Shown here: piece after piece, positions 1 through 64,000 of the stretch | Layout: every line of letters begins with the position of its first letter | Position numbering within the stretch: position 1 is the stretch's first letter | Assembly: GCA_951812955.1 (NCBI GenBank) | Contig: OX638340.1 | Location: 2,688,001 to 2,752,000, forward strand | Length of the DNA stretch: 64,000 nt | DNA from: an uncultured Gemmatimonadota bacterium | GTDB lineage: Bacteria; JAAXHH01 | Direction of reading: 5' to 3' | Notes under the pieces: model-generated | What the model saw: the letters and a program-made list of their open reading frames with translations, nothing else | Databases searched by the model: none | What the model was told of the DNA's origin: nothing | Translations under genes and position numbers: made by a program

Positions 1-397
1 CGAAGGTCGACAGCTTCGCTTCGCCGCGGCCATACTTGGGCTCGGTACGCAGATGGCCCAGCAGCGTGATGTTGTAGTTCAGTCCCCGTATTCCGGCTTC
101 GGAGGCCATGCGCACGGTCTCGCACATGCGGTCCAGCGCACGGTCCCGCTCATCGCTCTTTCCCAGAAATATGGCTCCAGCTTCGTTGTCGAAGGCACTG
201 GCGGAACCCAGGGGGATATGGATCATCTCCAGGTTGATCCCGTACCGGTCGAACCGTTCACGCTGGGCTTTGAGCAAGTCGGCCGTCCACTCGGACCAGG
301 GCTCCGAAGGCGTCTGGTCCACGTTGAACACGCCGAGTTGGGCCAGGACCTCGATATCCGTGTCGTTTCTGCACCGGGTCTGTGTTCCGATGTACAT
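1..397 (-). CDS. TIM-barrel sugar-acid dehydratase, mannonate dehydratase (UxuA)-like. N-terminal part only; the gene continues beyond the window start.
   Basis: The minus-strand ATG at 397 has a GGAGG RBS 6 nt upstream. The N-terminus MYIGTQTRCRNDTDIEVLAQLGV...ALDRMCETVRMASEAGIRGLNYNI matches the UxuA pattern TLRNLAQCGIRTVCYNF. The plus-strand ORF 53..475 is the antisense artefact. Confidence 0.45.
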   Translation of the reverse strand, partial: MYIGTQTRCRNDTDIEVLAQLGVFNVDQTPSEPWSEWTADLLKAQRERFDRYGINLEMIHIPLGSASAFDNEAGAIFLGKSDERDRALDRMCETVRMASEAGIRGLNYNITLLGHLRTEPKYGRGEAKLSTF

Positions 398-547
398 GTA
401 ATTCCTCCAAAAATGAATGGTGATGTATTACTCGTGGTGCGTCAGGACTATGGCGCGTTAGATTCGTGTTCGTGACGCGGCTTTCATGATCTCGCCGCAG
501 CTTGACCTCGTTCCGTCAAACCACGACTATAGCCCGGTTCTTGATCC

Positions 548-1966
548 TCAACCCGTTCCTTCAGCGACCTCTTCCGATTCCTTGCCAAAGAGCCGGACGC
601 GCTTTCCGGCCAGCATGTCTCGCAGTTTGCTGCGAATCGCCCAGAGACAGGCCAGAGATGGGATCACCATCAGCGTTGTAATGACGAAGAAGGTCCCCCA
701 GTCGCCATCGAGCCAGTCGACCATCGCGCCGGAGGAAGCCGCGAAGATGGTCCGTCCCGCCGTCCCGATCGACGCGAGCAGGGCGTACTGCGTGGCCGTG
801 TACGTCCGGTCGACGAGCAGGGAGATGAAGGCGACGAAGGTCACGGTTGCGAAGGCGCTGGTAAGGTCGTCTACCACGACTGCGGTCGCGAACAGCAGTT
901 CTGACCTGTCCGACCAGGCCATGGTGGCGAACAGGAGATTGGTCACCGCCATGGCGATTCCCGCGGCGAACATGGCCCGGACGAGTCCGATGCGGATCGC
1001 GAGGAAACTGCCCAGCACGGTGAAAGCCACGGTGACAACCCAGCCCAGTCCCTTGGAGTAGAGGGCGATGTCCGACTTGGAGAACCCGATCTCCTTGTAG
1101 AAAATGAGGGACATGCGTCCGAGGAAGGCCTCGCCGATCTTGAACAGGAAGATGAAACCGAGCACGGCGGCGGCGATGGCGTACCCGTTGCGCCGGAAGA
1201 AGCTGGTCAGCGGGTTGGCCACGGTGCCTGCGAACCAGGCGACGACACGGCTGTACCTGCTTGGAATATGAAGGTGGGAGATGATCTTTTCATCATCCTC
1301 CACCTGTGCCGCGATGCGTTCCGAGGCGGCGGTCTCATGTACGAAGAGGAGGCCGATGTTGCAGAGGATGACCAGGGCGCCCAGACAGAGAAAGGTGGCC
1401 TGCCAGTAGTCTTCGACGCCGGCGCCTTGAAAGGCTTCCGCTGCCTCCAGGGCGATTACGCCGCCCAGTTTGAAGCCCGTCCACCATCCGACGACGGCCG
1501 TAGCCGCCCCGGCGGCCATGGACTCGCTTTCCGTCTTGCCGATCTGCTCGATACGCAGCGCGTCGATGGCGATGTCCTGGGTGGCGGACGCGATGGCAAT
1601 GGCGAGCCCGATGGCGACCACGCCGCTGAGATCGGCCGTCGGCTGGGCGACGCTCCAGAGCACGAGGCAGGTGAGGATGACGGCCTGCAGCGCGAAGATC
1701 CACGCCCGTCGATGTCCAAGCCAGGCCGTCAACAGGGGTATCCGGACCCGATCGATCAGCGGCGCCCAGAGGAAGTTGACGGCGTAAACGGCGAAGATCA
1801 GGCTCGCCCAGCCTATCGTGGTGCGGGAAAGGCCCTCTTCCTTCAACCATAAATTGAGGCAACTGCCAATGAGCACCCAGGGAAAACCGCTGATGATGCC
1901 CAGCAGGAGGATGCGGGCCATACGGCGCTCGAAATAGATCGACAGCGATTCCAAAAAGCTCCGCAT
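548..1966 (-). CDS. ampG: AmpG-family muropeptide MFS permease
   Basis: Polytopic MFS protein with an AmpG-like N-terminus (MRSFLESLSIYFERRMARILLLGIISGFPW...). The start is ATG at 1966, so the track ORF's 85-aa N-extension is not used. Confidence 0.8.
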   Translation of the reverse strand: MRSFLESLSIYFERRMARILLLGIISGFPWVLIGSCLNLWLKEEGLSRTTIGWASLIFAVYAVNFLWAPLIDRVRIPLLTAWLGHRRAWIFALQAVILTCLVLWSVAQPTADLSGVVAIGLAIAIASATQDIAIDALRIEQIGKTESESMAAGAATAVVGWWTGFKLGGVIALEAAEAFQGAGVEDYWQATFLCLGALVILCNIGLLFVHETAASERIAAQVEDDEKIISHLHIPSRYSRVVAWFAGTVANPLTSFFRRNGYAIAAAVLGFIFLFKIGEAFLGRMSLIFYKEIGFSKSDIALYSKGLGWVVTVAFTVLGSFLAIRIGLVRAMFAAGIAMAVTNLLFATMAWSDRSELLFATAVVVDDLTSAFATVTFVAFISLLVDRTYTATQYALLASIGTAGRTIFAASSGAMVDWLDGDWGTFFVITTLMVIPSLACLWAIRSKLRDMLAGKRVRLFGKESEEVAEGTG

Positions 1967-2068
1967 GGGATGCTCCGAAGGGAGTTTGCTTCCGCCCCTG
2001 CCGTGGTTCGTGAAGGGCGGCGAAGACGACGGGAATGTATGCACGCGGGGCCATATCGTCAATCGAAT

Positions 2069-2108
2069 TGAAAGCAGCGCCAGCCGCGCGAAAGCAGCGC
2101 CAGCCGCG
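2069..2108. repeat. Perfect 20-bp tandem duplication (gaaagcagcgccagccgcgc x2) in the divergent ampG / cytochrome c-PCuAC intergenic region
   Basis: Direct reading of the sequence at 2069-2088 and 2089-2108. Confidence 0.8.
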
Positions 2109-2199
2109 CCCGGGCCCAGTCGCGCGCGCCCGGGAAGAACATGGCTTTCCGCCGGCGGTAGTCGTTGACAGAAAGGCGGAATATCGCTAGGATAAAGCC

Positions 2200-3069
2200 A
2201 TGTTTTCGGCTGGTACGACACGGGTGCGGTTGCCTCGGACGCTGCGGATCTGCGGCAGCATATTGGTCCTCTATGGACTGGTGTTCTGCCACTTCGGATG
2301 CGGTTCGTCTGGTTCGGAGGTGGATCCGAATGACAGAGAGGCCGTGGCCCGGGCGTTCTTGGACCAGTTGATCGAGGGCACGATCACGCCCGGAACGATC
2401 GGTTTCCACGAAGTACCCGAACAGTTCGTGCAGGATGGGAAGGCGTTGTATACCCGGTACGGCTGTACCGTGTGCCACGGCATGGACGGCCACGGGGACG
2501 GGCCGGTCGCCTATACGCTGAAGCCACCACCCCGCGACTTCAGGGACCCCGGCGCCTACCGCGTCGGCCGCGACGTGGTCACGATCGCCGGCACACTGAG
2601 GGACGGCATGCCCGACAGCCCGTCCATGGTGCCCTTCCCCCATATCAAGGACGAAGAGCGCTTCAAGATCGCCATGTACGTGGCTTCGCTGCAGCCGGCG
2701 GACGACCTGGAGATCGCCGGGACCTGGGTGCGGGCCACACCGCCGAACCGCGACGTTACCGCCGCCTACCTGGTGATCAAGAACCGGTCGGACCGGACCC
2801 GGGAATTGCTGTCCGTCGAGACGCCGGCCGCTGAATACACGGAACTGCATACCATGCGGTACGTAGACGACATGATGGAGATGGAAAAGATTGAACGCCT
2901 GGTGGTTCCAGCGCAGGGCGAGGCGGCATTGAAGCCTGGCGGAAACCACATCATGTTGTTCGGTGTGAAACGACAGATGGTGGAAGGCGATTCGGTATCC
3001 CTGACTCTGCGTTTCGCCGACCAGTCGACCCGGAACATTGTGGCCGAAGTGTTGAAAAGCAAACCATAG
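2200..3069 (+). CDS. Cytochrome c domain fused to a PCu(A)C copper chaperone (DUF461). Signal peptide/lipoprotein-like N-terminus.
   Basis: CTVCHG heme-binding motif in the N-terminal half. PCuAC-like H/M-rich region in the C-terminal half (ELHTM...MMEMEKIERL...GGNHIMLFG). Confidence 0.7.
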   Translation: MFSAGTTRVRLPRTLRICGSILVLYGLVFCHFGCGSSGSEVDPNDREAVARAFLDQLIEGTITPGTIGFHEVPEQFVQDGKALYTRYGCTVCHGMDGHGDGPVAYTLKPPPRDFRDPGAYRVGRDVVTIAGTLRDGMPDSPSMVPFPHIKDEERFKIAMYVASLQPADDLEIAGTWVRATPPNRDVTAAYLVIKNRSDRTRELLSVETPAAEYTELHTMRYVDDMMEMEKIERLVVPAQGEAALKPGGNHIMLFGVKRQMVEGDSVSLTLRFADQSTRNIVAEVLKSKP

Positions 3070-3206
3070 TACCTACAATATGTTGTGTGTAGTAGTGGAA
3101 AAAAGTACAACATGCTTGTCTAATAGGATTTATTTGGGATTTCACACCACAAACAACTATCTTATAGATACTTCCTCAATTCCGTATACCTATCCCCCTA
3201 GGGAGT

Positions 3207-3404
3207 ATGTACATGCCTCGATCTGAGTCCAAACGCGTACAAGAACATGAAGCCATGCTCCAAGAAGCACTATCCCGTCCTGGTGTTAAAGAGGTCATGG
3301 AGGTTTATAGAGGATGGCTAGAATCAGACCAGGGAATGACCCCATATCGTGTGGCTACTAAGGAACCTCATCGGATCACGACAACTAATTCCACTAATCA
3401 ATAA
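3207..3404 (+). CDS. Hypothetical small protein (65 aa), first gene of the AT-rich islet
   Basis: ATG preceded by GGGAG at 7 nt spacing. No recognisable motif. Confidence 0.45.
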   Translation: MYMPRSESKRVQEHEAMLQEALSRPGVKEVMEVYRGWLESDQGMTPYRVATKEPHRITTTNSTNQ

Positions 3405-3428
3405 ACAGTGTGACGCGGGAGCTATTCG

Positions 3429-4433
3429 TTGCCAATCTGGAGCGAAATCCTTAAAGAGTTGACACCGACACAAAATGGACTTCCAGTTGATTTTGATGGC
3501 GTTCGAAGGAAATATCTACTGAAACTCCATCAGCACACGGAACGGAATGTAATTCTGTACGCCTCAGGATGGCTTCAAGGGGAAGCCCCTCCTGCGCTTG
3601 TTTCAATAAATGATGAAGACATACAGGCGTTCATGGAAGTTAGTCACGGTCTACATGGAGATCAGCTCGATCTGATCCTACATAGCCCCGGAGGTTTTCC
3701 CGAAGCAGCCGAAGCGATCGTTGCGTATCTGAGGTCTCGATTTTCTCATATAAGAGTAATTGTTCCACAACTCGCAATGTCGGCAGCAACTATGATAGCA
3801 TGTGCTGCCGATAAGATCGTGTTAGGCAAGCATTCATTTCTCGGTCCTACTGATCCTCAGATAATGCTGGCAACCCCTCTAGGTGTGCGTTCAGTACCGG
3901 CTCAGTCTGTCCTGGATCAGTTTGATCGGGCCAAGAAGGAATGTTCCGACCCAGCCAAATTGTCGGCTTGGTTACCGATGTTAAGTCAATATGGTCCGGA
4001 TTTACTGGTTCAATGTGAGACCGCGTTAGAAATGTCTAAAGTGCTAGTGAAGTCTTGGTTGGAATCGTACATGTTTAAAGGGATGGATGATCGTAAATCA
4101 AGGGCGGAAAACGTCTCGACGTGGCTCGCTGATCACATGGAGTTCAAAAGCCACAGTCGACACATACCACGCGAAGAACTTGAAGACCACCAGTTGTCGA
4201 TATCTAGGTTGGAAGAAGATACGATATTGCAGGACATGAGCCTTTCAGTGTTTCATGCAACTACTCATACCTTTTCCGGCACCCCCGCTGTAAAGATCGT
4301 CGAGAACCATACAGGTCGTGCATTCATAAAACAAAATGTTACTCAACCGGTGCAGGTTGCCATGCAGCCAGTCCAGTCGATAGAAGTTGCACCAGTACCA
4401 CTAGTAATGCCCGAACATAGTGCCGATAGTTGA
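3429..4433 (+). CDS. SDH-family (serine dehydrogenase proteinase, S49/ClpP-fold) serine peptidase
   Basis: Motifs ILYASGWLQG, LILHSPGGFPEAAEAIVAYLRS and AMSAATMIACAADKIVLGKHSFLGPTDPQ are typical of the ClpP-fold SDH/S49 family. TTG start with GGGAG upstream. Low GC. Confidence 0.65.
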   Translation: MPIWSEILKELTPTQNGLPVDFDGVRRKYLLKLHQHTERNVILYASGWLQGEAPPALVSINDEDIQAFMEVSHGLHGDQLDLILHSPGGFPEAAEAIVAYLRSRFSHIRVIVPQLAMSAATMIACAADKIVLGKHSFLGPTDPQIMLATPLGVRSVPAQSVLDQFDRAKKECSDPAKLSAWLPMLSQYGPDLLVQCETALEMSKVLVKSWLESYMFKGMDDRKSRAENVSTWLADHMEFKSHSRHIPREELEDHQLSISRLEEDTILQDMSLSVFHATTHTFSGTPAVKIVENHTGRAFIKQNVTQPVQVAMQPVQSIEVAPVPLVMPEHSADS

Positions 4434-5076
4434 ACCTACCCTAGGCGGCGGGATTCCCACTCCTGTTCGACGGTACTTCTGCTATTATGTGATTTCGATC
4501 TGCGCGGCCCTGCTGCTCATTCCAGGATGCCGCACCGAATCCCCTCCTCCGTCCCAGATCGACGTCCCCGCACTCCTGGACTACGGCGAACGCTTCGGCG
4601 GCGATTTCACGCTGACCGACCAGGACGAAGCGCTATTCAACCTTTCTGAATACCGCGGCGACGCCTTCCTGATCTTCTTCGGCTACACCTTTTGCCCCGA
4701 TGCCTGCCCGCTCATGCTCTCCAAGCTGGCGGCCGTCTACGACGTGCTCGATCTCGAACCAGGCCAGCACGTACGCACGGTATACATCACCGTCGATCCA
4801 TCGCGCGACACGCCCGAGCAACTCAGAGAGTACCTGGCCTACTTCTCCACGGTGGACGTCCGCGGCCTGACGGGATCGCGGGAGGAGATCGACGAGGTCG
4901 CCGAACGGTACGGCGTGCTGTACAAACTGCAGGAGCCGAACGAGGCGGGGCACTACCTGGTGGCCCACACCACCACCCTGTTCCTGGTGGATACGGAGGG
5001 CCGCCTGCGTTTCCGGTTCCATCCAAGCGACACCCCGGAATACATCGCGGCGGGCGTGAAACTGCTCTTCGAATAG
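4420..5076 (+). CDS. SCO1/SenC copper chaperone (thioredoxin fold, CxxxC)
   Basis: FGYTFCPDACP motif and conserved C-terminal H. Lipoprotein-like signal (LLLIPGC). The exact start is uncertain: 4420 is GTG and overlaps the islet end, and alternative GTG starts lie downstream. Confidence 0.8.
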   Translation: MPIVEPTLGGGIPTPVRRYFCYYVISICAALLLIPGCRTESPPPSQIDVPALLDYGERFGGDFTLTDQDEALFNLSEYRGDAFLIFFGYTFCPDACPLMLSKLAAVYDVLDLEPGQHVRTVYITVDPSRDTPEQLREYLAYFSTVDVRGLTGSREEIDEVAERYGVLYKLQEPNEAGHYLVAHTTTLFLVDTEGRLRFRFHPSDTPEYIAAGVKLLFE

Positions 5077-5142
5077 CCCGAGGATCTCAGGTTTTTAGGG
5101 ACCGATCGTGGCTTGCGGGATAGCTGTGCTTGTTCTGAAGAC

Positions 5143-7545
5143 CTAATGCTCGCGCCGCAGCGCGTCCACCGGGTTCATCGTGGCGGCCTGAAGGGTCTGG
5201 GTACTCACCGTGATCCAGGCGATGAGCAGTCCGAGCAGGCCCGCGGCGGGGAACAACAGCAGCGAGATCTCGGTGTGATAGGCGTACTGCCGAAGCCACT
5301 GCTGCGTGACGAAGTAGGCCGCTGGCCAGGCGATGACGTTCGCAATTACCACGAGGATGGTGTATTCCCTTGAAAGTAGCAAGACGAGTTGCCGCGCCGA
5401 CGCGCCCAGGGCCTTCCGGATTCCCACCTCCCTGGTGCGCTGTTTCGCCGTGAAGACCGCAAGGCCGAACAGTCCGAGGCACGCCGTAAAGACCGCCAGC
5501 CCGGCAAACATGGTGACGAGCCGTCCCAGCAACTGATCCGAACGATACAGGCGTTCCACGTCCTGGTCGAGGAACGAATATACGAAGGGGATATCCGGCG
5601 TGGACGCCTTCCACATGGCTTCCAGGTCCCTCAAGGTTCCGCCGGGATCGCCGGGAACGAACCGCACGGCCCAGTAGCCGGAACCCCCGAAGGTGAAGAT
5701 TACCGGATCGATCCGCTCGTGGAGGCTCCTGAGGTGGAAGTCGCCCACCACCCCGACGACCTGCATCTCGCTGTTCCCCATTTTTACGAACTGATCCATG
5801 GCTTCTTCGGGCGATCCCCATCCCAGTCGACGGACCGCCTCCTCGTTCAGGAGACTTCCGGTCGATCTCCCCCATCCTCCTCCATCTGGGTCCTCGACCC
5901 ATTCGAAATCTCTTTCAAAGGATATGTCGCGTCCGACAAGCGACTCGAGCCCGAGCGTCCGTACAAGACCGCCCTCGGTATGGATGTGTTGCATCTCGAC
6001 CGTCCCCGCCGCCGGGTCGTCTACGCGGCCCACGGGCAGGATCGGCAGTCTCCCCCGGCCGGCCGCTCGTCCGGGCATGTAGTTCGCCCCGGCAACGCTG
6101 ACTACCCCGGCGTGCTGTGGGTAACGATCACGGATCATGTCGAAGTCCATGCCCTCGAGGTCGGGCAGGATCACCACGTGTTCCTTCTCGAATCCCAGGT
6201 GTTTCTCCCGCATGTACTCCAGCTGCTGGTAGACGGTTCCCGTGCCGAACATCAGCAGGATGGCCAGGGAGAATTGCATGACCACGAGGGCTTTTCGCAG
6301 GGTTGCGGCGCCGGTACCCGAAAGTCCGCGAAAGATCGCAACGGGACTGATCCGGGACAGCAGCAGGGCGGGGTAGGCGCCGGCGAGGACGCCCGCCGTG
6401 AGGATAATAGCCGTGCCGCCCAGAATTGACCACGGTTCGAGCGAAGGCATGGAAAGTACGTGGCCCGTCATGGACCGGAAGAGGGGCAGGACCACCCAGA
6501 CAGCGGCCAGGGCGACGAGGAACGCCACGGCACTCAGGAGTATGGTTTCACCCAGGAACTGGCGGCCGATCTGGCTTCTGGTGGCTCCTGAGACTTTGCG
6601 CATGCCGATTTCCCGGGCCCGGGAGATGGACCGGACAATCGCCAGATTCGTGAAATTCATGCAGGCAATCAGCAGGATGAAGACCGCGATGGCGATCAGC
6701 ATCCAGATGAAAGACACTTCGCCGTTTGCCTCCATCTCCAATTCCAGTTGAGAATGCAGATGGATATCGAAAAGCGGCTGCAATTCATAGGTGTGGGTAA
6801 AGGCCGTCGCCCGGACCGATGCGTCGACATGTTCCGTGAGCCGTGTCTGCAGCAGGTTGCCTATCTGTTCGGGCGAGACGCCGAGCGGCAGGAGCAGGTA
6901 GGTGTAGTACGCGCTGTTCGCCCAGTTTCTCAAAAGACCGATAGGATCGCCGCGTCCGGTCGTCGTGGCGATGGAGACGTAGAAATCGGGATGATAGTGG
7001 GCGTAAGGCGGTGGGTCTTCCATGATGGCGGTGATCGTGAAGGGAAACAGGTGGTCACCGGTGATCGTCTTGCCGATCGGGTCGGCGTCCCCGAAATACT
7101 TGCGGGCCATGGATGCGCTGATGACCATCGTATTCGGCGCCGTGAGCGCGGAGGAAGGGTTGCCGCGCACCAGGGAGACATCGAAGACTTCGAAGAGGTT
7201 GCCATCCGCCCAGTAGACCCGTTGCTCATAGAACTGCTTGTCTTCGGTGGTGAAAAGCCAGGTCCCCACGGTCGCCCGAAGGCGGAGCACTTGCTCCACT
7301 TCGGGAAGCTGCGTACCGATGAAGTCGCCCAGAATGCCGGGCGTCCGCGCCGTGCGATCCGTGACGACCCGGTATATACGGTCGCCGCGGGAGTTGTGCC
7401 GGTCGTAGCTCAACTCGTCGCGGATGTACAGCAGGATGACCAGGCAGCAGGCCATGCCGATGGCGAACCCGATGACGTTGATCGCGGCGTGGGACCTGGA
7501 CGAGAGTACGTTCCGCCAGGCGGTTAGGAGGTAGTGTCCGATCAT
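5143..7545 (-). CDS. ABC transporter permease, FtsX/MacB-like, with two FtsX domains (800 aa)
   Basis: N-terminal TM followed by a MacB-type periplasmic domain and repeated FtsX 4-TM modules. Typical 800-aa standalone permease. Confidence 0.8.
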   Translation of the reverse strand: MIGHYLLTAWRNVLSSRSHAAINVIGFAIGMACCLVILLYIRDELSYDRHNSRGDRIYRVVTDRTARTPGILGDFIGTQLPEVEQVLRLRATVGTWLFTTEDKQFYEQRVYWADGNLFEVFDVSLVRGNPSSALTAPNTMVISASMARKYFGDADPIGKTITGDHLFPFTITAIMEDPPPYAHYHPDFYVSIATTTGRGDPIGLLRNWANSAYYTYLLLPLGVSPEQIGNLLQTRLTEHVDASVRATAFTHTYELQPLFDIHLHSQLELEMEANGEVSFIWMLIAIAVFILLIACMNFTNLAIVRSISRAREIGMRKVSGATRSQIGRQFLGETILLSAVAFLVALAAVWVVLPLFRSMTGHVLSMPSLEPWSILGGTAIILTAGVLAGAYPALLLSRISPVAIFRGLSGTGAATLRKALVVMQFSLAILLMFGTGTVYQQLEYMREKHLGFEKEHVVILPDLEGMDFDMIRDRYPQHAGVVSVAGANYMPGRAAGRGRLPILPVGRVDDPAAGTVEMQHIHTEGGLVRTLGLESLVGRDISFERDFEWVEDPDGGGWGRSTGSLLNEEAVRRLGWGSPEEAMDQFVKMGNSEMQVVGVVGDFHLRSLHERIDPVIFTFGGSGYWAVRFVPGDPGGTLRDLEAMWKASTPDIPFVYSFLDQDVERLYRSDQLLGRLVTMFAGLAVFTACLGLFGLAVFTAKQRTREVGIRKALGASARQLVLLLSREYTILVVIANVIAWPAAYFVTQQWLRQYAYHTEISLLLFPAAGLLGLLIAWITVSTQTLQAATMNPVDALRREH

Positions 7546-7671
7546 GGGTGATGCCGCCGCAGTGAGGAATGCTGCCGGGAAAACAGCCAGGGGTCCCTCA
7601 AGATACCAACGACACAGCCGGAATGTCCACCAGTTTGCGGTGCTGGAAGCCGCCGGGAGGCCAGGGCTCGC

Positions 7672-8778
7672 TTAAGGCGCCAGCCTGTTCCAGTGGACGT
7701 CCATGGCCGTTTCGGTACCCGCGTAGTACACCACCAGGACCGTGCCGTCGGGCAGGGCTTCCGCATAGGGCAGGCCGAAGGACCACACCGAGAAGCCCAG
7801 GGCGCCCTTGGGATCTTCCTTAGGCGCCTCGTGGGTATACAGGGTCACCTCGGTTTCCGGATCGAACGTCCCGTCGATGGAAGGCGCGACGCGGGCCTTG
7901 ATGGACTGGTCGTGGAAGCGGTCCACCCACGGCAGGACGATGCGTCCGTCCGGCAGCACCGCGGGATGGGCCGCCTGGTCGGTGACGCCGATGTCTTCCG
8001 GCGCGGACCAGGTTCGCCCGCCGTCGGAGCTGACGCGGCGGTGAATGTTCAGGTAGGATTCCGTTTCGGTGTTGTAGGTCCAGGCGAACGCACCGATTCT
8101 GCCGTCCGGCGCCACGGCCGACCGCAGATCCCAGTTGTAGATCAGGCCCGTCGGATCGAACCCGATGTTCACCGGTTCACCCCAGGTCCTTCCCCCGTCC
8201 GTGGAGTGAAATGCGACGACCCGCTGGTACCATTTCGAGGTGTCGAGGTAGTGCTTGTTGGTTTCGATGGTCATGACCAGGGCGCCGTCCGGAAGTTGCA
8301 TGATTGGATTGGTCAGGCTCGCCGGTCCAATCTCCTCCGGCATGGGTACCTCGCGCCACGCCGTCCAGGTTTTTCCCCCGTCCGCGGAGTCCGCCAGGAG
8401 GATGGACATGGGCACGCAGCCCTCGGTCTCCGGATTGAAGAGTCCCGGGGCGTCAGGATAGGTTTCGCGGTCGATCCACATTGATGCGGCGATGATCCGT
8501 CCGGGCGCCAGTTCAGTCAGGTAGACGATCTTGACCGTCCCCCGGACTCCGTGAAGCGTTGGGCTTCCGAAGGGGCGTTCGGGTGCGCTCCAGGTCTTTC
8601 CGAGATCGGAGGAGCGGCTGAGTTCCACCACTTCGTCCGCGCAGTCCTTCGTCGTGCCGCTGTGCCAGGTGGCGATCAGCGTGCCGTCGGTCTTGCTAAG
8701 GACTGAGGGGAACGTGAGATTGGCCCGGTCCGTGCCGGGCGTGCTGCGGCTGAGGACGCCGGAGTCGACGATGCGCAT
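7672..8778 (-). CDS. BNR/Asp-box repeat glycoside hydrolase, sialidase-like
   Basis: Four SxDxGxTW Asp-box motifs (SSDLGKTWS, SADGGKTWT, STDGGRTWG, SSDGGRTWS). Confidence 0.7.
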   Translation of the reverse strand: MRIVDSGVLSRSTPGTDRANLTFPSVLSKTDGTLIATWHSGTTKDCADEVVELSRSSDLGKTWSAPERPFGSPTLHGVRGTVKIVYLTELAPGRIIAASMWIDRETYPDAPGLFNPETEGCVPMSILLADSADGGKTWTAWREVPMPEEIGPASLTNPIMQLPDGALVMTIETNKHYLDTSKWYQRVVAFHSTDGGRTWGEPVNIGFDPTGLIYNWDLRSAVAPDGRIGAFAWTYNTETESYLNIHRRVSSDGGRTWSAPEDIGVTDQAAHPAVLPDGRIVLPWVDRFHDQSIKARVAPSIDGTFDPETEVTLYTHEAPKEDPKGALGFSVWSFGLPYAEALPDGTVLVVYYAGTETAMDVHWNRLAP

Positions 8779-8819
8779 GGTGGCTGGCCTTTCGAGATTG
8801 GTTGTTAAACCTTTTTCAG

Positions 8820-8866
8820 TTCGGATGTGCCTTCACGATTCGGATGTGCCTTCCATGTTCGGATCC
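8820..8866. repeat. Short tandem repeat (ttcggatgtgccttc x2 plus a partial third copy) upstream of the sialidase-like gene
   Basis: Direct reading of the sequence. Confidence 0.6.
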
Positions 8867-8891
8867 GGCAAGGATCCAATCCGGGTACCGA

Positions 8892-10883
8892 TCAGACCCG
8901 TTTGATCCCCTCGCACAGATCGATCATGGCGGAGAGGATGGATTCCGCCAGGCAGTCGATGGCTTCCCGTGTTCCCGCGATGTCTACCGAGGCCGCCGAA
9001 ACGTAGCACTTGACCGTGGGTTCGGTGCCCGACGGTCGCACGATGACCCGCGTATGTCCGGACTCAGAAAAGGTGAAGACCAGGATATCCGCGCGATCGC
9101 CGTCAACGGGCGTAGTCGTTCCCGTTCGCAGATCCTGCGCCTGGCCGCTCTGCCGGTCGATCACGCGGCAAACGGCGCGTCCGCCTATCCGCTCGGGAGG
9201 CGCTTCACGCAGCGCGGCCATCATGCCTTCGATCCTCCGTGTGCCCTCCGCGCCGGGCAGCGCGACCGACCGCTGGACTTCCCTGAAATATCCGTACGTT
9301 CGGTAGATATCGTCCAGTTCATCGCGCAGGGTGCGGTTGTCCTTCTTCGCCAGGGCGGCGAACTCGGCGAGCAGGATGCCGGTGGCAGCCTCCTTGTCCC
9401 GTATCCGGGCGTCGGCCAGATAGCCGTGGCTTTCCTCGGTACCGAACACGAAGGACATATCCGGCGGCAAGCCTTCGATCGCCGCGCCAACGTGTTTGAA
9501 ACCGATGGGCAGGTCGTCGATGACCTCCAGTCTGAAGGACCGGGCGATGATCGAGGCAAGGTCCGAGGTGACCAGCGTCTTGCAGAACAGACCCCTAGGG
9601 GGCAGCGTACCCGCCGCTTGCTTCCGGCTGAGTATGTAGTGGCAGAGGAGGACGCCGATCTGGTGACCGTTTAAACTCAGTTCTTCCGGCGGAGCTTCCC
9701 ATCCCCTGTCCGGCAGCGGCAGCGCGCACCCGATCCGGTCGGCGTCGGGGTCGCTCGCGAGCACGAGGTCCGCGCCGACTTCCGCGGCTTTTCTGAAGCC
9801 CAATTGAAAGGCCGCCGGTTTTTCGGGGTTTGCGATCCCATGGTCCAGCGTGGAGAACGCACCGTCCGGGACGACCTGCTCATCCACGTAGTGCACGTCC
9901 TCATAACCCAGCTTATCCAGTGCCGCGGCCACCGAGGTCATGCCCACGCCGTGCAGTGGGGTATACACCACACGCACGTCTCGGCCATCGGCCAGCGACA
10001 GGTCCGACAGGACGCCGATATACCCCTCGTCCAGGTCCCTGCCGATGATCCGGATCAGGCCGTTTCGGAGGCCTTCTTCGTAGTCGATCCGCCTGATCTC
10101 ACCGGCCTGCCTCATCTCTCTCGTGATGTCCCCGTCCCGGGGCGCCACCACCTGCCCCCCGTCGGGTCCGTAAACCTTGAATCCGTTGTCTTCGGGTGGA
10201 TTGTGGCTCGCGCTGATCATCACACCGGCCGCCGCCCGGAGTTCGCGGACGGCGAAGGAAAGCGCGGGGGTGGAGCGAAAACCGTCGAAGATCAGGACGT
10301 CTATGCCGTTGGCGGCCAGCACGCCGGCCGTCTCTTTCGCAAACAACTCCGAATTGCGCCGGGTGTCCCATGCCACGACGACGCCGCGCGCCCCAGCGGG
10401 ACCGCGGTGATTTTCACTAACTTGCCCATCACCGCCTTGCCCATCGCCCTCGAGCCCTGCACCGACACGTTCCCCGTCGCCATCGTCGCCCTGCCCATCG
10501 CCGCCTCGCCCATCACCTTCGCGCTCTGCACCGACGCGATCCCTGTCGCGCTCTGCACCCTCGCGATCCCCATCGCCTCTCCCCATCATCCCGGTGACAT
10601 ACCTGGCCAGTCCCTGTGCCGCCAGGCCCACGGTGTGGGTGTTGAGCCGGTTCGGCCCCGGTCCCATCCGACCTCGGATGCCGCCCGTTCCAAAGGAGAG
10701 GACCGAACCGAATGCGTCCTCCAGTTCGTCGGTGCCGCCGGCATCGATGAGGGCATGGATCTCATCCCGGTACGCCGCGAGGCCGGGCTCCGTAGACCAT
10801 AGTACCAGGGCATCCGAGGCCGCACGGGACAGGATGCCGTTTTCGGTCCAGGCGTTGATCCTGCTGACGCGTTGTTGATTCAT
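8892..10883 (-). CDS. Phosphoglucomutase/phosphomannomutase-family alpha-D-phosphohexomutase, with a low-complexity insertion
   Basis: N-terminus ...AFGSVLSFGTGGIRG and the active-site ISASHNPPEDNGFKVY are as expected. ATG at 10883, so the track ORF's 105-aa N-extension is rejected. A Gly/Asp/Arg-rich insertion of about 65 aa is present. Confidence 0.8.
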   Translation of the reverse strand: MNQQRVSRINAWTENGILSRAASDALVLWSTEPGLAAYRDEIHALIDAGGTDELEDAFGSVLSFGTGGIRGRMGPGPNRLNTHTVGLAAQGLARYVTGMMGRGDGDREGAERDRDRVGAEREGDGRGGDGQGDDGDGERVGAGLEGDGQGGDGQVSENHRGPAGARGVVVAWDTRRNSELFAKETAGVLAANGIDVLIFDGFRSTPALSFAVRELRAAAGVMISASHNPPEDNGFKVYGPDGGQVVAPRDGDITREMRQAGEIRRIDYEEGLRNGLIRIIGRDLDEGYIGVLSDLSLADGRDVRVVYTPLHGVGMTSVAAALDKLGYEDVHYVDEQVVPDGAFSTLDHGIANPEKPAAFQLGFRKAAEVGADLVLASDPDADRIGCALPLPDRGWEAPPEELSLNGHQIGVLLCHYILSRKQAAGTLPPRGLFCKTLVTSDLASIIARSFRLEVIDDLPIGFKHVGAAIEGLPPDMSFVFGTEESHGYLADARIRDKEAATGILLAEFAALAKKDNRTLRDELDDIYRTYGYFREVQRSVALPGAEGTRRIEGMMAALREAPPERIGGRAVCRVIDRQSGQAQDLRTGTTTPVDGDRADILVFTFSESGHTRVIVRPSGTEPTVKCYVSAASVDIAGTREAIDCLAESILSAMIDLCEGIKRV
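10400..10605. repeat. Degenerate tandem repeat (about 63-bp period) encoding a [GDRE]-rich insertion inside the phosphohexomutase gene
   Basis: Repeated gccctgcaccgacacgttccccgtcgcc-like units. The encoded protein segment is GRGDGDREGAERDRDRVGAEREGDGRGGDGQGDDGDGERVGAGLEGDGQGGDGQ. Confidence 0.7.
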
Positions 10884-10951
10884 CTCATGAGAGGAGGATT
10901 GGGAAACCGCGGTCGAGCGCCACGTTTTCCATGTGGAGTTCCGTGTCCCCT

Positions 10952-12907
10952 TTAGAAGAACTGGAGTTCGTGTATTGACCCTCGAAAATACCAGAAGTCC
11001 ACCAGGATCGCAACGGCGGCGCCGAGGACATAGCCTACCATGATGCCGATCATCAGCGGCTGGACAGCCTGGTAGAGGCGTACACCGCCTACCCTGATCA
11101 GTATGGTTTTCAACAGCCAGGCCAGAAAGACGGGAAAGAATGCGTTGCGCGCGGGACCGCCGGCGGCCACCACGAAACCGATAGGCGAAATGGGCCACCA
11201 GCTGAAGTAATAGCGGGCAACGCTCATACCCGTGACCATGGCCATGCCCACGACCAGGAAGAACACCTCCGCACCCGAAATGGTGGTACTGTTCTGCATC
11301 CAGGTTATGATCAAGTTATAGAAACCGGGGTCTCCGGCGATATTGTTGTAGTAATTCGCCGCACCGCCCAGCCGGTATCCGGAATAGGCCGAAAAACCGA
11401 TGGCCGTAATCGAGCTGACGACGAAGGTGACCGATGCCCAGAAGAACAGGACCCGTCCGGAGACGCCGAGTATGGACTGCATCCGCGCGACGTGGGAGGG
11501 GATGATCATCGTAAAGGTCTTCCAGTTGCGTGCAAAAGCGCTTCCCAAGCCCAGGGCCGTCAGGTTCTGCGGCGACAGTGAGGCGGAGCCCAGCATGCCC
11601 ACAGTAAACTGGTGGGCGTTGATGGGCAGGTCCAGGAAGACCAGCCCCGATTCCGCCATCACGCGGCACAGTGCGAAGTAGAAGAGGAAAAGCAGGACGA
11701 GAAAGACGGCGATCACCGGGAAGGACATGCCGATCACGTGCAGCCACCAGGAGATATAGGCCATGCCGCAGACGCCCGTGACCAGGGCCGCCCGGTAGGA
11801 AATGAACTCGTCTTCGTCGCGCAGGTTCGTTTCGTGTCCCCGTACGTGGCGCCACACCATCGCCAGGTGCCGCCGCGCGATCCAGAAACCCCAGAGCGCG
11901 AAGGCGATCATGCCCCCGATGAACTGCACGGCGACCAGTCCGCCCGGTATGGCCGTACCCGAGGCTGCGACAACGCCGACCCGGGCCAGGATGCCCTGCT
12001 GTAGCGTATTGATGATCTGGAACAGCCACACGCTGAAAAGGATATCCACGTTGATGAAGTAGGAGAAGGCAAAGGTGAGGACGTTCATTCGGATTGGATG
12101 CGCCGGAAAAGCATGTCCGAAATTAACGCTGAGCACGGTGCTCGCGTCGACGGGAAAGGACGACCACTGGGTCCAGTATGATGCGGTGTTCCAGAGCATG
12201 ATGGAGAAGGTGACCACCGCGCCGGTGATGAACATGCGGTTTCGCATGATCGTCGGCAGGACGGCGTCCGGCTCATCCTTCGTTTCCGTCATGACGACCG
12301 GCGCCTGGACGAGGGGATAGGAAAGCCGCTCGTGCTCGACCCACTGCCTGCGCATCAGGATGACGAAGCAGATGCCCACGGCCAGGAGGCCGCCAAAGAA
12401 AGACAGCCACCAGAACGACGGAATGATCCAGGCCGCCCAGGGGATCGGCATGCTTTCTGGTAGGCCCCAGTAATAGTCCCGGTTCGCGTTCTGTTCGTTC
12501 GTGACGATGAGCCAGTCGGGCAGATAGGCGAAGAACATCTCGCGCCACTGGTTCTCGGGCGACGCGAAGTATTCCGCCGTGGCCATCACGTTCACGACGT
12601 AGTTGGACATGCCCCAGGTCGGCACCATGAAACCGACCCAGCCAAGTACGAAAACGAAGAGTACTTCTTTGTCCCGCAATCCCAATGACGGACGGATCGC
12701 CTTGACCAGCAGGTTGGGACCCAGGACACCCAGCAGGAAGGGAATCAGCAGGGCGAGATCTATGTGGGCGAAGGTAAGGTGCACATACCCCAGGTGGTAG
12801 TTGCTCGACACGGAGAAAAGATTGACGACGACGGCCAGGGCCAGGCCCGCCGCCACCGCCCGGGGCGTTACCACCTTCGAGGAGGTTCTTTGTTCCAGTT
12901 CGCTCAT
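10952..12907 (-). CDS. Uncharacterised polytopic membrane protein (651 aa), paralog A of a tandem pair
   Basis: At least 12 predicted TM segments. Conserved blocks (NANRDYYWGLP, FSYFINVDILFSVWLFQIINTL, YYFSWWPISPIGFVVAAGGP) are shared with the downstream paralog. Confidence 0.7.
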   Translation of the reverse strand: MSELEQRTSSKVVTPRAVAAGLALAVVVNLFSVSSNYHLGYVHLTFAHIDLALLIPFLLGVLGPNLLVKAIRPSLGLRDKEVLFVFVLGWVGFMVPTWGMSNYVVNVMATAEYFASPENQWREMFFAYLPDWLIVTNEQNANRDYYWGLPESMPIPWAAWIIPSFWWLSFFGGLLAVGICFVILMRRQWVEHERLSYPLVQAPVVMTETKDEPDAVLPTIMRNRMFITGAVVTFSIMLWNTASYWTQWSSFPVDASTVLSVNFGHAFPAHPIRMNVLTFAFSYFINVDILFSVWLFQIINTLQQGILARVGVVAASGTAIPGGLVAVQFIGGMIAFALWGFWIARRHLAMVWRHVRGHETNLRDEDEFISYRAALVTGVCGMAYISWWLHVIGMSFPVIAVFLVLLFLFYFALCRVMAESGLVFLDLPINAHQFTVGMLGSASLSPQNLTALGLGSAFARNWKTFTMIIPSHVARMQSILGVSGRVLFFWASVTFVVSSITAIGFSAYSGYRLGGAANYYNNIAGDPGFYNLIITWMQNSTTISGAEVFFLVVGMAMVTGMSVARYYFSWWPISPIGFVVAAGGPARNAFFPVFLAWLLKTILIRVGGVRLYQAVQPLMIGIMVGYVLGAAVAILVDFWYFRGSIHELQFF

Positions 12908-12997
12908 GCTCTATACGGCGCGCCGCGATCTGCGCATTGGTCGGTGCCGTGGCCGGCGCGTTCACCGGACGGCAAGTGGCCCATAACGGGTCCCGTT

Positions 12998-14953
12998 TCA
13001 AAAGGAATGGGGATTATGAACGGCTCCGGGAAAATACAGCAGATCGGCCAGGATAGCAATGGAAGCGCCAAGGACGTAGCCCACGAGGATGCCGATCATC
13101 AACGGCTGAACGGCATGGTATAGCCGCACGCCGCCTGCCCTGATCAGGATGGTTTTCAACAGCCAGGCGAGAAGGACCGGGAAGAAGGCGTTGCGGGGCG
13201 GACCGCCGGCCGCTACCACGAAGCCGATGGGTGAAATGGGCCACCAACTGAAGTAGTAACGGCATACAGTCATTCCCAGGACCATCGCCATGCCCGCGAT
13301 CAGAAAGAACACCTCGGAACCGGAAATCGTCGTGTTGTTCTTCATCCAGCTGATGATCAGGTCGTAGAATCCGGGGTTACCTGCGATATCAGCGTAGAAG
13401 TTCGACGCGCCGCCGAGCCGGTATCCGGAATAGGCTGTGAAGCCTACGGCGGAAATCGCGCTGAGGGAGAAGGCGACGGCGCTCCAGAAGAACAGTGTGC
13501 GCCCTTCGACGCCAATCACCGATCTCAGCCGCGCGACGTGGGACGGTATGATCATGGGAAAGGTCTTCCAGTTGCGCGCGAAAGCGCTTCCCAGGCCCAA
13601 CGCCGACAGGTTCCGGGGTGAAAGCGAAGCGGAGCCCAGCATGGCGACGGTAAACTGGTGGGCGTTAACGGGAAGGTCCAGGAAGACCAGTCCGGATTCC
13701 GCCATTACGCGGCAGAAGGCGAAGTAGAATAGGAACAGCACCGTCAGAAACGCGGCGATCACCGGAAAGGACATGCCCACGGCGTGCAACCACCACACGA
13801 TGTAGGCCATGCCGCACGCCCCGGTGATCACGGCCGTCCGGTAGGAGAAGAACTCGTCCTCGTCACGCAGGTTCGTGGCGCCTCCCAGCACATGGCGCCA
13901 CACAGTCCCCAGGTGCCGCCGCGCGATCCAGATCCCCCAGAGCGCGAAGGCGATCATCCCGCCGATGAACTGGACTGTGACCAGCCCTCCAGGTACGGCG
14001 GTTCCTGAATCTGCGATGATGCCGAGCCGGGCCAGGACGCCTTGCTCCAGCGTGTTGATGATCTGGAAGAGCCATACGCTGAACAGGATGTCCACGTTGA
14101 TGAAGTAGGAGAATGCGAAGGTAAGGACGTTCATGCGAATGATTTGAACCGGGAAGGCGCGGCCGATCTCGATATTGATCAGGAACTTCGTATCGATGGG
14201 AAAGGACGTCCATTGCGTCCAGTATGACACCGTGTTCCAGAGCATGAGGGAAAACGTGATGATAGCGCCGGTGATGAACAGCCGGTTGCGCATGATCGAC
14301 GGCAGGACCGAATCCGTTTCGTCGTCCGCATCCGTCATGACGACCGCCGTCTGCGCGAGGGGATAGGAAAGGCGCTCGTGCTCGGCCCATTGCCGGCGCA
14401 TCAGGACGACATAGCAGAGGCCGACGGCTAGCAGGCCGGCGAAAAAGGAAAACCACCAGAACACGGGAATGATCCACGCCGCCCAGGGAATCGGAGCGCC
14501 GGCAGGAAGACCCCAGTAGTAGTCCCGGTTCGCGTTCTGTTCGTTCCTGATAATTACCCAGTCCGGGAGAAAGGGGAAAATCAGTTCGCGCCACTGGTTC
14601 TCGGGCGTGGCGTAGTATTCCGCCGTGGCCATCATGCCGACCAGGTAGTTCGACATGCCATAGGTGGGTACCATGAAACCGATCCAGCCCAGGACGAAGA
14701 CGAACAGGAGTTCCTTGTTTCGCAGTCCCCACGACGGATTAATCGCCTTGACCAGGATATTGGGGCCAAGTACGCCCAGGAAGAAAGGGATCAGCAGGCC
14801 GAGGTCGATATGGGCGAAGGTGAGATGGGTAAACCCGACGAGATAACTGGTCGACACCGACAGGATGTTGACCGCGACGGCCAGCGCCAGACCCATGATT
14901 ATGGCCCGGGGGGTCGCTGCGCGCGGGCTGGACGGGTCGACCGTATCGGTCAT
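12998..14953 (-). CDS. Uncharacterised polytopic membrane protein (651 aa), paralog B
   Basis: Collinear with paralog A over its full length at roughly 70% identity. Confidence 0.7.
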   Translation of the reverse strand: MTDTVDPSSPRAATPRAIIMGLALAVAVNILSVSTSYLVGFTHLTFAHIDLGLLIPFFLGVLGPNILVKAINPSWGLRNKELLFVFVLGWIGFMVPTYGMSNYLVGMMATAEYYATPENQWRELIFPFLPDWVIIRNEQNANRDYYWGLPAGAPIPWAAWIIPVFWWFSFFAGLLAVGLCYVVLMRRQWAEHERLSYPLAQTAVVMTDADDETDSVLPSIMRNRLFITGAIITFSLMLWNTVSYWTQWTSFPIDTKFLINIEIGRAFPVQIIRMNVLTFAFSYFINVDILFSVWLFQIINTLEQGVLARLGIIADSGTAVPGGLVTVQFIGGMIAFALWGIWIARRHLGTVWRHVLGGATNLRDEDEFFSYRTAVITGACGMAYIVWWLHAVGMSFPVIAAFLTVLFLFYFAFCRVMAESGLVFLDLPVNAHQFTVAMLGSASLSPRNLSALGLGSAFARNWKTFPMIIPSHVARLRSVIGVEGRTLFFWSAVAFSLSAISAVGFTAYSGYRLGGASNFYADIAGNPGFYDLIISWMKNNTTISGSEVFFLIAGMAMVLGMTVCRYYFSWWPISPIGFVVAAGGPPRNAFFPVLLAWLLKTILIRAGGVRLYHAVQPLMIGILVGYVLGASIAILADLLYFPGAVHNPHSF

Positions 14954-16443
14954 AGGCTGTACAGGGAGCTGTACTTATCGTGTACGTAAGCCAGGAAGTA
15001 ATCCGCCGATAGCACTTCGCCGGTGACGTGCTGCACGAGTTCACCGGCGCGGTAGGTCATGCCGGGCCGATGGATGCGGTCCCTGAGCCAGTCTCGAAGG
15101 GGAAGCAATTCTCCGCGTGCGATTCGTTCCGACAGGTCGGGTATTTCCCGCTCGGCGGCGCGGTAGAACTGGGCGGCGTAGAGATTCCCAAGGGTATAGG
15201 TGGGGAAATACCCGAAACTTCCGTGCGACCAGTGGATGTCCTGCAGCACGCCGTCCCGGTCGTCCGGTGGCTCGATGCCGAGAAAGGCCTTCATATTCTC
15301 GTTCCATACCGCCGACAGATCGCCCGCCGCGTATTCGTCCGTGAACAGTCCGCGCTCTATTTCGAACCGGAGCAGGATGTGGAGATTGTAGGTGATTTCG
15401 TCCGCTTCCACCCGGATGAGCGAGGGTTTCACCTCGTTAACCGCGGCGTAGACTTCTTCTTCGCTCACGTCCGCCGAGTTTTCAGGGAATATCGCCGAGA
15501 ATTCGGGGAAGAAGTGTTGCCAGAATGCCCTGCTTCGACCGACCATGTTTTCCCACATACGGGATTGGGATTCGTGTATGCCGAGGGACACCGAAGCCCC
15601 GCGGGGCGTGCCCTCGTTCTCCGGGTCGTGTCCCTGTTCATAGAGACCGTGCCCCGCCTCGTGGATCACGCCGTAGAAGGATTGCATGGGGAGCGTCTCG
15701 GAATACCGGGTCGTCATTCGGACGTCGTTGACGCCCATGTGCGTGCAGAATGGATGGGGAGAGATATCCAGGCGGCCTGCCTCGAAATCGAAGCCCATGC
15801 GTTCGGCGGCCATGACGCCCATGCGCCGCTGGTCGTCGACGGGGTAGTTACGCTCCAGGAAATCGGTGCGAGGCTTGACGCCAGAGTCGGCGATGCGCTG
15901 CACCAGGTCCACGAGGGGACCACGTATAGAATCGAAGACCGCCGCGGTCTCTTTCGTCGAAGCGTAAGGCTCGTATTCATCGAGCAGCGCGTCGTAGGGT
16001 TCGTCCTCGTATCCCACCGCCTCGGCGACCTCGCGCTGGAGGGCGACCAGCTTGTCGACCCACGGGGCGAAAGCCGGGAAATCATCCTCCTGCCGGGCTT
16101 TGATCCACACACCGATGGCCGCCGAACTCGTTTCCGCCAGGTCCTTGACCAGGCCGACGGGGATCTTTACCGCCCGGTCGCTGAAACGGGAAATCTCGCG
16201 GACGTTGACCTCTTCGTCGGCCGTCAGCGATTCGGAACGGGCCCCGTCCAGCGCGCCGCGCATTTCATCGGAGGTGATCCGTTCGTGGGCCATGCCTGAG
16301 AGCGTGGCGAGTTGCCGTCCCCTGCTGGCCGCGCCCTTGGGGGGCATGTAGGTTTCCTGGTCCCACCCCATCAGGGCCAGGGCGGCGTACAGGTCACTTA
16401 TCTCCCGATAGATCTCCATTACCCGATCATAGTGCTTTGGCAC
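14950..16443 (-). CDS. M32 metallocarboxypeptidase (carboxypeptidase Taq family)
   Basis: HEAGHGLYEQG (HExxH), HPF and IRVEADE motifs. Length is typical. Confidence 0.85.
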   Translation of the reverse strand: MPKHYDRVMEIYREISDLYAALALMGWDQETYMPPKGAASRGRQLATLSGMAHERITSDEMRGALDGARSESLTADEEVNVREISRFSDRAVKIPVGLVKDLAETSSAAIGVWIKARQEDDFPAFAPWVDKLVALQREVAEAVGYEDEPYDALLDEYEPYASTKETAAVFDSIRGPLVDLVQRIADSGVKPRTDFLERNYPVDDQRRMGVMAAERMGFDFEAGRLDISPHPFCTHMGVNDVRMTTRYSETLPMQSFYGVIHEAGHGLYEQGHDPENEGTPRGASVSLGIHESQSRMWENMVGRSRAFWQHFFPEFSAIFPENSADVSEEEVYAAVNEVKPSLIRVEADEITYNLHILLRFEIERGLFTDEYAAGDLSAVWNENMKAFLGIEPPDDRDGVLQDIHWSHGSFGYFPTYTLGNLYAAQFYRAAEREIPDLSERIARGELLPLRDWLRDRIHRPGMTYRAGELVQHVTGEVLSADYFLAYVHDKYSSLYSL

Positions 16444-16523
16444 GGCGTATATCTCCCTTGTCTGGAACCGCTCTGGCCGTTTCTCGTCTGTCAGGAGGCT
16501 TCCGTGAGCGGTCTCGTTTCTCT

Positions 16524-17819
16524 CTAGTTGCCCAGGACCGGTTGGACGCGCAATTCAAGCAGGCCATGGGCCCTTCGAAGCACTTGTTCCACCTGGCCGG
16601 GTTGATCTCCTCGTGCGAATATGAAACCGGGGTAACTGGCGCCTTCGGGAAGCGGAGTCAGCAGGTCGCCTTCCTTTGCGGTGATTACCACGTCTTCCAC
16701 GCCCGGAACCTTCTTCGCCGTTTCGACACCGTCGTATCGCAGAAACTGTCCGCTTTCCGGAACGGGCAGCATCATCACGCCCGCGGCCTTCGTCTGCCCG
16801 GTACTTCGCCCGAAGTCCGTCGCGTCGAGACCTGTACCGCTCGTGTCCTGTCCCAGGGCGTGACGCAGGATGAGTTCCTCCAGGGACAGCCCGATTCCGA
16901 ACTCCAGGACGCGCGAGCAAAGCCCCCCGATGGATCGGCCGGCGATTTCAATGATCCTGGCCTCGCCGTGGTGGATGCGCAGTTCGGCGTGGACCGGACT
17001 CTCCGACAGGCCCACGGCCGTGGAAGCCCTTTGTACGGCTTCGGCTACGACCTTTTGCGTCTTGCCGGGCAAGCGCGAAGGCGTTATGTAAATCGACTCC
17101 TCGAAATAGGGCCCCTCCAGCGGATCGGGCTTGTCGAACAGCGCGAGCACGCGCAGCAGTCCGCCGGTCAGTAATCCCTCCAGGGCTACCTCTGCGCCTG
17201 GTATGTAGGATTCCACCATGATGCGTCGGGCGTCGGGATCGAGGCTCGGCGGCCTGTCCGTCGCGCTGTCGAGTAGGTGGCTGATTCTCCGGAATGCTTC
17301 TATAAAGCCTGATGGCGAGTCGGCCCGTATTACGCCCCGGCTGCCCGATAGCAGGACGGGTTTGAGCACACAGGGGTAAGGTTGCTCCAGCGCGATTTCC
17401 TCGACCGGGACCGACAGGTCGAACAGGGCGAAATACGGGTTCCATACCCCCGCGGACGAGAGCATTTCACGCATGCGGTACTTGTTGCGCGCGGCGACGG
17501 CCGCTTCGGGCGTGTTGTGCGGAAGGTCGAGGATCTGACATGCCCTGGCGGCGATCTCGGTGGTATAATCGTCGACTGGTACGATGGCATCGAGGGTATG
17601 ATCACGGGCGTAGGCCACGATTTCCTCCACGGCCTGCGACACGTATCTCAGCCGAAGCGACAGCGGGACGTCCCAAGCTTCCGCCAGCACGTGGCAGAAG
17701 TCCGAACCCACGACGACTTCAATGCCCATACGCCGCGCCGCAGCCAGAAACGGATCCGCGCGATAGGTCGTCGTCGGCATCAGGAGCAGTAGTTTTTTGG
17801 ACCGGGTCTCTGCTGGCAT
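16524..17819 (-). CDS. ATP-grasp domain protein (carboxylate-amine ligase-like)
   Basis: A pre-ATP-grasp fold followed by ATP-grasp fold features (VLKP, ESYIPG, EINPR-like). Confidence 0.65.
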   Translation of the reverse strand: MPAETRSKKLLLLMPTTTYRADPFLAAARRMGIEVVVGSDFCHVLAEAWDVPLSLRLRYVSQAVEEIVAYARDHTLDAIVPVDDYTTEIAARACQILDLPHNTPEAAVAARNKYRMREMLSSAGVWNPYFALFDLSVPVEEIALEQPYPCVLKPVLLSGSRGVIRADSPSGFIEAFRRISHLLDSATDRPPSLDPDARRIMVESYIPGAEVALEGLLTGGLLRVLALFDKPDPLEGPYFEESIYITPSRLPGKTQKVVAEAVQRASTAVGLSESPVHAELRIHHGEARIIEIAGRSIGGLCSRVLEFGIGLSLEELILRHALGQDTSGTGLDATDFGRSTGQTKAAGVMMLPVPESGQFLRYDGVETAKKVPGVEDVVITAKEGDLLTPLPEGASYPGFIFARGDQPGQVEQVLRRAHGLLELRVQPVLGN

Positions 17820-17911
17820 GGTTAGACTGGAAAATAGAAATTTTGTCGATCGAAATCAATGAAATCGCCCGCCCCGTCGAGATACCATACACAGGTATAG
17901 CGAAAAAAAAA

Positions 17912-17941
17912 CTTGCATACGCAATCGCGTAGAAAATATAT
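17912..17941 (+). promoter_or_regulatory. Candidate sigma70 promoter for hup (TTGCAT-18-TATATT)
   Basis: Reading of the AT-rich divergent region 118 nt upstream of the HU ATG. An imperfect palindrome tacgcaatcgcgta overlaps the spacer. Confidence 0.3.
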
Positions 17942-18058
17942 TGCACGTACATTTCGCTTAAATCACCCGCAGGCACGGGACCTTAGAACGGTCTGTCGCG
18001 GGAATTCTCGCACTCTATCGGGTGCATTACTCCCATTATTTCATCTGGAGGGTAATCA

Positions 18059-18331
18059 ATGAATCGCACAGAATTGGCCGGTAAGGTCGCTGATGCTACC
18101 GGGTTGTCCAAAGCGCAAGCCGATAGCGCGGTCGCCGCAGCACTCGACGCCATCAAGAGCAGTCTCAGTGACGGCGATTCCGTCACGCTGATCGGCTTCG
18201 GCACGTTCAGCGTATCGAATCGTGCTGCTCGCCAGGGGCGAAATCCCGGTACGGGAGAGTCCATTACGATCGCTGCGAGAAACGTGGCCAAGTTTACGGC
18301 GGGCAAGGCTTTAAAAGACGCCATAGGCTAA
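18059..18331 (+). CDS. hup: HU-family nucleoid-associated DNA-binding protein
   Basis: MNRTELAGKVADATGLSKAQADSAVAAALDAIKSSL...GFGTF...RNPGTGESITI is a canonical HU/IHF fold sequence. Confidence 0.9.
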   Translation: MNRTELAGKVADATGLSKAQADSAVAAALDAIKSSLSDGDSVTLIGFGTFSVSNRAARQGRNPGTGESITIAARNVAKFTAGKALKDAIG

Positions 18332-18342
18332 GAAAAGCTACG

Positions 18343-18375
18343 GGGCCCGTCCGGCCTCATCGGTCGGACAGGCCC
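18343..18375 (+). terminator. Hairpin downstream of hup (GGGCCCGTCCG/CGGACAGGCCC, one mismatch). No clean U-tract.
   Basis: Inverted repeat read directly. T-runs follow further downstream at 18459-18465 and 18496-18502. Confidence 0.3.
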
Positions 18376-18602
18376 TGTTGAACGGTACTCGGACAGCCGG
18401 GCCGGAGAGGCCTGCCGGAGCGAATAAAAGCTTCAGTCGCCCCGGTTAGTGACGATCTGCCTGTCCTTTTTTTAAACGGATCCTTGAATCGTTCGTTTTT
18501 TTGCCTTGCTAAGCACACGTGTGCATATCCGGCTCAGGTAGACTGCACGAACTCGTTAGCGTTCTGTCGCACCGACATCGAGAAGACAACTGGAGGATTG
18601 CC

Positions 18603-19262
18603 TTGCCGCTCTATGAATTCAACCTCACGGATTTTCTTTTTCCCGCGGATCTCCCGAACAACAAGGCCAATTTCCGCTTTGTTGTCGATCTGCGATTCAT
18701 AAATCATCGCAGTCAGTTTGCCACCGAACACGCCGTGATGCCTAGCCTCGACACGTTCTGGGAATGCGATACCGAACGGTCGGGAAAACCGAATTACGTT
18801 CGCGGCGCTGGAGAGGAAGCGTTGCGGATTGGCGATCTTCCGGCCGGCCGTTGCGGCCGTTTCGAGATGGCGGAGATTGACGATTGGGACAAACTCATTT
18901 TGCTGGTACGGGGGAAGCGTATCCATTCCATTCAATTCAAGGTATACGACGTGGATCGCAGAGATGCCTGGGACAAGATCAAGGATTTCCTGGCCGGGAT
19001 CGTCGAGGCCGTCGTCGGCAGAATCCGAGGGGCGGTCCCGGAGAACCTCCCCTTGCATCTGCCGGAATCCCTGGGCGGCGCGGCGGACGACCTGCAGTCC
19101 TTCCTGCTGAAAAAGATCGCGGGTGGCGACGCGGTCCTGTTCCGGGGATCTGCGAATCTTGCCGAGCTTTCCGGTGAAGGATCGACGCACCATACGGTGC
19201 ATGGCCGGGGAACCCGGGGAACGTACATGATCGGTTTCAGCCTGACCCAGCGGGATGGGTGA
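18603..19262 (+). CDS. Hypothetical protein (about 220 aa) with no recognisable domain. First gene of a two-gene operon with the metallophosphoesterase.
   Basis: TTG start at 18603 with a perfect GGAGG 6 nt upstream. The in-frame GTG at 18519 has no RBS. Varied amino-acid composition. The antisense 482-aa ORF 18534..19982 is the artefact. GC is intermediate (about 53-55%). Confidence 0.5.
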   Translation: MPLYEFNLTDFLFPADLPNNKANFRFVVDLRFINHRSQFATEHAVMPSLDTFWECDTERSGKPNYVRGAGEEALRIGDLPAGRCGRFEMAEIDDWDKLILLVRGKRIHSIQFKVYDVDRRDAWDKIKDFLAGIVEAVVGRIRGAVPENLPLHLPESLGGAADDLQSFLLKKIAGGDAVLFRGSANLAELSGEGSTHHTVHGRGTRGTYMIGFSLTQRDG

Positions 19263-19274
19263 ATCCATGCCGCC

Positions 19275-20651
19275 ATGCTGGTAATCGTCAGCGACCTGCA
19301 TTTGACGGACGGCACATCCGGCCGGACCATCAATGCGCATGCCTTTCGGTTGTTCGCCGACCGGGTTCGGGACATGGCCTTCGACGCCTCCTGGCGGCGC
19401 GGGGGTTCCTACCGGCCGGTCGAGCGCGTCGACATCCTCCTTCTGGGAGATATCCTGGACGTCATTCGCTCGACCCGGTGGCTTGAGACCGATCGCGGGA
19501 CGCGTCCCTGGAGCGACCCCGCGGACGTCCGGCTCGCCCGGAAGGTGAATGAAGTAACCGATGAGATCCTGAAGCACAATGCGCACGCGCTGTCTCATCT
19601 CGGGAACCTGGCGCGTCCCGGAGGCCTCCTGCTTTCTCCGCCCGGGGGAGCGAATGGGAACCCGAAGCATTCCGAGCCCGGCCTGCCGGTACGGATCGGC
19701 ATCCACTACATGGTCGGCAACCACGACTGGTTCTATCATTTGCCCGGCGCGGACTACCACCCTCTGAGGAGGAAGGTCTCGGACGCCCTGGGGCTGGAGA
19801 ACGACCCTGACGCGCCCTTCCCCCACGATCAGGAAGAATCGGCCCGACTCGACGGCATACTTCGTGATCACGGGGTCATCGCCCGCCATGGAGACGTCTT
19901 CGATCCCTTCAATTACTCCGGATCGAGGAACGAGCCGTCGCTGGGGGACGGCGTCGTCATAGAATTGGTGATCCGCTTCCACCGGGAGGTCCTCGCCCGC
20001 CTGGGATCACGAATGCCCCGGTCGTTCATCGACGGACTGCGGGAGATGGACAATGTCCGCCCCCTGGCAGCCGTTCCCGTCTGGATCGACGGCCTGTTAC
20101 GTAGTCACGGGGTGCCAGGAAGAGAGGCTCGCAAGGTAAAAGACACCTGGAACGACCTGGTCGACGCCTTCCTCGATCTGGATTTCATCCGGGGGCGGGA
20201 CGCTTACTTGAATCCCTTCGACAGCGTGGACCGGCTGGAATACGCGCTGAGGATCACGCGAGACATTCCGCTAGTCGCGGCGAGCGCGCTGGGCGCGTGG
20301 TGGAACGACCTGGCGAGTGGTCCAGGCGGCACGGACGAATCCTATCATGCCCACGCTGCCGGGGAAAAGGCGGTGCTGGACAGGGAGGCACGGCACGTGG
20401 TATACGGCCATACCCACCACTACGAAATCGTGCCCCTCGACGCCATGACGCGGGACGGCCGGCGATTCGAACAGGTCTACTTCAACGCGGGCACGTGGCG
20501 CAGGGTACATCGGCTCGCTCGTTCGTCCCGGCGCGGCCGGTCCTTTGTAGCCTACGACGTCATGACCTTCCTGACATTTTTCAAGGACGACGAACGCATG
20601 GGCCGCCCGTTCGCCTGCTGGTCGGGGACGCTGGGCGAGGCGCGCCGGTAG
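19275..20651 (+). CDS. Calcineurin-like metallophosphoesterase (458 aa) with large insertions between catalytic motifs
   Basis: Catalytic motifs IVSDLHLTDG (DxH), LLLGDILD (GDxxD), GNHD and VVYGHTHH are in canonical order. ATG lies 13 nt after the upstream stop. Confidence 0.75.
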   Translation: MLVIVSDLHLTDGTSGRTINAHAFRLFADRVRDMAFDASWRRGGSYRPVERVDILLLGDILDVIRSTRWLETDRGTRPWSDPADVRLARKVNEVTDEILKHNAHALSHLGNLARPGGLLLSPPGGANGNPKHSEPGLPVRIGIHYMVGNHDWFYHLPGADYHPLRRKVSDALGLENDPDAPFPHDQEESARLDGILRDHGVIARHGDVFDPFNYSGSRNEPSLGDGVVIELVIRFHREVLARLGSRMPRSFIDGLREMDNVRPLAAVPVWIDGLLRSHGVPGREARKVKDTWNDLVDAFLDLDFIRGRDAYLNPFDSVDRLEYALRITRDIPLVAASALGAWWNDLASGPGGTDESYHAHAAGEKAVLDREARHVVYGHTHHYEIVPLDAMTRDGRRFEQVYFNAGTWRRVHRLARSSRRGRSFVAYDVMTFLTFFKDDERMGRPFACWSGTLGEARR

Positions 20652-21300
20652 GACGGGATATGAGTATCAGAACCGCAATCCGAATCAAAGTCAACTGAGA
20701 TTGAACGACATAAACGAGTTACGGTCAGCAAAGAATAGTTTACCCTAACTGCTGATATTCGTACATTTTGTTGACGAGCATTTGACTCCAAGTTCTAACG
20801 ATACTTCGCATGCGATGCGTGTTTTTCAAACCAAAGATCGTGTTGGAAGTGTTATACTGAGTGAGGATACGTGTGAATTGCCGACGAGATTCCTGACAAA
20901 AACTTAATAGAATTTGGCCACAAAGGAGACTGTTATGTCTGAGGATAGACATACTTCCAGAGAGCAGAACGATATAGAAATCAAGAGTGTAAACGAAGAT
21001 TCGCCAGGAATCGAGACTATGCCCGATATTACCCCGGAGATGATTTCGCCAAATCCTCCCCAAAGCAACAGTGAGAACAACCAGCACGATCAAACAGGGT
21101 CATCAAATGTAGAAAGTGACTAAGATGTCGAGTTCAGTTCAGGCGATATAGAGTGGGTGCAATTGCACAAGAAAAAGTAACAAATAAAACTGTATTCAAC
21201 CGCTTGATTAGAATCCTTGTTAAGACTGGCAGCAGACCCTTTTCACTTGACTTGAAAGACCTCTCGCCCTACCATGGTGCAGTTGTTTAGGGAGATATCG
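20652..21300. other. AT-rich segment between the metallophosphoesterase operon and the tRNA genes
   Basis: Compositional shift to roughly 40-45% GC. Confidence 0.6.
20935..21123 (+). CDS. Small acidic, S/N/Q/P-rich hypothetical protein (62 aa)
   Basis: ATG preceded by AAAGGAG at 6 nt spacing. Composition is atypical for this genome. The track ORF begins at an upstream TTG (20914). Confidence 0.35.
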   Translation: MSEDRHTSREQNDIEIKSVNEDSPGIETMPDITPEMISPNPPQSNSENNQHDQTGSSNVESD

Positions 21301-21309
21301 GGAAGGTAT

Positions 21310-21396
21310 GCCGGGGTGGTGGAATTGGTAGACACAGGAGACTTAAAATCTCCCGGACCTCAATAGTCCGTGCCGGTTCGAGTCCGGCCCTCGGCA
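21310..21396 (+). tRNA. tRNA-Leu (anticodon UAA), type II with a long variable arm
   Basis: The cloverleaf was read manually. It has a GCCGGGG acceptor, an anticodon loop cuUAAaa, a long variable stem-loop and a GTTCGAGTC T-loop. Confidence 0.85.
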
Positions 21397-21435
21397 TTCG
21401 GGGTCGTGAACAAACTGGTGAATGCTGGATATGCA

Positions 21436-21509
21436 GGGCGCTTAGCTCAGATGGTTAGAGTGCCACGTTGACATCGTGGAGGTCAGTGGTTCGATCCCAC
21501 TAGCGCCCA
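21436..21509 (+). tRNA. tRNA-Val (anticodon GAC)
   Basis: Acceptor GGGCGCT/AGCGCCC, anticodon stem CCACG/CGTGG with loop TTGACAT, and T-loop GTTCGATCC. Confidence 0.8.
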
Positions 21510-21522
21510 TTCCGTTCCGAAC

Positions 21523-21553
21523 CAAGCAAATGCCCGGCCCTGGTCGCTCCGGC
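21523..21553 (+). terminator. Rho-independent terminator after the tRNA pair (CCCGGCC-11 nt loop-GGCCGGG followed by TTTCTT)
   Basis: Inverted repeat plus T-tract read directly. Confidence 0.5.
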
Positions 21554-21597
21554 CGGGTTTCTTAATTCCCCCTGCTCCTAAACCAGTTTGCTCCAGC

Positions 21598-22647
21598 ATG
21601 AAAATCACGGATATCAAGGCCGTCTACCCGGCATGGAAGAAAAAGGGGTCGGGCGCCTGGCAAGAGTATTACTGGCAGATCGTGGTCCGGGTGGAGACGG
21701 ACACCGGCGTCCTGGGGTACGGGTACGGCGGAGGCGGAGAACCCGGCAAACTGATCGTCAACGGTCATCTGCGCGATGCGCTGATTGGCAGGACGATCGG
21801 CAGCGTGGATGATATTCGCGACACCTGGGACCATCTCTACTTCAAATCCCTGCCGTACGGCCGCAATGGCATTGTGATCATGGCCCTCAGCGGAATCGAT
21901 CTGGCCCTGTGGGACCTGCTCGGTAAAACCGAAGGCAAGCCCGTATACGAGCTGATCGGGGGATTGAAGAAGGACAAGGTCCGTGCCTACGCGACAGGGG
22001 GCGACCCTGCACGGGTCCGCGACCTGGGCTATACGGCCGTAAAGCGCTCGCACAAGTGGCGGTCTGACGCCGACTACGACGTAGCCGCGGTCCAGGCGGC
22101 CCGGTGCAGGGAGCTGTTCGGTCCGGACGCGCTGCTCATGTTCGACTGCTACATGTCCTGGGATGCCTGGGTAGCCCTGCGGATGCGCGAAATCCTGGCC
22201 GAATACGAACCCTACTGGTTCGAGGATCTCATCACCCCCGACCATCTGGACGAACTGGCCGAACTCAGGCCGCGGCTGGCGCCTGTTCTACTGGCCGGCG
22301 GCGAGCACGATTTCTCCCACCATGCGTTCCGCGCCATTGCCCGCGCCGGCGCCCTGGACCTGTGGCAGCCCGATATCACCTGGTGCGGTGGAATAACGGC
22401 GGGGTTGCGCATCCTGGACCTGGCCAGATCGCAAGGGGTGCCTGTATGTCCCCATCGTGGGGGCGAAATCTGGGGGCTGCACCTAATCGCCGCGACGGAT
22501 TGCATGGATCTGGCGGAGACCCACCCGGATAGGCGGAACGATATGGACGGCTCGGTGCTGCTCGACGAGCCCGTGGTATCCGGCGGCGAGATCGCACCGG
22601 CTGACCGTCCGGGGTTCGGCGTCACGCTGAAACCGGCGTATTGCTAG
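21598..22647 (+). CDS. Enolase-superfamily enzyme (mandelate racemase/muconate lactonizing enzyme-like, probably an acid-sugar dehydratase)
   Basis: N-terminal capping domain followed by a TIM barrel. The conserved acid/base and metal-ligand segments are in place (GIDLALWDLLGK, FDCY, EDL, GEHD, WCGGIT). Confidence 0.8.
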   Translation: MKITDIKAVYPAWKKKGSGAWQEYYWQIVVRVETDTGVLGYGYGGGGEPGKLIVNGHLRDALIGRTIGSVDDIRDTWDHLYFKSLPYGRNGIVIMALSGIDLALWDLLGKTEGKPVYELIGGLKKDKVRAYATGGDPARVRDLGYTAVKRSHKWRSDADYDVAAVQAARCRELFGPDALLMFDCYMSWDAWVALRMREILAEYEPYWFEDLITPDHLDELAELRPRLAPVLLAGGEHDFSHHAFRAIARAGALDLWQPDITWCGGITAGLRILDLARSQGVPVCPHRGGEIWGLHLIAATDCMDLAETHPDRRNDMDGSVLLDEPVVSGGEIAPADRPGFGVTLKPAYC

Positions 22648-22825
22648 CATATGCATCCGCTCTCGTGGGATATAAGGAAGCGCTTCGACTACTCTATCTA
22701 GCTGAAACCATGTAACTTGTGGATTAAATCCCCGGTTTTCGGGGATTTGGCGCCGGATCATATCCGGCTTGTTGATGCATCGGCAAGGACCGCGCCTCGT
22801 ACTGCAGCACGGCGGCGCAAAAACG

Positions 22826-22945
22826 AAAGGAGGTTTGTATGATATCTAAACCACGGAGGCGTGAAGACTGATCTGATCAGTTGACACGCCTCCAGACGTG
22901 ACCCGGGCGTCTTGTCTAGTGCAAGGCGTCCGGTTTTTTTGTGCT
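22826..22945 (+). promoter_or_regulatory. Candidate leader-peptide/attenuator element upstream of pyrD
   Basis: Perfect SD AAAGGAGG, then after 5 nt a 10-codon ORF MISKPRRRED (22839-22871). A PyrR-box-like CCACGGAGGCGU lies inside the ORF, and a T7 run sits at 22934-22940. Confidence 0.3.
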
Positions 22946-23051
22946 TGCACCTCGAACCGGGCGGATGTAGTCCTCTAGTATCGGATTGGTTTCTACCGAT
23001 GATTGCGGGCCTCCGGCGAGACATTCTTTCCACTAACCCTGTCACACTTCC

Positions 23052-24173
23052 ATGTCCATGTACCGTCTGCTTCGTCCCGTTCTTTTTCGTCTCGATCCCG
23101 AGTGGATACACCGTGCCACATTGTCCGCGGTCGGTGCGGCGGGCCGTATTCGGCCGGTGCGGGACCTGCTTCATAACCTGCTCACCGAAGAAGACTCGCG
23201 GCTGAGGGTGGAGGCTGGAGGACTTGCCTTCCCGAATCCTGTGGGACTGGCAGCCGGGTTCGACAAGAACGGCGTCGCCATGGAAGGGCTCGCGGCAGCG
23301 GGATTCGGTTTCGTAGAGGTGGGTTCGGTCTCTGCCCATCCGTCGTCGGGTAATCCGGAACGGCCCAGGCTGTTCCGGGTACCGAAGGACGAGTCGATCG
23401 TGGTCAACTACGGGGTGCCCAATGACGGCGCGGAAGCGGTGGCACGGCGGTTCGCATCCACCAGGCTGTCCGTCCCCCTCGGCATCAACCTGGTCGAAAC
23501 GAACACAGGAAGGCCGGCGGGCGCGGACGAGGTGGTGGTGGAACTGATCGAGGCGATGCGTCCCTTTCTCGGCCTCGCGGATTACGCGACGCTCAATCTG
23601 AACTGCCCCAACACGACATCGGGCCGCAGCCCTTTCGACGATCCGAACACCTTGCGGTCGCTACTCGAAGGATACGCGAAGTACGAGGCCATGCCCCCCA
23701 CCTTCCTGAAGGTGGTGCCCACCACCGATCCGGGTACGATCGAAGGAACGCTCGCGGCCATGGATTCTTTTCCCTACGTGAAGGGGATCGTGTTCGGCCT
23801 GCCGACGGGGAAACCCTATGACAACCTGAAGACGCCGCCGCAGGTCCTCGGCGCTATGCCCGGGACCCTTTGCGGCAGGCCCACGCGGGAATTGATCGAC
23901 GATTCCATTCGGGCATGGTTTGCCCGGATGGACCATGGCCGTCACGTGATCGTGGGCACCGGGGGTGTTTTCACCGCCGAAGACGTCTACCGGAAGATCC
24001 GCCTGGGCGCTACACTCGTTCAACTATACACGGCCCTGATCTATCACGGCCCGGGTCTGGTTAAGCGCATCAACCGGGGCCTGGGCAGCCTGATGGACCG
24101 GGACGGCCTGAGCCGGATTTCCGACGCTGTGGGCGTGGATAATCGGCAGAAGAGGAGTACCCTCGATGTCTGA
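23052..24173 (+). CDS. pyrD: Dihydroorotate dehydrogenase (quinone), class 2
   Basis: LFRLDPEWIH, GLAAGFDKNG, VEVGSV, LNLNCPNT, IVGTGGVF and the LVQLYTALIYHGPGL C-terminus match class-2 PyrD throughout. Confidence 0.85.
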   Translation: MSMYRLLRPVLFRLDPEWIHRATLSAVGAAGRIRPVRDLLHNLLTEEDSRLRVEAGGLAFPNPVGLAAGFDKNGVAMEGLAAAGFGFVEVGSVSAHPSSGNPERPRLFRVPKDESIVVNYGVPNDGAEAVARRFASTRLSVPLGINLVETNTGRPAGADEVVVELIEAMRPFLGLADYATLNLNCPNTTSGRSPFDDPNTLRSLLEGYAKYEAMPPTFLKVVPTTDPGTIEGTLAAMDSFPYVKGIVFGLPTGKPYDNLKTPPQVLGAMPGTLCGRPTRELIDDSIRAWFARMDHGRHVIVGTGGVFTAEDVYRKIRLGATLVQLYTALIYHGPGLVKRINRGLGSLMDRDGLSRISDAVGVDNRQKRSTLDV

Positions 24174-25263
24174 GGTTGTGTCGTCTCTGGACGCCTTAAC
24201 GCCTGAACTGCTGACCTCTATACTCCGCAAGAACGGCAAGCTGGGACAGGGCAGGGTCCTGGGCATGAGGATTCAACCCAATCCCGCGTTCAATTCAATC
24301 GCCGCACACCTTGAGCCGGTGTACACCACGAACGCGCAGGCCGACGTTCCGAAGCGCCTGTTCATCAAGATAAATCAGACGCATGGTGGAAGGGATGAGA
24401 TCGCCTTCTATGGCCTGGTCTCCGCGCAAAAACAGCCACTTTCCATGATGATTCCGGTCATCGACGGCGCGTACGACGAGGACACGGGGGTTTCGCACTG
24501 CCTGATGCACGACGTATCCGGTACGCACCATGCACCCGTCTCCCGCGAGCGCATACTGGCTGGAGACGGCGTGCCTGAGGAAGGGGAACTGACCGGTTGT
24601 GTGGAAGCCCTGGCCGGCCTGCACGCATATTGGTGGGAACATCCGGTCCTGCGGGACGGCCCCGTAAGGACCCCGCTGCCGTTCAGGGATGAAGAACGCT
24701 ACATGGCCGAGGTGCGGGAGCAGGCGGAGGAATGGAGGCGATTCAGATCATCGGAAGCAGACGGATTATCTCGAGATTTGCTCGAACTGTACGACAGTCG
24801 AATAGAAGCGCTTCCCACGCTTTGGGACCGGTATCTAAATCACAGATTCACCCATTTCTCAAAGCTCACGGTTTGCCACTCGGATTGTTACTTCACCCAG
24901 TTCCTCTGTCCCGACGACCCGGAGGTTCACGGAACCTATCTGTCGGATTTGGAGGAGGCATGCGTCTACCTGGGCGCTGAAGACCTGGTATACCTGATCG
25001 CGACGTTTTGGACGCGTGAACAGAGACAGGAAAATGACCGGGAAATACGATGCCTGACGCGGTACTACGAGGCGCTGGTGAATCGCGGTGTTGAAAACTA
25101 CTCGTGGGACGATCTCTGCAGGGATTACCGCCTTCAACTGATCTGGCGGGTCGAACTTCCCATCTGGGATCAGCAAAACGGGAGTTCGGGGGACTACTGG
25201 CGGCCAAAGATGCAGTGTCTGGCCGACGCGTACCGCGACTGGGACTGCGCGGCGCTCCTGTAG
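24166..25263 (+). CDS. Phosphotransferase-family protein (APH/choline-kinase-like fold). Overlaps the pyrD stop by 8 nt.
   Basis: Kinase-like HxD motif (CHSDCYFTQF). This is a weak family-level call. Confidence 0.5.
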   Translation: MSEVVSSLDALTPELLTSILRKNGKLGQGRVLGMRIQPNPAFNSIAAHLEPVYTTNAQADVPKRLFIKINQTHGGRDEIAFYGLVSAQKQPLSMMIPVIDGAYDEDTGVSHCLMHDVSGTHHAPVSRERILAGDGVPEEGELTGCVEALAGLHAYWWEHPVLRDGPVRTPLPFRDEERYMAEVREQAEEWRRFRSSEADGLSRDLLELYDSRIEALPTLWDRYLNHRFTHFSKLTVCHSDCYFTQFLCPDDPEVHGTYLSDLEEACVYLGAEDLVYLIATFWTREQRQENDREIRCLTRYYEALVNRGVENYSWDDLCRDYRLQLIWRVELPIWDQQNGSSGDYWRPKMQCLADAYRDWDCAALL

Positions 25264-25321
25264 CCGGCGCCGCTGTTACAAGCGCTTCTGTAACCCGTGG
25301 GCCAGCGATGGACAGTCCGGC

Positions 25322-26482
25322 CTAGAACGTGCCTTCCACGCTCAGCGTCGCGCCGCCGGTTCCCTCTTTTCGCATCGTGGACGAACGGATTCGCTCCTGT
25401 AGTTTTTCGTAGTACAGGTTTTCGTCCACCGGGATATCGACCAAGCCGTCCGTCCAGGCGGACAGCAACATGGCGTTGGCCAGTTCCACGCCACGGATGC
25501 CCTCGACGCCCGGCGCGATCAGCGGCGTTCCCTCGCGGATTGCGCCCACCCAGTCCCTGGTGATGCCGCGATGCTCTTCTCCGCCGCCGCGGAAGGGAAT
25601 CTCGCATTTCCAGGTCTCCGGACTGCCGAACCCGCCCTTCCATTCGCGGTTGAAGACGTTCATCGGCGTCCGGTTGCGCCAGAAGGTGATCCGGCCCTCT
25701 TCCATGACCACCTTGCCGTTGTCGCCCGTGATCTCCATACGGTTGGTGCCGGGCGATTCGCCCGTTGTCGTGATGAATACGCCGGTGGCGCCGTTTTCGT
25801 ATTCGGCATAGGCCGTCACGTCGTCTTCCACCTCGATGTCGTGGTATTTCCCGAAACCGCAGAAAGCCCGGATACGTACCGGCATGCCGCAGATCCACTG
25901 CCAGAGGTCGAGGTTGTGGGGGCACTGGTTGGCCAGCACGCCGCCGCCTTCGCCGGCCCACGTGGCGCGCCATCCGCCCGAGTCATAGTAGCTCTGCGCG
26001 CGGAACCAGTTCGTGATGATATAGTTCGTCCTGCGAAGTTCGCCCAGTTCCCCGGAATCCACCAGTTCCTTGAGCTTGCGGTGCTCCCCGAGGGTGCGCT
26101 GGTTGAACATGAGGCCGAAGACCAGGCTGCTCTTCTCCGCTGCCGCGTTCATTTCCCTGACCTGGCCGGTATACACGCCGGCCGGTTTCTCGCACAGGAC
26201 GTGGAGGCCGTGGCCAAAGGCCTTGATCGCCAGTGGCGGATGGTCGTAGTGGGGCGTGGCGATGATCACGGCGTCGATTCCGTTCGAACGCAGCAGCTCG
26301 TCCGCGTCCCTGTAGGCTTCGACGCCGTCCCCGGTCCGGGACTTCGCACGGGCCAGTTGGTCCGGATCGACGTCGCAGACGGCCTTCAACTCCGCGCCCG
26401 GTATTTCGTTCCCGGCGAGGTATTCTATGTGGAAGTTGCCCATGTTTCCGAGGCCGATGACACCTATGCGTACGCCGTCCAT
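25322..26482 (-). CDS. Gfo/Idh/MocA-family NAD(P)-dependent oxidoreductase
   Basis: VRIGVIGLGNMGNFH Rossmann N-terminus, the EKP motif and a GFO-type C-terminal domain. Confidence 0.85.
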   Translation of the reverse strand: MDGVRIGVIGLGNMGNFHIEYLAGNEIPGAELKAVCDVDPDQLARAKSRTGDGVEAYRDADELLRSNGIDAVIIATPHYDHPPLAIKAFGHGLHVLCEKPAGVYTGQVREMNAAAEKSSLVFGLMFNQRTLGEHRKLKELVDSGELGELRRTNYIITNWFRAQSYYDSGGWRATWAGEGGGVLANQCPHNLDLWQWICGMPVRIRAFCGFGKYHDIEVEDDVTAYAEYENGATGVFITTTGESPGTNRMEITGDNGKVVMEEGRITFWRNRTPMNVFNREWKGGFGSPETWKCEIPFRGGGEEHRGITRDWVGAIREGTPLIAPGVEGIRGVELANAMLLSAWTDGLVDIPVDENLYYEKLQERIRSSTMRKEGTGGATLSVEGTF

Positions 26483-26522
26483 TGCATACTCCTCCCAAAA
26501 CCGCGCCGGCCGGGAATTCCAT

Positions 26523-27386
26523 TCACCCGGCGAGGGCGGCCATCTTTCCGTTTCGCATCACGCTGGGGAAATGCTCGCCCGCCTGGTTCATGGGTCCGCC
26601 GTCCGGCAGGTCGACGAAGGCTTTCATCACATGCTGGCCCGAGGCGACGAAGCGGGACTCGCCGGTCATGTAATGCATGGCGATGGCGCGTCTCGGCGTC
26701 TGGGAATGGTTGAAGGGCGAGCCGTGCCAGGTCAGCGAATGGTGGAACGAGACCTCGCCGGCCTGCACAGGCCAAGGCCTGGGCTCCACGACGGAGGTTT
26801 CGGCGTCGTCTGGCGGCGAGAAGCCCTCGATCTGTCCGAAGTCCCCGGCCTGCTTCAGGTGGGCCTGCGTCCGCAGGAACTCGATCTGGTTGCCCCACCG
26901 GTGGCTGCCCGGCGTCATCCACATGCATCCGTTTTCCACCGTGGCGTCGTCCAGGGCGACCCAGGCGGAGACCGGCGTCATGGGCCGTATGATAGGCCAG
27001 AGCGGCGCGTCCTGGTGCCAGCTCGTCACACCGCCGTGTCCCGGTGGCTTGTACTGGATCTGGTCGTGCCAGACCAGAAGCTCTTCGGCCCCGGTGAGCT
27101 GGCTGATGGCTTCGACGATCAGGGGATGATGGATCAGGCGTCGGTAGGCGTCGGACACTTCCCAGATATTCACGATCTGCCATACGCAGCGTTCAGGCTC
27201 GCGTTCCCGGACCATGTTGTGAAAGAGTACCGGTCTCGGCCCTTCCTCGGGGAATCCCTCCGGACCGGTATCCAGCACGCGTTGCAATTCGTCCCTCAGT
27301 TCCTGGATCCCGGCGTCGTCCAGCACGGGGCCGCCATTGAGAAACCCGTTCCGGTGAAACTCGGCGATCTGCCGACGGTTAAGCAT
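26523..27386 (-). CDS. Phytanoyl-CoA dioxygenase (PhyH) family Fe(II)/2OG oxygenase
   Basis: WHQD...H facial triad (VTSWHQDAPLWP ... SFHHSLTWHGS). ATG at 27386 with GAGGA upstream. The N-extension in the track is not used. Confidence 0.75.
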   Translation of the reverse strand: MLNRRQIAEFHRNGFLNGGPVLDDAGIQELRDELQRVLDTGPEGFPEEGPRPVLFHNMVREREPERCVWQIVNIWEVSDAYRRLIHHPLIVEAISQLTGAEELLVWHDQIQYKPPGHGGVTSWHQDAPLWPIIRPMTPVSAWVALDDATVENGCMWMTPGSHRWGNQIEFLRTQAHLKQAGDFGQIEGFSPPDDAETSVVEPRPWPVQAGEVSFHHSLTWHGSPFNHSQTPRRAIAMHYMTGESRFVASGQHVMKAFVDLPDGGPMNQAGEHFPSVMRNGKMAALAG

Positions 27387-27488
27387 GTCCTGGTCCTCGA
27401 ATCGTTGGGCGTCGTGAAACGGACTTCTGGTCGCGGCGCGTCGTGTACCTGTTCCTGTGGTGAGCACTGGCTTTCTGCGGTAAAAAAG

Positions 27489-28304
27489 TCAAAAATCCTT
27501 CGTGTAAATCAGGCGAACCCTGTCCGTATACCGGAAGGTATTGACTATCATGCTCCGGTCTCCTGCCCCCATGCTCCCGCGTTCCAACCTGATCAGCGTA
27601 CCAACCTGGTCACCCGTAATGGTGAACGTCAGTTCGGTGCCATCCACGGAGTAGGTGCCTGGATAGGCTCTGCCGTCAAAGTTCGTCAGGATCAGACGGT
27701 CGCGGGAAACCAGCCACTGGCCCTCGTCCCCCGTGCCGTCCGTGTACAGTCCATCGGGCCCGAACCGGATAAGGCGGAAGCCTGCCTGGTCCAGCACTTC
27801 CTCAAAATAACCGATGACCTTTCTTATGCTCTCGTCAATACGAGTTTTGCGCCTGCGCCTAACCGCCGCCTGATCGGCCTGTTCGGCCTGCTCCACCAGG
27901 TACCTGCGGATATTGTTCGGTATCTCTTCGGCGAAATCATGCCGCGCCAACCGCCAGGCACCCACCAGCGCCGGATCCATTGTGGCGGGGGCAGATCCGG
28001 ATGTACCTGATGTCCCGGATGCCTCGGGTCCCGGCGATGAAGGGAACTTCCCGGATCCTGCTACTTCAATCGCTTCCAGGATCCGATCCAGTTGCCTTTC
28101 GATCTCGTCAAAACGCCGGTCCTGCGCTCCCAGCCTGTTTTTGATTCGTGACAGCTCCCATTCGATCTGGTTGAGCTTGACCATGATCTGGCTTTGCCGG
28201 AAATCGACGGACTGATCGTCCGCGGCGGTCCGGTTCCATCCGCCGGCAAACGCGAGGAGGACGAGAATGCCTAGAGGCGGGAGTATGTACAGCAGTCGTT
28301 TCAT
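27489..28304 (-). CDS. Hypothetical secreted protein with a coiled-coil segment
   Basis: Signal-peptide-like N-terminus MKRLLYILPPLGILVLLAFAGG. No known motif. Confidence 0.5.
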   Translation of the reverse strand: MKRLLYILPPLGILVLLAFAGGWNRTAADDQSVDFRQSQIMVKLNQIEWELSRIKNRLGAQDRRFDEIERQLDRILEAIEVAGSGKFPSSPGPEASGTSGTSGSAPATMDPALVGAWRLARHDFAEEIPNNIRRYLVEQAEQADQAAVRRRRKTRIDESIRKVIGYFEEVLDQAGFRLIRFGPDGLYTDGTGDEGQWLVSRDRLILTNFDGRAYPGTYSVDGTELTFTITGDQVGTLIRLERGSMGAGDRSMIVNTFRYTDRVRLIYTKDF

Positions 28305-28390
28305 CTATTTGCCCTTTGGTATGCGCGGCGGGCTATCAATTTACCCCAAGACACGACGCTGCCAAAGCCTTTTTTGACCGAAGCCCCGTG

Positions 28391-28419
28391 TTGACATAAA
28401 CAGTGGAAAACCCTATAAT
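28391..28419 (+). promoter_or_regulatory. Near-consensus sigma70 promoter upstream of htpG (TTGACA-17 nt-TATAAT)
   Basis: -35 at 28391-28396 and -10 at 28414-28419. The htpG ATG is at 28587. Confidence 0.5.
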
Positions 28420-28586
28420 ACGCATGTTGTCCGGCCCGACGCGTACGTAAGAATGGCCGAAGCGGGACAACGCTTATCTAACAGGGAAACCAGGCAACAA
28501 CGGCAGCATCCGGAAGACGATCAGACCTGGGAAAGTATGTCGCGCCGGGAGTAAACCGCTCCCCGTTCACGAGGAAAGGCCAGACG

Positions 28587-30515
28587 ATGTCCGAAGCATC
28601 CGCCCCATCCACCGAAACCATGGAATTCAAGAGCGAGTTGAGGCAGATCCTCCACCTGATTACCCACTCGCTATATTCTCACAAGGAGATCTTCCTCCGC
28701 GAGTTGATAAGCAACGCCAGCGACGCGATCAACAAGATACGGTTCAATTCCATCAACAACAGCGATCTGCTGGACGGCGACACCGAGTGGAAAATCAGGT
28801 TGATCGTCGACAAGGACAAGAAAACCCTTACGGTTTCCGATAACGGCGCGGGGATGTCCCGCGATACCATCATCGATCAACTGGGTACGATCGCAAAGTC
28901 CGGCACGAAGGCGTTCATCGAGACCCTGCAGCAGGCCGACGAGGCCAGCCGGCCCGAACTGATCGGCCAGTTTGGCGTGGGGTTCTACTCCGCCTTCATG
29001 GTGGCCGACCGGGTCACGGTCGTTTCCCGTCTGGCCGGGGATCCGGTGGACCAGGGCGTACGCTGGGTCTCTGCGGGAGAAGGCGATTTCACGGTCAAGA
29101 TCGTGGATAAGGAGTCCCATGGCACCGACGTCACGCTCCATCTCAAGGAGGACGAGCAGGAGTTCCTGGAGGAGTGGCGGCTCCGGCTGGTCGTCAAGGA
29201 GTTCTCCGATTTCATCGAGTACCCGGTCGTCATGGACGTGGAACGGAACGAACCGGTCGAAGGGGAGGACGAAAAGACCGAGACGGTGATCCGGGAAGAA
29301 ACGCTCAACTCCATGAAGGCGCTCTGGCTGCGGTCGAAGGACGAAATCGAAGAGGACGAATACAACGCCTTCTACCGCCAGATCTCCCACGATTACGGCG
29401 ATCCGGCGAAGGTGATCCATTATACGGCCGAAGGGCTGACGGAATTCAAAGTGCTGCTCTTCATACCGGCCAAGCGTCCCTTCGACATGATGTTCGGCGA
29501 TCCCAAGGTAGGGCCCAGACTGTACGTACAGCGGGTACAGATCATGGAAAACTGCGAGGAACTGCTTCCGCCCTACCTGCGCTTAATCAAGGGCGTGGTG
29601 GACTGCGCCGACCTGCCCCTCAACGTCTCTCGCGAGATCCTGCAGCAGAATCCCATACTGGACCGCATCCGCAAGAACATCGTAAAGCGGATCTTCACCA
29701 CGCTGGAGGAGATGAAGAAGGATGAGTTCGACAAGTACGTGGATTTCTTCAAAGAGCTGGGCTTGATCCTCAAGGAAGGGATGGCGCAGGACTTCGAAAA
29801 CCGGGATACCCTCACCTCGCTTGCAGTTTACGAGTCCATGAATACCGAGGCCGGGAAGTTCATTCCCATGGACGAATACGTCGACCAGATGCCGCCCGAC
29901 CAGGAAGAGATCTACTACCTGATCGGCGAGCATCGCGGCATGCTCGAAAGGACGCCGTACCTGGAGGTTTTCCGGGACCGCGGCTGGAACGTCCTCTTCA
30001 TGACGGATCCCATCGACGAATTCGTCATGTCGTCGGTGACCGAGTACCGCGAGAAGAAGTACAAGGCGGCCAACAAGGGCGACATAGCAGCCGACGAATC
30101 CGCCAAGGCCCGCGCGGAGGACGACGAAAAGACATTCAAGGCCCTGATCGAAACGCTGAAGGGCAAAATATCGGATGTGCAGGATATCCGGTTGTCGACC
30201 CGGCTCACGGACAGCGCATCCTGCCTGGTGGCCGACGAAGGCGCCATGAGCGCCCACATGGAACGGCTCATGCAGCGCATGGGCGAAGGCGAAGGCCAGG
30301 ATTCGAAGCGCATCCTGGAACTCAATGCCGGCCATCCTGTCGTCCAGGGACTGCAGAAGCTGCACGACAGCGACAACGGCGACGCGCGCGTCGAATCCAT
30401 CGGCCGCCTGCTTTACGAACAGGCCGTCGTGGCTGAGGGGTCCAAGCTTGATGATCCGGTGGGTTTTGCGGGCCGCATCAACGAGTTGCTTGTAAAGGAG
30501 CTGATCCGGGTTTAG
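28587..30515 (+). CDS. htpG: Molecular chaperone HtpG (Hsp90)
   Basis: Bergerat ATPase N-terminus LISNASDAINKIRF and full-length Hsp90 architecture. Confidence 0.95.
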   Translation: MSEASAPSTETMEFKSELRQILHLITHSLYSHKEIFLRELISNASDAINKIRFNSINNSDLLDGDTEWKIRLIVDKDKKTLTVSDNGAGMSRDTIIDQLGTIAKSGTKAFIETLQQADEASRPELIGQFGVGFYSAFMVADRVTVVSRLAGDPVDQGVRWVSAGEGDFTVKIVDKESHGTDVTLHLKEDEQEFLEEWRLRLVVKEFSDFIEYPVVMDVERNEPVEGEDEKTETVIREETLNSMKALWLRSKDEIEEDEYNAFYRQISHDYGDPAKVIHYTAEGLTEFKVLLFIPAKRPFDMMFGDPKVGPRLYVQRVQIMENCEELLPPYLRLIKGVVDCADLPLNVSREILQQNPILDRIRKNIVKRIFTTLEEMKKDEFDKYVDFFKELGLILKEGMAQDFENRDTLTSLAVYESMNTEAGKFIPMDEYVDQMPPDQEEIYYLIGEHRGMLERTPYLEVFRDRGWNVLFMTDPIDEFVMSSVTEYREKKYKAANKGDIAADESAKARAEDDEKTFKALIETLKGKISDVQDIRLSTRLTDSASCLVADEGAMSAHMERLMQRMGEGEGQDSKRILELNAGHPVVQGLQKLHDSDNGDARVESIGRLLYEQAVVAEGSKLDDPVGFAGRINELLVKELIRV

Positions 30516-30546
30516 AGGTCGGGAGACCGGGATAGCCGGCGTTTCC

Positions 30547-30670
30547 CATGGCACGCACGGCCGGTACGATCGGCAGGCATGGCACGCACGTCCCGCAGGC
30601 ACGGCAGGCACGCGTGGCAGGCAGGCACGACACCCACGGCAACGGCACGCACGGCCGGTCGGCACGTGGT
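30547..30670. repeat. Array of GGCACGCACG/GGCAGGCACG decamer repeats in the htpG / substrate-binding-protein intergenic region
   Basis: At least five copies read directly. It underlies the spurious N-extension of the 617-aa track ORF. Confidence 0.6.
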
Positions 30671-30730
30671 CACGGACCGCCGTATTTCAAGCTGTCATCA
30701 AACCATTGGCATCTTCAGGTAGCTGTCATT

Positions 30731-32401
30731 ATGCGCGTACCCGTAATACTCGTATCGATACTTGCACTGGTCTCCTGCGGCGAGAGTGAACGCGCCGCCG
30801 AACAACCCGAGGCAGGGGGACGCGTAAACTCGATCGGCGTGGTCCTCCCGGATGACGCGGTGGACGCCTCCCGCCAGGTGCTGCGCTCCATGAGTCCCGA
30901 GCCCAAGAGCCTGGACCCCAGTATCGAACCCTACGATACCGAACAGACGATCCTGCCCTTTGAAGCGCTGCTGTTCAAGGACGAACACTGGAACCCGATC
31001 CCGGGCGCCGCGCACAGCTGGGGTTCGGAAGACGGCATTGTCTGGACCTTCAATCTCAGGTCCGGGATGCGCTGGAGCGACGGATCGCCTCTGACCGCGC
31101 ACGACTTCGTGTATTCCTATCGCCGGATGCTCAATCCCGAATCCACCAACATCTACGCCTTTTTCTACTACGACATCAAAAACGCCGAAGCCATCGTCAA
31201 AGGGGAGAACAAGGATATCGAGTCCCTGGGCATAAAGGCGGTGGATGACACGACCCTGGTCATCGAAACGGAAAAACGCGCACCTTACCTGCCCCATATC
31301 GTTTCCTTCGGCGACGCCATGCCGGTGCCGAAGCGGCTGGTGGACAAATACGGACGCAAGTGGACCGAGCCGGAGCACATCATCACCAATTCCGGCTTCA
31401 AAGTATCTGAATGGGTTCACGGCAGCCACATGACCCTCGTTCCCAATCCCTATTACAACGGCCCCCACAAGCCATTCCTGGAGAAGGTTATCCACCCCTT
31501 CCGAAACGCGGCCGCGGCGACCATACTTCCCTACGAGGGCGACGAAGTCGACATGGAGAACGTGGATATCAACGATCTGAATCGAATTGAAAGTGATCCT
31601 CAACTGAAGAAGGATCTCGTGCGATTCCACGGATTGAATACCTGGTATGTCTTTTTCAGGACGCAGTTGCCGCCGTTCAACGACATTCGCGTGCGGGAAG
31701 CCTTCACGCGGGTGATGGACCGTGAAAACATCTGCAACATCATCCTGCGGGGCGGAGCAGTTCCGGCCTATTCCATGATCCCGCCAGGATTCAAGGAATT
31801 CGAAGGCGACACGCACGCCGCGGTGCAGGGTTTCGATCCCGAACGGGCGCGGCAGCTGATGCGCGAAGCCGGATATCCCGGGGGACAGGGATTCCCCCGG
31901 CAGGAGCTGTGGCTGCGGGCGCCGACCCCCTCCGTCCGCCTCATCGGCGTGGCGATCCAGAGCATGCTGAAGGAGCATCTCGGCATCGAGGTGGACATCC
32001 GGACGGCCGACCTGCACTCCTACATGGACCACCTGTACAAGTGGGACATGAACCTCGGCTTGATCGCTTTCGGCGCCGATTTCCTCGACCCGCGCAACAT
32101 GCTGGACATGATATGGCACTCCCAGCCCCAGGGTCATGGGCGGCAGGACTGGCACAATCCCGGCTTCGACCGCCTTGTGGACTCGGCGGCCGCGGAACTG
32201 AACCAGGAAACACGGTACAGCCTGTACCGGGAAGCCTCGGCCGTCATGGCGGCGGACTATCCCGCCGCCTTCCTCTATCACGGGATGGGCCTGCAGCTCC
32301 GGAAACCCTGGCTTAAAGGCTATGCCGTAAACGAAGACGGCACCGTGGGTTCCTTCCGCTGGCACAAGCTGTACATCGCCGAGGTGGACGATGGGGAGTA
32401 G
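30731..32401 (+). CDS. ABC transporter substrate-binding protein, family 5 (oligopeptide/dipeptide/nickel type)
   Basis: Lipoprotein-like signal MRVPVILVSILALVSCGE. SBP_bac_5 blocks are present (MRWSDGSPLTAHDFVYSYRRMLNPES...). Confidence 0.8.
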   Translation: MRVPVILVSILALVSCGESERAAEQPEAGGRVNSIGVVLPDDAVDASRQVLRSMSPEPKSLDPSIEPYDTEQTILPFEALLFKDEHWNPIPGAAHSWGSEDGIVWTFNLRSGMRWSDGSPLTAHDFVYSYRRMLNPESTNIYAFFYYDIKNAEAIVKGENKDIESLGIKAVDDTTLVIETEKRAPYLPHIVSFGDAMPVPKRLVDKYGRKWTEPEHIITNSGFKVSEWVHGSHMTLVPNPYYNGPHKPFLEKVIHPFRNAAAATILPYEGDEVDMENVDINDLNRIESDPQLKKDLVRFHGLNTWYVFFRTQLPPFNDIRVREAFTRVMDRENICNIILRGGAVPAYSMIPPGFKEFEGDTHAAVQGFDPERARQLMREAGYPGGQGFPRQELWLRAPTPSVRLIGVAIQSMLKEHLGIEVDIRTADLHSYMDHLYKWDMNLGLIAFGADFLDPRNMLDMIWHSQPQGHGRQDWHNPGFDRLVDSAAAELNQETRYSLYREASAVMAADYPAAFLYHGMGLQLRKPWLKGYAVNEDGTVGSFRWHKLYIAEVDDGE

Positions 32402-33347
32402 GGATATTCTTCGGGGTGAGTGGGGACTCCGGGGTGAACGGAGACTGTCCGCTCTCATTTTCCTTCTCACGCCGCTCCTCCTGGGCGCCTCGGCCCTGTT
32501 CTGGATTCCCGGGGCGGCAGTGGCGCAGGAAAGTCCGGTCATCCTCGAAGCGATCAGCGTCCTCCCCGTGGAAGGTCCCGAATCCAACCAGCCATCGGGA
32601 CTCTTCGTCCATCAAGACACCCTGTTTACCGTTTCCGACAAGCACGACGATACCATCTTCAGGATTGAACTTCGGGAGGATGCCGCGGTTTTCGTGCCAC
32701 ACGTCCGTTTCGACCCACCCAGACCCTTCGGTGTGTTCAGGCTGGACCTGGAAGGCATCACCCGCGATGAGGACGGAAGTTTCTATCTCGTCAGCGAAGG
32801 GGCCTTCGCCATTCTGAAGGTCGACGCGGACTCGAAAAAGGCATCCTGGGTCACCACGAACCTACGGGACGTGGGCGCTTCGGCGGGGCTCTTCCAGACC
32901 CGCGGCGGTTATCTCGAGGGGATCACGCTGATGGCCAAAGACCGGTTTCTGGTCACCGCCGAACGGCAGCCCTGCGGCCTGATCGAAGTCGACATGGCCC
33001 CCGTGCAAAGGGTCGTGGAGATCGCTAATCATGGATCGACGAACAGTTACACGGGTCTGCACCGGGAGGTCGAAAACGTATACATTCTGCAGCGGAGCAC
33101 CGCGACCATCCGGAAGACCATCCGGTACCTGGACGTGGACAGTCCCTCGGCGATCTGGTCCTTCGCCCATATCGTCAACGACCCGGAATATCTCTATCAG
33201 CACGAACAATTCGGCGCGAAAACGGCAGAGGGACTCGCCATGGACCGCGACCGGGTCTACGTCATCCTCGATAACAACAATGACGCGCGCAGGATGTATC
33301 CCACCGATCACAGGCCCTTGCTCCTGATCATGAAGCGGCCCGACTGA
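32391..33347 (+). CDS. Secreted beta-propeller-like protein (SdiA-regulated / phytase-like esterase family)
   Basis: Signal peptide, and a DLEGITRDEDGSFYLVSEG block resembling the YjiK/phytase-like propeller families. The family call is tentative. Confidence 0.4.
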   Translation: MGSRDILRGEWGLRGERRLSALIFLLTPLLLGASALFWIPGAAVAQESPVILEAISVLPVEGPESNQPSGLFVHQDTLFTVSDKHDDTIFRIELREDAAVFVPHVRFDPPRPFGVFRLDLEGITRDEDGSFYLVSEGAFAILKVDADSKKASWVTTNLRDVGASAGLFQTRGGYLEGITLMAKDRFLVTAERQPCGLIEVDMAPVQRVVEIANHGSTNSYTGLHREVENVYILQRSTATIRKTIRYLDVDSPSAIWSFAHIVNDPEYLYQHEQFGAKTAEGLAMDRDRVYVILDNNNDARRMYPTDHRPLLLIMKRPD

Positions 33348-33361
33348 CGCGCTCCGCGGCA

Positions 33362-33450
33362 TGAAACGGCCGGCCACCAGTGCCGCGTATTGAGAAGCGA
33401 CCCGGCTGAAACGGCCGGCCACCAGCGCCGCGGATCACGAAGCGGCCCCT
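33362..33450. repeat. Imperfect tandem duplication with a 44-bp period (tgaaacggccggccaccagYgccgcg...) upstream of the AmgK-like gene
   Basis: Direct reading of the sequence. Confidence 0.6.
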
Positions 33451-34970
33451 TTGACGGAACGCCGGATCGTACCCGGCCGGGACAGGCGACCATGATTCCA
33501 GATGCCCGGGACAGGCTGGCACGACTCTTCCGAAACACATTCGGCCATGCACCGGCGCACATCGCCACCCTGGGCGCGGACGGATCGATACGGCGGTACT
33601 TCCGGCTGCAGGGCGAAGATCAAACCGTCATCGGCGCAGCCAACAACGACCGGCGCGAGAACACCGCCTTCCTTTTCCTGTCCCGCCACTTCCGTCGCCA
33701 CGGACTGCCGGTACCCGAGATATACGCCCAGGATCTGGACCAGGGCGTCTACCTGCAGCAGGACCTGGGCGACGAGACGCTGTTCAGCCGGTTGGCCGCC
33801 GCCCGCGCGGAGGAGGGGACGTTTCCGGAACGGTTGGCCGCCGCCCGCGCGGAGGAGGGGACGTTTCCGGAACGGTTGGCGGCGATATACCGGCGGGTTC
33901 TCGACGACCTGCCCCGTTTCCAGGTCACCGCGGCGGAGAATCTGGACTTCTCGGTCTGCTACCCAAGGAGCCGTTTTGACGGGCAATCCATCCAGTGGGA
34001 CCTGAACTACTTCAAGTACCACTTCCTGAAGCTCGTGCCTGTCGACTTTGACGAGCAGGCCCTTGAAAACGATTTCGAACGATTCACGGCGTACCTCTTG
34101 GAAGCCGATACCCGATACTTCCTGTACCGGGATTTCCAGTCCCGGAATATCATGCTGCACGATGGCCGGCCGCATTACATAGACTACCAGGGCGGGCGGC
34201 AGGGCGCCCTTCAGTACGACATCGCGTCGCTCCTTCAGGACGGCAGGGCCGACATCCCGTGGGCAACGCGGGACGAACTCCTGGATTATTATGTCGAGAA
34301 AATCGGAGCGTACGCGGCTGTTTCAAGAGCATCGTTTCTGTCCCACTACTACGGCTACGCCCTGGTCCGTCTCATGCAGGCGCTGGGCGCCTACGGGTAC
34401 CGCGGGCTGTACGAAGGCAAGTCCCACTTCCTGACCAGTATCTCCCATGGCGTTCGTAACCTCGAGGGTCTGTTGGTGCGGGCCGCCCTGCCGGACGACC
34501 TGCCTGAACTGACCCGGGCCTGGTCGCGGATCGTCGACGATCCTGCGCTTCGGCGAATGGGAGCGGTTTCCGGAGAAGGGCTGACCGTCCACCTCTGGAG
34601 TTTTTCCTATCACCTCGGCCTGCCCCGGGACCCGAGCGGAAACGGCGGGGGTTTCATCTTCGACTGCCGGATCGTGAAGAACCCCGGGCGTATTCCCGAA
34701 TACGCGGCCCTGACGGGGAAGGACGCACCGGTGGCCGTATTCCTGGACAAAAATGAGGATGCGCGGACCTTCCTGGGGGATGCGAAGACCATGGTCGACC
34801 GGGCGGTAGAACACCACCTGCGGCGCGGGTTCACCGACCTGACCGTCGCCTTCGGTTGTACCGGCGGCCAGCACCGTTCGGTATACTTCGCAGAGCGCCT
34901 GGCGGCGCACCTGTCGGAGCGTCCGGGCCTGACGGTCCGGCTGAGGCACCGGGAGCAGGAGGATTCGTGA
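33390..34970 (+). CDS. Fusion protein. N-terminal AmgK-like MurNAc/GlcNAc anomeric kinase (APH fold), C-terminal RapZ (YhbJ) C-terminal domain.
   Basis: The N-terminal half has the GADGSIRRYFRL and YRDFQSRNIML motifs of the AmgK/APH family. The C-terminal 110 aa align with the RapZ C-domain motif by motif (FIFDCRIVKNPGR..., VAVFLD, DLTVAFGCTGGQHRSVYFAERLAAHL). The likely start is ATG at 33492. Confidence 0.65.
   Translation: MRSDPAETAGHQRRGSRSGPFDGTPDRTRPGQATMIPDARDRLARLFRNTFGHAPAHIATLGADGSIRRYFRLQGEDQTVIGAANNDRRENTAFLFLSRHFRRHGLPVPEIYAQDLDQGVYLQQDLGDETLFSRLAAARAEEGTFPERLAAARAEEGTFPERLAAIYRRVLDDLPRFQVTAAENLDFSVCYPRSRFDGQSIQWDLNYFKYHFLKLVPVDFDEQALENDFERFTAYLLEADTRYFLYRDFQSRNIMLHDGRPHYIDYQGGRQGALQYDIASLLQDGRADIPWATRDELLDYYVEKIGAYAAVSRASFLSHYYGYALVRLMQALGAYGYRGLYEGKSHFLTSISHGVRNLEGLLVRAALPDDLPELTRAWSRIVDDPALRRMGAVSGEGLTVHLWSFSYHLGLPRDPSGNGGGFIFDCRIVKNPGRIPEYAALTGKDAPVAVFLDKNEDARTFLGDAKTMVDRAVEHHLRRGFTDLTVAFGCTGGQHRSVYFAERLAAHLSERPGLTVRLRHREQEDS
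33791..33874. repeat. Perfect 42-bp in-frame tandem duplication inside the AmgK-like gene (encodes LAAARAEEGTFPER x2)
   Basis: Identical 42-mers at 33791-33832 and 33833-33874. Confidence 0.85.
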
Positions 34971-34975
34971 AGGCC

Positions 34976-35728
34976 ATGATCCTCGCCGCGGGACTGGGTA
35001 CCCGGTTGCGGCCCCTCACTGACACCCGGCCTAAAGCCCTCGTGCCGGTGGCCGGCAGACCCATGATTCACTGGGTGATCGCGCGACTCGCCAGTCACGG
35101 CTTCACGGACATCATCATCAATGCCCATCATTTCGCGGCGCAGATCGAGACCTTCGCGGCCGCGTACAAAGGTCCGGGCTCCCCACTGACTGTTTCCGTA
35201 GAGGAGGAGATCCTGGACACGGGCGGCGGGGTGCGGAAGGCCGCGTGGTTCTTCGACCGCGAGGAGCCGTTCCTGGTGCACAACGTGGACGTGCTGACCG
35301 ACCTGGATCTATCCGGCCTGATGAACGCTCACCTGGCTTCGGATGCCCATTCGGCCTATGGGGCCCTGGTCACCTTGGCCGTGAAGAGTAGAAAAAGTTC
35401 GCGTCACCTCCTGTTCGATGAGGCGGGACGGCTGGGCGGCTGGCGTTCGGACGTTACGGGAGAGACGCGCACGGTCCGGCCGATAGCGGGTCCCGTCACC
35501 CCCGTGCCCTTCATGGGCGTCTACGTCATGTCCCCTGCCGTGTTGAGAAAGATGGCCGATCCCGGTCCCTTTTCGATCATCGACTTCTTCCTGGACCAGG
35601 CAGGTGGCGGCGCGCCGATTCGGGCCTATCGGGCTGATGATGCCAGGTGGGCGGATCTCGGAAGCGAGGACCGCATCGCGGCGGCCGAGCGGCTCTTCGG
35701 TACGGACTGGTTCGCGGAGATCGGTTAA
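34976..35728 (+). CDS. murU: MurU-like sugar-1-phosphate nucleotidyltransferase (N-acetylmuramate alpha-1-phosphate uridylyltransferase family)
   Basis: MILAAGLGTRLRPLT...KALVPV nucleotidyltransferase N-terminus. Sits immediately downstream of the AmgK-like gene, which is the canonical AmgK-MurU pair. Confidence 0.65.
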   Translation: MILAAGLGTRLRPLTDTRPKALVPVAGRPMIHWVIARLASHGFTDIIINAHHFAAQIETFAAAYKGPGSPLTVSVEEEILDTGGGVRKAAWFFDREEPFLVHNVDVLTDLDLSGLMNAHLASDAHSAYGALVTLAVKSRKSSRHLLFDEAGRLGGWRSDVTGETRTVRPIAGPVTPVPFMGVYVMSPAVLRKMADPGPFSIIDFFLDQAGGGAPIRAYRADDARWADLGSEDRIAAAERLFGTDWFAEIG

Positions 35729-36330
35729 TCCGTTCTCCAGACGAACACATACACGCAAAGGCCAGGCTTACCCGCCATCGGTCGAAATGACTTGAAGCGC
35801 AGCGCGCCAACGGTTATCTTGGTACCGTATCGATCTTCCTATAAACACGCCCTCACCCGAAGGAGGTTTGAATTGGCTGACGCATCGTCCTCCCGCGGCG
35901 CGAGGCAGTGTCTGCGTAGTCTGCTCTATCGCGGTTGTTGCCCCCGCCGAAGTTTTACTCCTACATAACCGGCGACAGCGGGCAAATACGCGGTGAAGAC
36001 GTTTCCTTCAGGATTCGCGCTCGTTGAGCGTCTCCGGTAATCCTCGCGGAACGGTTTCTCCTCCATTATGGCCCGGACGGTCATCTTGTTCGTACCGCCC
36101 GGGGCGATGGCAACTCGTGGATATACGGAATTCCCTGCCCGAAGCCAGGCGGGAATCCTGTCCTGTAGCAGCCTTTCTCCTGCCCCGCGCGGATCGTGCA
36201 TCTATTGATCCGAGCCACGACCCGTCGCTACACGATAGCGAGTCGAGCTGCGAGAAGCGTGCAGAGCGTGTTCAATTTTCAGTGCGCAGGATATCCGCGC
36301 CGGCTCTCCGAAATCAGTAAGGTAGGTACT

Positions 36331-37722
36331 ATGTCCGGCAGAATGAATGGAAGCCCCCCCAAATTCCAGATTTACGATCTCAGGAACTACAGAAAAATAC
36401 CCCAGATTGAGCATCTCCGGGACGAGCTGAAATTCGAAATGGAAGTCGTCGCGCAGGTTCTACCGTTCCGGACCAATTCCCACGTGGTGGAGAACCTGAT
36501 CCAATGGGAGAACATCCCCGACGACCCCATGTTCCAGCTCACTTTTCCGCAGCGGGAGATGCTGTCGCCGGACCACTTCGACGCGGTGGCTGCATTGGTG
36601 AAAAAGCAGGCGGGCAAAGCGGAAATGGCGCGCACGGTGAACCGGATCCGATGGGATCTGAATCCACAGCCCGCGGGCCAACTCGAGCACAATGTCCCCA
36701 GGGAGGACAACGAGAGACTGGATGGCATGCAGCACAAGTACCGGGAGACGGTACTGTTCTTTCCATCCCAGGGACAGACCTGCCACGCATACTGCACCTT
36801 CTGCTTCCGCTGGCCCCAGTTCGTGGGGATCGATGAGCTGAAGTTCGCCAGCCGCGAGGTCGAAAGTCTCATCAGATATCTTGAGGAAAATCCCCAGGTC
36901 ACCGACGTACTTTTCACGGGCGGCGATCCCATGGTCATGCGAGCAAAGAACCTTAGCGTGTATGTCGATGCGTTGCTGAAGGCGGACCTCCCCAATCTGC
37001 ACACGATCCGAATCGGGACGAAATCGCTGGCGTACTGGCCCTACAAGTACCTTACTGACCCGGACGCGGACGACGTGCTGGCGCTCTTCGAACGGGTAAT
37101 TCGCGCCGGTAAGCACCTGGCCATCATGGCCCATTGCAGCCATCCCGCCGAACTGCAACCCGACGCGGTGGCAAAAGCGGTCGGCCGGATCCGTGGTACG
37201 GGGGCAAGAGTTTACACGCAGTCTCCCATTCTGAGGCATATCAACGACGATCCGAACACCTGGGCCGCCATGTGGCGCAAGCAGGTGGACCTGGGGATGG
37301 TTCCCTATTACATGTTCGTGGTGCGAGACACCGGCGTGCAGCGCTTCTTCGCCGTGCCGCTGGTTCGCGCGTGGGAGATCTTCCAGAACGCCTATCAGCA
37401 GGTAAGTGGGATATGCCGGACCGTGCGCGGCCCCAGCATGTCGGCCCATCCCGGGAAGATCCATGTCCTGGGCGTCAGCGAGGTCCGCGGAGAGAAGATC
37501 ATCGCCCTGCAATTCCTGCAGGGACGCAATCCCGACTGGGTCCTGCGGCCGTTCTTCGCCCGGTACGACGAAAGAGCCATCTGGCTGGACGACCTCGAGC
37601 CGGCCTTTGGCGAGGAGTCGTTTTTCTTCGAAGAAGAGTTGGCGCAGTTGTGCGCTGAGGACCTGCCCTCCGGCCAGTGGGACGTGATGGAGTCCCTGGT
37701 GCTGGAAGGCGTGGAGTTTTAG
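36331..37722 (+). CDS. KamA-family radical SAM aminomutase (lysine 2,3-aminomutase-like)
   Basis: CHAYCTFCFRW (CxxxCxxC), LFTGGDP and IRIGTK blocks, and the long KamA-type C-terminus. ATG at 36331. Confidence 0.8.
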   Translation: MSGRMNGSPPKFQIYDLRNYRKIPQIEHLRDELKFEMEVVAQVLPFRTNSHVVENLIQWENIPDDPMFQLTFPQREMLSPDHFDAVAALVKKQAGKAEMARTVNRIRWDLNPQPAGQLEHNVPREDNERLDGMQHKYRETVLFFPSQGQTCHAYCTFCFRWPQFVGIDELKFASREVESLIRYLEENPQVTDVLFTGGDPMVMRAKNLSVYVDALLKADLPNLHTIRIGTKSLAYWPYKYLTDPDADDVLALFERVIRAGKHLAIMAHCSHPAELQPDAVAKAVGRIRGTGARVYTQSPILRHINDDPNTWAAMWRKQVDLGMVPYYMFVVRDTGVQRFFAVPLVRAWEIFQNAYQQVSGICRTVRGPSMSAHPGKIHVLGVSEVRGEKIIALQFLQGRNPDWVLRPFFARYDERAIWLDDLEPAFGEESFFFEEELAQLCAEDLPSGQWDVMESLVLEGVEF

Positions 37723-37875
37723 TGAACGGGGCAGGGGTCAGGGTACGGTACTTGATGACCTCCCTGGGATCAGCGTTTTTCGGCCACAGCCTCAGCCAGC
37801 TGTTCTTTAGCCCACTGATTAACACTCACGCCGCCCACCTCGGCCGCCTCGGCTACCGCTGCGTGGGTTTCCGGA

Positions 37876-39336
37876 TCAATCCCCCAGCCCCGCATACCGG
37901 CAGACAATCTCCACGGCCTTGACCAGGGTCTTCGCGCCGAGTACGGCGTATTCCTCGATCAGGTTGCCTTCCTGGTCGAGCGTACCCAGGCCGGGACCGA
38001 GGAACATCTTCCCGCTGTAAATCGTGGCCGGTTCGACGCCCATGTGCTCCTGGGCGAGGACGATGGGATTGGTGTTGGCCCACAGGTCTTCCAGGTTGAA
38101 GATCGGGATGCCGAAGGCGCCGTCTTTCCACGTGCGTTCGTAGTTGAGCTCGGTGCCGCCGAGCTGGTAGGTTTTCGTGAAGATCAGGTCGTCGCGGAAT
38201 CGGGAGGGTTCCATCCGGGCGAATTCCTCTACGATGATTTCGTGGAACCGGTCCACGGGATCGGTGACCAGGCGGGGACGGTCGCGGAGGACCTTCAGGT
38301 AAGCGGTCAGACCGACCAGGGTGTCCCGGCCGGGATCACTGAAGGTATAGACCGCCTTGCCGTGGGAGGACAGCTCGCCGTACCGCTGGCCGCCCAGGCC
38401 CATGCCCTTGCGGATCGGGTTTATGACCTCTTCGCGGCCAATCAGCAACCCCGACGCAGGCGCACGGCCCGGCTTGTCCATGCTGTAGGTGATGATGTCG
38501 CAGCCGATGTCCCGGGGATCCATGCCGACGATGGGAATCGATCCTCCCGTGTCCACGATGTAGGGCACGTCGTAGTCCCGGGCCACGTCGGCGAGTTTCT
38601 TCAGGAGGATCGGCGCGCCGTTCTCGTCCTGTTCGCCGAGTCCGTAGCTGGGTGTGTCGTATCCCACCGTGGCGATGCCCGTGAGCAGGGAAGCGTTCCG
38701 TTCGGCGGCCTTCTTCACGTTTCCGATGGTGCCGTCCACGTCCACCCCGGTGAGCAACGAGGTGGGATTATACCGGATGCCGTGCGGATCGTATTTCGCG
38801 CCGGCCATGGGTACGTAGAGCGTCTCGAGGTTCGCCAGGCTCTTGTTCTCGATGCCCAGTTCGCCGCCGGCGATAGTCCGGTCCACGAGAAGGTTCTTGT
38901 ACCGCGGCGGGAAGGCCCGGCCGTAGCCGCCGATCCATTCGTAGTCCTCGCCGTAAGGCATGAGCAGGCGGCCGCGGTAGATGTCGCCGTGGCGCATGGA
39001 GGGCGGAGCGCAAAGCGTCTCCAGGGTCAGGCGCAGCAGCGATTCGCAGGTGTTGGCGGCCACCGCGTCGAACTCATCGCCGTAGACGTCCTTGACGACT
39101 TCCCGCAGTTCGTCTTCGACCACCCGCACCGGGTAGGTCTTGCCGCCCCGGTTGGCTTCCACAATCGCGTCGAGAACGTAATCGGGGAGGTTGCCTGGTC
39201 TCGCCGAACTGCCGGCGTACAGGCCGATGTCCTGCCGTAGCTTCAGCGTGCCGATCTCTTCGCCGTATATCCGGGCCTCTTCGGCGATTTTACCCAAATT
39301 GTCGTAGATTGACTGGTACCACTGGAACTTGTACAT
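37876..39336 (-). CDS. SelA-like (seryl-tRNA(Sec) selenium transferase fold) PLP-dependent enzyme of unknown specificity
   Basis: DIITYSMDKPGRAPASGLLIG resembles the SelA PLP-lysine block (VTFSGDKLLGGPQAG). ATG at 39336. The N-extension in the track is not used. Confidence 0.5.
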   Translation of the reverse strand: MYKFQWYQSIYDNLGKIAEEARIYGEEIGTLKLRQDIGLYAGSSARPGNLPDYVLDAIVEANRGGKTYPVRVVEDELREVVKDVYGDEFDAVAANTCESLLRLTLETLCAPPSMRHGDIYRGRLLMPYGEDYEWIGGYGRAFPPRYKNLLVDRTIAGGELGIENKSLANLETLYVPMAGAKYDPHGIRYNPTSLLTGVDVDGTIGNVKKAAERNASLLTGIATVGYDTPSYGLGEQDENGAPILLKKLADVARDYDVPYIVDTGGSIPIVGMDPRDIGCDIITYSMDKPGRAPASGLLIGREEVINPIRKGMGLGGQRYGELSSHGKAVYTFSDPGRDTLVGLTAYLKVLRDRPRLVTDPVDRFHEIIVEEFARMEPSRFRDDLIFTKTYQLGGTELNYERTWKDGAFGIPIFNLEDLWANTNPIVLAQEHMGVEPATIYSGKMFLGPGLGTLDQEGNLIEEYAVLGAKTLVKAVEIVCRYAGLGD

Positions 39337-39420
39337 GGCTGTTCTTTCTCGGATCCGCACTGCGTTGGACGAGACGGGAAGATCGTCTACGGGCGGTTTC
39401 ACGCCGGACCGTCGTGGGGA

Positions 39421-40575
39421 TCAGGGTATGCTGGAAATCACTTCGAGGGCCCGTTCCACGTCGGACACCCGGTTGTACAAGTGGGGCGAGAATCGGATCA
39501 CGTCGCCGCGCAACGCGACCATGACGCCGGACTGCTTCAGATGCTTCGCCACGCTGGAGATGTCGTGGCCGGGAAAACGGGCGGTAACAATGGCCGAGCG
39601 TTCGGCGGCGTTCCGGGGGGAAGTGACCTCGGCGCCGATATCCGCCAGGCCGCTGATGAGGTGGTCGGCGAGGACCTGGTTATGGGCGAAGATCTCGTCG
39701 ATACCCGTGTCCACGAGGAATCCGATCGACTTCGCGAACCCGCCGGCCAACCCATAGGCCATGGTGCTGAACTCGAACCGGGACGCGTCCTCCGGGTAAT
39801 CCGGCGGATCGGTGCTGATGTCCCAGATGTCGACCTGGCTCCGAAAGCCCACCAGGCCGGGTTCGAGGCTCGTGGCGAGATGCGGAGCGAGGTACATGAC
39901 GGCGATACCGAAAGGACCGCACAGCCACTTGTATGCTCCGGCGGCAACGGCGTCGATGCCCATGCCGGGTGCGTCGATGGGGACGGCGCCCGCGGACTGC
40001 GTGGCGTCCACGACGAGCAGGGCTCCGTGCCGGTGCGCGATCTCGGCAAAAGCGGCGAGGTCCCAGCGCTGGCCGCTGCGGAATTCGACGTGGGACAGGG
40101 CCACTACGGCCGTGTTGTCGTCAATGAGGTCCCGGACGCGGCCGGGATCGACAGTACCTCCCCCCCGCGCGTGCGCCAGCCGGATCTCACAGCCCGTGTG
40201 GTTGGCGACCCGTCTCCAGGGGTAGACCGAAGCGGGGAAGGATACGTCCGTGCTGACGACGTTGGTTTCCGGTCCGGGCATGACCGCCCAGGCGAGGGAA
40301 CTCAGGAGCTCGGTGGTGCTGGACCCGGCGGCGATGTCGGTCGGCGACGCGTTGAAGAGCCGGGCGGCCTGCCGGTGCAACTCATCGAATACCGTGGCTT
40401 CGGCTTCTTCGTCGAAGTGGTTGCTGCCGTTCTCGGCGACGTCCCGGTACCATTCGGTGATCGCGGACGCGGCCGGACGGTACATGGGCGTTACGTTCGC
40501 CGCGTTGATGTAGGTGCAGGTCTGTGCTACGGGAAACTCATCGACCGGAACCAGCGGATCGAGGGACTGTGGCAT
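39421..40575 (-). CDS. Class V aminotransferase / cysteine-desulfurase-fold PLP enzyme
   Basis: AYKWLCGPFG block and the fold-type I class V layout. Confidence 0.75.
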   Translation of the reverse strand: MPQSLDPLVPVDEFPVAQTCTYINAANVTPMYRPAASAITEWYRDVAENGSNHFDEEAEATVFDELHRQAARLFNASPTDIAAGSSTTELLSSLAWAVMPGPETNVVSTDVSFPASVYPWRRVANHTGCEIRLAHARGGGTVDPGRVRDLIDDNTAVVALSHVEFRSGQRWDLAAFAEIAHRHGALLVVDATQSAGAVPIDAPGMGIDAVAAGAYKWLCGPFGIAVMYLAPHLATSLEPGLVGFRSQVDIWDISTDPPDYPEDASRFEFSTMAYGLAGGFAKSIGFLVDTGIDEIFAHNQVLADHLISGLADIGAEVTSPRNAAERSAIVTARFPGHDISSVAKHLKQSGVMVALRGDVIRFSPHLYNRVSDVERALEVISSIP

Positions 40576-40593
40576 GGTAAGGCCTCCCGGCGA

Positions 40594-41772
40594 TCAACCG
40601 GCGGCCGCGTCGCGCTCGTTCACTGTTCCCGCGTCCTCTTCCTCGGCGACCTGGCGGAGCAGGCTGGCAATCCGGCGCAGTCCCTCGTTCAGGTAGTCGG
40701 ACGGCAGGCCGTAGCTGATGCGGAGATGGTTAGGTATGCCGAAGTAGTCCCCTGGACCGATGAGCACCGACTTCTCCTGGATCAGTCGATTCGCCAGTGT
40801 CGCGGAATCGGCCTTCAGGTTGTACCGGACGAAGGAAACGGCCGTTGCCTGGGGCGGAACGAGACTCAGGATGTCCGAGTTGTCGCTGATCCAGCCGTGG
40901 TAGTTCTCCCATCCCCGCCGGATATAGCCCCGCGTCCTTTCGAAGATGGCCTGCCGCACGTCCGGGCGCAGCGCCAGCGGCGCGAGGAAATGGTTGGACA
41001 ACTTGGCGGTGCTCAAAGTCAGGTACTCGTGGCGCTTCCAAAGCTCCCTGAGCAGGTCTTCAGGACCCACGAGCCAGCCGATCCGCAGGCCGGGCATGCC
41101 GAAGGACTTGGACATGCTGCCCGCCGCGATGACCCGGTCGTACCGACCGTAGAAGGTGGGCGAAACCTCCTCCCGCTCCCGCTCGGACCCGGCGTAGATC
41201 TCGTCGGCGAGCAGGTAGGCGCCGCTGCGTTCGGCCGCGCGGACGACGGCGTCCATTTCGGATTCCGTCAGGATCTGCCCCGTCGGGTTGTTTGGGTTGC
41301 AGATGGAGATCAGTTTCGTTTCGTCAGATACGGCGGACTCCAGGCTGTCGGTATCGAGCGCCCATCCCCGGTCGGGATCGAGGGTGAACGTCCGGCGGAT
41401 GGCGCCCATGTTGTGCGCGAGCCCCCAACTCTGGAGGTAGCATGGCACCTGGACCGCCACCTCGCCCCCGCCTTCCAGCAGCGTCTGGAACGTGATGTAA
41501 TTGGCCTCGATGCATCCGATGGTCACCAGTACGTTATCGGCCGTGGCGCCGGGGTAGTACTGGGCAATGGCCTCCCGCAGTTCAGGCGAACCGTTGGCGT
41601 ATCCGTAGCCCAGTTCGGTATCCAGCATGCGGTCCAGGATATCGGGATCGTGGGCGATCAGTTCCCTGACCTTGACCGGGTGCGCGCCGCTCTCGGACAG
41701 GTTGTATTCCACGACCTGTTCCCAGTCCGACATGATGCGTTCCAGGTCAAAAGTCTGGAAGGTCGATGCCAT
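40594..41772 (-). CDS. Class I/II aminotransferase (aspartate/aromatic family)
   Basis: NPNNPTG and SMSKSFGMPGLRIGW (SxSK PLP-lysine) motifs. Confidence 0.8.
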   Translation of the reverse strand: MASTFQTFDLERIMSDWEQVVEYNLSESGAHPVKVRELIAHDPDILDRMLDTELGYGYANGSPELREAIAQYYPGATADNVLVTIGCIEANYITFQTLLEGGGEVAVQVPCYLQSWGLAHNMGAIRRTFTLDPDRGWALDTDSLESAVSDETKLISICNPNNPTGQILTESEMDAVVRAAERSGAYLLADEIYAGSEREREEVSPTFYGRYDRVIAAGSMSKSFGMPGLRIGWLVGPEDLLRELWKRHEYLTLSTAKLSNHFLAPLALRPDVRQAIFERTRGYIRRGWENYHGWISDNSDILSLVPPQATAVSFVRYNLKADSATLANRLIQEKSVLIGPGDYFGIPNHLRISYGLPSDYLNEGLRRIASLLRQVAEEEDAGTVNERDAAAG

Positions 41773-41927
41773 GTGCTTGCTCCTTGGTTTGATGGGCCGT
41801 CAGTGTTCGGTGCGCCGGCCATGTCGGCCTGCTAATCCGGTCAGCCTGGTCAGTGTGGCCGGCCAAGTCAGCCTGGCCGGCCGTGTCAGCCCGCCAGTCC
41901 GGCCGCTCGGTCATTCCGTCCGTCTGT

Positions 41928-42875
41928 CTACTTTACGGCGTGGTATACGGCCTTGGATATCTGGATATCCTGTACGGCGACGCCCGTCGAATCGGCGATC
42001 GTGATCTGGTCGTCGGAAGTGCGGCCGAGGGAAGGATTCTGAATCACGTTCCCGAGCTCGACCACCTTGTCCTCGGTTATGGCGCCCGCCATCATCGCCT
42101 GGGCGATCTCGCCCCGCAACCTGCACTGGGGGATGCTGTCCGCCACGACCACGTCGGCCTTTACGAGCACGCCTGGATCCAACTCGATCTTGTCCGGCGT
42201 ATCCGATCCCATGGCGGTGATGTGGGTCCCGGGCCGGACCTGCTCGGCGGTCAGCAGCGGCGACAGGGACGGGGTGGACATGATGATGAGATTGCTTGTC
42301 GCCGCCACCGCGCCGGCGTCATCCGTTGTCTCGACGGAGTATCCCTGGGCTTCCATGTCACGCATGTAGGACGCCTTGCTCTCGTCGGAACGTCCCCACG
42401 CGATCACGTCCGTGCAGTCGACGACACCCTTCAGGTACTCAACCTGCATGCGTGCCTGCAGGCCCGTACCGAAAACGCCGATGCGGCTGACGTTCTTCGG
42501 CGCGAGGACCTTGGCCACGACTGGCCCCATGGCGGCCGTACGTACGTTGGTGAGGTAGCCCTGGTCGAGCAGGAACGCCACCGGCTGGCCCGTTCTCTGA
42601 TTGAAGACCAGCATCATGCCCTGGACGCGGGGGAGGCCCACGTTCGGATTATCGCTGAAACCGGAGGCCAGCTTGATAACGTAATAGTCATCGTTGTTGA
42701 TCGCGCCGTACTTGATATGCACGTTCCCTGGAGGATCCTCGAAGTGCATCTCGCCGACGGGCGGCACCTGCACATTTCCCTGCGAATATGCGACGAAACC
42801 GTCCTCTATATCCTGAATGACGTCAATGCCCTCTACGGCTTCCTTGATTCGGTCCAGTTCGACGATGAGCGGCAT
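41928..42875 (-). CDS. Ornithine cyclodeaminase / mu-crystallin family protein
   Basis: Rossmann GVFGTGLQA motif and an OCD-family layout. Confidence 0.8.
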   Translation of the reverse strand: MPLIVELDRIKEAVEGIDVIQDIEDGFVAYSQGNVQVPPVGEMHFEDPPGNVHIKYGAINNDDYYVIKLASGFSDNPNVGLPRVQGMMLVFNQRTGQPVAFLLDQGYLTNVRTAAMGPVVAKVLAPKNVSRIGVFGTGLQARMQVEYLKGVVDCTDVIAWGRSDESKASYMRDMEAQGYSVETTDDAGAVAATSNLIIMSTPSLSPLLTAEQVRPGTHITAMGSDTPDKIELDPGVLVKADVVVADSIPQCRLRGEIAQAMMAGAITEDKVVELGNVIQNPSLGRTSDDQITIADSTGVAVQDIQISKAVYHAVK

Positions 42876-43157
42876 GGTTGAACTCCTCCTGGCAATCTGG
42901 TAAACCTGAGTATTTGCCCGGTGCGAAAGGCAATCCGGATTATTTATAAAAATGAGCAGACAAGTTAACGGATGCGCGGGCCGAAGTCAACCAAAACCGC
43001 GCGGATATCGCGCCCGGAACGACCTGCTCGGGCACGCCTGGACGCTCTCCGCAGTTCACCGGCAGGGCGGGGGATATTGTATTGACAAAAACGGCTTCAT
43101 GTCTCACAATACGGGAGTCTTCCCTACATGCCGGCAGGTCCCAGGAGGAGTACTTAC

Positions 43158-44258
<1,101 letters not shown>

Positions 44259-44274
44259 CCGCGGGGCGCCGCCT

Positions 44275-44352
44275 GGTCCAGTTCACCCCGGGTCTCCCGT
44301 ATGATCATGCACCGGTCCAGTTCACCCCGGGCCTCCCGTTTTATCCCGCACC
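44275..44352. repeat. Imperfect tandem duplication with a 39-bp period (ggtccagttcaccccgggYctcccg...) in a convergent intergenic region
   Basis: Direct reading of the sequence. Confidence 0.6.
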
Positions 44353-44403
44353 GGACTTTCCCTTCCAACGGTGCGGCCCCCGTTACCGTATGAGAAGCCG
44401 GCG

Positions 44404-45303
44404 TCAGCCCAGGTGGGCGCGTTTGGCGAGGAAGGTCAACAGGGCCTGGTCGAAGGGCGTGCCCGTATCCAGGCTGAGATAGTCCGCCGCGTTTTCCCGA
44501 CAGACACGGGTATAAACTTCGTCCTGCTTCTCCAGGTCGCCCAGGTACGCTTCGCGGATCGCATGCGGGTGGGTATATACTTCTTCACCGGTTTCCATGT
44601 CGCGGAAGCGGGCGGGCTGCCGGAATGTAAAGTCCTTCTCGGCGGGATCAAGGAGGCGAAATACGATCACTTCATGCTTCCGATGGCGAAAATGCCGGAT
44701 GCTGTCGACGATGTCCCCGGGTTCGTCGAACAAATCGGAAATGACGATGATCAACCCGCGCCGCTTGATCCGTTCCGCCAGCGAGTGAAAGGTCGCCCGG
44801 CTTCGTGTTCCGGACCCGGGCACCGCGGCTTGCAGCCGCTGCAGAATGACGTGCAGATGATTGCGGACCGACCGCGGTGGCACGTATTGCCTTATCTGCT
44901 CGTCGTACAGCACCAGGCCCACCGAGTCCTGCTGGCTCAGCATGAGGTAGGTGAGGGCGGCCGCCAGGTACCTGCCGTACTCCAGTTTGCTTATACCCGC
45001 GGATCCGTATTCCATCGACGCGCTGACGTCCAGGAAGATATAGGATTTCAGATTGGTTTCTTCTTCATATTCCTTGATATAATACCTGTCGGATTTAGCG
45101 AAGACCTTCCAGTCGATATGCTTGATCGGATCGCCCGGCATGTACTGCCTGTGTTCCGCGTATTCGACGCTGAACCCATGGTAGGGGCTGCTGTGCAGTC
45201 CGGCGATGAACCCTTCCACGACCAGTCGCGCCTTAAGGTCCAACCGGGCGAGCCGGGACACGGTCATCGGATCGAGGTATTTGCGGTAATCGGGCGTATT
45301 CAT
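44404..45303 (-). CDS. DUF58-family protein (vWA-like, partner of MoxR)
   Basis: DUF58 hallmarks HGFSVEYAEHRQYMPGD, IDWK, YIFLDVSASM. ATG at 45303. Confidence 0.75.
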   Translation of the reverse strand: MNTPDYRKYLDPMTVSRLARLDLKARLVVEGFIAGLHSSPYHGFSVEYAEHRQYMPGDPIKHIDWKVFAKSDRYYIKEYEEETNLKSYIFLDVSASMEYGSAGISKLEYGRYLAAALTYLMLSQQDSVGLVLYDEQIRQYVPPRSVRNHLHVILQRLQAAVPGSGTRSRATFHSLAERIKRRGLIIVISDLFDEPGDIVDSIRHFRHRKHEVIVFRLLDPAEKDFTFRQPARFRDMETGEEVYTHPHAIREAYLGDLEKQDEVYTRVCRENAADYLSLDTGTPFDQALLTFLAKRAHLG

Positions 45304-45328
45304 GGTTATTGGCAGGCGTGAAGAGGGA

Positions 45329-46333
45329 TCAGGAGCCTGTCGTTTCATCCATCAGTTGCGTGATGATGTCGTCGGCGGAGACTCCGTCCGCGTCGGCGTT
45401 GAAATTGGTCACGATGCGGTGCCTGAGCACGGGCAGCGCCAGGGCGCGCACGTCTTCCGGAGTGGGCGTATAGTTTCCCATGAGCACCGCCCGGGCCTTC
45501 GCGCCGAGGATCAGGTACTGGGAGGCCCGGGGTCCGGCGCCCCAGCTGACCCGTTCGCGGATGAAAGGTGGCGCGTCCGTCTCGTTCGGACGGGTCATGC
45601 GGGCCAGCGAAACGGCGTACTCGACGACGTGGTCCGCCACGGGCACTCTTCGGATCAGCTGTTGCAGTTTATTCACGTCGTCCCCCGTCAGGATATGTTC
45701 CGGCACGGCCTCCTGAACGCTCGTCGTACTCCGGGCGATTTCGATTTCTTCGGTGCGGGACGGATAATCCATGTAGATACTGAACATGAAACGGTCCAAT
45801 TGGGCCTCGGGCAGGGGATAGGTTCCTTCCTGCTCGATGGGGTTTTGGGTCGCCAGGACGAAAAACGGCTCGTCGAGCCGCATGGATTCCCCCGCGGCAG
45901 TCACTTCGTGTTCCTGCATCGCCTGCAATAGGGCCGCCTGCGTCTTGGGCGGCGTGCGGTTTACCTCGTCCGCCAGAATCACGTTCGCGAAAATCGGCCC
46001 GCGGATAAACTTGAACTCCCGGTGACCGGTCGACCGATCCTCTTCCAGGATTTCCGTTCCCGTGATGTCGGACGGCATCAGGTCCGGCGTGAACTGAATG
46101 CGGCTGAACTTGAGATCGAGCGTCCTGGAAAGCGTGTTGATCAGGAGCGTCTTGGCCAGTCCCGGAACGCCGATCAGCAGTGCGTGGCCGTTTGCCAGTA
46201 GGACGGTCAGGAGCTGCTGTACCACCTCCTGCTGACCGATGATGACCTTGGATATTTCAGCCCTTATGCGATCTCCCGCCTCCTGTAATTCCTCGACGAT
46301 TTCCAGATCGCCGTGCCGCTGTTCGTCTGCCAT
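45329..46333 (-). CDS. MoxR-family AAA+ ATPase
   Basis: Walker A GVPGLAKT, Walker B ADEVNR, and a MoxR-type C-terminus. Confidence 0.9.
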   Translation of the reverse strand: MADEQRHGDLEIVEELQEAGDRIRAEISKVIIGQQEVVQQLLTVLLANGHALLIGVPGLAKTLLINTLSRTLDLKFSRIQFTPDLMPSDITGTEILEEDRSTGHREFKFIRGPIFANVILADEVNRTPPKTQAALLQAMQEHEVTAAGESMRLDEPFFVLATQNPIEQEGTYPLPEAQLDRFMFSIYMDYPSRTEEIEIARSTTSVQEAVPEHILTGDDVNKLQQLIRRVPVADHVVEYAVSLARMTRPNETDAPPFIRERVSWGAGPRASQYLILGAKARAVLMGNYTPTPEDVRALALPVLRHRIVTNFNADADGVSADDIITQLMDETTGS

Positions 46334-46564
46334 TTATGTTTCCTTGGTGGTTAGTCCCGCGCAACGCATGAGCGTTTGAGATGCTCCGGGTGCCGGTAGA
46401 CCGGACTGCCCCGATTCGACGCCCGTCAAGATACAGGGGGGTGAAGCCGCCAATCAAGTAGAATAGAAACCAGCCGCCCGGTCCCGGGATGCCCGCAGCG
46501 GGCACTTTCGACGGGGATTCCCGTACGGAACCCAAGTTCCTTCGGATCGGACGATTGCGGCCGG

Positions 46565-47656
46565 TCAATCTTCCCAGGCCGTCCGGGGACCGTCCACGTA
46601 ATCCAGGTACCGGTCCGCGACGGCCGCCTCGTGCGAATCGCCGGTGTGAATGACGACGCGCCATCGGAAGGTGGTTTCTGAATCCGCCGCGCAGTGGTGG
46701 TCGTCCCAGACCATCCAGCAATTCGCGGCGAACAGTCCATACCCTCTCACGTGCCAGGCTGTGGGGTACCGGAGGTTGTCCGAGTGGTCGAAGACGGCGA
46801 AGCCCGCGGTCTCGTCTCCCACCGGGCCGCAGTAGTCCATCCAGTGCGCCCGCCGGGACCAGCAACCGGTCTCGTCGTCCGCGCCGTAGACGTTGCGCAT
46901 CCGGCCGTCGCCCGAGGCGTTCATGGAGGGGTTGACGCGGATGCTCAGGAACCCGCCCTCTTTCGTGGAACCGATGGTGACGGGACCCCGATCGGCGAGG
47001 AGGGTGAAGAGGACGTCCAGTACCACGGCGTCGCGCCCGGTGTCGAAGAGGCGGTACCACCTGCGGTCGGACATCAGCGGCCGTTCTCCCTCGTACCAGG
47101 TGTTGCCCGTGGCGATGGTAAGCGACAGGGGGCCCTGATGGATCGACATTTCGTCCTGTACGGTCCGTCCGAACCCTGGCCGGTCGAACTCTCCCCAGCA
47201 ATCCACCCCGTTGATGGCGCCCTGCATCAGGGTGAGACCCCGCTGCCAGGGATGCTCCCCCTCGCTGTAAGCCGGCAGGGGTTCCCTCAGCATGTTGACG
47301 CCCCCCGGCGTAAGAATGGGATTGATGAAGGGCTTGGGATATCCGGCGCCGTGGTGAAAGGTCATGAACGGCGATTCGCCCAGAGACACTTCCACCCGGT
47401 CCTCACGGCAAACATGTTCAATGCCGCAGCGGGGCGCCGTGTTCTTGGCGGCTGCCGCGACCCAGGTTGAGACCTCGCCCACTTCCATCGATGGCAGGAT
47501 GGCGTGATATATGGCGGACAGGGGATCCCGTTCGGCGAAAAGGGTGGAACCGCCGCTTCCGGTAAGCCGAAGCACCGGCGCGTTACAACCATCGGGCGCC
47601 GGTATGGCAGCCAGTTGTTCTCTTCTGGATCGCGGCGAAGTCAGGGTCAGTTTCAT
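46565..47656 (-). CDS. Hypothetical protein, possibly PmoA-like/DUF6807 family
   Basis: Long ORF of varied composition. ATG at 47656. The family assignment is tentative and rests on overall resemblance only. Confidence 0.4.
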   Translation of the reverse strand: MKLTLTSPRSRREQLAAIPAPDGCNAPVLRLTGSGGSTLFAERDPLSAIYHAILPSMEVGEVSTWVAAAAKNTAPRCGIEHVCREDRVEVSLGESPFMTFHHGAGYPKPFINPILTPGGVNMLREPLPAYSEGEHPWQRGLTLMQGAINGVDCWGEFDRPGFGRTVQDEMSIHQGPLSLTIATGNTWYEGERPLMSDRRWYRLFDTGRDAVVLDVLFTLLADRGPVTIGSTKEGGFLSIRVNPSMNASGDGRMRNVYGADDETGCWSRRAHWMDYCGPVGDETAGFAVFDHSDNLRYPTAWHVRGYGLFAANCWMVWDDHHCAADSETTFRWRVVIHTGDSHEAAVADRYLDYVDGPRTAWED

Positions 47657-47812
47657 GAAACGTATCGCTCCCTTGTTTAAACGTGTCGTTTCCTTGTATG
47701 GTTTATCGTATTTGCCCGGTTCCGTGGCGCGGACACGTACTCGTAAAAACATCGCATTCCGGAAATCTGCACGGCCCGGCGTCCTGGCAGTAAGGGAAAA
47801 GCCCGGTATCCC

Positions 47813-49189
47813 TTACTTCAATGTGGCGATCATGCGCTCCCGTACCAGGGACCGTATCACGTCGTCGAAAGCGTCGAGGGTCAACGCGATGTCCTCGTCG
47901 GTATGGGCGGAGGAGGTGACGCCGCCCGTGTAGGAGACCAGGTCGATGCCTCGGGCGAGCAGCATCTTCTGGAAGGCGGCGACCACGGGAGCCGGGATCC
48001 CTTTAAGGACGTTCACGTCGCGGGTGACCAGCCGTTCCCGGCCAGAAGCGCCGCTTCCCGGGAAGGCCTCCAGGTAGACGTGGAAGATGGACACGTCCCC
48101 GTAAACGTAACCGGCGACGCCTTCCTCGCGGAGGATGTCGTCCATGCCCTGCCGGAGCCGTTCGGCCAGCCGGTTCGCCCGTTCGTGCGGCAGACCGGTG
48201 GCCACGCGTTTCAGGGTGGCGATGCCGGCGGCCGTGGATACCGGGTTGGCGTTGAAGGTTCCCAGGTGATGGACCCGTTCGTACCGGTCCCGGTGTGCGT
48301 CACCTGTGTAGTCGAACACTTCCATGATGTCGGCACGGCCGGCGACCACGCCGCCCGGCATGCCGCCGGCCACGATCTTGCCGTGAAAACTCATGTCCGG
48401 CGTGATCCCCGAGTATTCCTGGTAGCCTCCAGGCGCGTAACGGAACCCCGTAATGACCTCGTCGTAGATCAGGAGCACGCCGGCCGCACGGGTCAGATCG
48501 CGGAGTTTCTCATTGAACTCCACGGACAGGGGTCCGGTACCCCAGGAGGCACCTGACGGCTCCAGCATGACGGCGGCGATATCCCGGTCCTTCTCCAGTA
48601 CTTCGGCCACGCGGTCGAGTTCCGCCGGGATAACCTCGATCGTATCGAGCACGGCCGGAGGGATGCCCGCCGAGACTGGCTGGTCGAAGGGGATCATGGC
48701 CCCCTTGCCCACCCCGTCGTGCCATCCGCTGAAATGTCCCTCGAAGCGCAGCACCCTGGTCTTTCCTGTGTAGGCCCGGGCAACGCGGAGCGCGAGCATG
48801 CTTCCCTCGGACCCCGAGTTCACGAAACGCACGCGTTCGGCGCAGGGGACCAGCTTCCGGATCAGTTCGGCCCACTCCAGTTGCATCGGGTGGTCGTTCC
48901 CGAAATGAAAGCCGAGTTCGAGGGCGTCGCCCATGGCCCGGCACACATCCGGCGGAGCGTGACCCAGCAGCAGCGCGGCGTTCCCCATGCCGTAGTCGAT
49001 GTATTCACGGCCGTCCTCGTCCCACTTGCGTGAGCGTGCCGCATGGGACATGTACAATGGCAGGGGATGGCCTCTGCGCAGGTCGTGACCCACACCGCCG
49101 GCCAGCGATTCCATCGCACGCGAATACAGTTCCACGGACCGCGGCCGGGTCTTCCGAAGCGCTTCGATTTTTGCGTCACCCATGTGCAA
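47813..49189 (-). CDS. Class III aminotransferase (glutamate-1-semialdehyde aminomutase-like)
   Basis: The LIYDEVITGFR block and the class III PLP fold. Confidence 0.8.
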   Translation of the reverse strand: MHMGDAKIEALRKTRPRSVELYSRAMESLAGGVGHDLRRGHPLPLYMSHAARSRKWDEDGREYIDYGMGNAALLLGHAPPDVCRAMGDALELGFHFGNDHPMQLEWAELIRKLVPCAERVRFVNSGSEGSMLALRVARAYTGKTRVLRFEGHFSGWHDGVGKGAMIPFDQPVSAGIPPAVLDTIEVIPAELDRVAEVLEKDRDIAAVMLEPSGASWGTGPLSVEFNEKLRDLTRAAGVLLIYDEVITGFRYAPGGYQEYSGITPDMSFHGKIVAGGMPGGVVAGRADIMEVFDYTGDAHRDRYERVHHLGTFNANPVSTAAGIATLKRVATGLPHERANRLAERLRQGMDDILREEGVAGYVYGDVSIFHVYLEAFPGSGASGRERLVTRDVNVLKGIPAPVVAAFQKMLLARGIDLVSYTGGVTSSAHTDEDIALTLDAFDDVIRSLVRERMIATLK

Positions 49190-49268
49190 TCCTCACTTGA
49201 GCCGTACGACCGTGATGAGGCCGGAACCGCTAATCGCTTCAACCACTTTGCCGGGTACGAGCGGACAA

Positions 49269-50708
49269 TCAGCGCAACCTTTCAATCAACGCCAGCGTGC
49301 GGTCGACGACCCGCCGCTCCGAATCCGGGTGGATGGCCGTGGGCATGCTGTAGGCCTGGAACAGCAGATCGGGTACGCCGTACCAGCGCTTGCGAATGTC
49401 CCAGCCGCCCGCTGGGAAATCCTCCGCCCTGGGTAGGTAACATACGCATCCGTTGGTGTAACCCAGCGCCAGGGTATGGAGGAAAGGCGAACCGGCCTTG
49501 ATGGCCAGGCCGGTTTCGAAAAAGGTCTCCGTGCTGTTCGCGGCCAGGACGATATCGTTGATTCGTATGGCCTGGACCACGACGTCGATCGAAGCGCCAC
49601 CGGCTTCGACGGCGGCGACGAGCCGGTCGCTCCAGTCCGCGAATCTGGTGGTCACGAGGAATTCCCATACTTCGCCTCCCCGGGAGGCGACCGTATCCCG
49701 GGCCTGGTGACATTCCGCCCTGATGGCCAGGGCATCGGAGTGCGGGGGCAGGTCGATGAACCCGAGCGAAAGGCTTTCGTCCGCGGCGGCCAGAACGGTG
49801 CATGTTGCGCCGGTGACCGGTTCCCAGGGCCAGACCGAAATGCGGGAAAGCGATCCCATGCGCCGGCGTTCCCCGCGCTTCCTGTGCGTGTGGATCGCCG
49901 CGGCGGTCTTGACGACTTCGGCCCCCAGCGTGGACCCGATACGGTCTTTTTCGTCCCTGCAGTCGGCCTCCATGATCAGGCCGCCCCGCGGCATGATGTT
50001 CCCGCCGCACCCCTGGAGAAAGAGCGAAAGCCCCCCGATCGCGTTTTCGACCAGGGTCCTCGCCGCGCCCGGGAAATCGGGCGAAGCCACCATGGACCGG
50101 GGTCCTATGGTCACCGGGTGGCATCCGTAGGAGAACACGGTGGCAATGGGACGGCCATCCAGATTGTCCACGCGCAGGACACCCACGTCCGGATCGGTCG
50201 AATGACCGGGTACTTCGCCGAGGAAAACCTCGCCGTCGGGATCGGTTTCTCGGCGGTATACCCCGATGCCGCATTCGCCCCGTCCCGCGCCGATGCGCGC
50301 AGGAACCTTTCGTTCGTCCGCTTCCCGCGCCGCCTCCTCGATCCAGCCGCACAGGTCATCCTGGTAACGGGCCTGCAGGGCGATCTGCTCGGGTTCATCG
50401 GGGAACCACTCCGGCATGGCGGGCGAACTGTGGGTGTGGTTCAGGTTGATCATGACGTGGGAGGAGGCGGTTCCCACCGCTTCGGCAACGCGTTCCCGCA
50501 GACCGTTCATCACGGGCAGGTCCATCCACCCGGTATCCGAGGCGACGATCACGACCTTCGCCTTTCCGTCCGAAAGGACCAGCGCCGTGGCCGACAGGTC
50601 GCTTTCGATCGCCTGGACGACCCCTTCCCTCGAACTGAAGCCGAAGGTCCGGATACCCCGTGGGGGATTGATCACGCGCCGGGCGGCGCCGGCGTAAAGG
50701 TCAGGCAT
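49269..50708 (-). CDS. Neutral/alkaline ceramidase-like hydrolase (N-terminal domain family)
   Basis: NLNHTHSSP resembles the ceramidase HTH-SGP block. The family call is tentative. Confidence 0.45.
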   Translation of the reverse strand: MPDLYAGAARRVINPPRGIRTFGFSSREGVVQAIESDLSATALVLSDGKAKVVIVASDTGWMDLPVMNGLRERVAEAVGTASSHVMINLNHTHSSPAMPEWFPDEPEQIALQARYQDDLCGWIEEAAREADERKVPARIGAGRGECGIGVYRRETDPDGEVFLGEVPGHSTDPDVGVLRVDNLDGRPIATVFSYGCHPVTIGPRSMVASPDFPGAARTLVENAIGGLSLFLQGCGGNIMPRGGLIMEADCRDEKDRIGSTLGAEVVKTAAAIHTHRKRGERRRMGSLSRISVWPWEPVTGATCTVLAAADESLSLGFIDLPPHSDALAIRAECHQARDTVASRGGEVWEFLVTTRFADWSDRLVAAVEAGGASIDVVVQAIRINDIVLAANSTETFFETGLAIKAGSPFLHTLALGYTNGCVCYLPRAEDFPAGGWDIRKRWYGVPDLLFQAYSMPTAIHPDSERRVVDRTLALIERLR

Positions 50709-50714
50709 GTCGCG

Positions 50715-51563
50715 TTATACCGGCACATGCGGTTGCATGAGGTCTTTCGTGAAGATGGTCTCGGTCAGGCAGTCGACCTGGTTGCAGTCGAACCACGTCA
50801 TGTACACGAATTCGATGGACAGGCAGCCGCCGTAGTCCAGCCGTTCGAGCCGCCGGGCAATGTCCACGAAATCGATGGTGTTCTCGTCGAGCCTGGACTG
50901 CAGTTTCCCGGGCCGCGCCGCACGGATGTGGAAATGGTCGGTATGGGCGAGGAGCGGGTGGATCCGTTCCTCGGGGATGTACTGCATGACGAAGTGCGAG
51001 TAATCCAGGGTGACCGTGGCCCGCGGCGCCCGCTCCAGCAGGGCCAGCGCCCGTTCCGGCGTGTCGACGACGGACTGTACGTGGGGTTCGAAGCGGACCG
51101 TGACTTCCCGTTCTCCCGCCAGTTCGGCCAATTCGTTCATGGCTTCCACGGCCGTATCGAGATTCTCCTCGAAGGAACGATCCGGGTGGTGCATGCCCGG
51201 ACTGATCGTGAATCCCGGGATGCCTACGGCCTCGCAGAAGCGGATGATCCCCTCGAATGATGTCCTGTTCAGCTTCCTCACCGCCGGGTCCGGGGCATTG
51301 AAGGACCGCTCGTCGAGAGATGCGCCGAACTGGGGAAAGTAATCGACGGCCTCCAGTTCGTATTTCGCCAGCAGGCGTTTGACCCGGTTCGCGTGACTCA
51401 GCGGGTCCGCACCCACTTCGTCCGGTTCCAGGCTGCATCGGCCCCGGTCGTGGAATCCGGCGATGTCCACCCCCTTGAAACCGATGGCCCGGGCCAGCGC
51501 GAACGTGCCTTCCAGGTCCAGGTATTCGAAGGAATGGTTGCTAAGCGTCAGCCGCATCGGCAA
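50715..51563 (-). CDS. Sugar phosphate isomerase/epimerase (xylose-isomerase-like TIM barrel)
   Basis: AP-endonuclease-2/xylose-isomerase-like barrel blocks (TVRFEPH, LDYSHF). Confidence 0.75.
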   Translation of the reverse strand: MPMRLTLSNHSFEYLDLEGTFALARAIGFKGVDIAGFHDRGRCSLEPDEVGADPLSHANRVKRLLAKYELEAVDYFPQFGASLDERSFNAPDPAVRKLNRTSFEGIIRFCEAVGIPGFTISPGMHHPDRSFEENLDTAVEAMNELAELAGEREVTVRFEPHVQSVVDTPERALALLERAPRATVTLDYSHFVMQYIPEERIHPLLAHTDHFHIRAARPGKLQSRLDENTIDFVDIARRLERLDYGGCLSIEFVYMTWFDCNQVDCLTETIFTKDLMQPHVPV

Positions 51564-52404
51564 CTCCCAGCAGGTTGTTCCAGCATTTCCACCGTATCTG
51601 GCGTTCCTTGTAGTGATCGCTCTGCCCGACGCCGATCGGGTTGCCGAAAGACAGGACGTTCTTGGGGTCTTCCCGTTTCCCGCCCCAGGCGGTGGGTACG
51701 TTCATTACGTCGGGATCGTGGTTCCAGGTCGGCGCCTTGTTGTCCCGGACCCTTCTGAACAGGAACTTGATCATGTGGCGCTTGACCGGCGTGCGATTGG
51801 CCGCGGTGCCGTGCCAGAGGTCGTAGTGGGTCAGGGCAAAGGTCCCGGCCTTTAACACCATGGGCACCTGGCCGCGGATGTTGGTATAGGTGGCCATGCG
51901 GTCCGTCGGCGCGTTGCGGAACTGCGTGCCCGGGACGATGATGGTCGGACCCATCTCCGGTGTGATGTCGGTGGGGTAAAACAGCCCGAGCAGCCGGTCG
52001 ATACGCGTGTCCCGACTGTTGGTGCTGTCCTGGTGCCAGGACATGTGTCCGGTGTGCGGCTGCTTGCAATGCCAGTGCCGGTGTCCCATCACTTCGTAAT
52101 CCTCACCGAGCAGGCTGGCGAGCGCGCTTTTCACGGCGGGATGCTCGATCACCTGCCACAGGTCGGGGACGACTTCCGCGATGGCGTCGCCTGGATTGTA
52201 GTCCAGGCCGTCCAGCTGGCCGGCCATGCGCTCGTTGAGTCCCTCGGGAAGATCGAGTTCGAGCAGATGATAGCCGTTTACGATAAACTCGACCATCTCC
52301 AAATCGGTGAGCAGATGGGACATGTCTGTTCCATTTTCTCGCCGTTCCGCGTCGGCGGGCAGCGATTCCGCCCTCGACTCCGCTTGCAGTTGGTTCTTAT
52401 CCAT
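51541..52404 (-). CDS. Phytanoyl-CoA dioxygenase (PhyH) family oxygenase
   Basis: HQD...H triad (MSWHQDSTNS ... THYDLWHGTA). ATG at 52404 with GGAGGAGG upstream. Confidence 0.7.
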   Translation of the reverse strand: MDKNQLQAESRAESLPADAERRENGTDMSHLLTDLEMVEFIVNGYHLLELDLPEGLNERMAGQLDGLDYNPGDAIAEVVPDLWQVIEHPAVKSALASLLGEDYEVMGHRHWHCKQPHTGHMSWHQDSTNSRDTRIDRLLGLFYPTDITPEMGPTIIVPGTQFRNAPTDRMATYTNIRGQVPMVLKAGTFALTHYDLWHGTAANRTPVKRHMIKFLFRRVRDNKAPTWNHDPDVMNVPTAWGGKREDPKNVLSFGNPIGVGQSDHYKERQIRWKCWNNLLGVADAADA

Positions 52405-52696
52405 CCCGGACCTCCTCCAGTTTCTGCAAGATGAACTCGTATCCCACGACGTCCAGGTCCCTGTCGTCGATGGGCGCCTGTAGATGGGGAAACTGCACGA
52501 TCTGCCAGCCGTCGACGAGCGCGTCGTGCACGGTGTTGTAAGGCCAATCGGAGACATCCGCCGTGATTTCCGCCCTGTAGTCCCTGACCGGTTCTACAGG
52601 CGTATATCCCAGGATATCGGAGAAAACGCTGGGCGTCCGCGCATGCAGGTACAGCAGCCGCTGCCTGACGCCGGGATTTGAAGAGGAAGAAGACAT
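52397..52696 (-). CDS. Hypothetical small protein (about 100 aa), first gene of the PhyH operon
   Basis: ATG at 52696. No known motif. Confidence 0.3.
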   Translation of the reverse strand: MSSSSSNPGVRQRLLYLHARTPSVFSDILGYTPVEPVRDYRAEITADVSDWPYNTVHDALVDGWQIVQFPHLQAPIDDRDLDVVGYEFILQKLEEVRDG

Positions 52697-52719
52697 ATCT
52701 ATGACGCGCTCTGCGCAAG

Positions 52720-53870
52720 ACGTTTGGATCGCGTTACGTTCATATTGAAAAGAATAAGATAAGCGTCCGGGGTCTCCAGTCCAAGAGAATCGCATACGGG
52801 GATTAGACATCCAGCAAAGGAGTCAAGGCGCCACCCCGTTGGGGCCTGAAATTCACCTCAGAGGGAGACTACGATTGTTAATTGACAAACCGAATAATCC
52901 ATATTGGAATTAATCCATAAAATGATATATTTGGAAAATGAACCGAAGTCCGACATCATCCTGTCTTACGCTTGGAAAACAAAGCAATAACGGAATCCAT
53001 GTCACGCACCTTGATGGCGGATCTTCCACACCAGGTCCATGGCGTTCCGTTTCAGTCAAGACAGGGAAAGATGCTTTTATAGACAGGTACAGATGCTCTT
53101 TAACGAACTGAGGAGAGGCAAATGGATGCACCGAGTGGAAGGCGCGAGACACGTTACGGGATACCAGAGGCTGATCAAGTGATATTCAATCGCCATTACA
53201 TTATTGGTTATTCCTACTATTTTCGCCAAGCCAAGTGGGCACTTGAAATTGTCGATCGTGATCATACCGGACTGGATCGGGCCGATAACTTCCGTCCCGA
53301 TTACCGCGTGCCGGAGATGTTTCGCGCAGACCTCGCAGATTACACGGGATCCGGTTATGATAGAGGGCATCTGGTGGCAAGCGCCAATCAAAGGGAAGTG
53401 GAATTGCAAAACAGCGAAACCTTCTTGCTTTCCAATATGTCTCCACAAGTTCCGCGTTTTAACCGCGGAGTGTGGAAGGAACTTGAAGGCGCGGTAAGAG
53501 CGTTGAATGAACAGGAAAAAATACTGGAGACCTACGTCATTTGCGGTCCTCTTTTTCACTTTGACAAGGCGACCGAATTGATCGGGGCCGAAGATGACAA
53601 CGGCGTCACGCTCCCCATTCCCCACGCATACTTCAAGTCCATCCTGACCGAAAACAACCGGGGAACGTTGGATTTCTGGTCTTTCATCCTGCCCAACGAA
53701 GATATTGATAGGCCGCTTAAATCATTTCTCGTTCCGACGAGAAAAATCGAACAATATGCGGGCATCTACATCTGGAACCGCCTGCAAGGCACGTCCATAG
53801 CACGAAAAAAGAGAGTACAGAAAAGACGTATGTGGAGATTCTAAGTCAGCATCGATGTTGAATCTTGCGA
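52720..53870. other. AT-rich islet carrying a single plus-strand nuclease gene between two minus-strand host genes
   Basis: Compositional shift to roughly 45% GC. Confidence 0.6.
53122..53844 (+). CDS. DNA/RNA non-specific endonuclease (Serratia NucA family, beta-beta-alpha-Me) with no signal peptide
   Basis: YDRGHLVASANQ (DRGH active site), NMSPQVPRFNRGVWKELE (Asn metal-ligand region) and GPLF. There is no N-terminal hydrophobic signal. Confidence 0.75.
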   Translation: MDAPSGRRETRYGIPEADQVIFNRHYIIGYSYYFRQAKWALEIVDRDHTGLDRADNFRPDYRVPEMFRADLADYTGSGYDRGHLVASANQREVELQNSETFLLSNMSPQVPRFNRGVWKELEGAVRALNEQEKILETYVICGPLFHFDKATELIGAEDDNGVTLPIPHAYFKSILTENNRGTLDFWSFILPNEDIDRPLKSFLVPTRKIEQYAGIYIWNRLQGTSIARKKRVQKRRMWRF

Positions 53871-53935
53871 GGCTGTCTGTGCAATCTATTCATCGCTTAT
53901 TGCTTTTCGCCTCAAGCGATTCACCACACCCTCCG

Positions 53936-54670
53936 TCACCCTCCCCTACCAGGCGGCCAGGTAGCGAAGTACTCCGGCGCCCAGCGCCTGGCGAGGTGGA
54001 AATCGTGTCGATGACAGGCCGCCAGGGGCGGCGCCGTCTCCGCGTCGATCCAGGCCTCGGCGCCTGCGAGTCCGGGAAATTCCAGGATCCAGGCGAACTC
54101 GCCGTGGGTACCGGCGCCCATCATTTGGAAGACCTCGCCATGTAAGAGTCCGTGGTCCAGGCTTACTTTCCGCATTCGACGCCATCGCGCTTCGTCGTGC
54201 GCCCCGGGGTCATCAAGACCCGCGCCTCGATGACGTCCGTCGAAGGCCAGCAGGACGATCGAAGCAGGGTTGGCTGAAAGGGGCGGGATCGCCCTCGGAT
54301 CTGCGCCCGGGACCACGAGGGGCTCGGGCTTTCGAGGCATCCAGGCCAGGGCCTCCGGCCGCCAGCGGCGGGCAAGGGTATAGTCGTAGAAGCCGTAGCG
54401 TCCGTATGGGGGTTCCGTTTCGGCCGACATCCAGGCCTCGGCGCCGGCGAGGTCCGGGAATTCGATGGTCCAGAACCGCTCCCAGTTCCCTCGGGGTCCC
54501 AATAGCCGATAACCGTGGATTCCGATCAGGCCGTAGCGTTCGGAGACCGAAAGCATCAGGTCGACGTGCAGACGCTCGTAGTCGGTCCGCCGGGTCTCGT
54601 CGAGTTGATGCCATTCCGGCAGGCGACCACCGCGAAAGAGTATGAACACGCTATCGTCCCGTCCGGTCAT
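53936..54670 (-). CDS. Hypothetical protein with an internal tandem domain duplication
   Basis: Two repeats of about 110 aa ending in FPDLAGAEAWMSAETEPP...LARRW and FPGLAGAEAWIDAETAPP...LARRW. ATG at 54670. Confidence 0.5.
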   Translation of the reverse strand: MTGRDDSVFILFRGGRLPEWHQLDETRRTDYERLHVDLMLSVSERYGLIGIHGYRLLGPRGNWERFWTIEFPDLAGAEAWMSAETEPPYGRYGFYDYTLARRWRPEALAWMPRKPEPLVVPGADPRAIPPLSANPASIVLLAFDGRHRGAGLDDPGAHDEARWRRMRKVSLDHGLLHGEVFQMMGAGTHGEFAWILEFPGLAGAEAWIDAETAPPLAACHRHDFHLARRWAPEYFATWPPGRGG

Positions 54671-54794
54671 GAAAGCCTTCCTCTCGATTTGGCTTAAGAA
54701 CGGCGACAGTCCGCGGTTATCCCTCGGACCGGTCGGTACGTCAATAGTAAAACACGCGGACCGTCCTTCCCGCATCCACTGGAACGATGTCCCG

Positions 54795-55868
54795 TCAGCC
54801 ACCCATATCGGAGAACGTCCCGGCCTCCGGCAGTCCCGCCACGGTGCAGTTCACGCCTGCGACACGATTCGCGAGACGGGTTGCCCGGGCGGGGTCCTTC
54901 GAAGCCAGGTACTCGGTTACGAAGCCGGCGGCAAAGGCGTCCCCGCAGCCGGTGGTGTCGACCACGTCACGGACCGGCTCCGAAGGGATGGCAAAGGCCT
55001 TCGATTCGCGGTCTTCCCGGTAAACCGTGACAGGACCGAGGGGCCCCCGGGTAATAACGCATACCGAGGGACCGAGAGAAATCACGGACCGTCCGAAGGC
55101 GATGAAATCATCGACCGATTCCAACGTGCCGCCTGGTCCGCCTGGTCCAGTCGCATCAAACCGTCCGCGCAGTCCCCCCGGTTCGCCCGCATCCAAGGAT
55201 CCGCCCGTTCCGCCCGTTCCGCCTGTTTCCCCCGGTTCGCCCGCATCCAGCGATCCGCCCGTTCCGCCTGGCGCCGCCGCTTCGTTACCTGTACCGGCCA
55301 GCAGACGAGCCTCCACTTCGTTCATCTGAACGACGTCGAACATCTCGATCCATCGCCGCCAGTCCGTGGGTGCCCGTCTTCGCCGGTAGCCCTCCGCGTC
55401 GATACCCAGACAGAGGTTGTGCACATCCAGGTAACGCAACCCGGAGGCGCTGCCCCGTATCGTCTCCATGGTCTTCAGGCTGATATCGTCGCCTACGATG
55501 AAATTCACCAGCAGGGCGTCGAGATCAAGGAAAGGTTCGATCTGTTCGAGGGGAATGGGTCCGACATGGTTGGTCAGCTGCTCGACTTTCTCCATATTTT
55601 CGTCGTAACGTATCCGGTTTCGGCTGGTACCCGATGGGGAAAGGGAGATTCCGCGGGTGCTCACGGCGGGACGTGGATCCAGGATGGCGCGCATGGCGCC
55701 GTAACGCTCCGCTCCGATCCGGCTGATGGGATACAGTTCGTCCCCTTCGCTCACGAGGTCTGCCATTACGGTGGTGTTGTACAATATGCCGCCGAGGTCT
55801 TGAATCTGACGGCCGCCGGACATGAAGATGGTGTCGTGGTTGATGAGGCCTATGATGCCAACGCGCAT
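54795..55868 (-). CDS. PfkB-family carbohydrate kinase with a Gly-rich repeat insertion
   Basis: DTTGCGDAFAAGF anion-hole/GD motif and ribokinase-like layout, plus a low-complexity insertion of about 50 aa. Confidence 0.75.
   Translation of the reverse strand: MRVGIIGLINHDTIFMSGGRQIQDLGGILYNTTVMADLVSEGDELYPISRIGAERYGAMRAILDPRPAVSTRGISLSPSGTSRNRIRYDENMEKVEQLTNHVGPIPLEQIEPFLDLDALLVNFIVGDDISLKTMETIRGSASGLRYLDVHNLCLGIDAEGYRRRRAPTDWRRWIEMFDVVQMNEVEARLLAGTGNEAAAPGGTGGSLDAGEPGETGGTGGTGGSLDAGEPGGLRGRFDATGPGGPGGTLESVDDFIAFGRSVISLGPSVCVITRGPLGPVTVYREDRESKAFAIPSEPVRDVVDTTGCGDAFAAGFVTEYLASKDPARATRLANRVAGVNCTVAGLPEAGTFSDMGG
55125..55290. repeat. Tandem repeat (about 54-bp units, 2 copies) encoding GGTGGSLDAGEPG x2 inside the PfkB kinase gene
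   Basis: Repeated ccccggttcgcccgcatccaRSgatccgcccgttccgcc read directly. Confidence 0.7.
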
Positions 55869-55880
55869 GTGTTTTCCGAA

Positions 55881-56918
55881 TCAGTCTGTGACAGGGGGTA
55901 CAGGTTTCCCGAGATAGACGGCCACGGCTTCGACCACCTGCTCCGCGGTGATGCCGCGCATGCAGTCGTGGGTCCCGATGGGACAGCGATTTCCGCCATG
56001 GGAACTGCACGGCCGGCAGTCCAGTGGCGTCTCGACGACCCGGTGCCCGTGTCCGTAAGGGACAAAGCCAAATGCGGGTACCGTCGGTCCGAAGACGGCT
56101 ACAACCGGCGTGTTCATGGCGGCGGCCACGTGGCCCATTCCGGTGTCGTTCGATACCACGGCGGAGCAACGGGCGGCGAGCGCTGCCGATTGCAGCAGGG
56201 TCAGCAGTCCGGCCGTATTTATCGGATCGACGCCGGACTCGGCGGCGATTTCGGCGCAAAGTGGCCGGTCCTCGGCACTGCCGAAGAGCACGGCACGGTA
56301 CCCGTATGTTTCGGCGAGACGGCGGATCAACTTCGCGAAACGGCCAGGCAGCCATTGCTTGGTCGCCCAGACCGATCCGGGACTCACCCCGCAAATATGT
56401 TCGGACGGTGCAATACCCGATTCCCGCATCAGCGAATCCACCCTTTCCCTGTCGTGGTCATCCGGGTAAAGGGCGGGGTGTATCCCGGCCGTATCCACCT
56501 CCCATGAAGCGAGAAGAGAGAGGTTACGCTCGACTTCGTGGACGGCCCGGTAGTGGACCCGGTCCGTAAGGAGCATCCTGCCCGCGCTCCGATCGAAACC
56601 CACCCGGACGGGTACGCCGGCCAGGTAAGCCAGCAGCGCGCTACGGAACGACCGGTGGGGGATCAACGCCGCGTCGAAGGAAGCGCCACGCAACCCGTGG
56701 GCAAGGCGAAGCAGTTCCAGGGGTCCTTTTTGCAGGCCTTTCTTGTCGTAAATGACGATGTCGTCGACGTGGGGATTGTTCCGAAGCAGATTCGCCGTTT
56801 CGGGCCGCACTACGGCTCCGACGCGGCCGGCGCCCAGCCGCGTCCTGGCCGCTTCGATCAAAGGGGTGGACAGCACGAGGTCGCCCACGAATGCGGTTTG
56901 TATGACGAGAATGCTCAA
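55881..56918 (-). CDS. Glycosyltransferase family 9 (LPS heptosyltransferase, WaaC/WaaF-like)
   Basis: MSILVIQTAFVGDLVLSTPLIEA N-terminus and GT9 C-terminal blocks (VSNDTGMGHVAAAMNTPVVAVFGPT). Confidence 0.8.
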   Translation of the reverse strand: MSILVIQTAFVGDLVLSTPLIEAARTRLGAGRVGAVVRPETANLLRNNPHVDDIVIYDKKGLQKGPLELLRLAHGLRGASFDAALIPHRSFRSALLAYLAGVPVRVGFDRSAGRMLLTDRVHYRAVHEVERNLSLLASWEVDTAGIHPALYPDDHDRERVDSLMRESGIAPSEHICGVSPGSVWATKQWLPGRFAKLIRRLAETYGYRAVLFGSAEDRPLCAEIAAESGVDPINTAGLLTLLQSAALAARCSAVVSNDTGMGHVAAAMNTPVVAVFGPTVPAFGFVPYGHGHRVVETPLDCRPCSSHGGNRCPIGTHDCMRGITAEQVVEAVAVYLGKPVPPVTD

Positions 56919-56962
56919 CCCGTTGGGATCCCTGGTCGAAACGCGGACTCAAAGGCGCGCGA

Positions 56963-57628
56963 TTACTTCCTGAGCGAATTCAACAACGCCTGGAACTCGC
57001 CTTCCGCGCTCAGGACGGTCTTTTCCGGTCCGGTGAGTTTGAGGAATACGTTGCCTTCCGGCGCTTCGATGATGGCGCCGAGCATCTTGTAGCCCGGTTT
57101 TTTCGCGGTGCCGGACTGGAACATGGGGCCCATGGAGGCGAGGTACGTACCCGCCAGGGACACCGTGGTCACGGCCAGATCGTTTATGTTCGACTTCCGC
57201 TCGGCCGGTGAGGACGGTCCACCGGATTCCGTCTCGAACTGGTCCTTCCATCGCTGCAGGTTCAGGTCAACGCTGCCTCCCTGTCCCTGGCCGAAAAAGA
57301 ACACGGCGCATTCACCGGGTTCGTCGTCCCCTTGGGCCATCGGAATCAGATAGGTCGCCACGCGCATCATTCGGGGAGGTTGCGGTTCCCATCGCGAGGG
57401 CACGGTCCAGGCGACGCCCGCGGCTTCGCCCGACGTCGTATTCTCCTGGGCATTCATCGTCGCGGGGACGTCCGCTCTCTCAGCGACGGCGGGAATCGTA
57501 GCCGGTGGTGGGGGATCGGCCGGCGGTTGCTGCGACCGCGGATCGGATTGTTCTCCACCGTTTCCGCAGGCCGTTGAGATTCCGAACAGCATAACGGCGG
57601 TAATAGCAACGAGGGGATGGCGTGGCAT
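56963..57628 (-). CDS. Hypothetical lipoprotein
   Basis: Lipobox MLFGISTACG. ATG at 57628. Confidence 0.5.
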   Translation of the reverse strand: MPRHPLVAITAVMLFGISTACGNGGEQSDPRSQQPPADPPPPATIPAVAERADVPATMNAQENTTSGEAAGVAWTVPSRWEPQPPRMMRVATYLIPMAQGDDEPGECAVFFFGQGQGGSVDLNLQRWKDQFETESGGPSSPAERKSNINDLAVTTVSLAGTYLASMGPMFQSGTAKKPGYKMLGAIIEAPEGNVFLKLTGPEKTVLSAEGEFQALLNSLRK

Positions 57629-57642
57629 GTAACAGGTCTCCT

Positions 57643-58548
57643 TTACTGTACGTGATTTGAATCCGCGGGCGCCGGGGTCTTCCACCGCCGGTGTACCCAG
57701 AACCAGTGATCGGGATAATCCAGGATGTACCGGGCCAGCACGTCCGTGTACGCCTGTGTAATCCGTACGATATCGGCCGGTTCATCACCGGTCGAAATCG
57801 CTTCGATCGGGGTTTCGAAGCAGACCCGGTGGCGTTCCGGGCCGGATCGAATGATGAAACAGGGCACGATGGGCGCGCCCGTGCGCAGCGCGAAGAGTGC
57901 CGGTCCCTGGTAGGTGGACGCCCCTGATCCCAGAAACTCGACGAACACGCCGCTGGCGCCCGCGTCCTGGTCCGCAAGCAGCCCGACACATTCGTTTCGC
58001 CGCAGTGCCCTGAAGATCGCAGGCGGCGCGGAATCCATCGGGGTCACCGCCATGCCCAGTCGCTCGCGCCCCTCGTGCACCAGGCGGTCGACGGCGGGAT
58101 TGTGCAGCTTCTTCGCGACGACGGTAATGGGATAGCCGAGAAAGGCGACCGTCGCGCCAAGTAACTCCCAGTAACCGAAATGGCCGGTGACCAGGATGAC
58201 CCCGCGCCCCCCCTGGCGGGCACGTGCGACGTGTTCTTCTCCCGAGATCGCAAGCTGGTCCCGCAGGTCCGGCGTCCTCCCCGCGAGCAAGCGGGCGTGT
58301 TCCACGGCCGTCCGGCCCAATTGACGGTATACAGACCGGGCCGTGGCCTGGCGCCTGTCGCCATCCCCGGTTTCGCCGTAGATTCGGACCAGGTGCTCCA
58401 TGACCATCTTCTTCCGTATGCCGGTCACGTGAAAGACCAGGTCTCCCAGGATATCACCCACCCGCGTCGCCCGGACAGGAGACAACCGCCTTGTCAGCGA
58501 CATCAACAGCCGGAGTCCCGCGTATTCGGCCAGGTGCGAGAGTCTCAT
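57643..58548 (-). CDS. Lipid A biosynthesis (Kdo)2-lipid IVA acyltransferase (LpxL/HtrB/MsbB family)
   Basis: Family-typical C-terminus DYPDHWFWVHRRWKT, and an HxxxxD-type acyltransferase layout. Confidence 0.8.
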   Translation of the reverse strand: MRLSHLAEYAGLRLLMSLTRRLSPVRATRVGDILGDLVFHVTGIRKKMVMEHLVRIYGETGDGDRRQATARSVYRQLGRTAVEHARLLAGRTPDLRDQLAISGEEHVARARQGGRGVILVTGHFGYWELLGATVAFLGYPITVVAKKLHNPAVDRLVHEGRERLGMAVTPMDSAPPAIFRALRRNECVGLLADQDAGASGVFVEFLGSGASTYQGPALFALRTGAPIVPCFIIRSGPERHRVCFETPIEAISTGDEPADIVRITQAYTDVLARYILDYPDHWFWVHRRWKTPAPADSNHVQ

Positions 58549-58636
58549 TCGAAAGGGACTCTCAATTGCGCACGATCACTCCGTTCGATATCACCGTCCT
58601 GTTCGGTGCCTGCAAGGTTCCGACGGTGGGTAGCGA

Positions 58637-59650
58637 TCATTCATCCCGCTCCCTGGACATGATCCACTCTTCATTCTTCCTTCGCCAGTCGTCTTCGTCC
58701 GTGCGCCAGTCGTTCACCTCTTCGCGCGCCCAGCGGCGCAGCGTTGCCTTCCTCCGTCTTCGGATCTGAATGAACGCGAGAAGACAAAGGACGCCGAACA
58801 GAGGTGCGACGACAAGGGTCAGGCTTTCACCGAGCAACATGCGCCAGCCGTAATTGCGTTCCATAAACGCCAGCCAGTCTCGCTCGAAACCCACGATACT
58901 CATTCCGAAGGCGTCGAAACAGGCCTGGTCGATGGAGCCGGTCCGCCTCAGGCTGTCGAACAGGGTGTGCAGTCCCGCTTCACCGTATCGCCGGAGTATG
59001 TACTGCACGGCGAGCGCGCTTTCCTGGTAGGCCAGTTGAGCCCGGTGTTCGGGGAACTTGTTCACGCCCTGGATCGCGCCCAGAGAGACCAGGTTCCCGG
59101 ATACGACGGCGACGACCAGGGACGCCCGGTCCCAGAATCCCCAGTCCCGCGCCATGTGCATCGCGAATCCCTCGTCCAGCCAGCGGGGAATGTCCGCGCC
59201 GCGAAGCGCGCTGTGCAACATCACGTGGGCCAGCTCGTGCACTACCAGTTCTTCGGAACCGTCATACGTACCGGTAATCCGGGGAGACTTGAGTACCATG
59301 AGCCTTCGGTGCGGAACGGCATAACCCGCGCCCCAATCAGGTATGGCGCCGGGTGTGTAGGTCAGGAAGGCTTCCTGCGTGGGGGCGATATGGACGTGAA
59401 TGGTATCGGCAGCGGGCAGGCCCAGCGTGGCGCGCAGATGAGGCGACGCCTCGCGCACGACGCCCAGCACGTGTTCCACGAAGGAGGAGTCGGCGGACTC
59501 GAAAGTAACACGAACGCCCATGTCGTTTCTCACGGACTGTTCAGCGCCGGCTCCGAGGCCCGGCAGCGACAAAAGCACTACGCAGGCCAATCCAAGGCAC
59601 CAGGATCGAAGACGGCCGGAATCGCGATGTGGCGCCTTGTCGACGGGCAT
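58637..59650 (-). CDS. Putative membrane-anchored zinc metallopeptidase (HExxH...E gluzincin-like)
   Basis: Signal/TM N-terminus, VVHELAHVMLH followed by WLDEGFAMH, and a C-terminal TM plus charged tail. ATG at 59650. The 146-aa N-extension in the track is an artefact that overlaps mnmA. Confidence 0.5.
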   Translation of the reverse strand: MPVDKAPHRDSGRLRSWCLGLACVVLLSLPGLGAGAEQSVRNDMGVRVTFESADSSFVEHVLGVVREASPHLRATLGLPAADTIHVHIAPTQEAFLTYTPGAIPDWGAGYAVPHRRLMVLKSPRITGTYDGSEELVVHELAHVMLHSALRGADIPRWLDEGFAMHMARDWGFWDRASLVVAVVSGNLVSLGAIQGVNKFPEHRAQLAYQESALAVQYILRRYGEAGLHTLFDSLRRTGSIDQACFDAFGMSIVGFERDWLAFMERNYGWRMLLGESLTLVVAPLFGVLCLLAFIQIRRRRKATLRRWAREEVNDWRTDEDDWRRKNEEWIMSRERDE

Positions 59651-59657
59651 AACAACC

Positions 59658-60869
59658 TCATTCGCGTATGATACCGCCTCCCAGGACCGTCTCGCCGTCG
59701 TAGAACACGACGGACTGTCCCGGTGTAACCGCCCGCTGAGGATATTCGAAAGCGACCTGCGCGACACCGGGCTCACAGGCCGTGATGACCGCGGGCGTTG
59801 CTTCCTGACGGTACCTGATCTTGGCCTGGCCGCGTACCTCGCCCACCGGGGTAACGGTGGACTGCCAGTTGACCCCGTCCGCGATGAGCCGGTCGCTGCG
59901 GAGATCCTCGTCCTCGCCCACCACGATCGTATTCGTATCGGGCTGGATGTCGACCACGTACACCGGATGTCCCGCGGCCAGGCCAAGTCCCTTCCGCTGT
60001 CCGATCGTGTAGAGCGGATGTCCCCGGTGTTCACCCAGGAAGCGGCCGTTCGTGTCCACGATCGGTCCCGGCCGTATGGGATCTTCAATGTCCAGCAGCC
60101 CTTCGTCCATTGTCACGGGGTGTTTCGCAGTCCACTCTTTGAGAAACCTCTCATGGCCCCTGTCCTGGATGAAGCAGATCTCGTAACTGTCCTTCTTGCC
60201 GGCCACCCGCGGTGCGAGACTTTCGGCGATATTCCGCGTCTGCGCCTTCGTGAGCATGCCGACGGGAAAGACGCTGCGCGCGAGCTCGTCCTGGGTCATC
60301 TCCCACAGGGCGTAGGATTGATCCTTATTTCCGTCCAGGCCCTGCTTCAGTACGTATCGGCCCGTGATTTCATCGATCGCCACCCGGGCATAGTGTCCGG
60401 TCGCCACGTAATCGGCGCCGAGCTCCGCGGCCCGGTCGAGCAGAACGCCGAACTTGACCTTGCTGTTGCAGGCCACGCAGGGATTGGGCGTGCGCCCCTG
60501 CATGTACTCGGACACGAAATTGGATATGACGCCCCGTTCGAACTCCTCGCGGAAATCCACCACGTAGTACGGGATATCGAGCCGGCCGGCCACAACCCGC
60601 GCGTCGTTCCGGTCCTCGACCGTGCAGCAGCCGTGCTCGAACCGCGCATTGCCGCCCACGCTGTCGTAGTCCCACAGGTGCATCGTGACGCCGATGACCT
60701 CGCAGCCGGCTTCCTTGAGCATCGCGGCCGCCACGGAGCTGTCCACGCCGCCGCTCATGGCCACCACGACCGTCGACCCTTTCGGCGGCAGCCGATTGAT
60801 GGACGGGTCGAAGGTTGATGCGGTGTCGAGTCCGCCGGGATCAGTAGGATTGGCGTTTGCCGGCTTCAT
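59658..60869 (-). CDS. mnmA: tRNA-specific 2-thiouridylase MnmA
   Basis: PP-loop VVVAMSGGVDSS, and CxxC and C-terminal barrel blocks. The ATG at 60869 gives a 30-aa N-extension that overlaps the iscU 3' end. The true start may be the GTG just before VVAMSGG. Confidence 0.85.
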   Translation of the reverse strand: MKPANANPTDPGGLDTASTFDPSINRLPPKGSTVVVAMSGGVDSSVAAAMLKEAGCEVIGVTMHLWDYDSVGGNARFEHGCCTVEDRNDARVVAGRLDIPYYVVDFREEFERGVISNFVSEYMQGRTPNPCVACNSKVKFGVLLDRAAELGADYVATGHYARVAIDEITGRYVLKQGLDGNKDQSYALWEMTQDELARSVFPVGMLTKAQTRNIAESLAPRVAGKKDSYEICFIQDRGHERFLKEWTAKHPVTMDEGLLDIEDPIRPGPIVDTNGRFLGEHRGHPLYTIGQRKGLGLAAGHPVYVVDIQPDTNTIVVGEDEDLRSDRLIADGVNWQSTVTPVGEVRGQAKIRYRQEATPAVITACEPGVAQVAFEYPQRAVTPGQSVVFYDGETVLGGGIIRE

Positions 60870-61254
60870 ATTCGTCTTTCGGGTTCGCGTCCTGACGGTT
60901 CCGGTAATCTTCGATTGCCGTCCGCACGCCGTCCGCGGCCATGGCGGAACAATGCATCTTGGTCGGCGGAAGTCCGCCCAGGGCATCTGCGATCGTTTTG
61001 TTTTCGATAGCTGCGGCCTGTTCGGTCGTCCTGCCGATCAACCATTCGGTGACCATGCTGCTTGCCGCAATAGAAGCGGCGCAGCCGAAGGTCCTGAACT
61101 TTGCGTCCGTGACGGTCCCGTCCGCGATCCGCAGATACAACGCAATGGTATTCCCGCTGATGGGGTTGCCCGCGTTGCCCACCCCGTCCGCGTCCGGCAG
61201 GTCTCCCACGTTGCGGGGAGAGCGAAAGTGATCCATCACGGTGGATGAGTACAT
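60841..61254 (-). CDS. iscU: Fe-S cluster assembly scaffold IscU/NifU
   Basis: The three conserved Cys and the LPPVK-like motif (GLPPTKMHCS). Confidence 0.85.
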   Translation of the reverse strand: MYSSTVMDHFRSPRNVGDLPDADGVGNAGNPISGNTIALYLRIADGTVTDAKFRTFGCAASIAASSMVTEWLIGRTTEQAAAIENKTIADALGGLPPTKMHCSAMAADGVRTAIEDYRNRQDANPKDEYEAGKRQSY

Positions 61255-61264
61255 GAGACACGCC

Positions 61265-62428
61265 TTAACCGGGTACCTGCGCTGCGGAAACTTCTCGAAG
61301 GCGGGATACGATGCCGGGCAACCTGCTCATGACGTAGTCCACGTCCTCCATGGTATTGTCGTGCCCGAAGCTGAACCGGACCGAACCGAGTGCGGTGCGT
61401 GGGTCTCGGCCCAGCGCCAGCAACACGTGGGAAGGTTCGATGGCTCCCGATGTGCAGGCCGATCCGGTGGATACGGCAATTCCCGCGAGATCCAGGCTCA
61501 TGATCAGCGAATCGCCTTCCGCGCCGGAGAAGGAAACGTTCAACGTACCGGGCAGGCGCCGTTCCGGATGCCCGTTAATCCGCACGCCGTCGATCTCGAA
61601 CCGGATGCGCGCTTCCAGGGCGTCGCGCATCTCGGACAGATTCCGGAATTCGCGTTCCCGTTCTTCGGCGGCCAGTTCGGCGGCCTTGCCCAGCCCCACA
61701 ATGCCCACGGTGTTCTCCGTGCCTGATCGCACGTCGTTTTCGTGATGGCCGCCGTGGGCCGTGGGTTCGATCTCGACCCCATTGCGGATGTAGATGGCCC
61801 CCACGCCCTTGGGACCGTAGATCTTGTGGCCTGAAAGCGAAAGGAGGTCCGCATGCATCGCCTCCACGTCGACAGGCAGCTTGCCGGCGGACTGTACCGC
61901 GTCGGTGTGGAAGCACACGCCATTGTCCCGGGCGATCCTTCCGATTTCACCCACGGGCTGGACCGTGCCGATCTCATTGTTCGCGTGCATGATGCTGATG
62001 AGTATCGTATGGTCGGTCAGGGCGTCCGCCACCTGGCCGGGATCGATCCGGCCGTATTCGTCCACGGGAAGATAGGTCACTTCGAAGCCTTCCCGTTCGA
62101 GAAACCCGCAACTGTTCAGCACGGCCGAATGCTCTATATTCGTCGTGATAATGTGCCTGCCGAACGCCCTGCGGGTGTAGGCGATGCCCTTGAGCGCCAG
62201 GTTGTCGGACTCGGTGCCGCCGCTGGTGAAATAGATCTCACTGGGTCTTGCATTCACCAGGCCGGCTACCCGGGACCGCGCCTCTTCCACGGCAGAACGC
62301 GCCTCCTGTCCGTACCGGTGTATACTCGATGCATTGCCGAACCGGACTCTGAAGAACGGTTCCATCGCATCGTACACTTCGGGTCTGACCGGCGTGGTCG
62401 CGTTATGATCCAGATAGATGCTCGCCAT
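61265..62428 (-). CDS. iscS: Cysteine desulfurase IscS/NifS
   Basis: IYLDHNATTP N-terminus, the SGHKIYGPKGVGAIYIR PLP-lysine block, and the catalytic-Cys loop SGSACTSG. ATG at 62428. Confidence 0.9.
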   Translation of the reverse strand: MASIYLDHNATTPVRPEVYDAMEPFFRVRFGNASSIHRYGQEARSAVEEARSRVAGLVNARPSEIYFTSGGTESDNLALKGIAYTRRAFGRHIITTNIEHSAVLNSCGFLEREGFEVTYLPVDEYGRIDPGQVADALTDHTILISIMHANNEIGTVQPVGEIGRIARDNGVCFHTDAVQSAGKLPVDVEAMHADLLSLSGHKIYGPKGVGAIYIRNGVEIEPTAHGGHHENDVRSGTENTVGIVGLGKAAELAAEEREREFRNLSEMRDALEARIRFEIDGVRINGHPERRLPGTLNVSFSGAEGDSLIMSLDLAGIAVSTGSACTSGAIEPSHVLLALGRDPRTALGSVRFSFGHDNTMEDVDYVMSRLPGIVSRLREVSAAQVPG

Positions 62429-62547
62429 GCAGATCATGATCTCCGGGAAAGGGTGGAATCCAGCCCGATCATCAAGCGTGCCAAACGCCCCCTGAAACCG
62501 TTGCCACCTTAGCGCCCAACGGTCTTTGAAATTAGAGATAATCCATT

Positions 62548-62622
62548 GAAATGTCAAGCGTTATCGGGGTTTCACGGCATTCGCGCATTCGGGGAATGCT
62601 TACCGTCATCGCTTGACATTTC
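62548..62622. promoter_or_regulatory. Perfect 13-bp inverted repeat pair, each arm containing TTGACA, in the divergent iscS / lipoprotein region
   Basis: GAAATGTCAAGCG at 62548-62560 and CGCTTGACATTTC at 62610-62622, about 49 nt apart. Confidence 0.4.
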
Positions 62623-62678
62623 GGTCGAAAATCAGTAGTTTTCGTGTAACGATTATCCAGACCGGACAGGAGTAGCGC

Positions 62679-63308
62679 ATGCGTGAATTGACGTATTCAG
62701 CGGGACTGCTGGCGGCCATCCTACTGACGGGATGTACCCACAGCGTTAAATTGAACCCCCAGATCGGTCCCACGGCGAGTATTGCCAAGCCGGTTGAACT
62801 GAGGGTCGGTCTCTATATCCCGGAAGATGTCAGGGGGTACGTGATTACGGACAGGCCGGACCTCGAAAAGTTCGTGTTCGAAGTCGGCGAGTCCCTCGAA
62901 TCGATCGTTACCAGGTCGGCCGAACGTGTCTTCTCTCACGTTTCGATCATGGATGCGCAGCCGACGAGCGAAGTGATCGAGGAAAGAAGTCTTGACCTGG
63001 TCGCGATCCCGAAGGTCACGTCGGCCATGATGACGCTGAATCAGGAAGAAGGTCCGTTTCAAAACGACGCCCGGGGAAGTACGCTGCTCTCGTTGGAGTT
63101 GACGTTCTACGACGCGGAGATGATCCTGTACGCCACCGTAGGGGCGTCAGGCATGGGGATCGCATCGGAACGCATGGGCTTTTTCAGCAGGGGGCAGCGG
63201 GAATACGCCGTGTCCGTCGAAAACGCTCTGACAAACCTCAGCAACGACCTGGTGCGTCAGATGTACGGCAATTACGACATCCGCAAGAAGGGCGAGGGGC
63301 CGGAATAG
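62679..63308 (+). CDS. Hypothetical lipoprotein
   Basis: Lipobox LLTGCT. AGGAG lies upstream of the ATG. Confidence 0.55.
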   Translation: MRELTYSAGLLAAILLTGCTHSVKLNPQIGPTASIAKPVELRVGLYIPEDVRGYVITDRPDLEKFVFEVGESLESIVTRSAERVFSHVSIMDAQPTSEVIEERSLDLVAIPKVTSAMMTLNQEEGPFQNDARGSTLLSLELTFYDAEMILYATVGASGMGIASERMGFFSRGQREYAVSVENALTNLSNDLVRQMYGNYDIRKKGEGPE

Positions 63309-63375
63309 CGCCGGAACCAGGCCGCGATGGACAGAATTTCGCCAGACTGACTTTCGTCAAACCCGGGTAACCTGA

Positions 63376-64000
63376 TATGGCAGGATTCTCCCGCCGAGAC
63401 CGTTGGATTTACAGTCTCTATGCCAGGTGGTGCCGATACCGCACCGCGCCGTTCAGCCTGTCCGAAATCCGCAATCGGCCGGTCCGGCTGCTTGTTTGCC
63501 TCCCGTCGAATCCCGAAGAAGCCCGTAAAGCGGTCGAAATCATCCCGGATCTGATTGCGTGTCTGGAGGCGGAGTCCGTTTCCGTGGTCGGCGAACCCGG
63601 GTCCGTTGCATATTGCGACCTGACGGATGAACGCATCAGCGTGGCACCATTGGACCGCGGCGCCCGATGGTGGTTCGGCCTGCCGTCCTCGGGGTTAGTG
63701 GACCGGTTGTCGGAAGAGGGGTTCAACCTGGCCGTCGATCTCAATCCTTGCGCTGAACTGCTTCCCGCGGTCCTGTGCCTGAGAACCGGCGCGCCGATAC
63801 GTCTGTGCCTGGACGATCCGCAACGCAGGTGCGTATTCAACGTGCAGGTCCTGCTCGCGGGAAAACATGACGGGGGCGGTAAGGACGCTGATCCGAGCGA
63901 GGCCGGTAAGGACGCCGATCCGCTGATCACGCCGGATCCTGCCCGGTCCGAAACACCCCTGGCCGGAATCGGCCCCTCTTCCGGGGACACGCCCTATGCT
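63376..64000 (+). CDS. Hypothetical protein, N-terminal part (runs off the window end)
   Basis: Open frame from ATG 63376 to the window end with varied composition. The minus-strand track ORF 63418..63990 is S/R-rich and judged antisense. Confidence 0.35.

What the first reader, a model, noticed from the sequence alone, without database searches (positions are those of the whole stretch)
33390..35728. AmgK-like anomeric MurNAc/GlcNAc kinase fused to a RapZ C-terminal domain, followed by MurU. An unusual architecture in the peptidoglycan-recycling shunt.
The N-terminal 400 aa have the APH-fold motifs of AmgK (GADGSIRRYFR, DFQSRN). The last 110 aa align motif for motif with the C-terminal domain of RapZ/YhbJ, including GCTGGxHRSVY.
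The canonical partner MurU is immediately downstream, and ampG is at the start of the window, which supports a cell-wall sugar recycling role.
In RapZ the C-domain is the ligand/RNA-binding module, and the sugar-phosphate link is from established knowledge. Its attachment to a sugar kinase suggests allosteric or product-channelling control of the AmgK-MurU bypass. As far as I can tell this fusion is not a described architecture.
Basis: partly seen in the sequence, partly recalled or inferred. Interest (0 to 1): 0.6.

Follow-up and report, generated by a model that had tools for sequence, protein, structure and literature searches.

The report
AmgK-like sugar kinase fused to RapZ domain
The gene really does encode a cell-wall-sugar salvage kinase fused to the ligand-binding domain of the regulator RapZ, but this is the standard form of the enzyme in hundreds of bacterial species; I found no paper that mentions the extra domain.

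Summary
**Observation confirmed.** One uninterrupted ORF carries two domains. The likely true start is ATG 33492, giving 492 aa, not TTG 33390.
- The N-terminal domain is an APH-fold kinase whose only kinase matches in NCBIfam are the two AmgK models.
- A MurU-like nucleotidyltransferase follows, either overlapping by 4 bp or after a 5-bp gap.
- An AmpG-family transporter lies 31 kb away.

**"Unusual" is not supported.**
- The fusion occurs in at least 597 species genomes across about ten phyla or major lineages.
- About 800 clusters at 50% identity reach the score range that full-length family members occupy.
- MurU-like genes sit directly downstream in 58 of 76 loci.
- Kinase–RapZ_C–nucleotidyltransferase triple fusions also exist.

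**What the extra domain retains.** Five of the six residues at or next to the RapZ anion pocket (C, T, G, H, R) are invariant. RapZ's RNA-contact basic residues and basic tail are not conserved.

**Best reading.** This is an anomeric amino-sugar kinase whose RapZ-type module binds a phosphorylated sugar or UDP-sugar. The module would regulate the kinase or hand the product to MurU. It is not an RNase adaptor.

**Open points.** No held paper contains both "AmgK" and "RapZ". I could not check whether the characterised Tannerella forsythia AmgK has this architecture. Overall this is a moderately interesting new variant of a known kind.

The parts
33492..34970 (+). Whole gene: 492-aa AmgK-like kinase fused to a RapZ C-terminal domain (stop codon 34968-34970). 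The listed TTG start at 33390 is probably not used.
   Evidence: homologues are typically 478 aa and align from M35 of the listed ORF.
33492..34541 (+). APH-fold kinase domain (aa 1-350). It carries the glycine-rich ATP loop GADGSIRRYFR (33573-33605), the catalytic loop YRDFQSRN (34125-34148) and the metal-binding IDYQGGR (34179-34199).
   Evidence: Pfam APH. NCBIfam AmgK models are the only kinase hits. Foldseek top hit 3csv, TM 0.78 on the target. D214, N219 and D231 are conserved in 146 of 146 representatives.
33789..33880 (+). Perfect 42-bp tandem duplication (2.2 copies) that adds 14 aa (RLAAARAEEGTFPE twice) in a surface loop of the kinase domain.
   Evidence: TRF 100% match. The loop has pLDDT below 50. 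Diverged copies occur in the two closest relatives, P0001 and P0002, and the insert is absent from the other 27 aligned homologues.
34581..34967 (+). RapZ C-terminal-type domain (aa 364-492).
34629..34652 (+). Family-specific glycine-rich insertion DPSGNGGG, five residues longer than in RapZ. It sits in the loop that holds I175, which the RapZ authors list as located near the pocket.
   Evidence: G383 is 106/109 and G385 108/109; G386 and G387 are invariant in 109 aligned family members. Location inferred from PMC9841335.
34851..34883 (+). Anion-pocket loop FGCTGGQHRSV, equivalent to RapZ C247, T248, G249, H252 and R253. It reads as C-x5-R-S between a strand and a helix.
   Evidence: 109 of 109 conserved. 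Secondary structure. Pocket residues defined in PMC5737377 and PMC9841335.
34967..35728 (+). MurU-like sugar-1-phosphate nucleotidyltransferase. It starts at GTG 34967 (4-bp GTGA overlap with the kinase stop, GGAGGA 4 nt upstream) or at ATG 34976.
   Evidence: Pfam NTP_transferase, with NCBIfam MurU models as best hits but below cut-off. Sequence. The same gene is directly downstream in 58 of 76 related loci.
548..2221 (-). AmpG-family muropeptide MFS transporter. It is distant and not part of the operon.
   Evidence: TIGR00901 369.4 bits against a cut-off of 350.

Best explanation
**What it is.** The gene encodes a two-domain enzyme of a large, conserved family that has no name of its own.

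**Kinase domain.** The N-terminal APH-fold domain is an AmgK-type anomeric kinase. It most likely converts salvaged MurNAc and/or GlcNAc plus ATP to the alpha-1-phosphate (inferred).

**Partner enzyme.** The downstream gene overlaps the kinase stop codon or starts 5 bp after it. It encodes a MurU-like nucleotidyltransferase that would convert the sugar-1-phosphate to the UDP-sugar, feeding peptidoglycan synthesis without MurA/MurB (inferred).

**RapZ-type domain.** The fused C-terminal domain keeps the fold and the phosphate-binding pocket of RapZ (shown). It has lost RapZ's RNA-contact surface and basic tail (shown). It most likely binds a phosphorylated amino sugar or UDP-amino sugar. Candidates are the sugar-1-phosphate product, UDP-MurNAc or UDP-GlcNAc, and GlcN6P. 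Binding would tune the kinase or pass the intermediate to MurU, and the domain probably also mediates self-association (inferred).

**What it is not.** It is not an RNase adaptor.
For: **Both domains are real.** They are supported by sequence and by fold.

**Both are under strong constraint.** Across 146 representatives at 36-51% identity, the kinase catalytic residues D214, N219 and D231 and the pocket residues C456, T457, G458, H461 and R462 are all at least 95% conserved.

**The kinase looks like AmgK.** The two AmgK models are the only NCBIfam kinase hits.

**The link to a MurU-like enzyme is conserved.**
- A MurU-like gene lies immediately downstream on the same strand in 58 of 76 loci with enough sequence, across many phyla.
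- Eight of the best 150 representative clusters are single polypeptides with APH, RapZ_C and NTP_transferase in that order.

**Other neighbours point to the cell wall.** A handful of loci carry neighbours that by my reading of their sequences resemble MurQ, MurA and family-3 glycosidases; they were not scanned against family models.

**Published precedents for ligand binding by this domain.**
- The isolated RapZ C-terminal domain binds GlcN6P with KD 10 nM (PMC7073468).
- The pocket binds sulfate, malonate and RNA phosphates (PMC5737377 and PMC9841335).
- B. subtilis YvcJ binds UDP-GlcNAc (PMC13046274).

**The pocket looks remodelled rather than degraded.** Family-specific near-invariant residues lie at positions that flank it: R400 (101 of 109), R445 (108 of 109) and the glycine-rich insertion.
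Against: **No biochemistry.** Nothing has been measured for this family here.

**Scores fall below curated cut-offs.**
- AmgK models: 62 bits against 550, and 56 against 500.
- MurU models: 112 bits against 250, and 103 against 370.
- The substrate could therefore be another sugar.

**The pocket is not identical to RapZ.** One pocket residue, H190, is replaced by an invariant glycine, so the ligand need not be GlcN6P.

**Domain geometry is unknown.** I could not obtain model coordinates, so I do not know how the pocket sits relative to the kinase active site (pTM is only 0.71).

**Synteny is incomplete.** 18 of 76 loci, mostly Bacteroidota, lack an adjacent MurU-like gene.
Confidence: 0.6

Rival explanations
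1. The RapZ-type domain is mainly a structural oligomerisation module with no ligand-sensing role. In RapZ this domain dimerises and helps build the tetramer.
For: The isolated RapZ C-terminal domain forms dimers, and D182A abolishes its self-interaction (PMC7073468; PMC5737377). The equivalent D391 is invariant in the fusion family.
Against: A pure scaffold would not need an invariant Cys-Thr-Gly-Gly-x-His-Arg-Ser pocket loop. Nor would it need the extra near-invariant arginines and the glycine loop around that pocket.
Confidence: 0.15
2. The RapZ-type domain is catalytic. One possibility is a cysteine-dependent sugar-phosphate phosphatase or phosphotransferase that makes free MurNAc from MurNAc-6-P, the MupP step. 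The protein would then move the phosphate from C6 to C1 in two steps.
For: - The invariant loop reads C-x5-R-S between a strand and a helix, which is the geometry of cysteine phosphatase P-loops.
- In RapZ, C247S is inactive and the authors suggest the thiol may have 'a specialised catalytic function'.
- Their crystals of the domain grown with GlcN6P show 'a chemically transformed product' (PMC9841335).
- The organism has AmpG. By established pathway knowledge, imported anhydro-MurNAc is converted by AnmK to MurNAc-6-P, which must lose its phosphate before AmgK can act.
Against: - No enzymatic activity of this kind has been demonstrated for RapZ in the papers I read.
- No candidate general acid was tested.
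- I did not check whether these genomes carry a MupP homologue.
Confidence: 0.12
3. The kinase and nucleotidyltransferase pair activates a different sugar, such as another N-acetylhexosamine or a glycan or capsule precursor. It would not be MurNAc/GlcNAc, and the AmgK/MurU label would be wrong.
For: Both proteins score far below the curated AmgK and MurU equivalog cut-offs. Identity to the nearest solved kinase is only 22%.
Against: AmgK and MurU are nevertheless the best-scoring curated families for both genes. Apparent MurQ-, MurA- and GH3-like neighbours (assigned by eye) recur in other loci. Tannerella forsythia, in the same phylum as many members, has functional AmgK/MurU orthologues (PMC10941766), although I could not confirm that they have this architecture.
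Confidence: 0.2
4. It is a RapZ-like RNA-binding RNase adaptor, as some NCBI records name family members.
For: NCBI names P0063 and P0066 'RNase adapter RapZ'. The RapZ C-terminal domain alone can bind RNA (PMC5737377).
Against: - There is no RapZ N-terminal P-loop domain, and the RapZ equivalog score is 100.7 against a cut-off of 244.
- RNA-contact residues K194, R196, R211, R238, K251 and K270 and the K281-R282-K283 tail are not conserved. The window protein's tail is acidic.
- No Rfam family, and so no GlmY/GlmZ model, matched within 32000-37000.
Confidence: 0.03
5. The fusion is an assembly or sequencing artefact that merged two genes.
For: None found.
Against: The same continuous architecture, with a conserved linker, occurs in at least 597 species genomes. 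It also makes up essentially all of the best 150 representative clusters.
Confidence: 0.01

Closest known systems
AmgK, the anomeric MurNAc/GlcNAc kinase of Pseudomonas putida/aeruginosa, studied also in Legionella, Caulobacter and Tannerella
   Same: - APH-fold kinase with matching ATP-loop and catalytic motifs.
- AmgK models are the best curated match.
- The gene sits directly upstream of a MurU-like gene, as amgK does (lpg0296/lpg0295 in Legionella; for Pseudomonas this is from general knowledge).
   Different: - It carries an extra 130-aa RapZ-type domain.
- It scores about a tenth of the equivalog cut-offs.
- It is about 22% identical to the closest solved relative, 3csv.
- The family sits in Gemmatimonadota, Acidobacteriota, Bacteroidota and other non-proteobacterial lineages.
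RapZ (YhbJ) of E. coli, the GlcN6P-sensing adaptor that presents the sRNA GlmZ to RNase E
   Different: - The N-terminal P-loop domain is replaced by an APH kinase.
- H190 is replaced by Gly.
- The RNA-contact basic residues and the basic C-terminal tail are lost.
- There is a 5-aa glycine-rich insertion and two extra near-invariant arginines beside the pocket.
YvcJ of Bacillus subtilis, a RapZ homologue that binds UDP-GlcNAc and partners with GlmR
   Same: It shows the same domain family acting in amino-sugar nucleotide homeostasis without sRNAs (PMC13046274).
   Different: YvcJ has the RapZ-type two-domain layout and is not fused to a sugar kinase. It is not known which of its domains binds UDP-GlcNAc.
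Bifunctional salvage enzymes that fuse a sugar 1-kinase to a nucleotidyltransferase, such as Bacteroides FKP (L-fucokinase/GDP-fucose pyrophosphorylase); recalled from general knowledge
   Same: The triple-fusion relatives (APH, RapZ_C, NTP_transferase) follow the same logic of kinase plus pyrophosphorylase in one chain.
   Different: The kinase fold is different (FKP uses a GHMP kinase). FKP has no RapZ-type module between the two activities.

Membership tests
AmgK (anomeric MurNAc/GlcNAc kinase) | APH/eukaryotic-like kinase fold with an intact catalytic loop and metal-binding Asp | tested here: met
   Pfam APH. Foldseek matches to APH-fold kinases. D214, N219 and D231 are conserved in 146 of 146 representatives.
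AmgK (anomeric MurNAc/GlcNAc kinase) | Score above the curated NCBIfam equivalog cut-off (NF045759, NF045698) | tested here: not met
   62.3 bits against 550, and 55.8 against 500. It is a distinct subfamily, not a canonical orthologue by this criterion.
AmgK (anomeric MurNAc/GlcNAc kinase) | Genetic pairing with a MurU-type nucleotidyltransferase | tested here: met
   In the window the next gene overlaps by 4 bp or follows after 5 bp. The pairing holds in 58 of 76 related loci, and triple fusions exist.
AmgK (anomeric MurNAc/GlcNAc kinase) | ATP-dependent phosphorylation of MurNAc/GlcNAc at the anomeric carbon | not testable with these tools
   Needs an enzyme assay. It might already exist if the T. 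forsythia AmgK has this architecture, which I could not check.
RapZ / YvcJ family | C-terminal domain PF22740 with the RapZ fold | tested here: met
RapZ / YvcJ family | N-terminal P-loop (Walker A) kinase-like domain, and a full-length equivalog score | tested here: not met
   There is no such domain; an APH fold takes its place. NF003828 scores 100.7 against 244 and matches only profile positions 157-277.
RapZ / YvcJ family | Sulfate/malonate (putative GlcN6P) pocket: H190, T248, G249, H252, R253, plus the adjacent C247 | tested here: inconclusive
   Five of the six are invariant. H190 is replaced by Gly in 108 of 109 members.
RapZ / YvcJ family | RNA-binding surface: K170, R184, K194, R196, R211, R238, K251 and the basic tail K270, K281, R282, K283 | tested here: not met
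   Only R184 is invariant and K170 is partly retained (K, H or R). R238 becomes Phe, K251 becomes Gln, K270 becomes a hydrophobic residue, and the tail is variable or acidic.
MurU (MurNAc-alpha-1-P uridylyltransferase), for the downstream gene | NTP_transferase fold, and a score above the curated MurU cut-off | tested here: inconclusive
   The fold is met (PF00483, E 9e-21). The MurU models are the best hits but fall below cut-off: 112.5 against 250, and 103.1 against 370.

The most novel reading that the evidence does not exclude
The RapZ-type domain is not just a sensor. It would be a working catalytic or phospho-relay module of an ancient amino-sugar salvage enzyme, for example removing or transferring the 6-phosphate of MurNAc-6-P through the invariant Cys-x5-Arg loop. 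RapZ's RNA-adaptor domain would then be a repurposed descendant of that enzyme module. This would explain the puzzling C247S phenotype and the 'chemically transformed' GlcN6P seen in RapZ crystals.
Probability: 0.12. Interest if true: 0.8.

Novelty: new variant of a known kind. Interest (0 to 1): 0.45.

Why it matters
**For the RapZ field.** Authors of the RapZ structures have argued that its C-terminal domain is a repurposed metabolite-binding module, perhaps with cryptic chemistry. This family shows the same domain, with the pocket intact and the RNA surface absent, fused to an amino-sugar kinase in hundreds of species. It is a natural system for asking what the domain binds or does without RNA.

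**For the peptidoglycan-recycling field.**
- A 2026 paper says the AmgK-MurU bypass has been observed in only a few species. AmgK-like/MurU-like gene pairs appear to be widespread in Bacteroidota, Acidobacteriota, Gemmatimonadota and other lineages.
- There the kinase carries an extra domain that could regulate the bypass. This matters for fosfomycin tolerance and for the MurNAc-probe labelling tools that use Tannerella enzymes.

**For annotation.** Some members are currently named "RNase adapter RapZ", which is almost certainly wrong.

Tried and rejected
**1. Does the characterised Tannerella forsythia AmgK have this architecture?** This could not be settled.
- The key papers are not held.
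- Other papers give no sequence, size or locus tag, and no supplements are held.
- A homologue search seeded with a gut Bacteroidales member and a cluster look-up returned no Tannerella names.

**3. AFDB50 fold search.** It would have given organism names, but the library was unavailable.

**4. Inter-domain geometry.** Model coordinates are not exposed to the script environment. I could not measure the distance from the pocket to the kinase active site.

**5. Regulatory RNA near the gene.**
- There is no credible Rfam match in 32000-37000; the one hit has E 0.38, far below its gathering score.
- The upstream leader has no unusual fold (z -0.98).

**6. Literature.**
- The search for 'AmgK' with 'RapZ' found nothing, and the search for Tannerella enzyme names found only the JACS paper already read.
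- The PF22740/RapZ-like search found five papers. I read only one of them, on GlmR, for its RapZ/YvcJ passages, and it does not mention a fusion to a sugar kinase.
- One broad query was badly designed and uninformative.

**7. Frameshift-merged genes.** Rejected on comparative grounds.
Full report
**What is in the sequence**

The ORF listed at 33390..34970(+) is real. Homologues are typically 478 aa and begin at the residue equivalent to M35 of the listed ORF. The gene therefore almost certainly starts at ATG 33492 and encodes 492 aa.

Domain evidence on the 526-aa ORF:
- Pfam finds an APH phosphotransferase domain at aa 63-302 (E 3.6e-8).
- Pfam finds the RapZ C-terminal domain PF22740 at aa 399-523 (E 7.4e-33, 113.8 bits against a cut-off of 27).
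- NCBIfam returns only three families: RapZ, matching only its C-terminal positions 157-277, and the two AmgK equivalog models. All three are far below their curated cut-offs.
- Against PDB sequences the two halves hit 3csv, a putative aminoglycoside phosphotransferase (E 3e-20), and E. coli RapZ (E 2e-18).

Structural evidence:
- An AlphaFold model of the full protein is confident (mean pLDDT 86.9, pTM 0.71). Foldseek matches it to APH-fold small-molecule kinases, best 3csv, and to RapZ.

**The partner gene and the wider window**

The next gene is an NTP_transferase whose best curated matches are the two MurU models, again below cut-off. It starts either at GTG 34967, overlapping the kinase stop as GTGA with a GGAGGA four bases upstream, or at ATG 34976.

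ORF 548..2221(-) passes the AmpG-family threshold. It lies 31 kb away, so it only shows that the organism can import muropeptides.

The immediate neighbours are a phytase-like beta-propeller protein upstream and a KamA-family radical SAM enzyme downstream. They have no evident connection. The closest named relatives are from Gemmatimonadota.

**Is it an artefact, and is it unusual?**

It is neither.
- A search of 5.8 billion proteins hit the 8000-candidate ceiling. 116 of the 120 best hits carry both Pfam domains; three list only PF22740 and one only the kinase domain. Most are about 478 aa.
The best 80 span Gemmatimonadota, Acidobacteriota/Terriglobia, many Bacteroidota lineages, Ignavibacteria, Elusimicrobia, Calditrichaceae, Lentisphaeria, Opitutaceae, Methylomirabilis and Eremiobacteraceae.
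- An exhaustive HMMER search of 1.84 billion cluster representatives gave 806 clusters at E <= 1e-30. Of the best 150, 134 are 440-520 aa and nearly all match across nearly the whole query.
- A frameshift-merged pair is excluded. "Unusual architecture" is not supported: this is the normal form of the kinase in these lineages.

**Functional linkage**

- In 58 of the 76 related loci with enough downstream sequence, a MurU-like gene follows directly on the same strand.
- Eight of the best 150 representative clusters are 714-816 aa and carry APH, RapZ_C and NTP_transferase in that order in one polypeptide. This ties all three modules to one process.
- A few loci have recurring neighbours that by my reading of the sequences resemble MurQ, MurA and a family-3 glycosidase. 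These were not scanned against family models.

**What the fused domain keeps and what it has lost**

I aligned 110 family members with E. coli RapZ residues 150-284.

Kept:
- The RapZ anion pocket is defined in the literature as H190, T248, G249, H252 and R253, with C247 adjacent (PMC5737377 and PMC9841335).
- In the fusion family, C456, T457, G458, H461 and R462 are invariant in all 109 informative sequences.
- The self-interaction residue D182 (here D391) and R184 (here R393) are also invariant.

Changed:
- H190 is replaced by Gly in 108 of 109 members and is followed by a nearly invariant Arg.
- There is an invariant Arg at the position of N236.
- A five-residue glycine-rich insertion (D-x-S/T-G-N/H-G-G-G) is near-invariant to invariant. 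These positions flank the pocket according to the published description.

Lost:
- The residues that contact GlmZ RNA are not conserved. K194, R196 and R211 vary, R238 becomes Phe, K251 becomes Gln and K270 becomes a hydrophobic residue.
- The K281-R282-K283 basic tail is variable or absent. In the window protein the C-terminus is acidic (REQEDS).

The same pattern holds over 146 more divergent representatives. There the kinase catalytic residues D214, N219 and D231 are also conserved. Both domains are thus under strong selection: the pocket is preserved and elaborated, and the RNA surface is gone.

**Most likely mechanism**

Shown:
- A two-domain protein with an intact APH-type active site.
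- An intact RapZ-type anion pocket.
- A gene immediately upstream of, or overlapping, a conserved sugar-1-phosphate nucleotidyltransferase gene.

Inferred:
- The kinase phosphorylates MurNAc and/or GlcNAc at C1, as AmgK does.
- The partner then makes the UDP-sugar, bypassing MurA/MurB.

For the extra domain, the precedents are all amino-sugar phosphate or nucleotide-sugar binding:
- The isolated RapZ C-terminal domain binds GlcN6P with KD 10 nM (PMC7073468).
- The pocket binds sulfate, malonate and RNA phosphates.
- B. subtilis YvcJ binds UDP-GlcNAc (PMC13046274).

I therefore commit to a ligand-binding role. The domain would sense a phosphorylated amino sugar or UDP-amino sugar to tune the kinase, and/or hold the sugar-1-phosphate for the nucleotidyltransferase. 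Its position between the two enzymes in the triple fusions fits this. It probably also contributes self-association. Confidence is about 0.6 for this package, much higher for the kinase and salvage part than for the exact role of the domain.

**Rivals**

- *Scaffold only.* A purely structural oligomerisation role is possible but does not explain the invariant pocket.
- *Catalytic domain.* This is the most interesting alternative.
  - The invariant loop reads C-x5-R-S between a strand and a helix.
  - RapZ C247S is unexpectedly inactive, and crystals of the domain grown with GlcN6P show a "chemically transformed product" (PMC9841335).
- *Different sugar.* This cannot be excluded, because both enzymes score below the curated AmgK and MurU thresholds.
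- *RNase adaptor.* This role is implied by the NCBI name "RNase adapter RapZ" on some members. It is contradicted by the missing N-terminal domain and the lost RNA surface.

**Comparison with what is known**

It works like AmgK plus MurU but is not a canonical AmgK orthologue by the curated criterion. It contains a RapZ domain but is not a RapZ.

No paper in the held library mentions both AmgK and RapZ. Of the papers found with RapZ-like or PF22740 terms, the one I read does not mention the fusion. [quoted passage not shown] T. forsythia belongs to an order where the fusion is common, and its AmgK/MurU work well in E. coli (PMC10941766). I could not obtain that sequence or the primary papers. 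Whether this architecture has already been assayed without the domain being remarked on remains open.

**Verdict**

This is a member of a large, conserved and functionally undiscussed variant of the AmgK-type salvage kinase. Its value is comparative. It offers an RNA-free context for the enigmatic RapZ C-terminal domain, and it suggests that AmgK-like/MurU-like gene pairs are far more widespread than the handful of species in which the pathway has been studied. Interest 0.45; new variant of a known kind.

Noticed in passing
window 33789-33880: A perfect 42-bp tandem duplication (2.2 copies, 100% identity) inside the kinase gene adds 14 aa (RLAAARAEEGTFPE twice). It lies in a loop that AlphaFold models with pLDDT below 50. 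The two closest relatives, P0001 and P0002, have the same insertion with diverged copies. The other 27 aligned homologues lack it, as does the 80%-identical locus L001, whose match spans 478 codons.
   Followed up: partly
window 33357-33448: A 45-bp unit repeated twice (85% identity) fills most of the 144-bp gap between the phytase-like gene and the kinase start. It is absent from L001, where the gap is about 40 bp. It occurs nowhere else in the window, has no Rfam match and has no unusual RNA fold (z -0.98). Two local tandem duplications within 500 bp may point to a duplication-prone region.
   Followed up: partly
proteins P0305, P0328, P0369, P0383, P0391, P0403, P0404, P0426: Single polypeptides of 714-816 aa from other organisms carry APH, RapZ_C and NTP_transferase in that order. 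They are natural triple fusions of the kinase, the RapZ-type domain and the MurU-like enzyme. I did not verify on their contigs that they are not read-through gene calls.
   Followed up: partly
proteins P0063, P0066: NCBI annotation names some members of this kinase family 'RNase adapter RapZ'. They lack the RapZ N-terminal domain and RNA-binding residues, so this is probably a propagating misannotation.
   Followed up: partly
loci such as L058:3539-4513(-), L027:4613-5950(+), L065:10278-13358(-): In a handful of related loci the fusion gene sits next to ORFs whose sequences look like MurQ (SIS domain), MurA and a family-3 glycosidase. Four to five loci show each. I assigned these by eye and did not scan them. 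If correct, they are extra circumstantial links to cell-wall sugar metabolism.
   Followed up: no
window 8892-11198 (-): A 768-aa ORF has a phosphoglucosamine-mutase/phosphohexomutase-like region only at aa 267-600, with best NCBIfam scores far below cut-off. It also has a long unmatched N-terminal extension. It may be another amino-sugar enzyme with an unusual architecture.
   Followed up: no
window 10952-12907 (-), 12998-14953 (-), 14950-16443 (-): Three large consecutive ORFs on the minus strand have no NCBIfam match at E <= 1e-5. Two of them are exactly 651 aa, so they may be tandem paralogues.
   Followed up: no
window 36196-41772: A KamA-family radical SAM aminomutase-like gene (36196-37722, +) is followed on the opposite strand by three genes: a 508-aa protein with no Pfam match (37876-39402) and two PLP aminotransferases (39421-40575, 40594-41772). 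This may be a beta-amino-acid or small-molecule cluster unrelated to the finding.
   Followed up: no

Follow-up and report, generated by a model that had tools for sequence, protein, structure and literature searches.

On balance, the KamA-like gene of the 64,000-nucleotide stretch of DNA analysed here (the window) and the four minus-strand genes on which it converges are best regarded as two units whose functions are independent and which adjoin each other in a single narrow lineage only: Unit A, a putative osmolyte aminomutase gene with the long non-coding region upstream of it, and Unit B, a separate module. All five genes were found in the order and orientation given in the initial annotation (Table 1), whose assembly of aminomutase, transaminases and 'cyclodeaminase' into one pathway was refuted by the lack of co-conservation. 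In a survey of 82 KamA-like loci with flanks of up to 10 kb, the four operon genes lay near the KamA-like gene in a single locus (L003, protein 89% identical), and a KamA-like gene was near the orphan PLP gene in none of 83 loci. HicB and PIN toxin–antitoxin genes part the two units in L166 and L167 (92% identical), where the fourth PLP gene, that of the orphan enzyme, is broken into two ORFs; the operon is not nearby in L002 (Gemmatimonadota, 73% identity), and L086, L087 and L091, three loci with an orphan PLP enzyme of 87% identity, hold the module and lack the KamA-like gene. Furthermore, the units are convergent, with stop codons 153 nt apart, and thus cannot share a transcript.

Table 1. 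Features of the two units and of the upstream non-coding region, in window coordinates.
Feature	Position	Strand	Basis
Non-coding region, candidate regulatory 5′ leader	35729..36330	+	Gap without codon periodicity
Conserved non-coding block in leader	35790..36130	+	Nucleotide identity to relatives
KamA-family radical-SAM/PLP enzyme, 463 aa	36331..37722	+	TIGR00238, PDB 2A5H
Orphan fold-type-I PLP enzyme, 486 aa	37876..39336	-	Homologues, fold matches; without Pfam
Class V PLP enzyme, 384 aa, SufS/kynureninase-like	39421..40575	-	PF00266, 162 bits
Class I/II PLP enzyme, 392 aa	40594..41772	-	PF00155, 160 bits
OCD/mu-crystallin-family NAD(P) enzyme, 315 aa	41928..42875	-	PF02423, 209 bits

The KamA-like gene is taken to start at the ATG at 36331 behind AAGGTAGG, and the resulting N-terminus agrees with those of homologues; a longer ORF from GTG 36196 was unsupported. 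For the orphan PLP gene, Met23 of the 508-aa ORF is the most likely start, preferred because homologues are 486–490 aa long. The four minus-strand genes are separated by 155, 18 and 84 nt.

The gap of about 600 nt that had been noticed before the KamA-like gene is real, as the NTP-transferase gene preceding it ends at 35728 and leaves 602 nt, and the absence of a 3-base periodicity in the substitutions marks it as non-coding. Compared with two relatives, the conserved block showed 12/16/16 and 12/21/19 substitutions by codon position, against 108/23/26 and 105/19/18 in the KamA-like coding sequence. Its nucleotide identity to L003 is 77–91% per 100 nt, near coding level, and a 68-nt stretch (35884–35951) shows no change relative to L003 and one relative to L166; the OCD/AT1 and OCD/ABC spacers, by contrast, are unalignable or about 70–77% identical. 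The block is single copy, with matches limited to L003 and L166–168. Gaps of 565–730 nt also precede the KamA-like gene in L003, L166, L002, L169, L170 and L004, and at least 400 nt lie upstream of it in about 20 of 59 bacterial loci. No sigma-70-like promoter was found in the 602-nt gap, and terminator-like sites occurred at chance level.

We consider the 602-nt region a candidate regulatory leader, which would be the lineage's own regulatory region. The chance that it is a mere spacer or promoter, possibly with relics of inserted repeats, rather than a regulatory RNA leader, falls only a little short of even. An Rfam search of the gap was empty even at E ≤ 5, the conserved block folded no better than shuffled sequences (z = +0.70 on the plus and −0.82 on the minus strand, one of the 91 predicted pairs being compensatory), and no alignment was obtained between the gap and its equally long counterparts in relatives whose protein is 73% identical; in addition, tandem repeats occur in extra copies in the upstream gaps of L003 and L166, and the genes on either side of the gap are divergent in L002 and L004. 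Against a mere spacer stand the roughly coding-level conservation without any coding signal, including the 68-nt stretch unchanged relative to L003, the long gaps in about a third of the bacterial loci of the family, and the occurrence of a proven riboswitch class in the equivalent space of Chloroflexota loci.

The KamA-like protein matches PDB 2A5H at E = 4.7e-19 and reaches no NCBIfam cut-off, all equivalogs falling far short (bits/cut-off: TIGR00238 118/199, AblA 96/525, EpmB 97/369, arginine aminomutase 84/600, glutamate aminomutase TIGR04368 71/650). Residues C151, C155, C158, R160 and K376 are invariant in 83 of 83 KamA-like sequences, and judged from these positions the enzyme retains the machinery of a radical-SAM/PLP 2,3-aminomutase, namely the CxxxCxxC motif, the carboxylate-binding Arg and the PLP Lys. 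By the same reasoning the lysine-specific site is gone, as the lysine-binding Asp293 is replaced by R332 in all 83 sequences. Asp330 of lysine 2,3-aminomutase is probably represented by an invariant Ser, an equivalence (Asp330/Ser369) that varies with the alignment, two alignments disagreeing. R332 is also present in most clades of the wider superfamily, one of which is a fusion to a lysine/ornithine N-monooxygenase, and therefore cannot by itself specify an acidic substrate. Like KamA of Clostridium subterminale (PDB 2A5H), the protein has CxxxCxxC and counterparts of R134 (R160) and K337 (K376), and the cores align over about 270 residues at about 23% identity; unlike in KamA, only residues 98–369 of the KamA-like protein align to 2A5H, both termini look different, no C-terminal Cys-rich Zn motif was seen and a Pfam scan gave only Radical_SAM. 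The family comprises more than 8000 homologues with about 60% identity across phyla, archaea included, and ranges from Nitrosopumilales (the Nitrosopumilus cluster has 2385 member sequences) to Bacteroidota; it occurs in freshwater and soil taxa, and non-saline taxa such as Nitrosotalea, Sulfuricella and Chitinophagales carry it as well. Public records name this subfamily 'lysine 2,3-aminomutase', a name that no model cut-off bears out when the sequence is scored; the family is huge, uncharacterised and probably mis-named.

The neighbourhoods of the KamA-like gene in other organisms link the family to osmotic-stress control. A c-di-AMP riboswitch (RF00379) was detected upstream of it in five of seven Chloroflexota loci (L007, L009, L012, L049 and L054; 75–97 bits, gathering score 38), on the same strand and about 140–250 nt 5′ of the coding match; in L012, the single locus examined in this respect, the interval between riboswitch and gene is free of ORFs above about 100 aa. 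A gene for an MscS-type channel flanks the KamA-like gene in 22 of 23 archaeal loci; among the 23 Nitrosopumilales loci, 21 have it divergent and about 130–340 nt upstream, one has it behind an intervening aminotransferase gene and one has it downstream. Ten loci, nine of them from Nitrosopumilales, have a glutamine synthetase gene downstream of the KamA-like gene; the linkage to MscS and glnA sits inside one order with conserved synteny. MscS domains were also met in two bacterial neighbours and, 2.7 kb away, in Sulfuricella. The sole recurrent bacterial partner is a class I aminotransferase of about 431 aa, adjoining the KamA-like gene in 13 loci of several phyla and resembling aspartate/glutamate-type transaminases. 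The aminomutase genes ablA and eam, found under Na+ or c-di-AMP riboswitches, are osmoprotectant genes (PMC9337991). In N. maritimus β-glutamate, at 730 mM, exceeds every other identified metabolite in abundance, according to a study that names no gene (PMC8269262); in the library searched, no paper tied a gene to this β-glutamate. The five Chloroflexota orthologues directly behind a riboswitch resemble the osmolyte genes under c-di-AMP (ydaO) control, whereas the leader in the window matches neither this nor any other Rfam family. Riboswitches of the c-di-AMP type control cell-wall genes too.

Our best guess is that Unit A would make a β-amino-acid compatible solute, most likely β-glutamate from glutamate, with the dedicated class I aminotransferase, where adjacent, supplying or draining the substrate of the KamA-like enzyme. 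The β-amino-acid product that had been proposed for this enzyme is still plausible, while β-lysine, one of the examples given, is unlikely. Alternatively, the enzyme might be a radical-SAM/PLP enzyme of osmotic or cell-envelope function with a substrate other than glutamate or a chemistry other than a 2,3-shift, its link to β-glutamate being coincidental. We hold this to be possible, if rather unlikely: R332 is common to sister clades in other contexts, including the N-monooxygenase fusion, cell-wall hydrolases are also under c-di-AMP riboswitches and three Chloroflexota loci (L009, L012 and L049) have an M23/LysM peptidase gene 3′ of the KamA-like gene, and the family occurs in the non-saline taxa named above; yet 730 mM β-glutamate in N. 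maritimus needs an aminomutase and the KamA-type gene is universal and abundant in that order, the adjoining MscS gene fits an osmolyte, and the partner is an aminotransferase of the Asp/Glu type.

The four minus-strand genes form what the surveyed loci support as a recurrent amino-acid module, with the orphan PLP enzyme and the OCD-family enzyme as its core pair. The orphan enzyme belongs to a fold-type-I PLP family for which Pfam has no model, a Pfam scan giving no match. Its 597 homologues (486–490 aa) come from Chloroflexota, Latescibacteria, Aminicenantes, Bathyarchaeia and Asgard archaea; wherever a public record names one, the name is 'hypothetical'. Resemblance to PLP enzymes in sequence is confined to the Asp...Lys segment, in which K288 of the motif SMDK is the probable PLP lysine; in the AlphaFold model (pLDDT 89.6, 52 sequences), the predicted fold, together with this segment, matches SelA, DgaE, SepCysS and SufS. 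Of 58 loci with flanks long enough to judge, 21 have an OCD-family gene at most 6 kb from the orphan PLP gene, and in six loci the two genes share a strand and are no more than 40 nt apart. These OCD genes span subfamilies (26–79% identity), and in L085 a gene of the Ldh_2 family, a second family that includes imino-acid reductases, occupies the equivalent place. Genes for amino-acid permeases (13 loci) and polar-amino-acid ABC transporters (seven loci) are found nearby; many of the 83 loci surveyed have no partner gene at all.

The class V enzyme scored 34 bits with KYNU_C and fell below the cut-offs for sufS (121/475) and kynureninase (63/246). Its C-terminal part ...RGDVIRFSPHLYN... has no Cys where SufS has GHHC, and its lysine motif AYKWLCGPFG resembles the kynureninase type. 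Twelve other loci have homologues of this enzyme, 48–70% identical, close to the orphan PLP gene; in both L086 and L091 an inserted DNA methyltransferase gene separates the class I/II and class V genes. The class I/II enzyme came nearest to PRK07324 (274/476), GntC (254/415) and VioD (223/391) but likewise stayed under these cut-offs, with PDB matches to 3OP7 and 8FFT; as a candidate for the partner aminotransferase of the KamA-like enzyme it was rejected, being 25% identical to the real partner. The OCD-family protein carries the Rossmann motif GVFGTGLQA and scored 406 bits with PRK06823 (cut-off 438). By its matches to solved structures it is nearest to the alanine-dehydrogenase/imine-reductase branch (Archaeoglobus fulgidus alanine dehydrogenase 169 bits, iminosuccinate reductase 116, Pyr2C reductase 103) and away from proven cyclodeaminases.

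Read from family membership, the chemistry of Unit B would begin with elimination or transamination of an imported amino acid by the orphan PLP enzyme, giving an imine or keto intermediate that the NAD(P)H-dependent OCD-family enzyme would then reduce, or the reverse reaction would take place; accessory steps may fall to the other two PLP enzymes, those of class V and class I. Given the recurrence of an OCD-family gene near the orphan PLP gene, an imino-acid or imine chemistry of the kind suggested in the initial annotation is plausible for the four-gene module alone, and its joint route with the KamA-like gene is refuted. Pairs of PLP and OCD-family enzymes are known from the β-hydroxyaspartate cycle (bhcABCD), SbnA/SbnB, CmnB/CmnK and plant ALD1/SARD4. 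In these systems, as here, several PLP enzymes are clustered with an OCD enzyme, whose role, proposed for Unit B too, is to reduce or oxidise the partner's imine, and among distinct solved structures the OCD protein matches iminosuccinate reductase second best, after alanine dehydrogenase, and CmnK too; unlike in them, the core PLP partner here is of a new fold-type-I family, not of fold type II or the alanine-racemase type, and scores of 38/650 for BhcA and 157/500 for BhcD show that the module is not the β-hydroxyaspartate cycle. A classical cyclodeaminase route, in which the OCD enzyme converts ornithine or lysine to proline or pipecolate and the PLP enzymes are unrelated, appears improbable: the protein is a member of the Pfam OCD/mu-crystallin family with weak matches to solved ornithine and lysine cyclodeaminases, but these give 76–79 bits against 103–169 for alanine dehydrogenase and the imine reductases, the ornithine cyclodeaminase model PRK07589 gives 126 where 350 are required, and the close operonic association with the orphan PLP enzyme, seen repeatedly, speaks for a coupled reaction.

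That all five genes serve one pathway, a β-amino acid being made and then transaminated and cyclised or deaminated, is very hard to sustain, for although the genes are adjacent in the window and L003, all five products act on amino acids and the KamA family pairs with a class I aminotransferase elsewhere, co-conservation is absent both ways (1/82 and 0/83 loci), L086, L087 and L091 do without the KamA-like gene, L166 and L167 show the toxin–antitoxin insertion and the split orphan gene, the class I enzyme of the window is only 25% identical to the true partner, and the genes converge. Equally remote is a lysine 2,3-aminomutase providing β-lysine for the osmolyte N-acetyl-β-lysine or for EF-P modification: the public names and the retained radical-SAM and PLP core favour it and an osmotic-regulon context would fit as well, but the protein stays three- to fivefold under every lysine-aminomutase and EpmB cut-off, Asp293 is Arg in 83 of 83 sequences, and ablB-type acetyltransferase, epmA and efp are absent from the 25 commonest Pfam families among 130 near neighbours of KamA-like genes. 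EpmB (YjeK), the enzyme of EF-P β-lysylation, which the initial annotation had named as a finding that would speak against its proposal, shares the KamA-family fold and is excluded by its score (97 against 369 bits) and by the loss of the lysine site, with epmA and efp not among the commonest neighbour families. Profile scores and neighbourhoods agree with the earlier remark that the layout differs from kam/kdd/kce and ablAB.

Glutamate 2,3-aminomutases, which make the preferred product of Unit A, β-glutamate, include Eam of Clostridioides difficile (Ruzicka & Frey 2007) and a methanogen enzyme (Tunckanat et al. 2022). Both belong to the same superfamily as the KamA-like protein; in Eam, as in the KamA-like family, a basic residue replaces Asp293, reportedly Lys in Eam and Arg in the family described here; the model TIGR04368, however, gives the KamA-like protein only 71 of the 650 bits set as its cut-off. 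The methanogen enzyme is reportedly a different protein, longer and with an N-terminal extension of about 160 aa that the KamA-like protein lacks. β-Glutamate is an osmolyte in archaea, as is supposed for the KamA-like product. If the KamA-like family does make β-glutamate, it would represent a third, separate type of glutamate 2,3-aminomutase.

All five genes of the initial annotation were present as described, as judged by ORF listing and by Pfam and NCBIfam matches, in a window of ∼61% G+C; their positions and those of the other features are collected in the table. The N-terminus of the KamA-like protein, MSGRMNGSPPKFQIYDLRNY, aligns with those of its homologues and AAGGTAGG is located just 5' of the ATG. 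The start of the orphan PLP gene was placed at Met23 of the longest ORF because all its homologues are 486–490 aa long. The KamA-like and orphan PLP genes are convergent, with 153 nt between their stop codons.

Features of the window and of related loci (positions are those of the window unless a fetched locus, L, is named)
Feature	Position	Strand	Remarks
tRNA	21310-21396	+
tRNA	21436-21509	+
APH-type kinase/RapZ fusion gene, then NTP-transferase gene	33390-35728	+
NTP-transferase gene	ends 35728	+	602 nt left before the KamA-like ATG
Putative 31-codon ORF	35864-35959	+	TTG start behind GGAGG
Invariant 68-nt block	35884-35951
KamA-like gene	36331-37722	+	ATG at 36331 is the best start; 463 aa
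Fourth (orphan) PLP enzyme	37876-39336	-	last in transcription order; start at Met23 of the longest ORF
Class V PLP enzyme	39421-40575	-	third in transcription order
Class I/II PLP enzyme	40594-41772	-	second in transcription order
OCD/mu-crystallin-family gene	41928-42875	-	first in transcription order
MalK-type ABC ATPase gene	43128-44258	+	divergent from the OCD-family gene
DUF6807 gene	46565-47752	-
Class III aminotransferase gene	47813-49189	-
HicB antitoxin, hypothetical and PIN-domain toxin genes	L166 9440-13211; L167 9440-13209		between KamA-like gene and module
Inserted methyltransferase-like gene	L086 7637-8917	-	between class I and class V genes
Inserted methyltransferase-like gene	L091 7475-8659	-	between class I and class V genes
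c-di-AMP riboswitches, back to back	L049 4465-4599; 4719-4859	-; +
Extra tandem copies of ∼20-nt unit	L003 ∼9800-9900; L166 ∼7730-7880		distal leader

The surrounding genes offered several observations of their own. Upstream, a gene that combines an APH-type kinase with a RapZ C-terminal domain (PF22740, 114 bits) is followed by the NTP-transferase gene, and the two look like an AmgK/MurU-like sugar-recycling pair, unusual in its fusion. Beyond the module, the MalK-type ABC ATPase gene stands alone, encodes OB/TOBE domains and occupies the same position in the related loci L003, L086, L087, L091 and L166; it is followed by MoxR and DUF58 genes, and genes for a permease or a binding protein are absent beside it. 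The class III aminotransferase and DUF6807 genes are situated a few kb past the module. Rfam at gathering scores returned only the two tRNAs for the whole window.

The five genes had been proposed to form one pathway, uniting the aminomutase with the PLP enzymes and the OCD-family enzyme. Co-conservation was checked from both sides, and the two units were found not to be co-conserved. On the KamA side, 80 loci from species-representative genomes and 2 obtained by exact protein look-up were searched by tBLASTn with the window proteins, and all four module genes were near the KamA-like gene in only one of the 82 loci, L003, which has an 89% identical KamA-like protein and a neighbourhood syntenic with the window throughout. 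In L166 and L167 (KamA-like protein 92% identical) three genes, for a HicB antitoxin, a hypothetical protein and a PIN-domain toxin, intervene between the units, and the orphan PLP gene, divided into two ORFs, is probably a pseudogene; in a Gemmatimonadota MAG with a 73% identical KamA-like protein the module was absent within 8 kb. On the module side, a KamA-like gene was present in none of 83 loci encoding the orphan PLP enzyme; L086, L087 and L091, with an 87% identical orphan PLP enzyme, carry the full four-gene module and the divergent ABC ATPase gene without it. As co-conservation was lacking from either side, the joint pathway is unsupported, and the adjacency seen here is lineage-specific synteny and no sign of a pathway. 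What is left is two separate items, a probably mis-named KamA subfamily and an unannotated PLP family with an OCD-family partner, both of them variants of known enzyme systems.

The KamA-like protein scored below the cut-off of each NCBIfam model examined, namely TIGR00238 (118.2 bits, cut-off 199.2), the lysine 2,3-aminomutase model AblA TIGR03820 (96 bits, cut-off 525.4), the model of EpmB, the EF-P beta-lysylation enzyme (TIGR03821; 97.2 bits, cut-off 369.3), the arginine aminomutase model (84 bits, cut-off 600) and the glutamate 2,3-aminomutase (Eam) model TIGR04368 (71 bits, cut-off 650). These scores place it as an outlying branch of the KamA superfamily, outside every defined family. 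The gene is not EpmB, given the TIGR03821 score and the finding that epmA and efp were not among the 25 most frequent Pfam families in 130 near neighbours from ∼50 bacterial loci. The best 150 representative matches were all of this superfamily type, and labelled Eam, AblA or EpmB proteins were not reached among them. The sole solved relative was the lysine 2,3-aminomutase (LAM) structure 2A5H (E = 4.7e-19).

Alignment with LAM showed that the catalytic machinery is retained. The cysteines of the CxxxCxxC motif, C151/C155/C158, align with LAM C125/C129/C132, R160 corresponds to the alpha-carboxylate arginine R134 and K376 to the PLP lysine K337, each being kept in 83/83 family sequences. Beyond residue 324, what we take to be the LAM sequence was checked against literature numbering and a printed alignment. 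In LAM, Asp293 and Asp330 bind the epsilon-ammonium group of lysine. Asp293 is replaced by R332 in 83/83 sequences, on which HMMER and two MAFFT alignments agree, and Asp330 by S369 in 82/83 sequences in one alignment, an equivalence that is ambiguous and shifts in the second alignment; S369 is most likely the counterpart of Asp330. The family carries Arg and, on the first alignment, Ser at positions that reportedly hold Lys and Asn in Eam. Most sister clades in the wider superfamily (330 representatives, E ≤ 1e-30), one of them fused to a lysine/ornithine N-monooxygenase, share R332, so that this residue argues against lysine without identifying the substrate on its own. A fused homologue, P0342 (882 aa), consists of an L-lysine 6-/L-ornithine 5-monooxygenase domain (PF13434, 336 bits) and a KamA-like domain that is 47% identical to the window protein, keeps R332 and D333 and has Val at 369, which suggests that this clade is active in N-hydroxy-diamino-acid or siderophore-type chemistry.

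More than 8000 homologues of the KamA-like protein were scored, their public names being ‘lysine 2,3-aminomutase’ or ‘KamA family protein’. Proteins with 56–70% identity to that of the window occur in Gemmatimonadota, Chloroflexota, Bacteroidota, Balneolales, Betaproteobacteria, Ignavibacteria, KSB1 and the archaeal Nitrosopumilales, and a single 90%-identity cluster from Nitrosopumilus has 2385 member sequences; freshwater and soil organisms are represented as well. The bacterial genes mostly stand alone. One partner alone recurs, a class I aminotransferase of ∼431 aa that adjoins the KamA-like gene in 13 loci (Saprospiraceae, Chitinophagales, Betaproteobacteria and Ignavibacteria) and is at least 51% identical among these; a search for further conserved partners found none. 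The class I enzyme of the window, only 25% identical to these true partners, was rejected as a member of this group. In 21/23 Nitrosopumilales loci an MscS-type mechanosensitive channel gene is divergent and ∼130–340 nt upstream of the KamA-like gene, in the other two it lies behind an intervening aminotransferase gene or downstream, and a glutamine synthetase gene is found downstream in nine of the 23.

At least 400 nt of gene-free DNA precede the KamA-like gene in ∼20 of 59 bacterial loci, and because of these frequent long gaps the loci were scanned with Rfam. A c-di-AMP riboswitch (RF00379) was detected just upstream and on the same strand in five of the seven Chloroflexota loci, with 75–97 bits against a gathering score of 38; in L012, the single locus checked for this, no substantial gene lies between riboswitch and KamA-like gene. 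This riboswitch class controls genes of osmotic homeostasis and the cell envelope. L049 has two such riboswitches back to back, one facing the KamA-like gene and the other a divergent gene. No riboswitch was found by Rfam in 15 further long-gap loci of other phyla. In a published case tandem Na+ and c-di-AMP riboswitches precede a ‘lysine-2,3-aminomutase’ gene, and ablA and eam are listed as osmoprotectant genes under Na+ riboswitches (PMC9337991). As an M23/LysM peptidase gene is located downstream of the KamA-like gene in three of the Chloroflexota riboswitch loci, we keep in view that the family may have a role in the cell envelope.

The region upstream of the KamA-like gene in the window is non-coding, since substitutions relative to L003 and L166 are spread evenly over codon positions, as compared with ∼5:1:1 in the adjoining coding sequence. 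Between 35790 and 36130 the identity to L003 is 77–91%, near the level of coding regions, other spacers being 70–77% identical or unalignable, and the 68-nt block is unchanged in L003 and differs by one change in L166. Part of the region is thus under constraint. Rfam at E ≤ 5 gave noise matches only for window positions 35500–36500 and no family, including RF00379; the folding energy was no better than that of shuffles (z +0.70 and −0.82 for the two strands), and promoter and terminator scans yielded nothing beyond chance. RNAalifold on three sequences gave one compensatory pair, the variation among the three to five near-identical relatives being too low to judge structure. Outside close relatives the sequence was not found elsewhere. 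Relatives with a 73–74% identical protein have an equally long gap (∼700 nt) of unalignable sequence, and that of L002, a relative with a 73% identical protein, gave no Rfam match at E ≤ 1. Small ORFs in the region (31 codons behind GGAGG, 91 aa on the minus and 98 aa on the plus strand) were rejected as genes because substitutions are not 3-periodic and indels occur in relatives. The 31-codon ORF is unchanged in length and stop codon in L003 and L166 and has the invariant block as its core; a leader peptide is possible but unsupported. The distal leaders of L003 and L166 contain extra tandem copies of a ∼20-nt unit (GGGTCCGAGCCGCCCTCTAT-like) that are not in the window. The Chloroflexota riboswitches make it reasonable, without proving it, to regard the upstream region as a candidate transcribed regulatory leader.

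In a study that names no gene, beta-glutamic acid ranked first in abundance among the metabolites identified in Nitrosopumilus maritimus (730 mM) and was more abundant at depth in the ocean (Heal et al., PMC8269262). A biosynthetic gene for beta-glutamate in these archaea was likewise not named in the literature searched. A glutamate 2,3-aminomutase of Clostridioides difficile was reportedly described by Ruzicka and Frey in 2007, and a second, from methanogens, by Tunckanat in 2022; the latter is said to carry an N-terminal extension of ∼160 aa, which the KamA-like protein lacks. The most economical hypothesis, which we advance tentatively and put at somewhat below an even chance, is that the KamA-like family makes beta-glutamate, which would serve as a compatible solute. 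Pointing to this reading are the aminomutase machinery kept together with a lost lysine site, the abundance of the family in Nitrosopumilales, the adjoining MscS channel gene, the c-di-AMP riboswitch control in Chloroflexota and a partner that is an Asp/Glu-type transaminase. The KamA-like family is very widespread and probably mis-named, with a new link to osmotic regulation and possibly one to thaumarchaeal beta-glutamate.

The fourth PLP enzyme had no Pfam match, and every named homologue is ‘hypothetical’. Its family comprises ∼600 proteins that are 45–94% identical throughout and come from Aminicenantes, Latescibacteria, Chloroflexota, Bathyarchaeia and Asgard archaea. The archaeal members (loci L161/L162; proteins P0241, P0276, P0281, P0285, P0289, P0300 and P0304), from Bathyarchaeia and Thor-, Heimdall-, Hod- and Odinarchaeota MAGs, are 45–58% identical to the bacterial proteins. 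Only ∼60 residues flanking the PLP-binding Asp and Lys (VD...SMDK) resemble known PLP enzymes in sequence. An AlphaFold model built from 52 sequences reached a pLDDT of 89.6, as against 54.6 for one built from 12, too low to be usable. Foldseek matched the 52-sequence model to SufS, SelA, Cap15 and SepCysS, all at TM ∼0.5 and 12–15% identity. On this model the protein is predicted to be a fold-type-I PLP enzyme with a conserved segment of Asp and Schiff-base Lys. The earlier description as ‘SelA-like’ holds for the fold but is too specific as a label, since SelA is one among several equally distant matches, and neither a family HMM cut-off nor a specific structural match was reached for SelA/DgaE. 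The enzyme represents a new family of fold type I.

Its neighbours were counted in the 58 loci with enough flank. An OCD-family gene was near the orphan PLP gene in 21 of these, a class V enzyme in 13 and a class I enzyme in nine; APC amino-acid permease genes (13/58), polar-amino-acid ABC transporter components (7/58) and Asp/Glu/hydantoin racemase-type and S-Me-THD-type genes (5–6 of 58) were also found. In six loci the OCD-family gene is codirectional with the orphan PLP gene and at most 40 nt away from it, and the OCD genes beside the orphan PLP gene belong to different subfamilies (26–79% identity). At L085 the equivalent position is occupied by a gene of the Ldh_2 family, to which the other known kind of imino-acid reductase belongs. 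The OCD protein of the window matched PF02423 with 208.6 bits (gathering score 24) and has the Rossmann GxGxxA motif as GVFGTGLQA. Among solved structures it comes closest to alanine dehydrogenase of Archaeoglobus (169 bits), followed by iminosuccinate reductase (116 bits) and pyrroline-2-carboxylate reductase (103 bits), ornithine and lysine cyclodeaminases being further off (76–79 bits). An ornithine cyclodeaminase proper was rejected, as PRK07589 gave 126.5 against 350 and alanine dehydrogenase and the imine reductases score higher.

The class V enzyme has a kynureninase-type C-terminal domain. It was rejected as a cysteine desulfurase by its sufS score (121 vs 475) and by RFSPHLYN, without Cys, at the site of GHHC, which we take to be the SufS catalytic Cys motif. 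The class I enzyme is nearest to PRK07324 (273.7/476), GntC (254.5/415) and VioD (223.1/390.9), below all cut-offs, and since the equivalog cut-offs were missed a cyclodehydratase of the GntC/VioD type was also rejected. So was the bhcABCD beta-hydroxyaspartate cycle, with 38.3/650 for BhcA (class V enzyme) and 156.7/500 for BhcD (OCD protein). In L086 and L091 the class I and class V genes are separated by an inserted gene on the opposite strand; its translation, judged by eye, reads like a DNA methyltransferase, and this insertion indicates that tight co-transcription of all four module genes is not required. We read the module as one for amino-acid conversion: an imine or keto compound formed by a PLP enzyme would be passed on to the NAD(P)-dependent OCD-family enzyme for reduction, or the two steps would run in reverse. 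Formally it resembles BhcB/BhcD of the beta-hydroxyaspartate cycle, of which it is not a member, as well as SbnA/SbnB and ALD1/SARD4, being a member of neither.

Taken jointly, the proposals would make the KamA subfamily a third, unrecognised type of glutamate 2,3-aminomutase and the missing source of beta-glutamate, both in many bacteria and in the 730 mM pool of marine ammonia-oxidising archaea, the 600-nt region a new lineage-specific osmoregulatory leader replacing the Chloroflexota c-di-AMP riboswitch, and the PLP and OCD pair a new two-enzyme amino-acid conversion; as a whole we consider this doubtful. With ∼600 members in organisms as far apart as Asgard archaea and Gemmatimonadota-like bacteria, the orphan PLP family lends itself well to enzyme discovery, and the c-di-AMP riboswitch link widens the known osmotic regulon of Chloroflexota. 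If the beta-glutamate reading is true, many automatic ‘lysine 2,3-aminomutase’ annotations would be corrected, an aminomutase working in aerobes would be added, and a gene marker would be provided for a major marine nitrogen and carbon pool.

Follow-up and report, generated by a model that had tools for sequence, protein, structure and literature searches.

The 64,000-nucleotide stretch of a Gemmatimonadota chromosome analyzed here (the window) carries, in a low-GC islet at a polymorphic site, a single gene for a DNA/RNA non-specific endonuclease of the EndoG branch (PF01223, ββα-Me). The encoded protein has the fold of this superfamily and an intact active site, is maintained by purifying selection, and possesses neither an export leader nor a conserved partner gene. 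Nucleases of the PF01223 family are kept from damaging their own cell by export, by compartmentalization or by a dedicated inhibitor; the highly conserved clade to which this protein belongs, leaderless and partnerless, fits none of these three textbook protections. The nuclease may act inside the cell, where it would be deployed conditionally in defense or cell death and would be self-protected without export or an adjacent immunity protein after having been acquired horizontally; we give this reading about an even chance.

An EndoG-branch nuclease with an intact active site

With 149.3 bits, where the cutoff is 23, residues 11-221 of the 240-aa protein match the PF01223 (Endonuclease_NS) profile (E 1.6e-43). 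The DRGH/Asn catalytic core that a preliminary description had ascribed to the protein is intact: the motif corresponds to D80-R81-G82-H83 (nt 53359-53370), and the Mg-binding asparagine to N105 (nt 53434-53436). G82 and H83 are invariant in a 110-sequence alignment, in which conservation reaches 90% or more at D80, R81 and N105. With this alignment as input, AlphaFold produced the model used here, which has a pLDDT of 94.5; an input of 22 near-identical sequences gave a pLDDT of 55. The protein is best explained as an active, Mg-dependent, sugar-non-specific nuclease of DNA and RNA, an activity predicted from its sequence.

The same description had called the enzyme Serratia-type, a label that holds at the superfamily level only, because the closest matches in sequence and fold are eukaryotic EndoG proteins (human, mouse, C. 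elegans CPS-6 and Drosophila), which share the DRGH and SNMSPQ motifs with it. Sequence matches in PDB range from 9e-32 to 1e-29 for EndoG, through ~1e-18 for ExoG and Anabaena NucA, to 2e-13 for the Serratia nuclease. EndoG/CPS-6 structures are also the top Foldseek matches (TM 0.81, rmsd 2.2-2.5 Å, 33-35% identity); TM is 0.81 to EndoG, NucA and the Serratia nuclease alike, and the branch order agrees with the PDB sequence search. The N-terminus of the window nuclease aligns with the start of the crystallized EndoG/CPS-6 constructs, from chain residue 8-21, so that the protein begins nearly where mature EndoG begins. EndoG, which is also known as a cell-death nuclease, differs in having a targeting presequence and being sequestered in the intermembrane space, to which Drosophila adds the inhibitor EndoGI (PMC2790893), whereas the window nuclease has no presequence or compartment. 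The bacterial protein is further distinguished from EndoG by a conserved basic C-terminal tail and by a prokaryotic, patchy and horizontally mobile distribution.

Comparison of the gene with four homologs yields dN/dS values of 0.09-0.13, which indicate a functional gene under purifying selection. That the gene is an inactive relic, an acquired sequence decaying without function, is therefore extremely improbable. Its low GC content and its absence from the closest relative would agree with decay, but the reading frame is intact, all invariant and catalytic residues are kept, the ribosome binding site is good, and the selection analysis effectively refutes such a relic.

Among about 185,000 species genomes, at least 568, from many phyla, encode proteins of ~240 aa with 55-93% identity to the nuclease; the best 120 homologs measure 221-255 aa. 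The clade also extends to a phage lineage and a few archaeal MAGs, and amounts to thousands of proteins; isolated phage and plasmid collections yielded distant relatives only (<36% identity). Most carriers are marine or sediment organisms, and the cultured ones include Winogradskyella spp., Polaribacter porphyrae and Sneathiella limimaris. The suggestion that the nuclease is an orphan is thereby refuted, the leaderless and partnerless state being the rule across the clade. Loss of the leader and lack of a linked inhibitor are best explained as ancestral, family-wide traits of a sharply delimited clade, as judged from the homologous loci. Our literature search found no paper describing a leaderless EndoG clade.

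Export leaders and linked partners

The gene and its family lack a hydrophobic N-terminus, as the preliminary description had stated for the window protein. In 79 family ORFs, the highest Kyte-Doolittle mean of any 11-residue stretch within the first 45 aa is at most 1.75 (median 0.62), and the hydropathy scan of these ORFs was negative across the clade for signal peptides, for Tat motifs with an h-region, for lipoboxes and for TM segments. An in-frame TAA shortly upstream of the ATG (Table 1) excludes an N-terminal extension, an alternative upstream start or a signal peptide in the window nuclease, and extension by more than 5 aa is impossible in 68 of the 79 loci. The protein contains one cysteine (C141; the clade median is 1 as well), which makes disulfides impossible.

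Outside the clade, hydrophobic leaders are found in 75% of relatives at 30-40% identity, and the nearest of these relatives are secreted or lipoprotein forms. They lend some plausibility to non-classical export—by outer-membrane vesicles, by lysis-dependent release or by an unrecognized C-terminal signal—with degradation of extracellular DNA for nutrition or biofilm remodeling as its purpose. Secretion is also the usual protection of PF01223 enzymes (PMC2790893), and such a signal could reside in the basic C-terminus (...KRRMWRF in the window protein), whose residues K230 and W238 (...RKMW) are invariant in the clade alignment. Nevertheless, we found no evidence in support of the export route that had been suggested earlier and regard it as unlikely: the clade-wide lack of leader elements and of disulfide stabilization speaks against it, no secretion-system genes recur near clade members, and in some of these the nuclease is joined to a cytoplasmic TIR domain, while others lie in phage replication modules.

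Our inhibitor search covered linked genes, in the surroundings of the islet and in the neighborhoods of 81 loci. None of the 24 ORFs of at least 30 aa in and around the islet has a Pfam match at E<=0.05, and hence none is a NuiA. Clustering all ORFs of the 81 loci by blastp disclosed no conserved gene adjoining the nuclease, and no conserved small ORF follows it in any of these loci. The 149 immediate neighbors of homologs represent 172 Pfam families, with a top recurrence of 3. These results uphold the earlier remark that no inhibitor is visible nearby. A 57-aa ORF (52938-53111), whose end lies 10 nt upstream of the ATG, was considered as a partner and rejected, having no Pfam match and not being conserved in the syntenic loci L082 and L084. 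The flanking 244-aa and 99-aa proteins, which match nothing in Pfam, NCBIfam or PDB, were likewise rejected as inhibitors; their genes are present in strains that lack the nuclease.

A toxin with an immunity protein that is encoded elsewhere or has diverged beyond recognition, as in an orphan polymorphic-toxin or toxin-antitoxin cassette, would fit a single-gene cassette of foreign GC at a variable site. It would also fit the DUF433 gene located 130 nt downstream of the nuclease in one locus (L001), and NucA-type domains do occur as polymorphic toxin tips (PMC3482391). We nonetheless hold this reading to be quite unlikely. The nuclease has no N-terminal trafficking or PAAR/Rhs/filamentous domain, the searches described above produced neither a conserved downstream ORF nor NuiA or another Pfam match, and the exceptional conservation of this clade contrasts with the fast evolution that is normal for toxin tips.

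Two bacterial enzymes illustrate the protections that are missing here. Anabaena NucA shares the PF01223 fold (E ~1e-18, TM 0.81) and, with NuiA, sets a bacterial precedent for protection of the cytoplasm; NucA, however, is secreted and NuiA is its dedicated cytosolic inhibitor, while the window nuclease is leaderless, has no conserved partner and shares a structure-based identity of 23% with NucA. The Serratia marcescens nuclease belongs to the same superfamily and has the same catalytic motif (E 2e-13, TM 0.81), but it carries a signal peptide and requires disulfides that form on secretion (PMC2790893); the window nuclease, with its one cysteine and no leader, is farther from it than from EndoG.

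The islet and its variable site

The preliminary description of a low-GC islet holding one gene, placed opposite to two minus-strand host genes, is confirmed, with its limits corrected to those in Table 1. Related genomes differ in its presence. In L081, whose flanks are 94-97% identical to those of the window, blastn homology ends at 52696 and 53935, and the interval holds 134 unrelated bp, a spacer in which no islet remnants were found. L108 and L109 represent a third allele, one strain holding 647 unrelated bp, and the nuclease itself occupies the same site in more distant Gemmatimonadota (L082, L084-L086). The site is a hypervariable intergenic hotspot with three alleles.

Table 1. Positions of the islet, its genes and its local signals within the window
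Feature	Position	Strand	Basis or remark
Left flank, 99-aa protein	52397..52696	-	First gene of a run followed by PhyH, sugar-phosphate isomerase-like and ceramidase genes
Low-GC allele-specific islet, 1238 bp	52697..53934	.	From start codon of 99-aa gene to stop codon of 244-aa gene; blastn against L081
Left islet end	52697..52820	.	Homologous to occupied-site L084-L086, not to L081 or L108
Candidate sigma-70-like promoter, TTGGAA-16-TATATT with TG extension	52904..52931	+	Consensus match only
Two 20-nt direct repeats, AGACAGGGAAAGATGCTTTT / AGACAGGTACAGATGCTCTT, 22-nt spacing	53059..53100	+	Directly 5' of the RBS; repeat family D1
In-frame TAA, six codons 5' of nuclease ATG	53101..53103	+	Read from sequence
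GAGGAG, Shine-Dalgarno-like, 6 nt ahead of nuclease ATG	53110..53115	+	Sequence
Nuclease CDS, 240 aa	53122..53844	+	ATG start; catalytic domain alone; PF01223, alignment, AlphaFold, dN/dS
Spacer, 91 bp, separating convergent stops of nuclease and 244-aa gene	53845..53935	.	Folding and terminator search
Right flank, 244-aa protein with internal duplication	53936..54670	-	In relatives with or without nuclease

GC content is 0.48 in the islet and 0.49 in the nuclease gene, against 0.61-0.65 in the flanks; GC3 of the nuclease is 0.54, and the neighboring genes show GC of 0.56-0.65 and GC3 of 0.66-0.82. The 1.2-kb islet segment (z = -3.8) is one of three low-GC troughs within the 64 kb. Across the family the GC content of the nuclease follows that of its host in most genomes (r = 0.91), a trend from which a GC3 of ~0.72 would be expected here instead of the observed 0.54 (residual z = -2.3). 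This lack of adjustment to the host indicates a horizontal origin. Synonymous divergence is smaller to a copy from Latescibacterota (dS 0.56) than to the syntenic L084 copy (dS 0.83). The notion of a horizontal insert thus gains from the foreign composition and from the absence of the islet in L081, but the insert is neither fresh nor private, since more distant Gemmatimonadota are occupied at the same site. Homologs with host-like GC uniformly present at this position, which would have spoken against the preliminary description, are not what the three alleles and the gene GC of 0.49 display.

The left end of the islet has a separate affinity. Positions 3571-4003 of L084 match window positions 52386-52820 with 83% identity across the whole match, which runs through the left islet end; a separate blastn gives 77% over the islet part of this match (about 52729-52820). 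The segment probably serves the minus-strand operon of the 99-aa and PhyH genes as promoter and 5' leader. The 99-aa protein starts at 52696, and its listing as a 137-aa ORF up to 52810 wrongly extends it into the islet; on the right side, the 244-aa gene is similarly over-extended in a 288-aa ORF up to 54802.

Elsewhere, the DNA shared by the islet and other loci is limited to the coding sequence and ~25 bp on either side; about 25 nt of the nuclease 5' leader are common to L001, L083 and the islet copy. Several kinds of mobile element were considered and rejected. No convincing terminal repeats or duplications that would suggest a transposon or IS origin were found around the islet, and, judged by this repeat search and by the narrow extent of shared DNA, the locus is probably not an integron cassette or a transposase-type element either. 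A free-standing homing endonuclease is contradicted by neighbors that differ in nearly every locus, with no constant target gene.

The promoter candidate lies in the AT-rich region upstream of the nuclease and aligns in L082 too; the count of sigma-70-like sites is not higher than in shuffled sequence. The direct repeats could possibly form an operator, and they are not kept in L084. Modest hairpin potential is seen in the spacer between the convergent stops (MFE -24.9 kcal/mol, z -1.9), where no canonical terminators were found, and an Rfam search of the 400 bp upstream of the nuclease gave no significant riboswitch or other RNA element.

Conflict and phage contexts and the possible role

In two clade members, P0124 and P0127, the nuclease is fused to a TIR domain, and in P0126 to a caspase domain; P0127 adjoins an AAA_13 ATPase gene, and P0126 adjoins Cas10/RAMP genes of a type III CRISPR system. 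A copy 86% identical to the window nuclease (L083) belongs to a series of metallopeptidase-WD40 and LRR genes on one strand and stops 3 bp before an LRR-peptidase M66 gene, and another copy (L087) comes after a SIR2-STAND-TPR gene. On ten IMG/VR contigs the nuclease gene follows that of a proofreading exonuclease and separates the two parts of a split DNA polymerase III alpha. Taken together, the fusions with their AAA_13 or CRISPR neighbors, the peptidase-WD40/LRR cluster and the phage replication module suggest that the nuclease works inside the cell and is deployed conditionally.

NucA/EndoG-like domains are listed among the effectors of prokaryotic conflict systems (PMC8195603, PMC7159879). 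In those described by Kaur, Burroughs, Iyer and Aravind (2020, 2021), among them the NucA-peptidase system, an intracellular nuclease domain serves as effector, and the present clade likewise has TIR and caspase fusions and peptidase-WD40/LRR, STAND or CRISPR neighbors. The NucA-peptidase system, however, is operonic and mostly alphaproteobacterial, whereas the window gene stands alone, as do most members of its clade, without a trypsin-like peptidase, an effector-associated domain or a STAND partner. PADLOC 2.0 matched neither the nuclease nor its three neighbors in the window, and tblastn of TIR, caspase, STAND, AAA_13, WD40 and LRR queries against 80 genome loci returned essentially nothing. 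Defense-model matches among the 149 homolog neighbors are sporadic; most of these neighbors are ordinary metabolic genes, and a metabolic operon flanks the nuclease in the window. The proposal of a toxin or defense effector is supported only indirectly, by the TIR and caspase fusions and the AAA_13 or type III CRISPR neighbors, and weakened by the missing PADLOC match and immunity gene.

Should the nuclease have the conditional intracellular role outlined at the beginning, the islet would be a cassette of one gene and its own promoter region, gained horizontally into a variable hotspot and kept by purifying selection. Inside the cell, the enzyme would degrade either foreign nucleic acids, DNA or RNA, or those of the cell itself under infection or stress. 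Tight control of expression, an intrinsic preference for certain substrates or ionic conditions, or an unlinked factor might provide self-protection. The TIR and caspase fusions, the members in peptidase-repeat clusters and the phage copies in replication modules would be its parallels.

Identity of 55-86% across phyla and host-tracking GC resemble a stable cellular enzyme more than an arms-race gene and argue against a role in conflict. The nuclease could instead be an intracellular housekeeping or salvage enzyme that turns over RNA and DNA, recycling nucleotides or phosphorus in starvation, or that processes replication and repair intermediates; low in vivo activity on intact chromosomal DNA would make it tolerable. 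Strong purifying selection and extreme conservation across phyla favor such a function, as does the long residence suggested by gene GC tracking host GC in most genomes. The predominance of metabolic or housekeeping neighbors and of marine or sediment carriers is in keeping with it, and the polymerase and exonuclease genes around the phage copies form a nucleotide-metabolism context. We regard this function as possible though doubtful: the distribution is patchy, presence varies between near-identical strains, TIR and caspase fusions and AAA_13 or type III CRISPR neighbors occur, and the composition is unadjusted to the host in the window.

Stand-alone nucleases that are partnerless, patchy and located in variable spots are also known among type IV modification-dependent restriction enzymes, which do not act on host DNA and therefore require no immunity gene. 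The likeness is one of analogy only; the fold is unrelated, and the window nuclease has no modification-reading domain.

Among conditional intracellular roles, a far-reaching version would make the clade an inhibitor-free, self-sufficient immune or cell-death nuclease, a prokaryotic free-living counterpart of apoptotic EndoG that passes from phylum to phylum as a one-gene defense cassette entering variable hotspots. It would spare host DNA either through infection-only expression or through substrate discrimination, for instance by singling out nucleic acid that is damaged, modified or single-stranded or by being inhibited under certain ionic conditions. We consider this version rather improbable. 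An answer to how carriers tolerate or release the enzyme would test for a prokaryotic antecedent of EndoG cell death, a question that cultured carriers make experimentally tractable; if worked out, the clade might yield a compact one-gene defense module or a useful nuclease. For the window itself, the outcome is more modest: this Gemmatimonadota chromosome carries the nuclease as an accessory gene at a recombination hotspot.

Reading frame and fold of the islet nuclease

The low-GC islet carries an intact gene, under selection, for a leaderless nuclease of EndoG fold. The gene has a GC content of 0.49 and a GC3 of 0.54, against 0.56–0.65 and 0.66–0.82 in the neighbouring genes and a mean GC of 0.61 for the entire window. 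The window has three such troughs in its 64 kb; the 1.2-kb interval around the gene is one of them and reaches z = −3.8 in sliding windows. The gene is read opposite to the genes on either side, both on the minus strand, so the AT-rich character and orientation given in the preliminary description stand. An in-frame TAA six codons upstream of the ATG excludes an alternative start that would add a signal peptide. The protein matches PF01223 (Endonuclease_NS) at 149 bits (Pfam cutoff 23), and the expected DRGH/Asn catalytic core is present and conserved in alignments (D80-R81-G82-H83 and N105). Values of dN/dS against four homologs (0.09–0.13) indicate strong purifying selection. An inactive relic is effectively refuted, the only alternative so placed.

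The preliminary description had called the enzyme Serratia-type. Sequence searches of the PDB return C. elegans CPS-6 and Drosophila, mouse and human EndoG at E values of 1e-29 to 1e-31, ExoG and Anabaena NucA at ~1e-18, and Serratia nuclease at 2e-13. An AlphaFold model built from a 110-sequence alignment (pLDDT 94.5, pTM 0.92) was used instead of an earlier run on a shallow alignment (pLDDT 55). Foldseek places EndoG/CPS-6 first among PDB structures (TM 0.81, rmsd 2.2–2.5 Å, identity 33–35%), with ExoG, NucA and Serratia nuclease ranking below. Judged by sequence and predicted fold, the enzyme is EndoG-type and not Serratia-type. Its N-terminus, MDAPSGRRETRYGIP..., aligns with the start of crystallised mature EndoG constructs, and the protein therefore corresponds to the catalytic domain alone; it contains one cysteine. 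No NCBIfam model names it, and it matches PHROG 14168, annotated 'nuclease'.

Coordinates of features in the window and in related loci
Feature	Locus	Position	Strand	Remark
Nuclease CDS	Window	53122-53844	+	240 aa, ATG start
GAGGAG 5' of nuclease ATG	Window	53110-53115	+	Sequence reading
In-frame TAA 5' of nuclease ATG	Window	53101-53103	+	Sequence reading
pfkB-family kinase gene	Window	54795-55868	-	
Second low-GC islet	Window	2700-4600		GC ~0.46, z = -4.3, lowest in window
ClpP-like SDH-type serine proteinase	Window	3429-4433	+	334 aa, in second islet; PF01972, E 8e-19
Third low-GC trough	Window	20300-21900		
tRNA-Leu(taa)	Window	21309-21397		In third trough
tRNA-Val(gac)	Window	21436-21509		In third trough
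Third allele, 647-bp spacer	L108	4724-5370		Unrelated to other two alleles
Third allele, 647-bp spacer	L109	3007-3653		Unrelated to other two alleles
Giant metallopeptidase-WD40, LRR-peptidase M66 and WD40-Big_1 genes with nuclease	L083	1799-12125		Same-strand run

The islet as an allele of a variable site

The islet represents one of the alleles found at a hypervariable intergenic site. In the related contig L081, 94–97% identical in nucleotides on both sides of the site, homology ends on one side at the stop codon of the right-hand 244-aa gene (window 53935/53936) and on the other at the left-hand 99-aa gene's ATG (52696), which sets the start of this left neighbour at 52696 and not 52810. 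Between these limits lie 134 unrelated bp at the empty site, versus 1238 bp in the window. Contigs L108 and L109, with protein identity of 96–97% from the 99-aa gene through ceramidase, carry a third allele, whose ORF specifies a small protein, ~85 aa long, that has a single hydrophobic segment (membrane anchor) and a coiled-coil-like tail. Their 244-aa gene shows only 82% identity, and this inequality of the flanks suggests that a recombination event had its breakpoint here. The suspected insert, absent from these three contigs, occupies the same site in L082 (nuclease 90% identical in nucleotides) and, in the same orientation, in the more distant Gemmatimonadota L084–L086 (nuclease 83.7%, flanks 79–87%). 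This distribution implies that the cassette predates the window genome and was lost or replaced in close relatives.

No terminal repeats or target duplications were found at the islet, which the nearest non-syntenic copy (L001, Latescibacterota) resembles at the DNA level only across the CDS and about 25 bp on each side. The nuclease dS between the window and syntenic L084 is 0.83, above both the left-flank genes (0.32–0.41) and copies in unrelated contexts (0.56 for L001, 0.57 for L083), which points to lineages having exchanged the cassette. The GC content of the gene follows that of its flanks over 81 loci (r = 0.91, slope 0.72), so most copies are long-resident; the window gene is a low outlier (residual z = −2.3), with the largest deficit among the 81 (−0.136). 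The nuclease gene behaves as a horizontally moving cassette in a hotspot.

In L081, about 6.5 kb absent from the window separates the pfkB kinase gene from the 244-aa gene (L081 11098-17626, against window 54698-54771), encoding an 844-aa TPR protein and a 1189-aa protein without Pfam match; variable regions thus lie on both sides of the 244-aa gene. The kinase itself has a Gly/Pro-rich low-complexity repeat (...GTGGSLDAGEPGETGGTGGTGGSLDAGEPGG...) mid-protein (window 55050-55250), and its PfkB profile match covers the C-terminal part only. As for the third trough of the window, tRNA genes are frequent integration targets.

A compact clade and its missing leader

The nuclease had been considered a possible orphan, a reading overturned by 2374 homologs in a word-indexed search (the best 120 being 221–255 aa long and 67–100% identical) and by relatives in at least 568 genomes, scanned at one genome per species. 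The best 80 of these genomes (nuclease identity 54–86%) span Latescibacterota, Zixibacteria, Gamma-, Alpha- and Zetaproteobacteria, Desulfobacterota, Nitrospinota, Bacteroidota, Chloroflexota, Planctomycetota, Verrucomicrobiota and one Halobacteriota MAG. Carriers come mostly from marine or sediment samples; Winogradskyella, Polaribacter porphyrae, Sneathiella limimaris and Desulfopila are among those in culture. When 22 sequences from different phyla are aligned, 94 positions do not vary, some of them in a basic C-terminal tail that ends in ...RKMW. Only 47 of 1.84 billion representatives of 50%-identity clusters reach E ≤1e-30, against 9362 other relatives: the clade is compact and sharply set apart. 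The copy on the archaeal-binned contig (L002, JAXHTN010000030.1; 73% protein identity) reflects either cross-domain transfer or a binning error.

Judging from the reading frames, leader absence is a trait of the whole clade, as had been noticed for the window protein. Extension by more than five residues is ruled out in 68 of 79 loci, and the few possible extensions use TTG or GTG starts and are non-hydrophobic. By contrast, 75% of 87 relatives outside the clade (30–40% identity) have a hydrophobic N-terminal segment; their leaders have a median length of 50 residues, and signal peptides and lipoboxes can be clearly recognised. The export signal was thus lost in the clade. The enzyme family is already well known; its leaderless, partnerless clade is an uncharacterised variant, of which we found no description in the literature.

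Neighbourhoods and possible roles

A linked partner is absent clade-wide. When every ORF of 50 aa or more from the window and 80 genome loci was clustered by blastp, the widest cluster, shadow ORFs inside the nuclease set aside, reached 11 of the 81 loci at variable distance. Immediate neighbours differ in size and orientation: 149 of them yield 172 Pfam families, none more than three times, and sporadic PADLOC matches (PtuB, TIR, mads and PDC-S11 models, one or two proteins each). Upstream gaps typically exceed 100 bp, and in many loci the downstream gene is convergent, which fits a monocistronic gene. In the window, PADLOC gives nothing for the nuclease or three neighbours, 24 small ORFs in and around the islet match no Pfam family at E ≤0.05, and neither flank protein (244 aa and 99 aa) has a match in Pfam, NCBIfam or the PDB. 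The initial impression of no visible inhibitor holds around the islet, and no partner recurs in the homolog neighbourhoods. As candidate partners, a 57-aa ORF ending 10 nt before the nuclease ATG is missing in syntenic relatives, and both flank proteins are kept in strains without the nuclease. Separately, the nuclease gene in L001 is followed after 130 nt by a same-strand gene for a 76-aa DUF433 protein (6847-7077); DUF433 proteins are often antitoxin-like.

Some contexts recall conflict systems. The nearest 50%-cluster representatives include two TIR-nuclease fusions (P0124, P0127) and a caspase-nuclease fusion (P0126); P0127 adjoins an AAA_13 ATPase on a 7.9-Mb contig, and P0126 adjoins Cas10/RAMP genes and a DDE transposase. 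The L083 copy (86% identical) stops 3 bp before an LRR-peptidase M66 gene, in an arrangement similar to that of peptidase-NucA conflict systems (Kaur et al. 2020), and in L087 a SIR2-STAND-TPR gene precedes the copy (70%) by 207 bp. Ten IMG/VR phage contigs also carry a clade nuclease (47–52% identity), which follows an RNase T-type proofreading exonuclease gene and has one half of a split DNA polymerase III alpha on each side; in this replication-gene setting the enzyme must act intracellularly. In collections of isolated phages and plasmids, the relatives are all distant (<36% identity).

The literature lists NucA/EndoG-like endonucleases among the effector domains that prokaryotic conflict systems use (PMC8195603, PMC7159879), and the usual protections against such nucleases are secretion, compartmentalisation and inhibitors (PMC2790893). 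A leaderless, partnerless clade thus poses a real but not dramatic puzzle. The window nuclease probably acts in the cytoplasm; the rival here is non-classical export. More tentatively, it might be a conditionally deployed conflict or cell-death effector, in line with the fusions, and not a salvage enzyme; rival readings are a salvage or housekeeping role and a toxin with unlinked immunity. If the enzyme is cytoplasmic, the host genome could be spared by tight expression control, substrate or ionic selectivity, or an unlinked inhibitor. EndoG reportedly prefers single-stranded and 5hmC-containing substrates and is inhibited at physiological salt. The original observation on the islet is confirmed, and its interpretation partly supported.

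The phage contigs (L088–L097, e.g. L088 4990-10356) form a marine lineage of GC 0.33–0.37, in which the exonuclease gene, too, lies between the polymerase halves, joined in some contigs by a SET-domain gene; genes for a sigma-70-like factor and a GT4 'conflict' glycosyltransferase come next. In P0124 (418 aa), DRGH is replaced by VRGY with loss of the catalytic His and Asp, and its nuclease domain may be a nucleic-acid sensor rather than a cutter.
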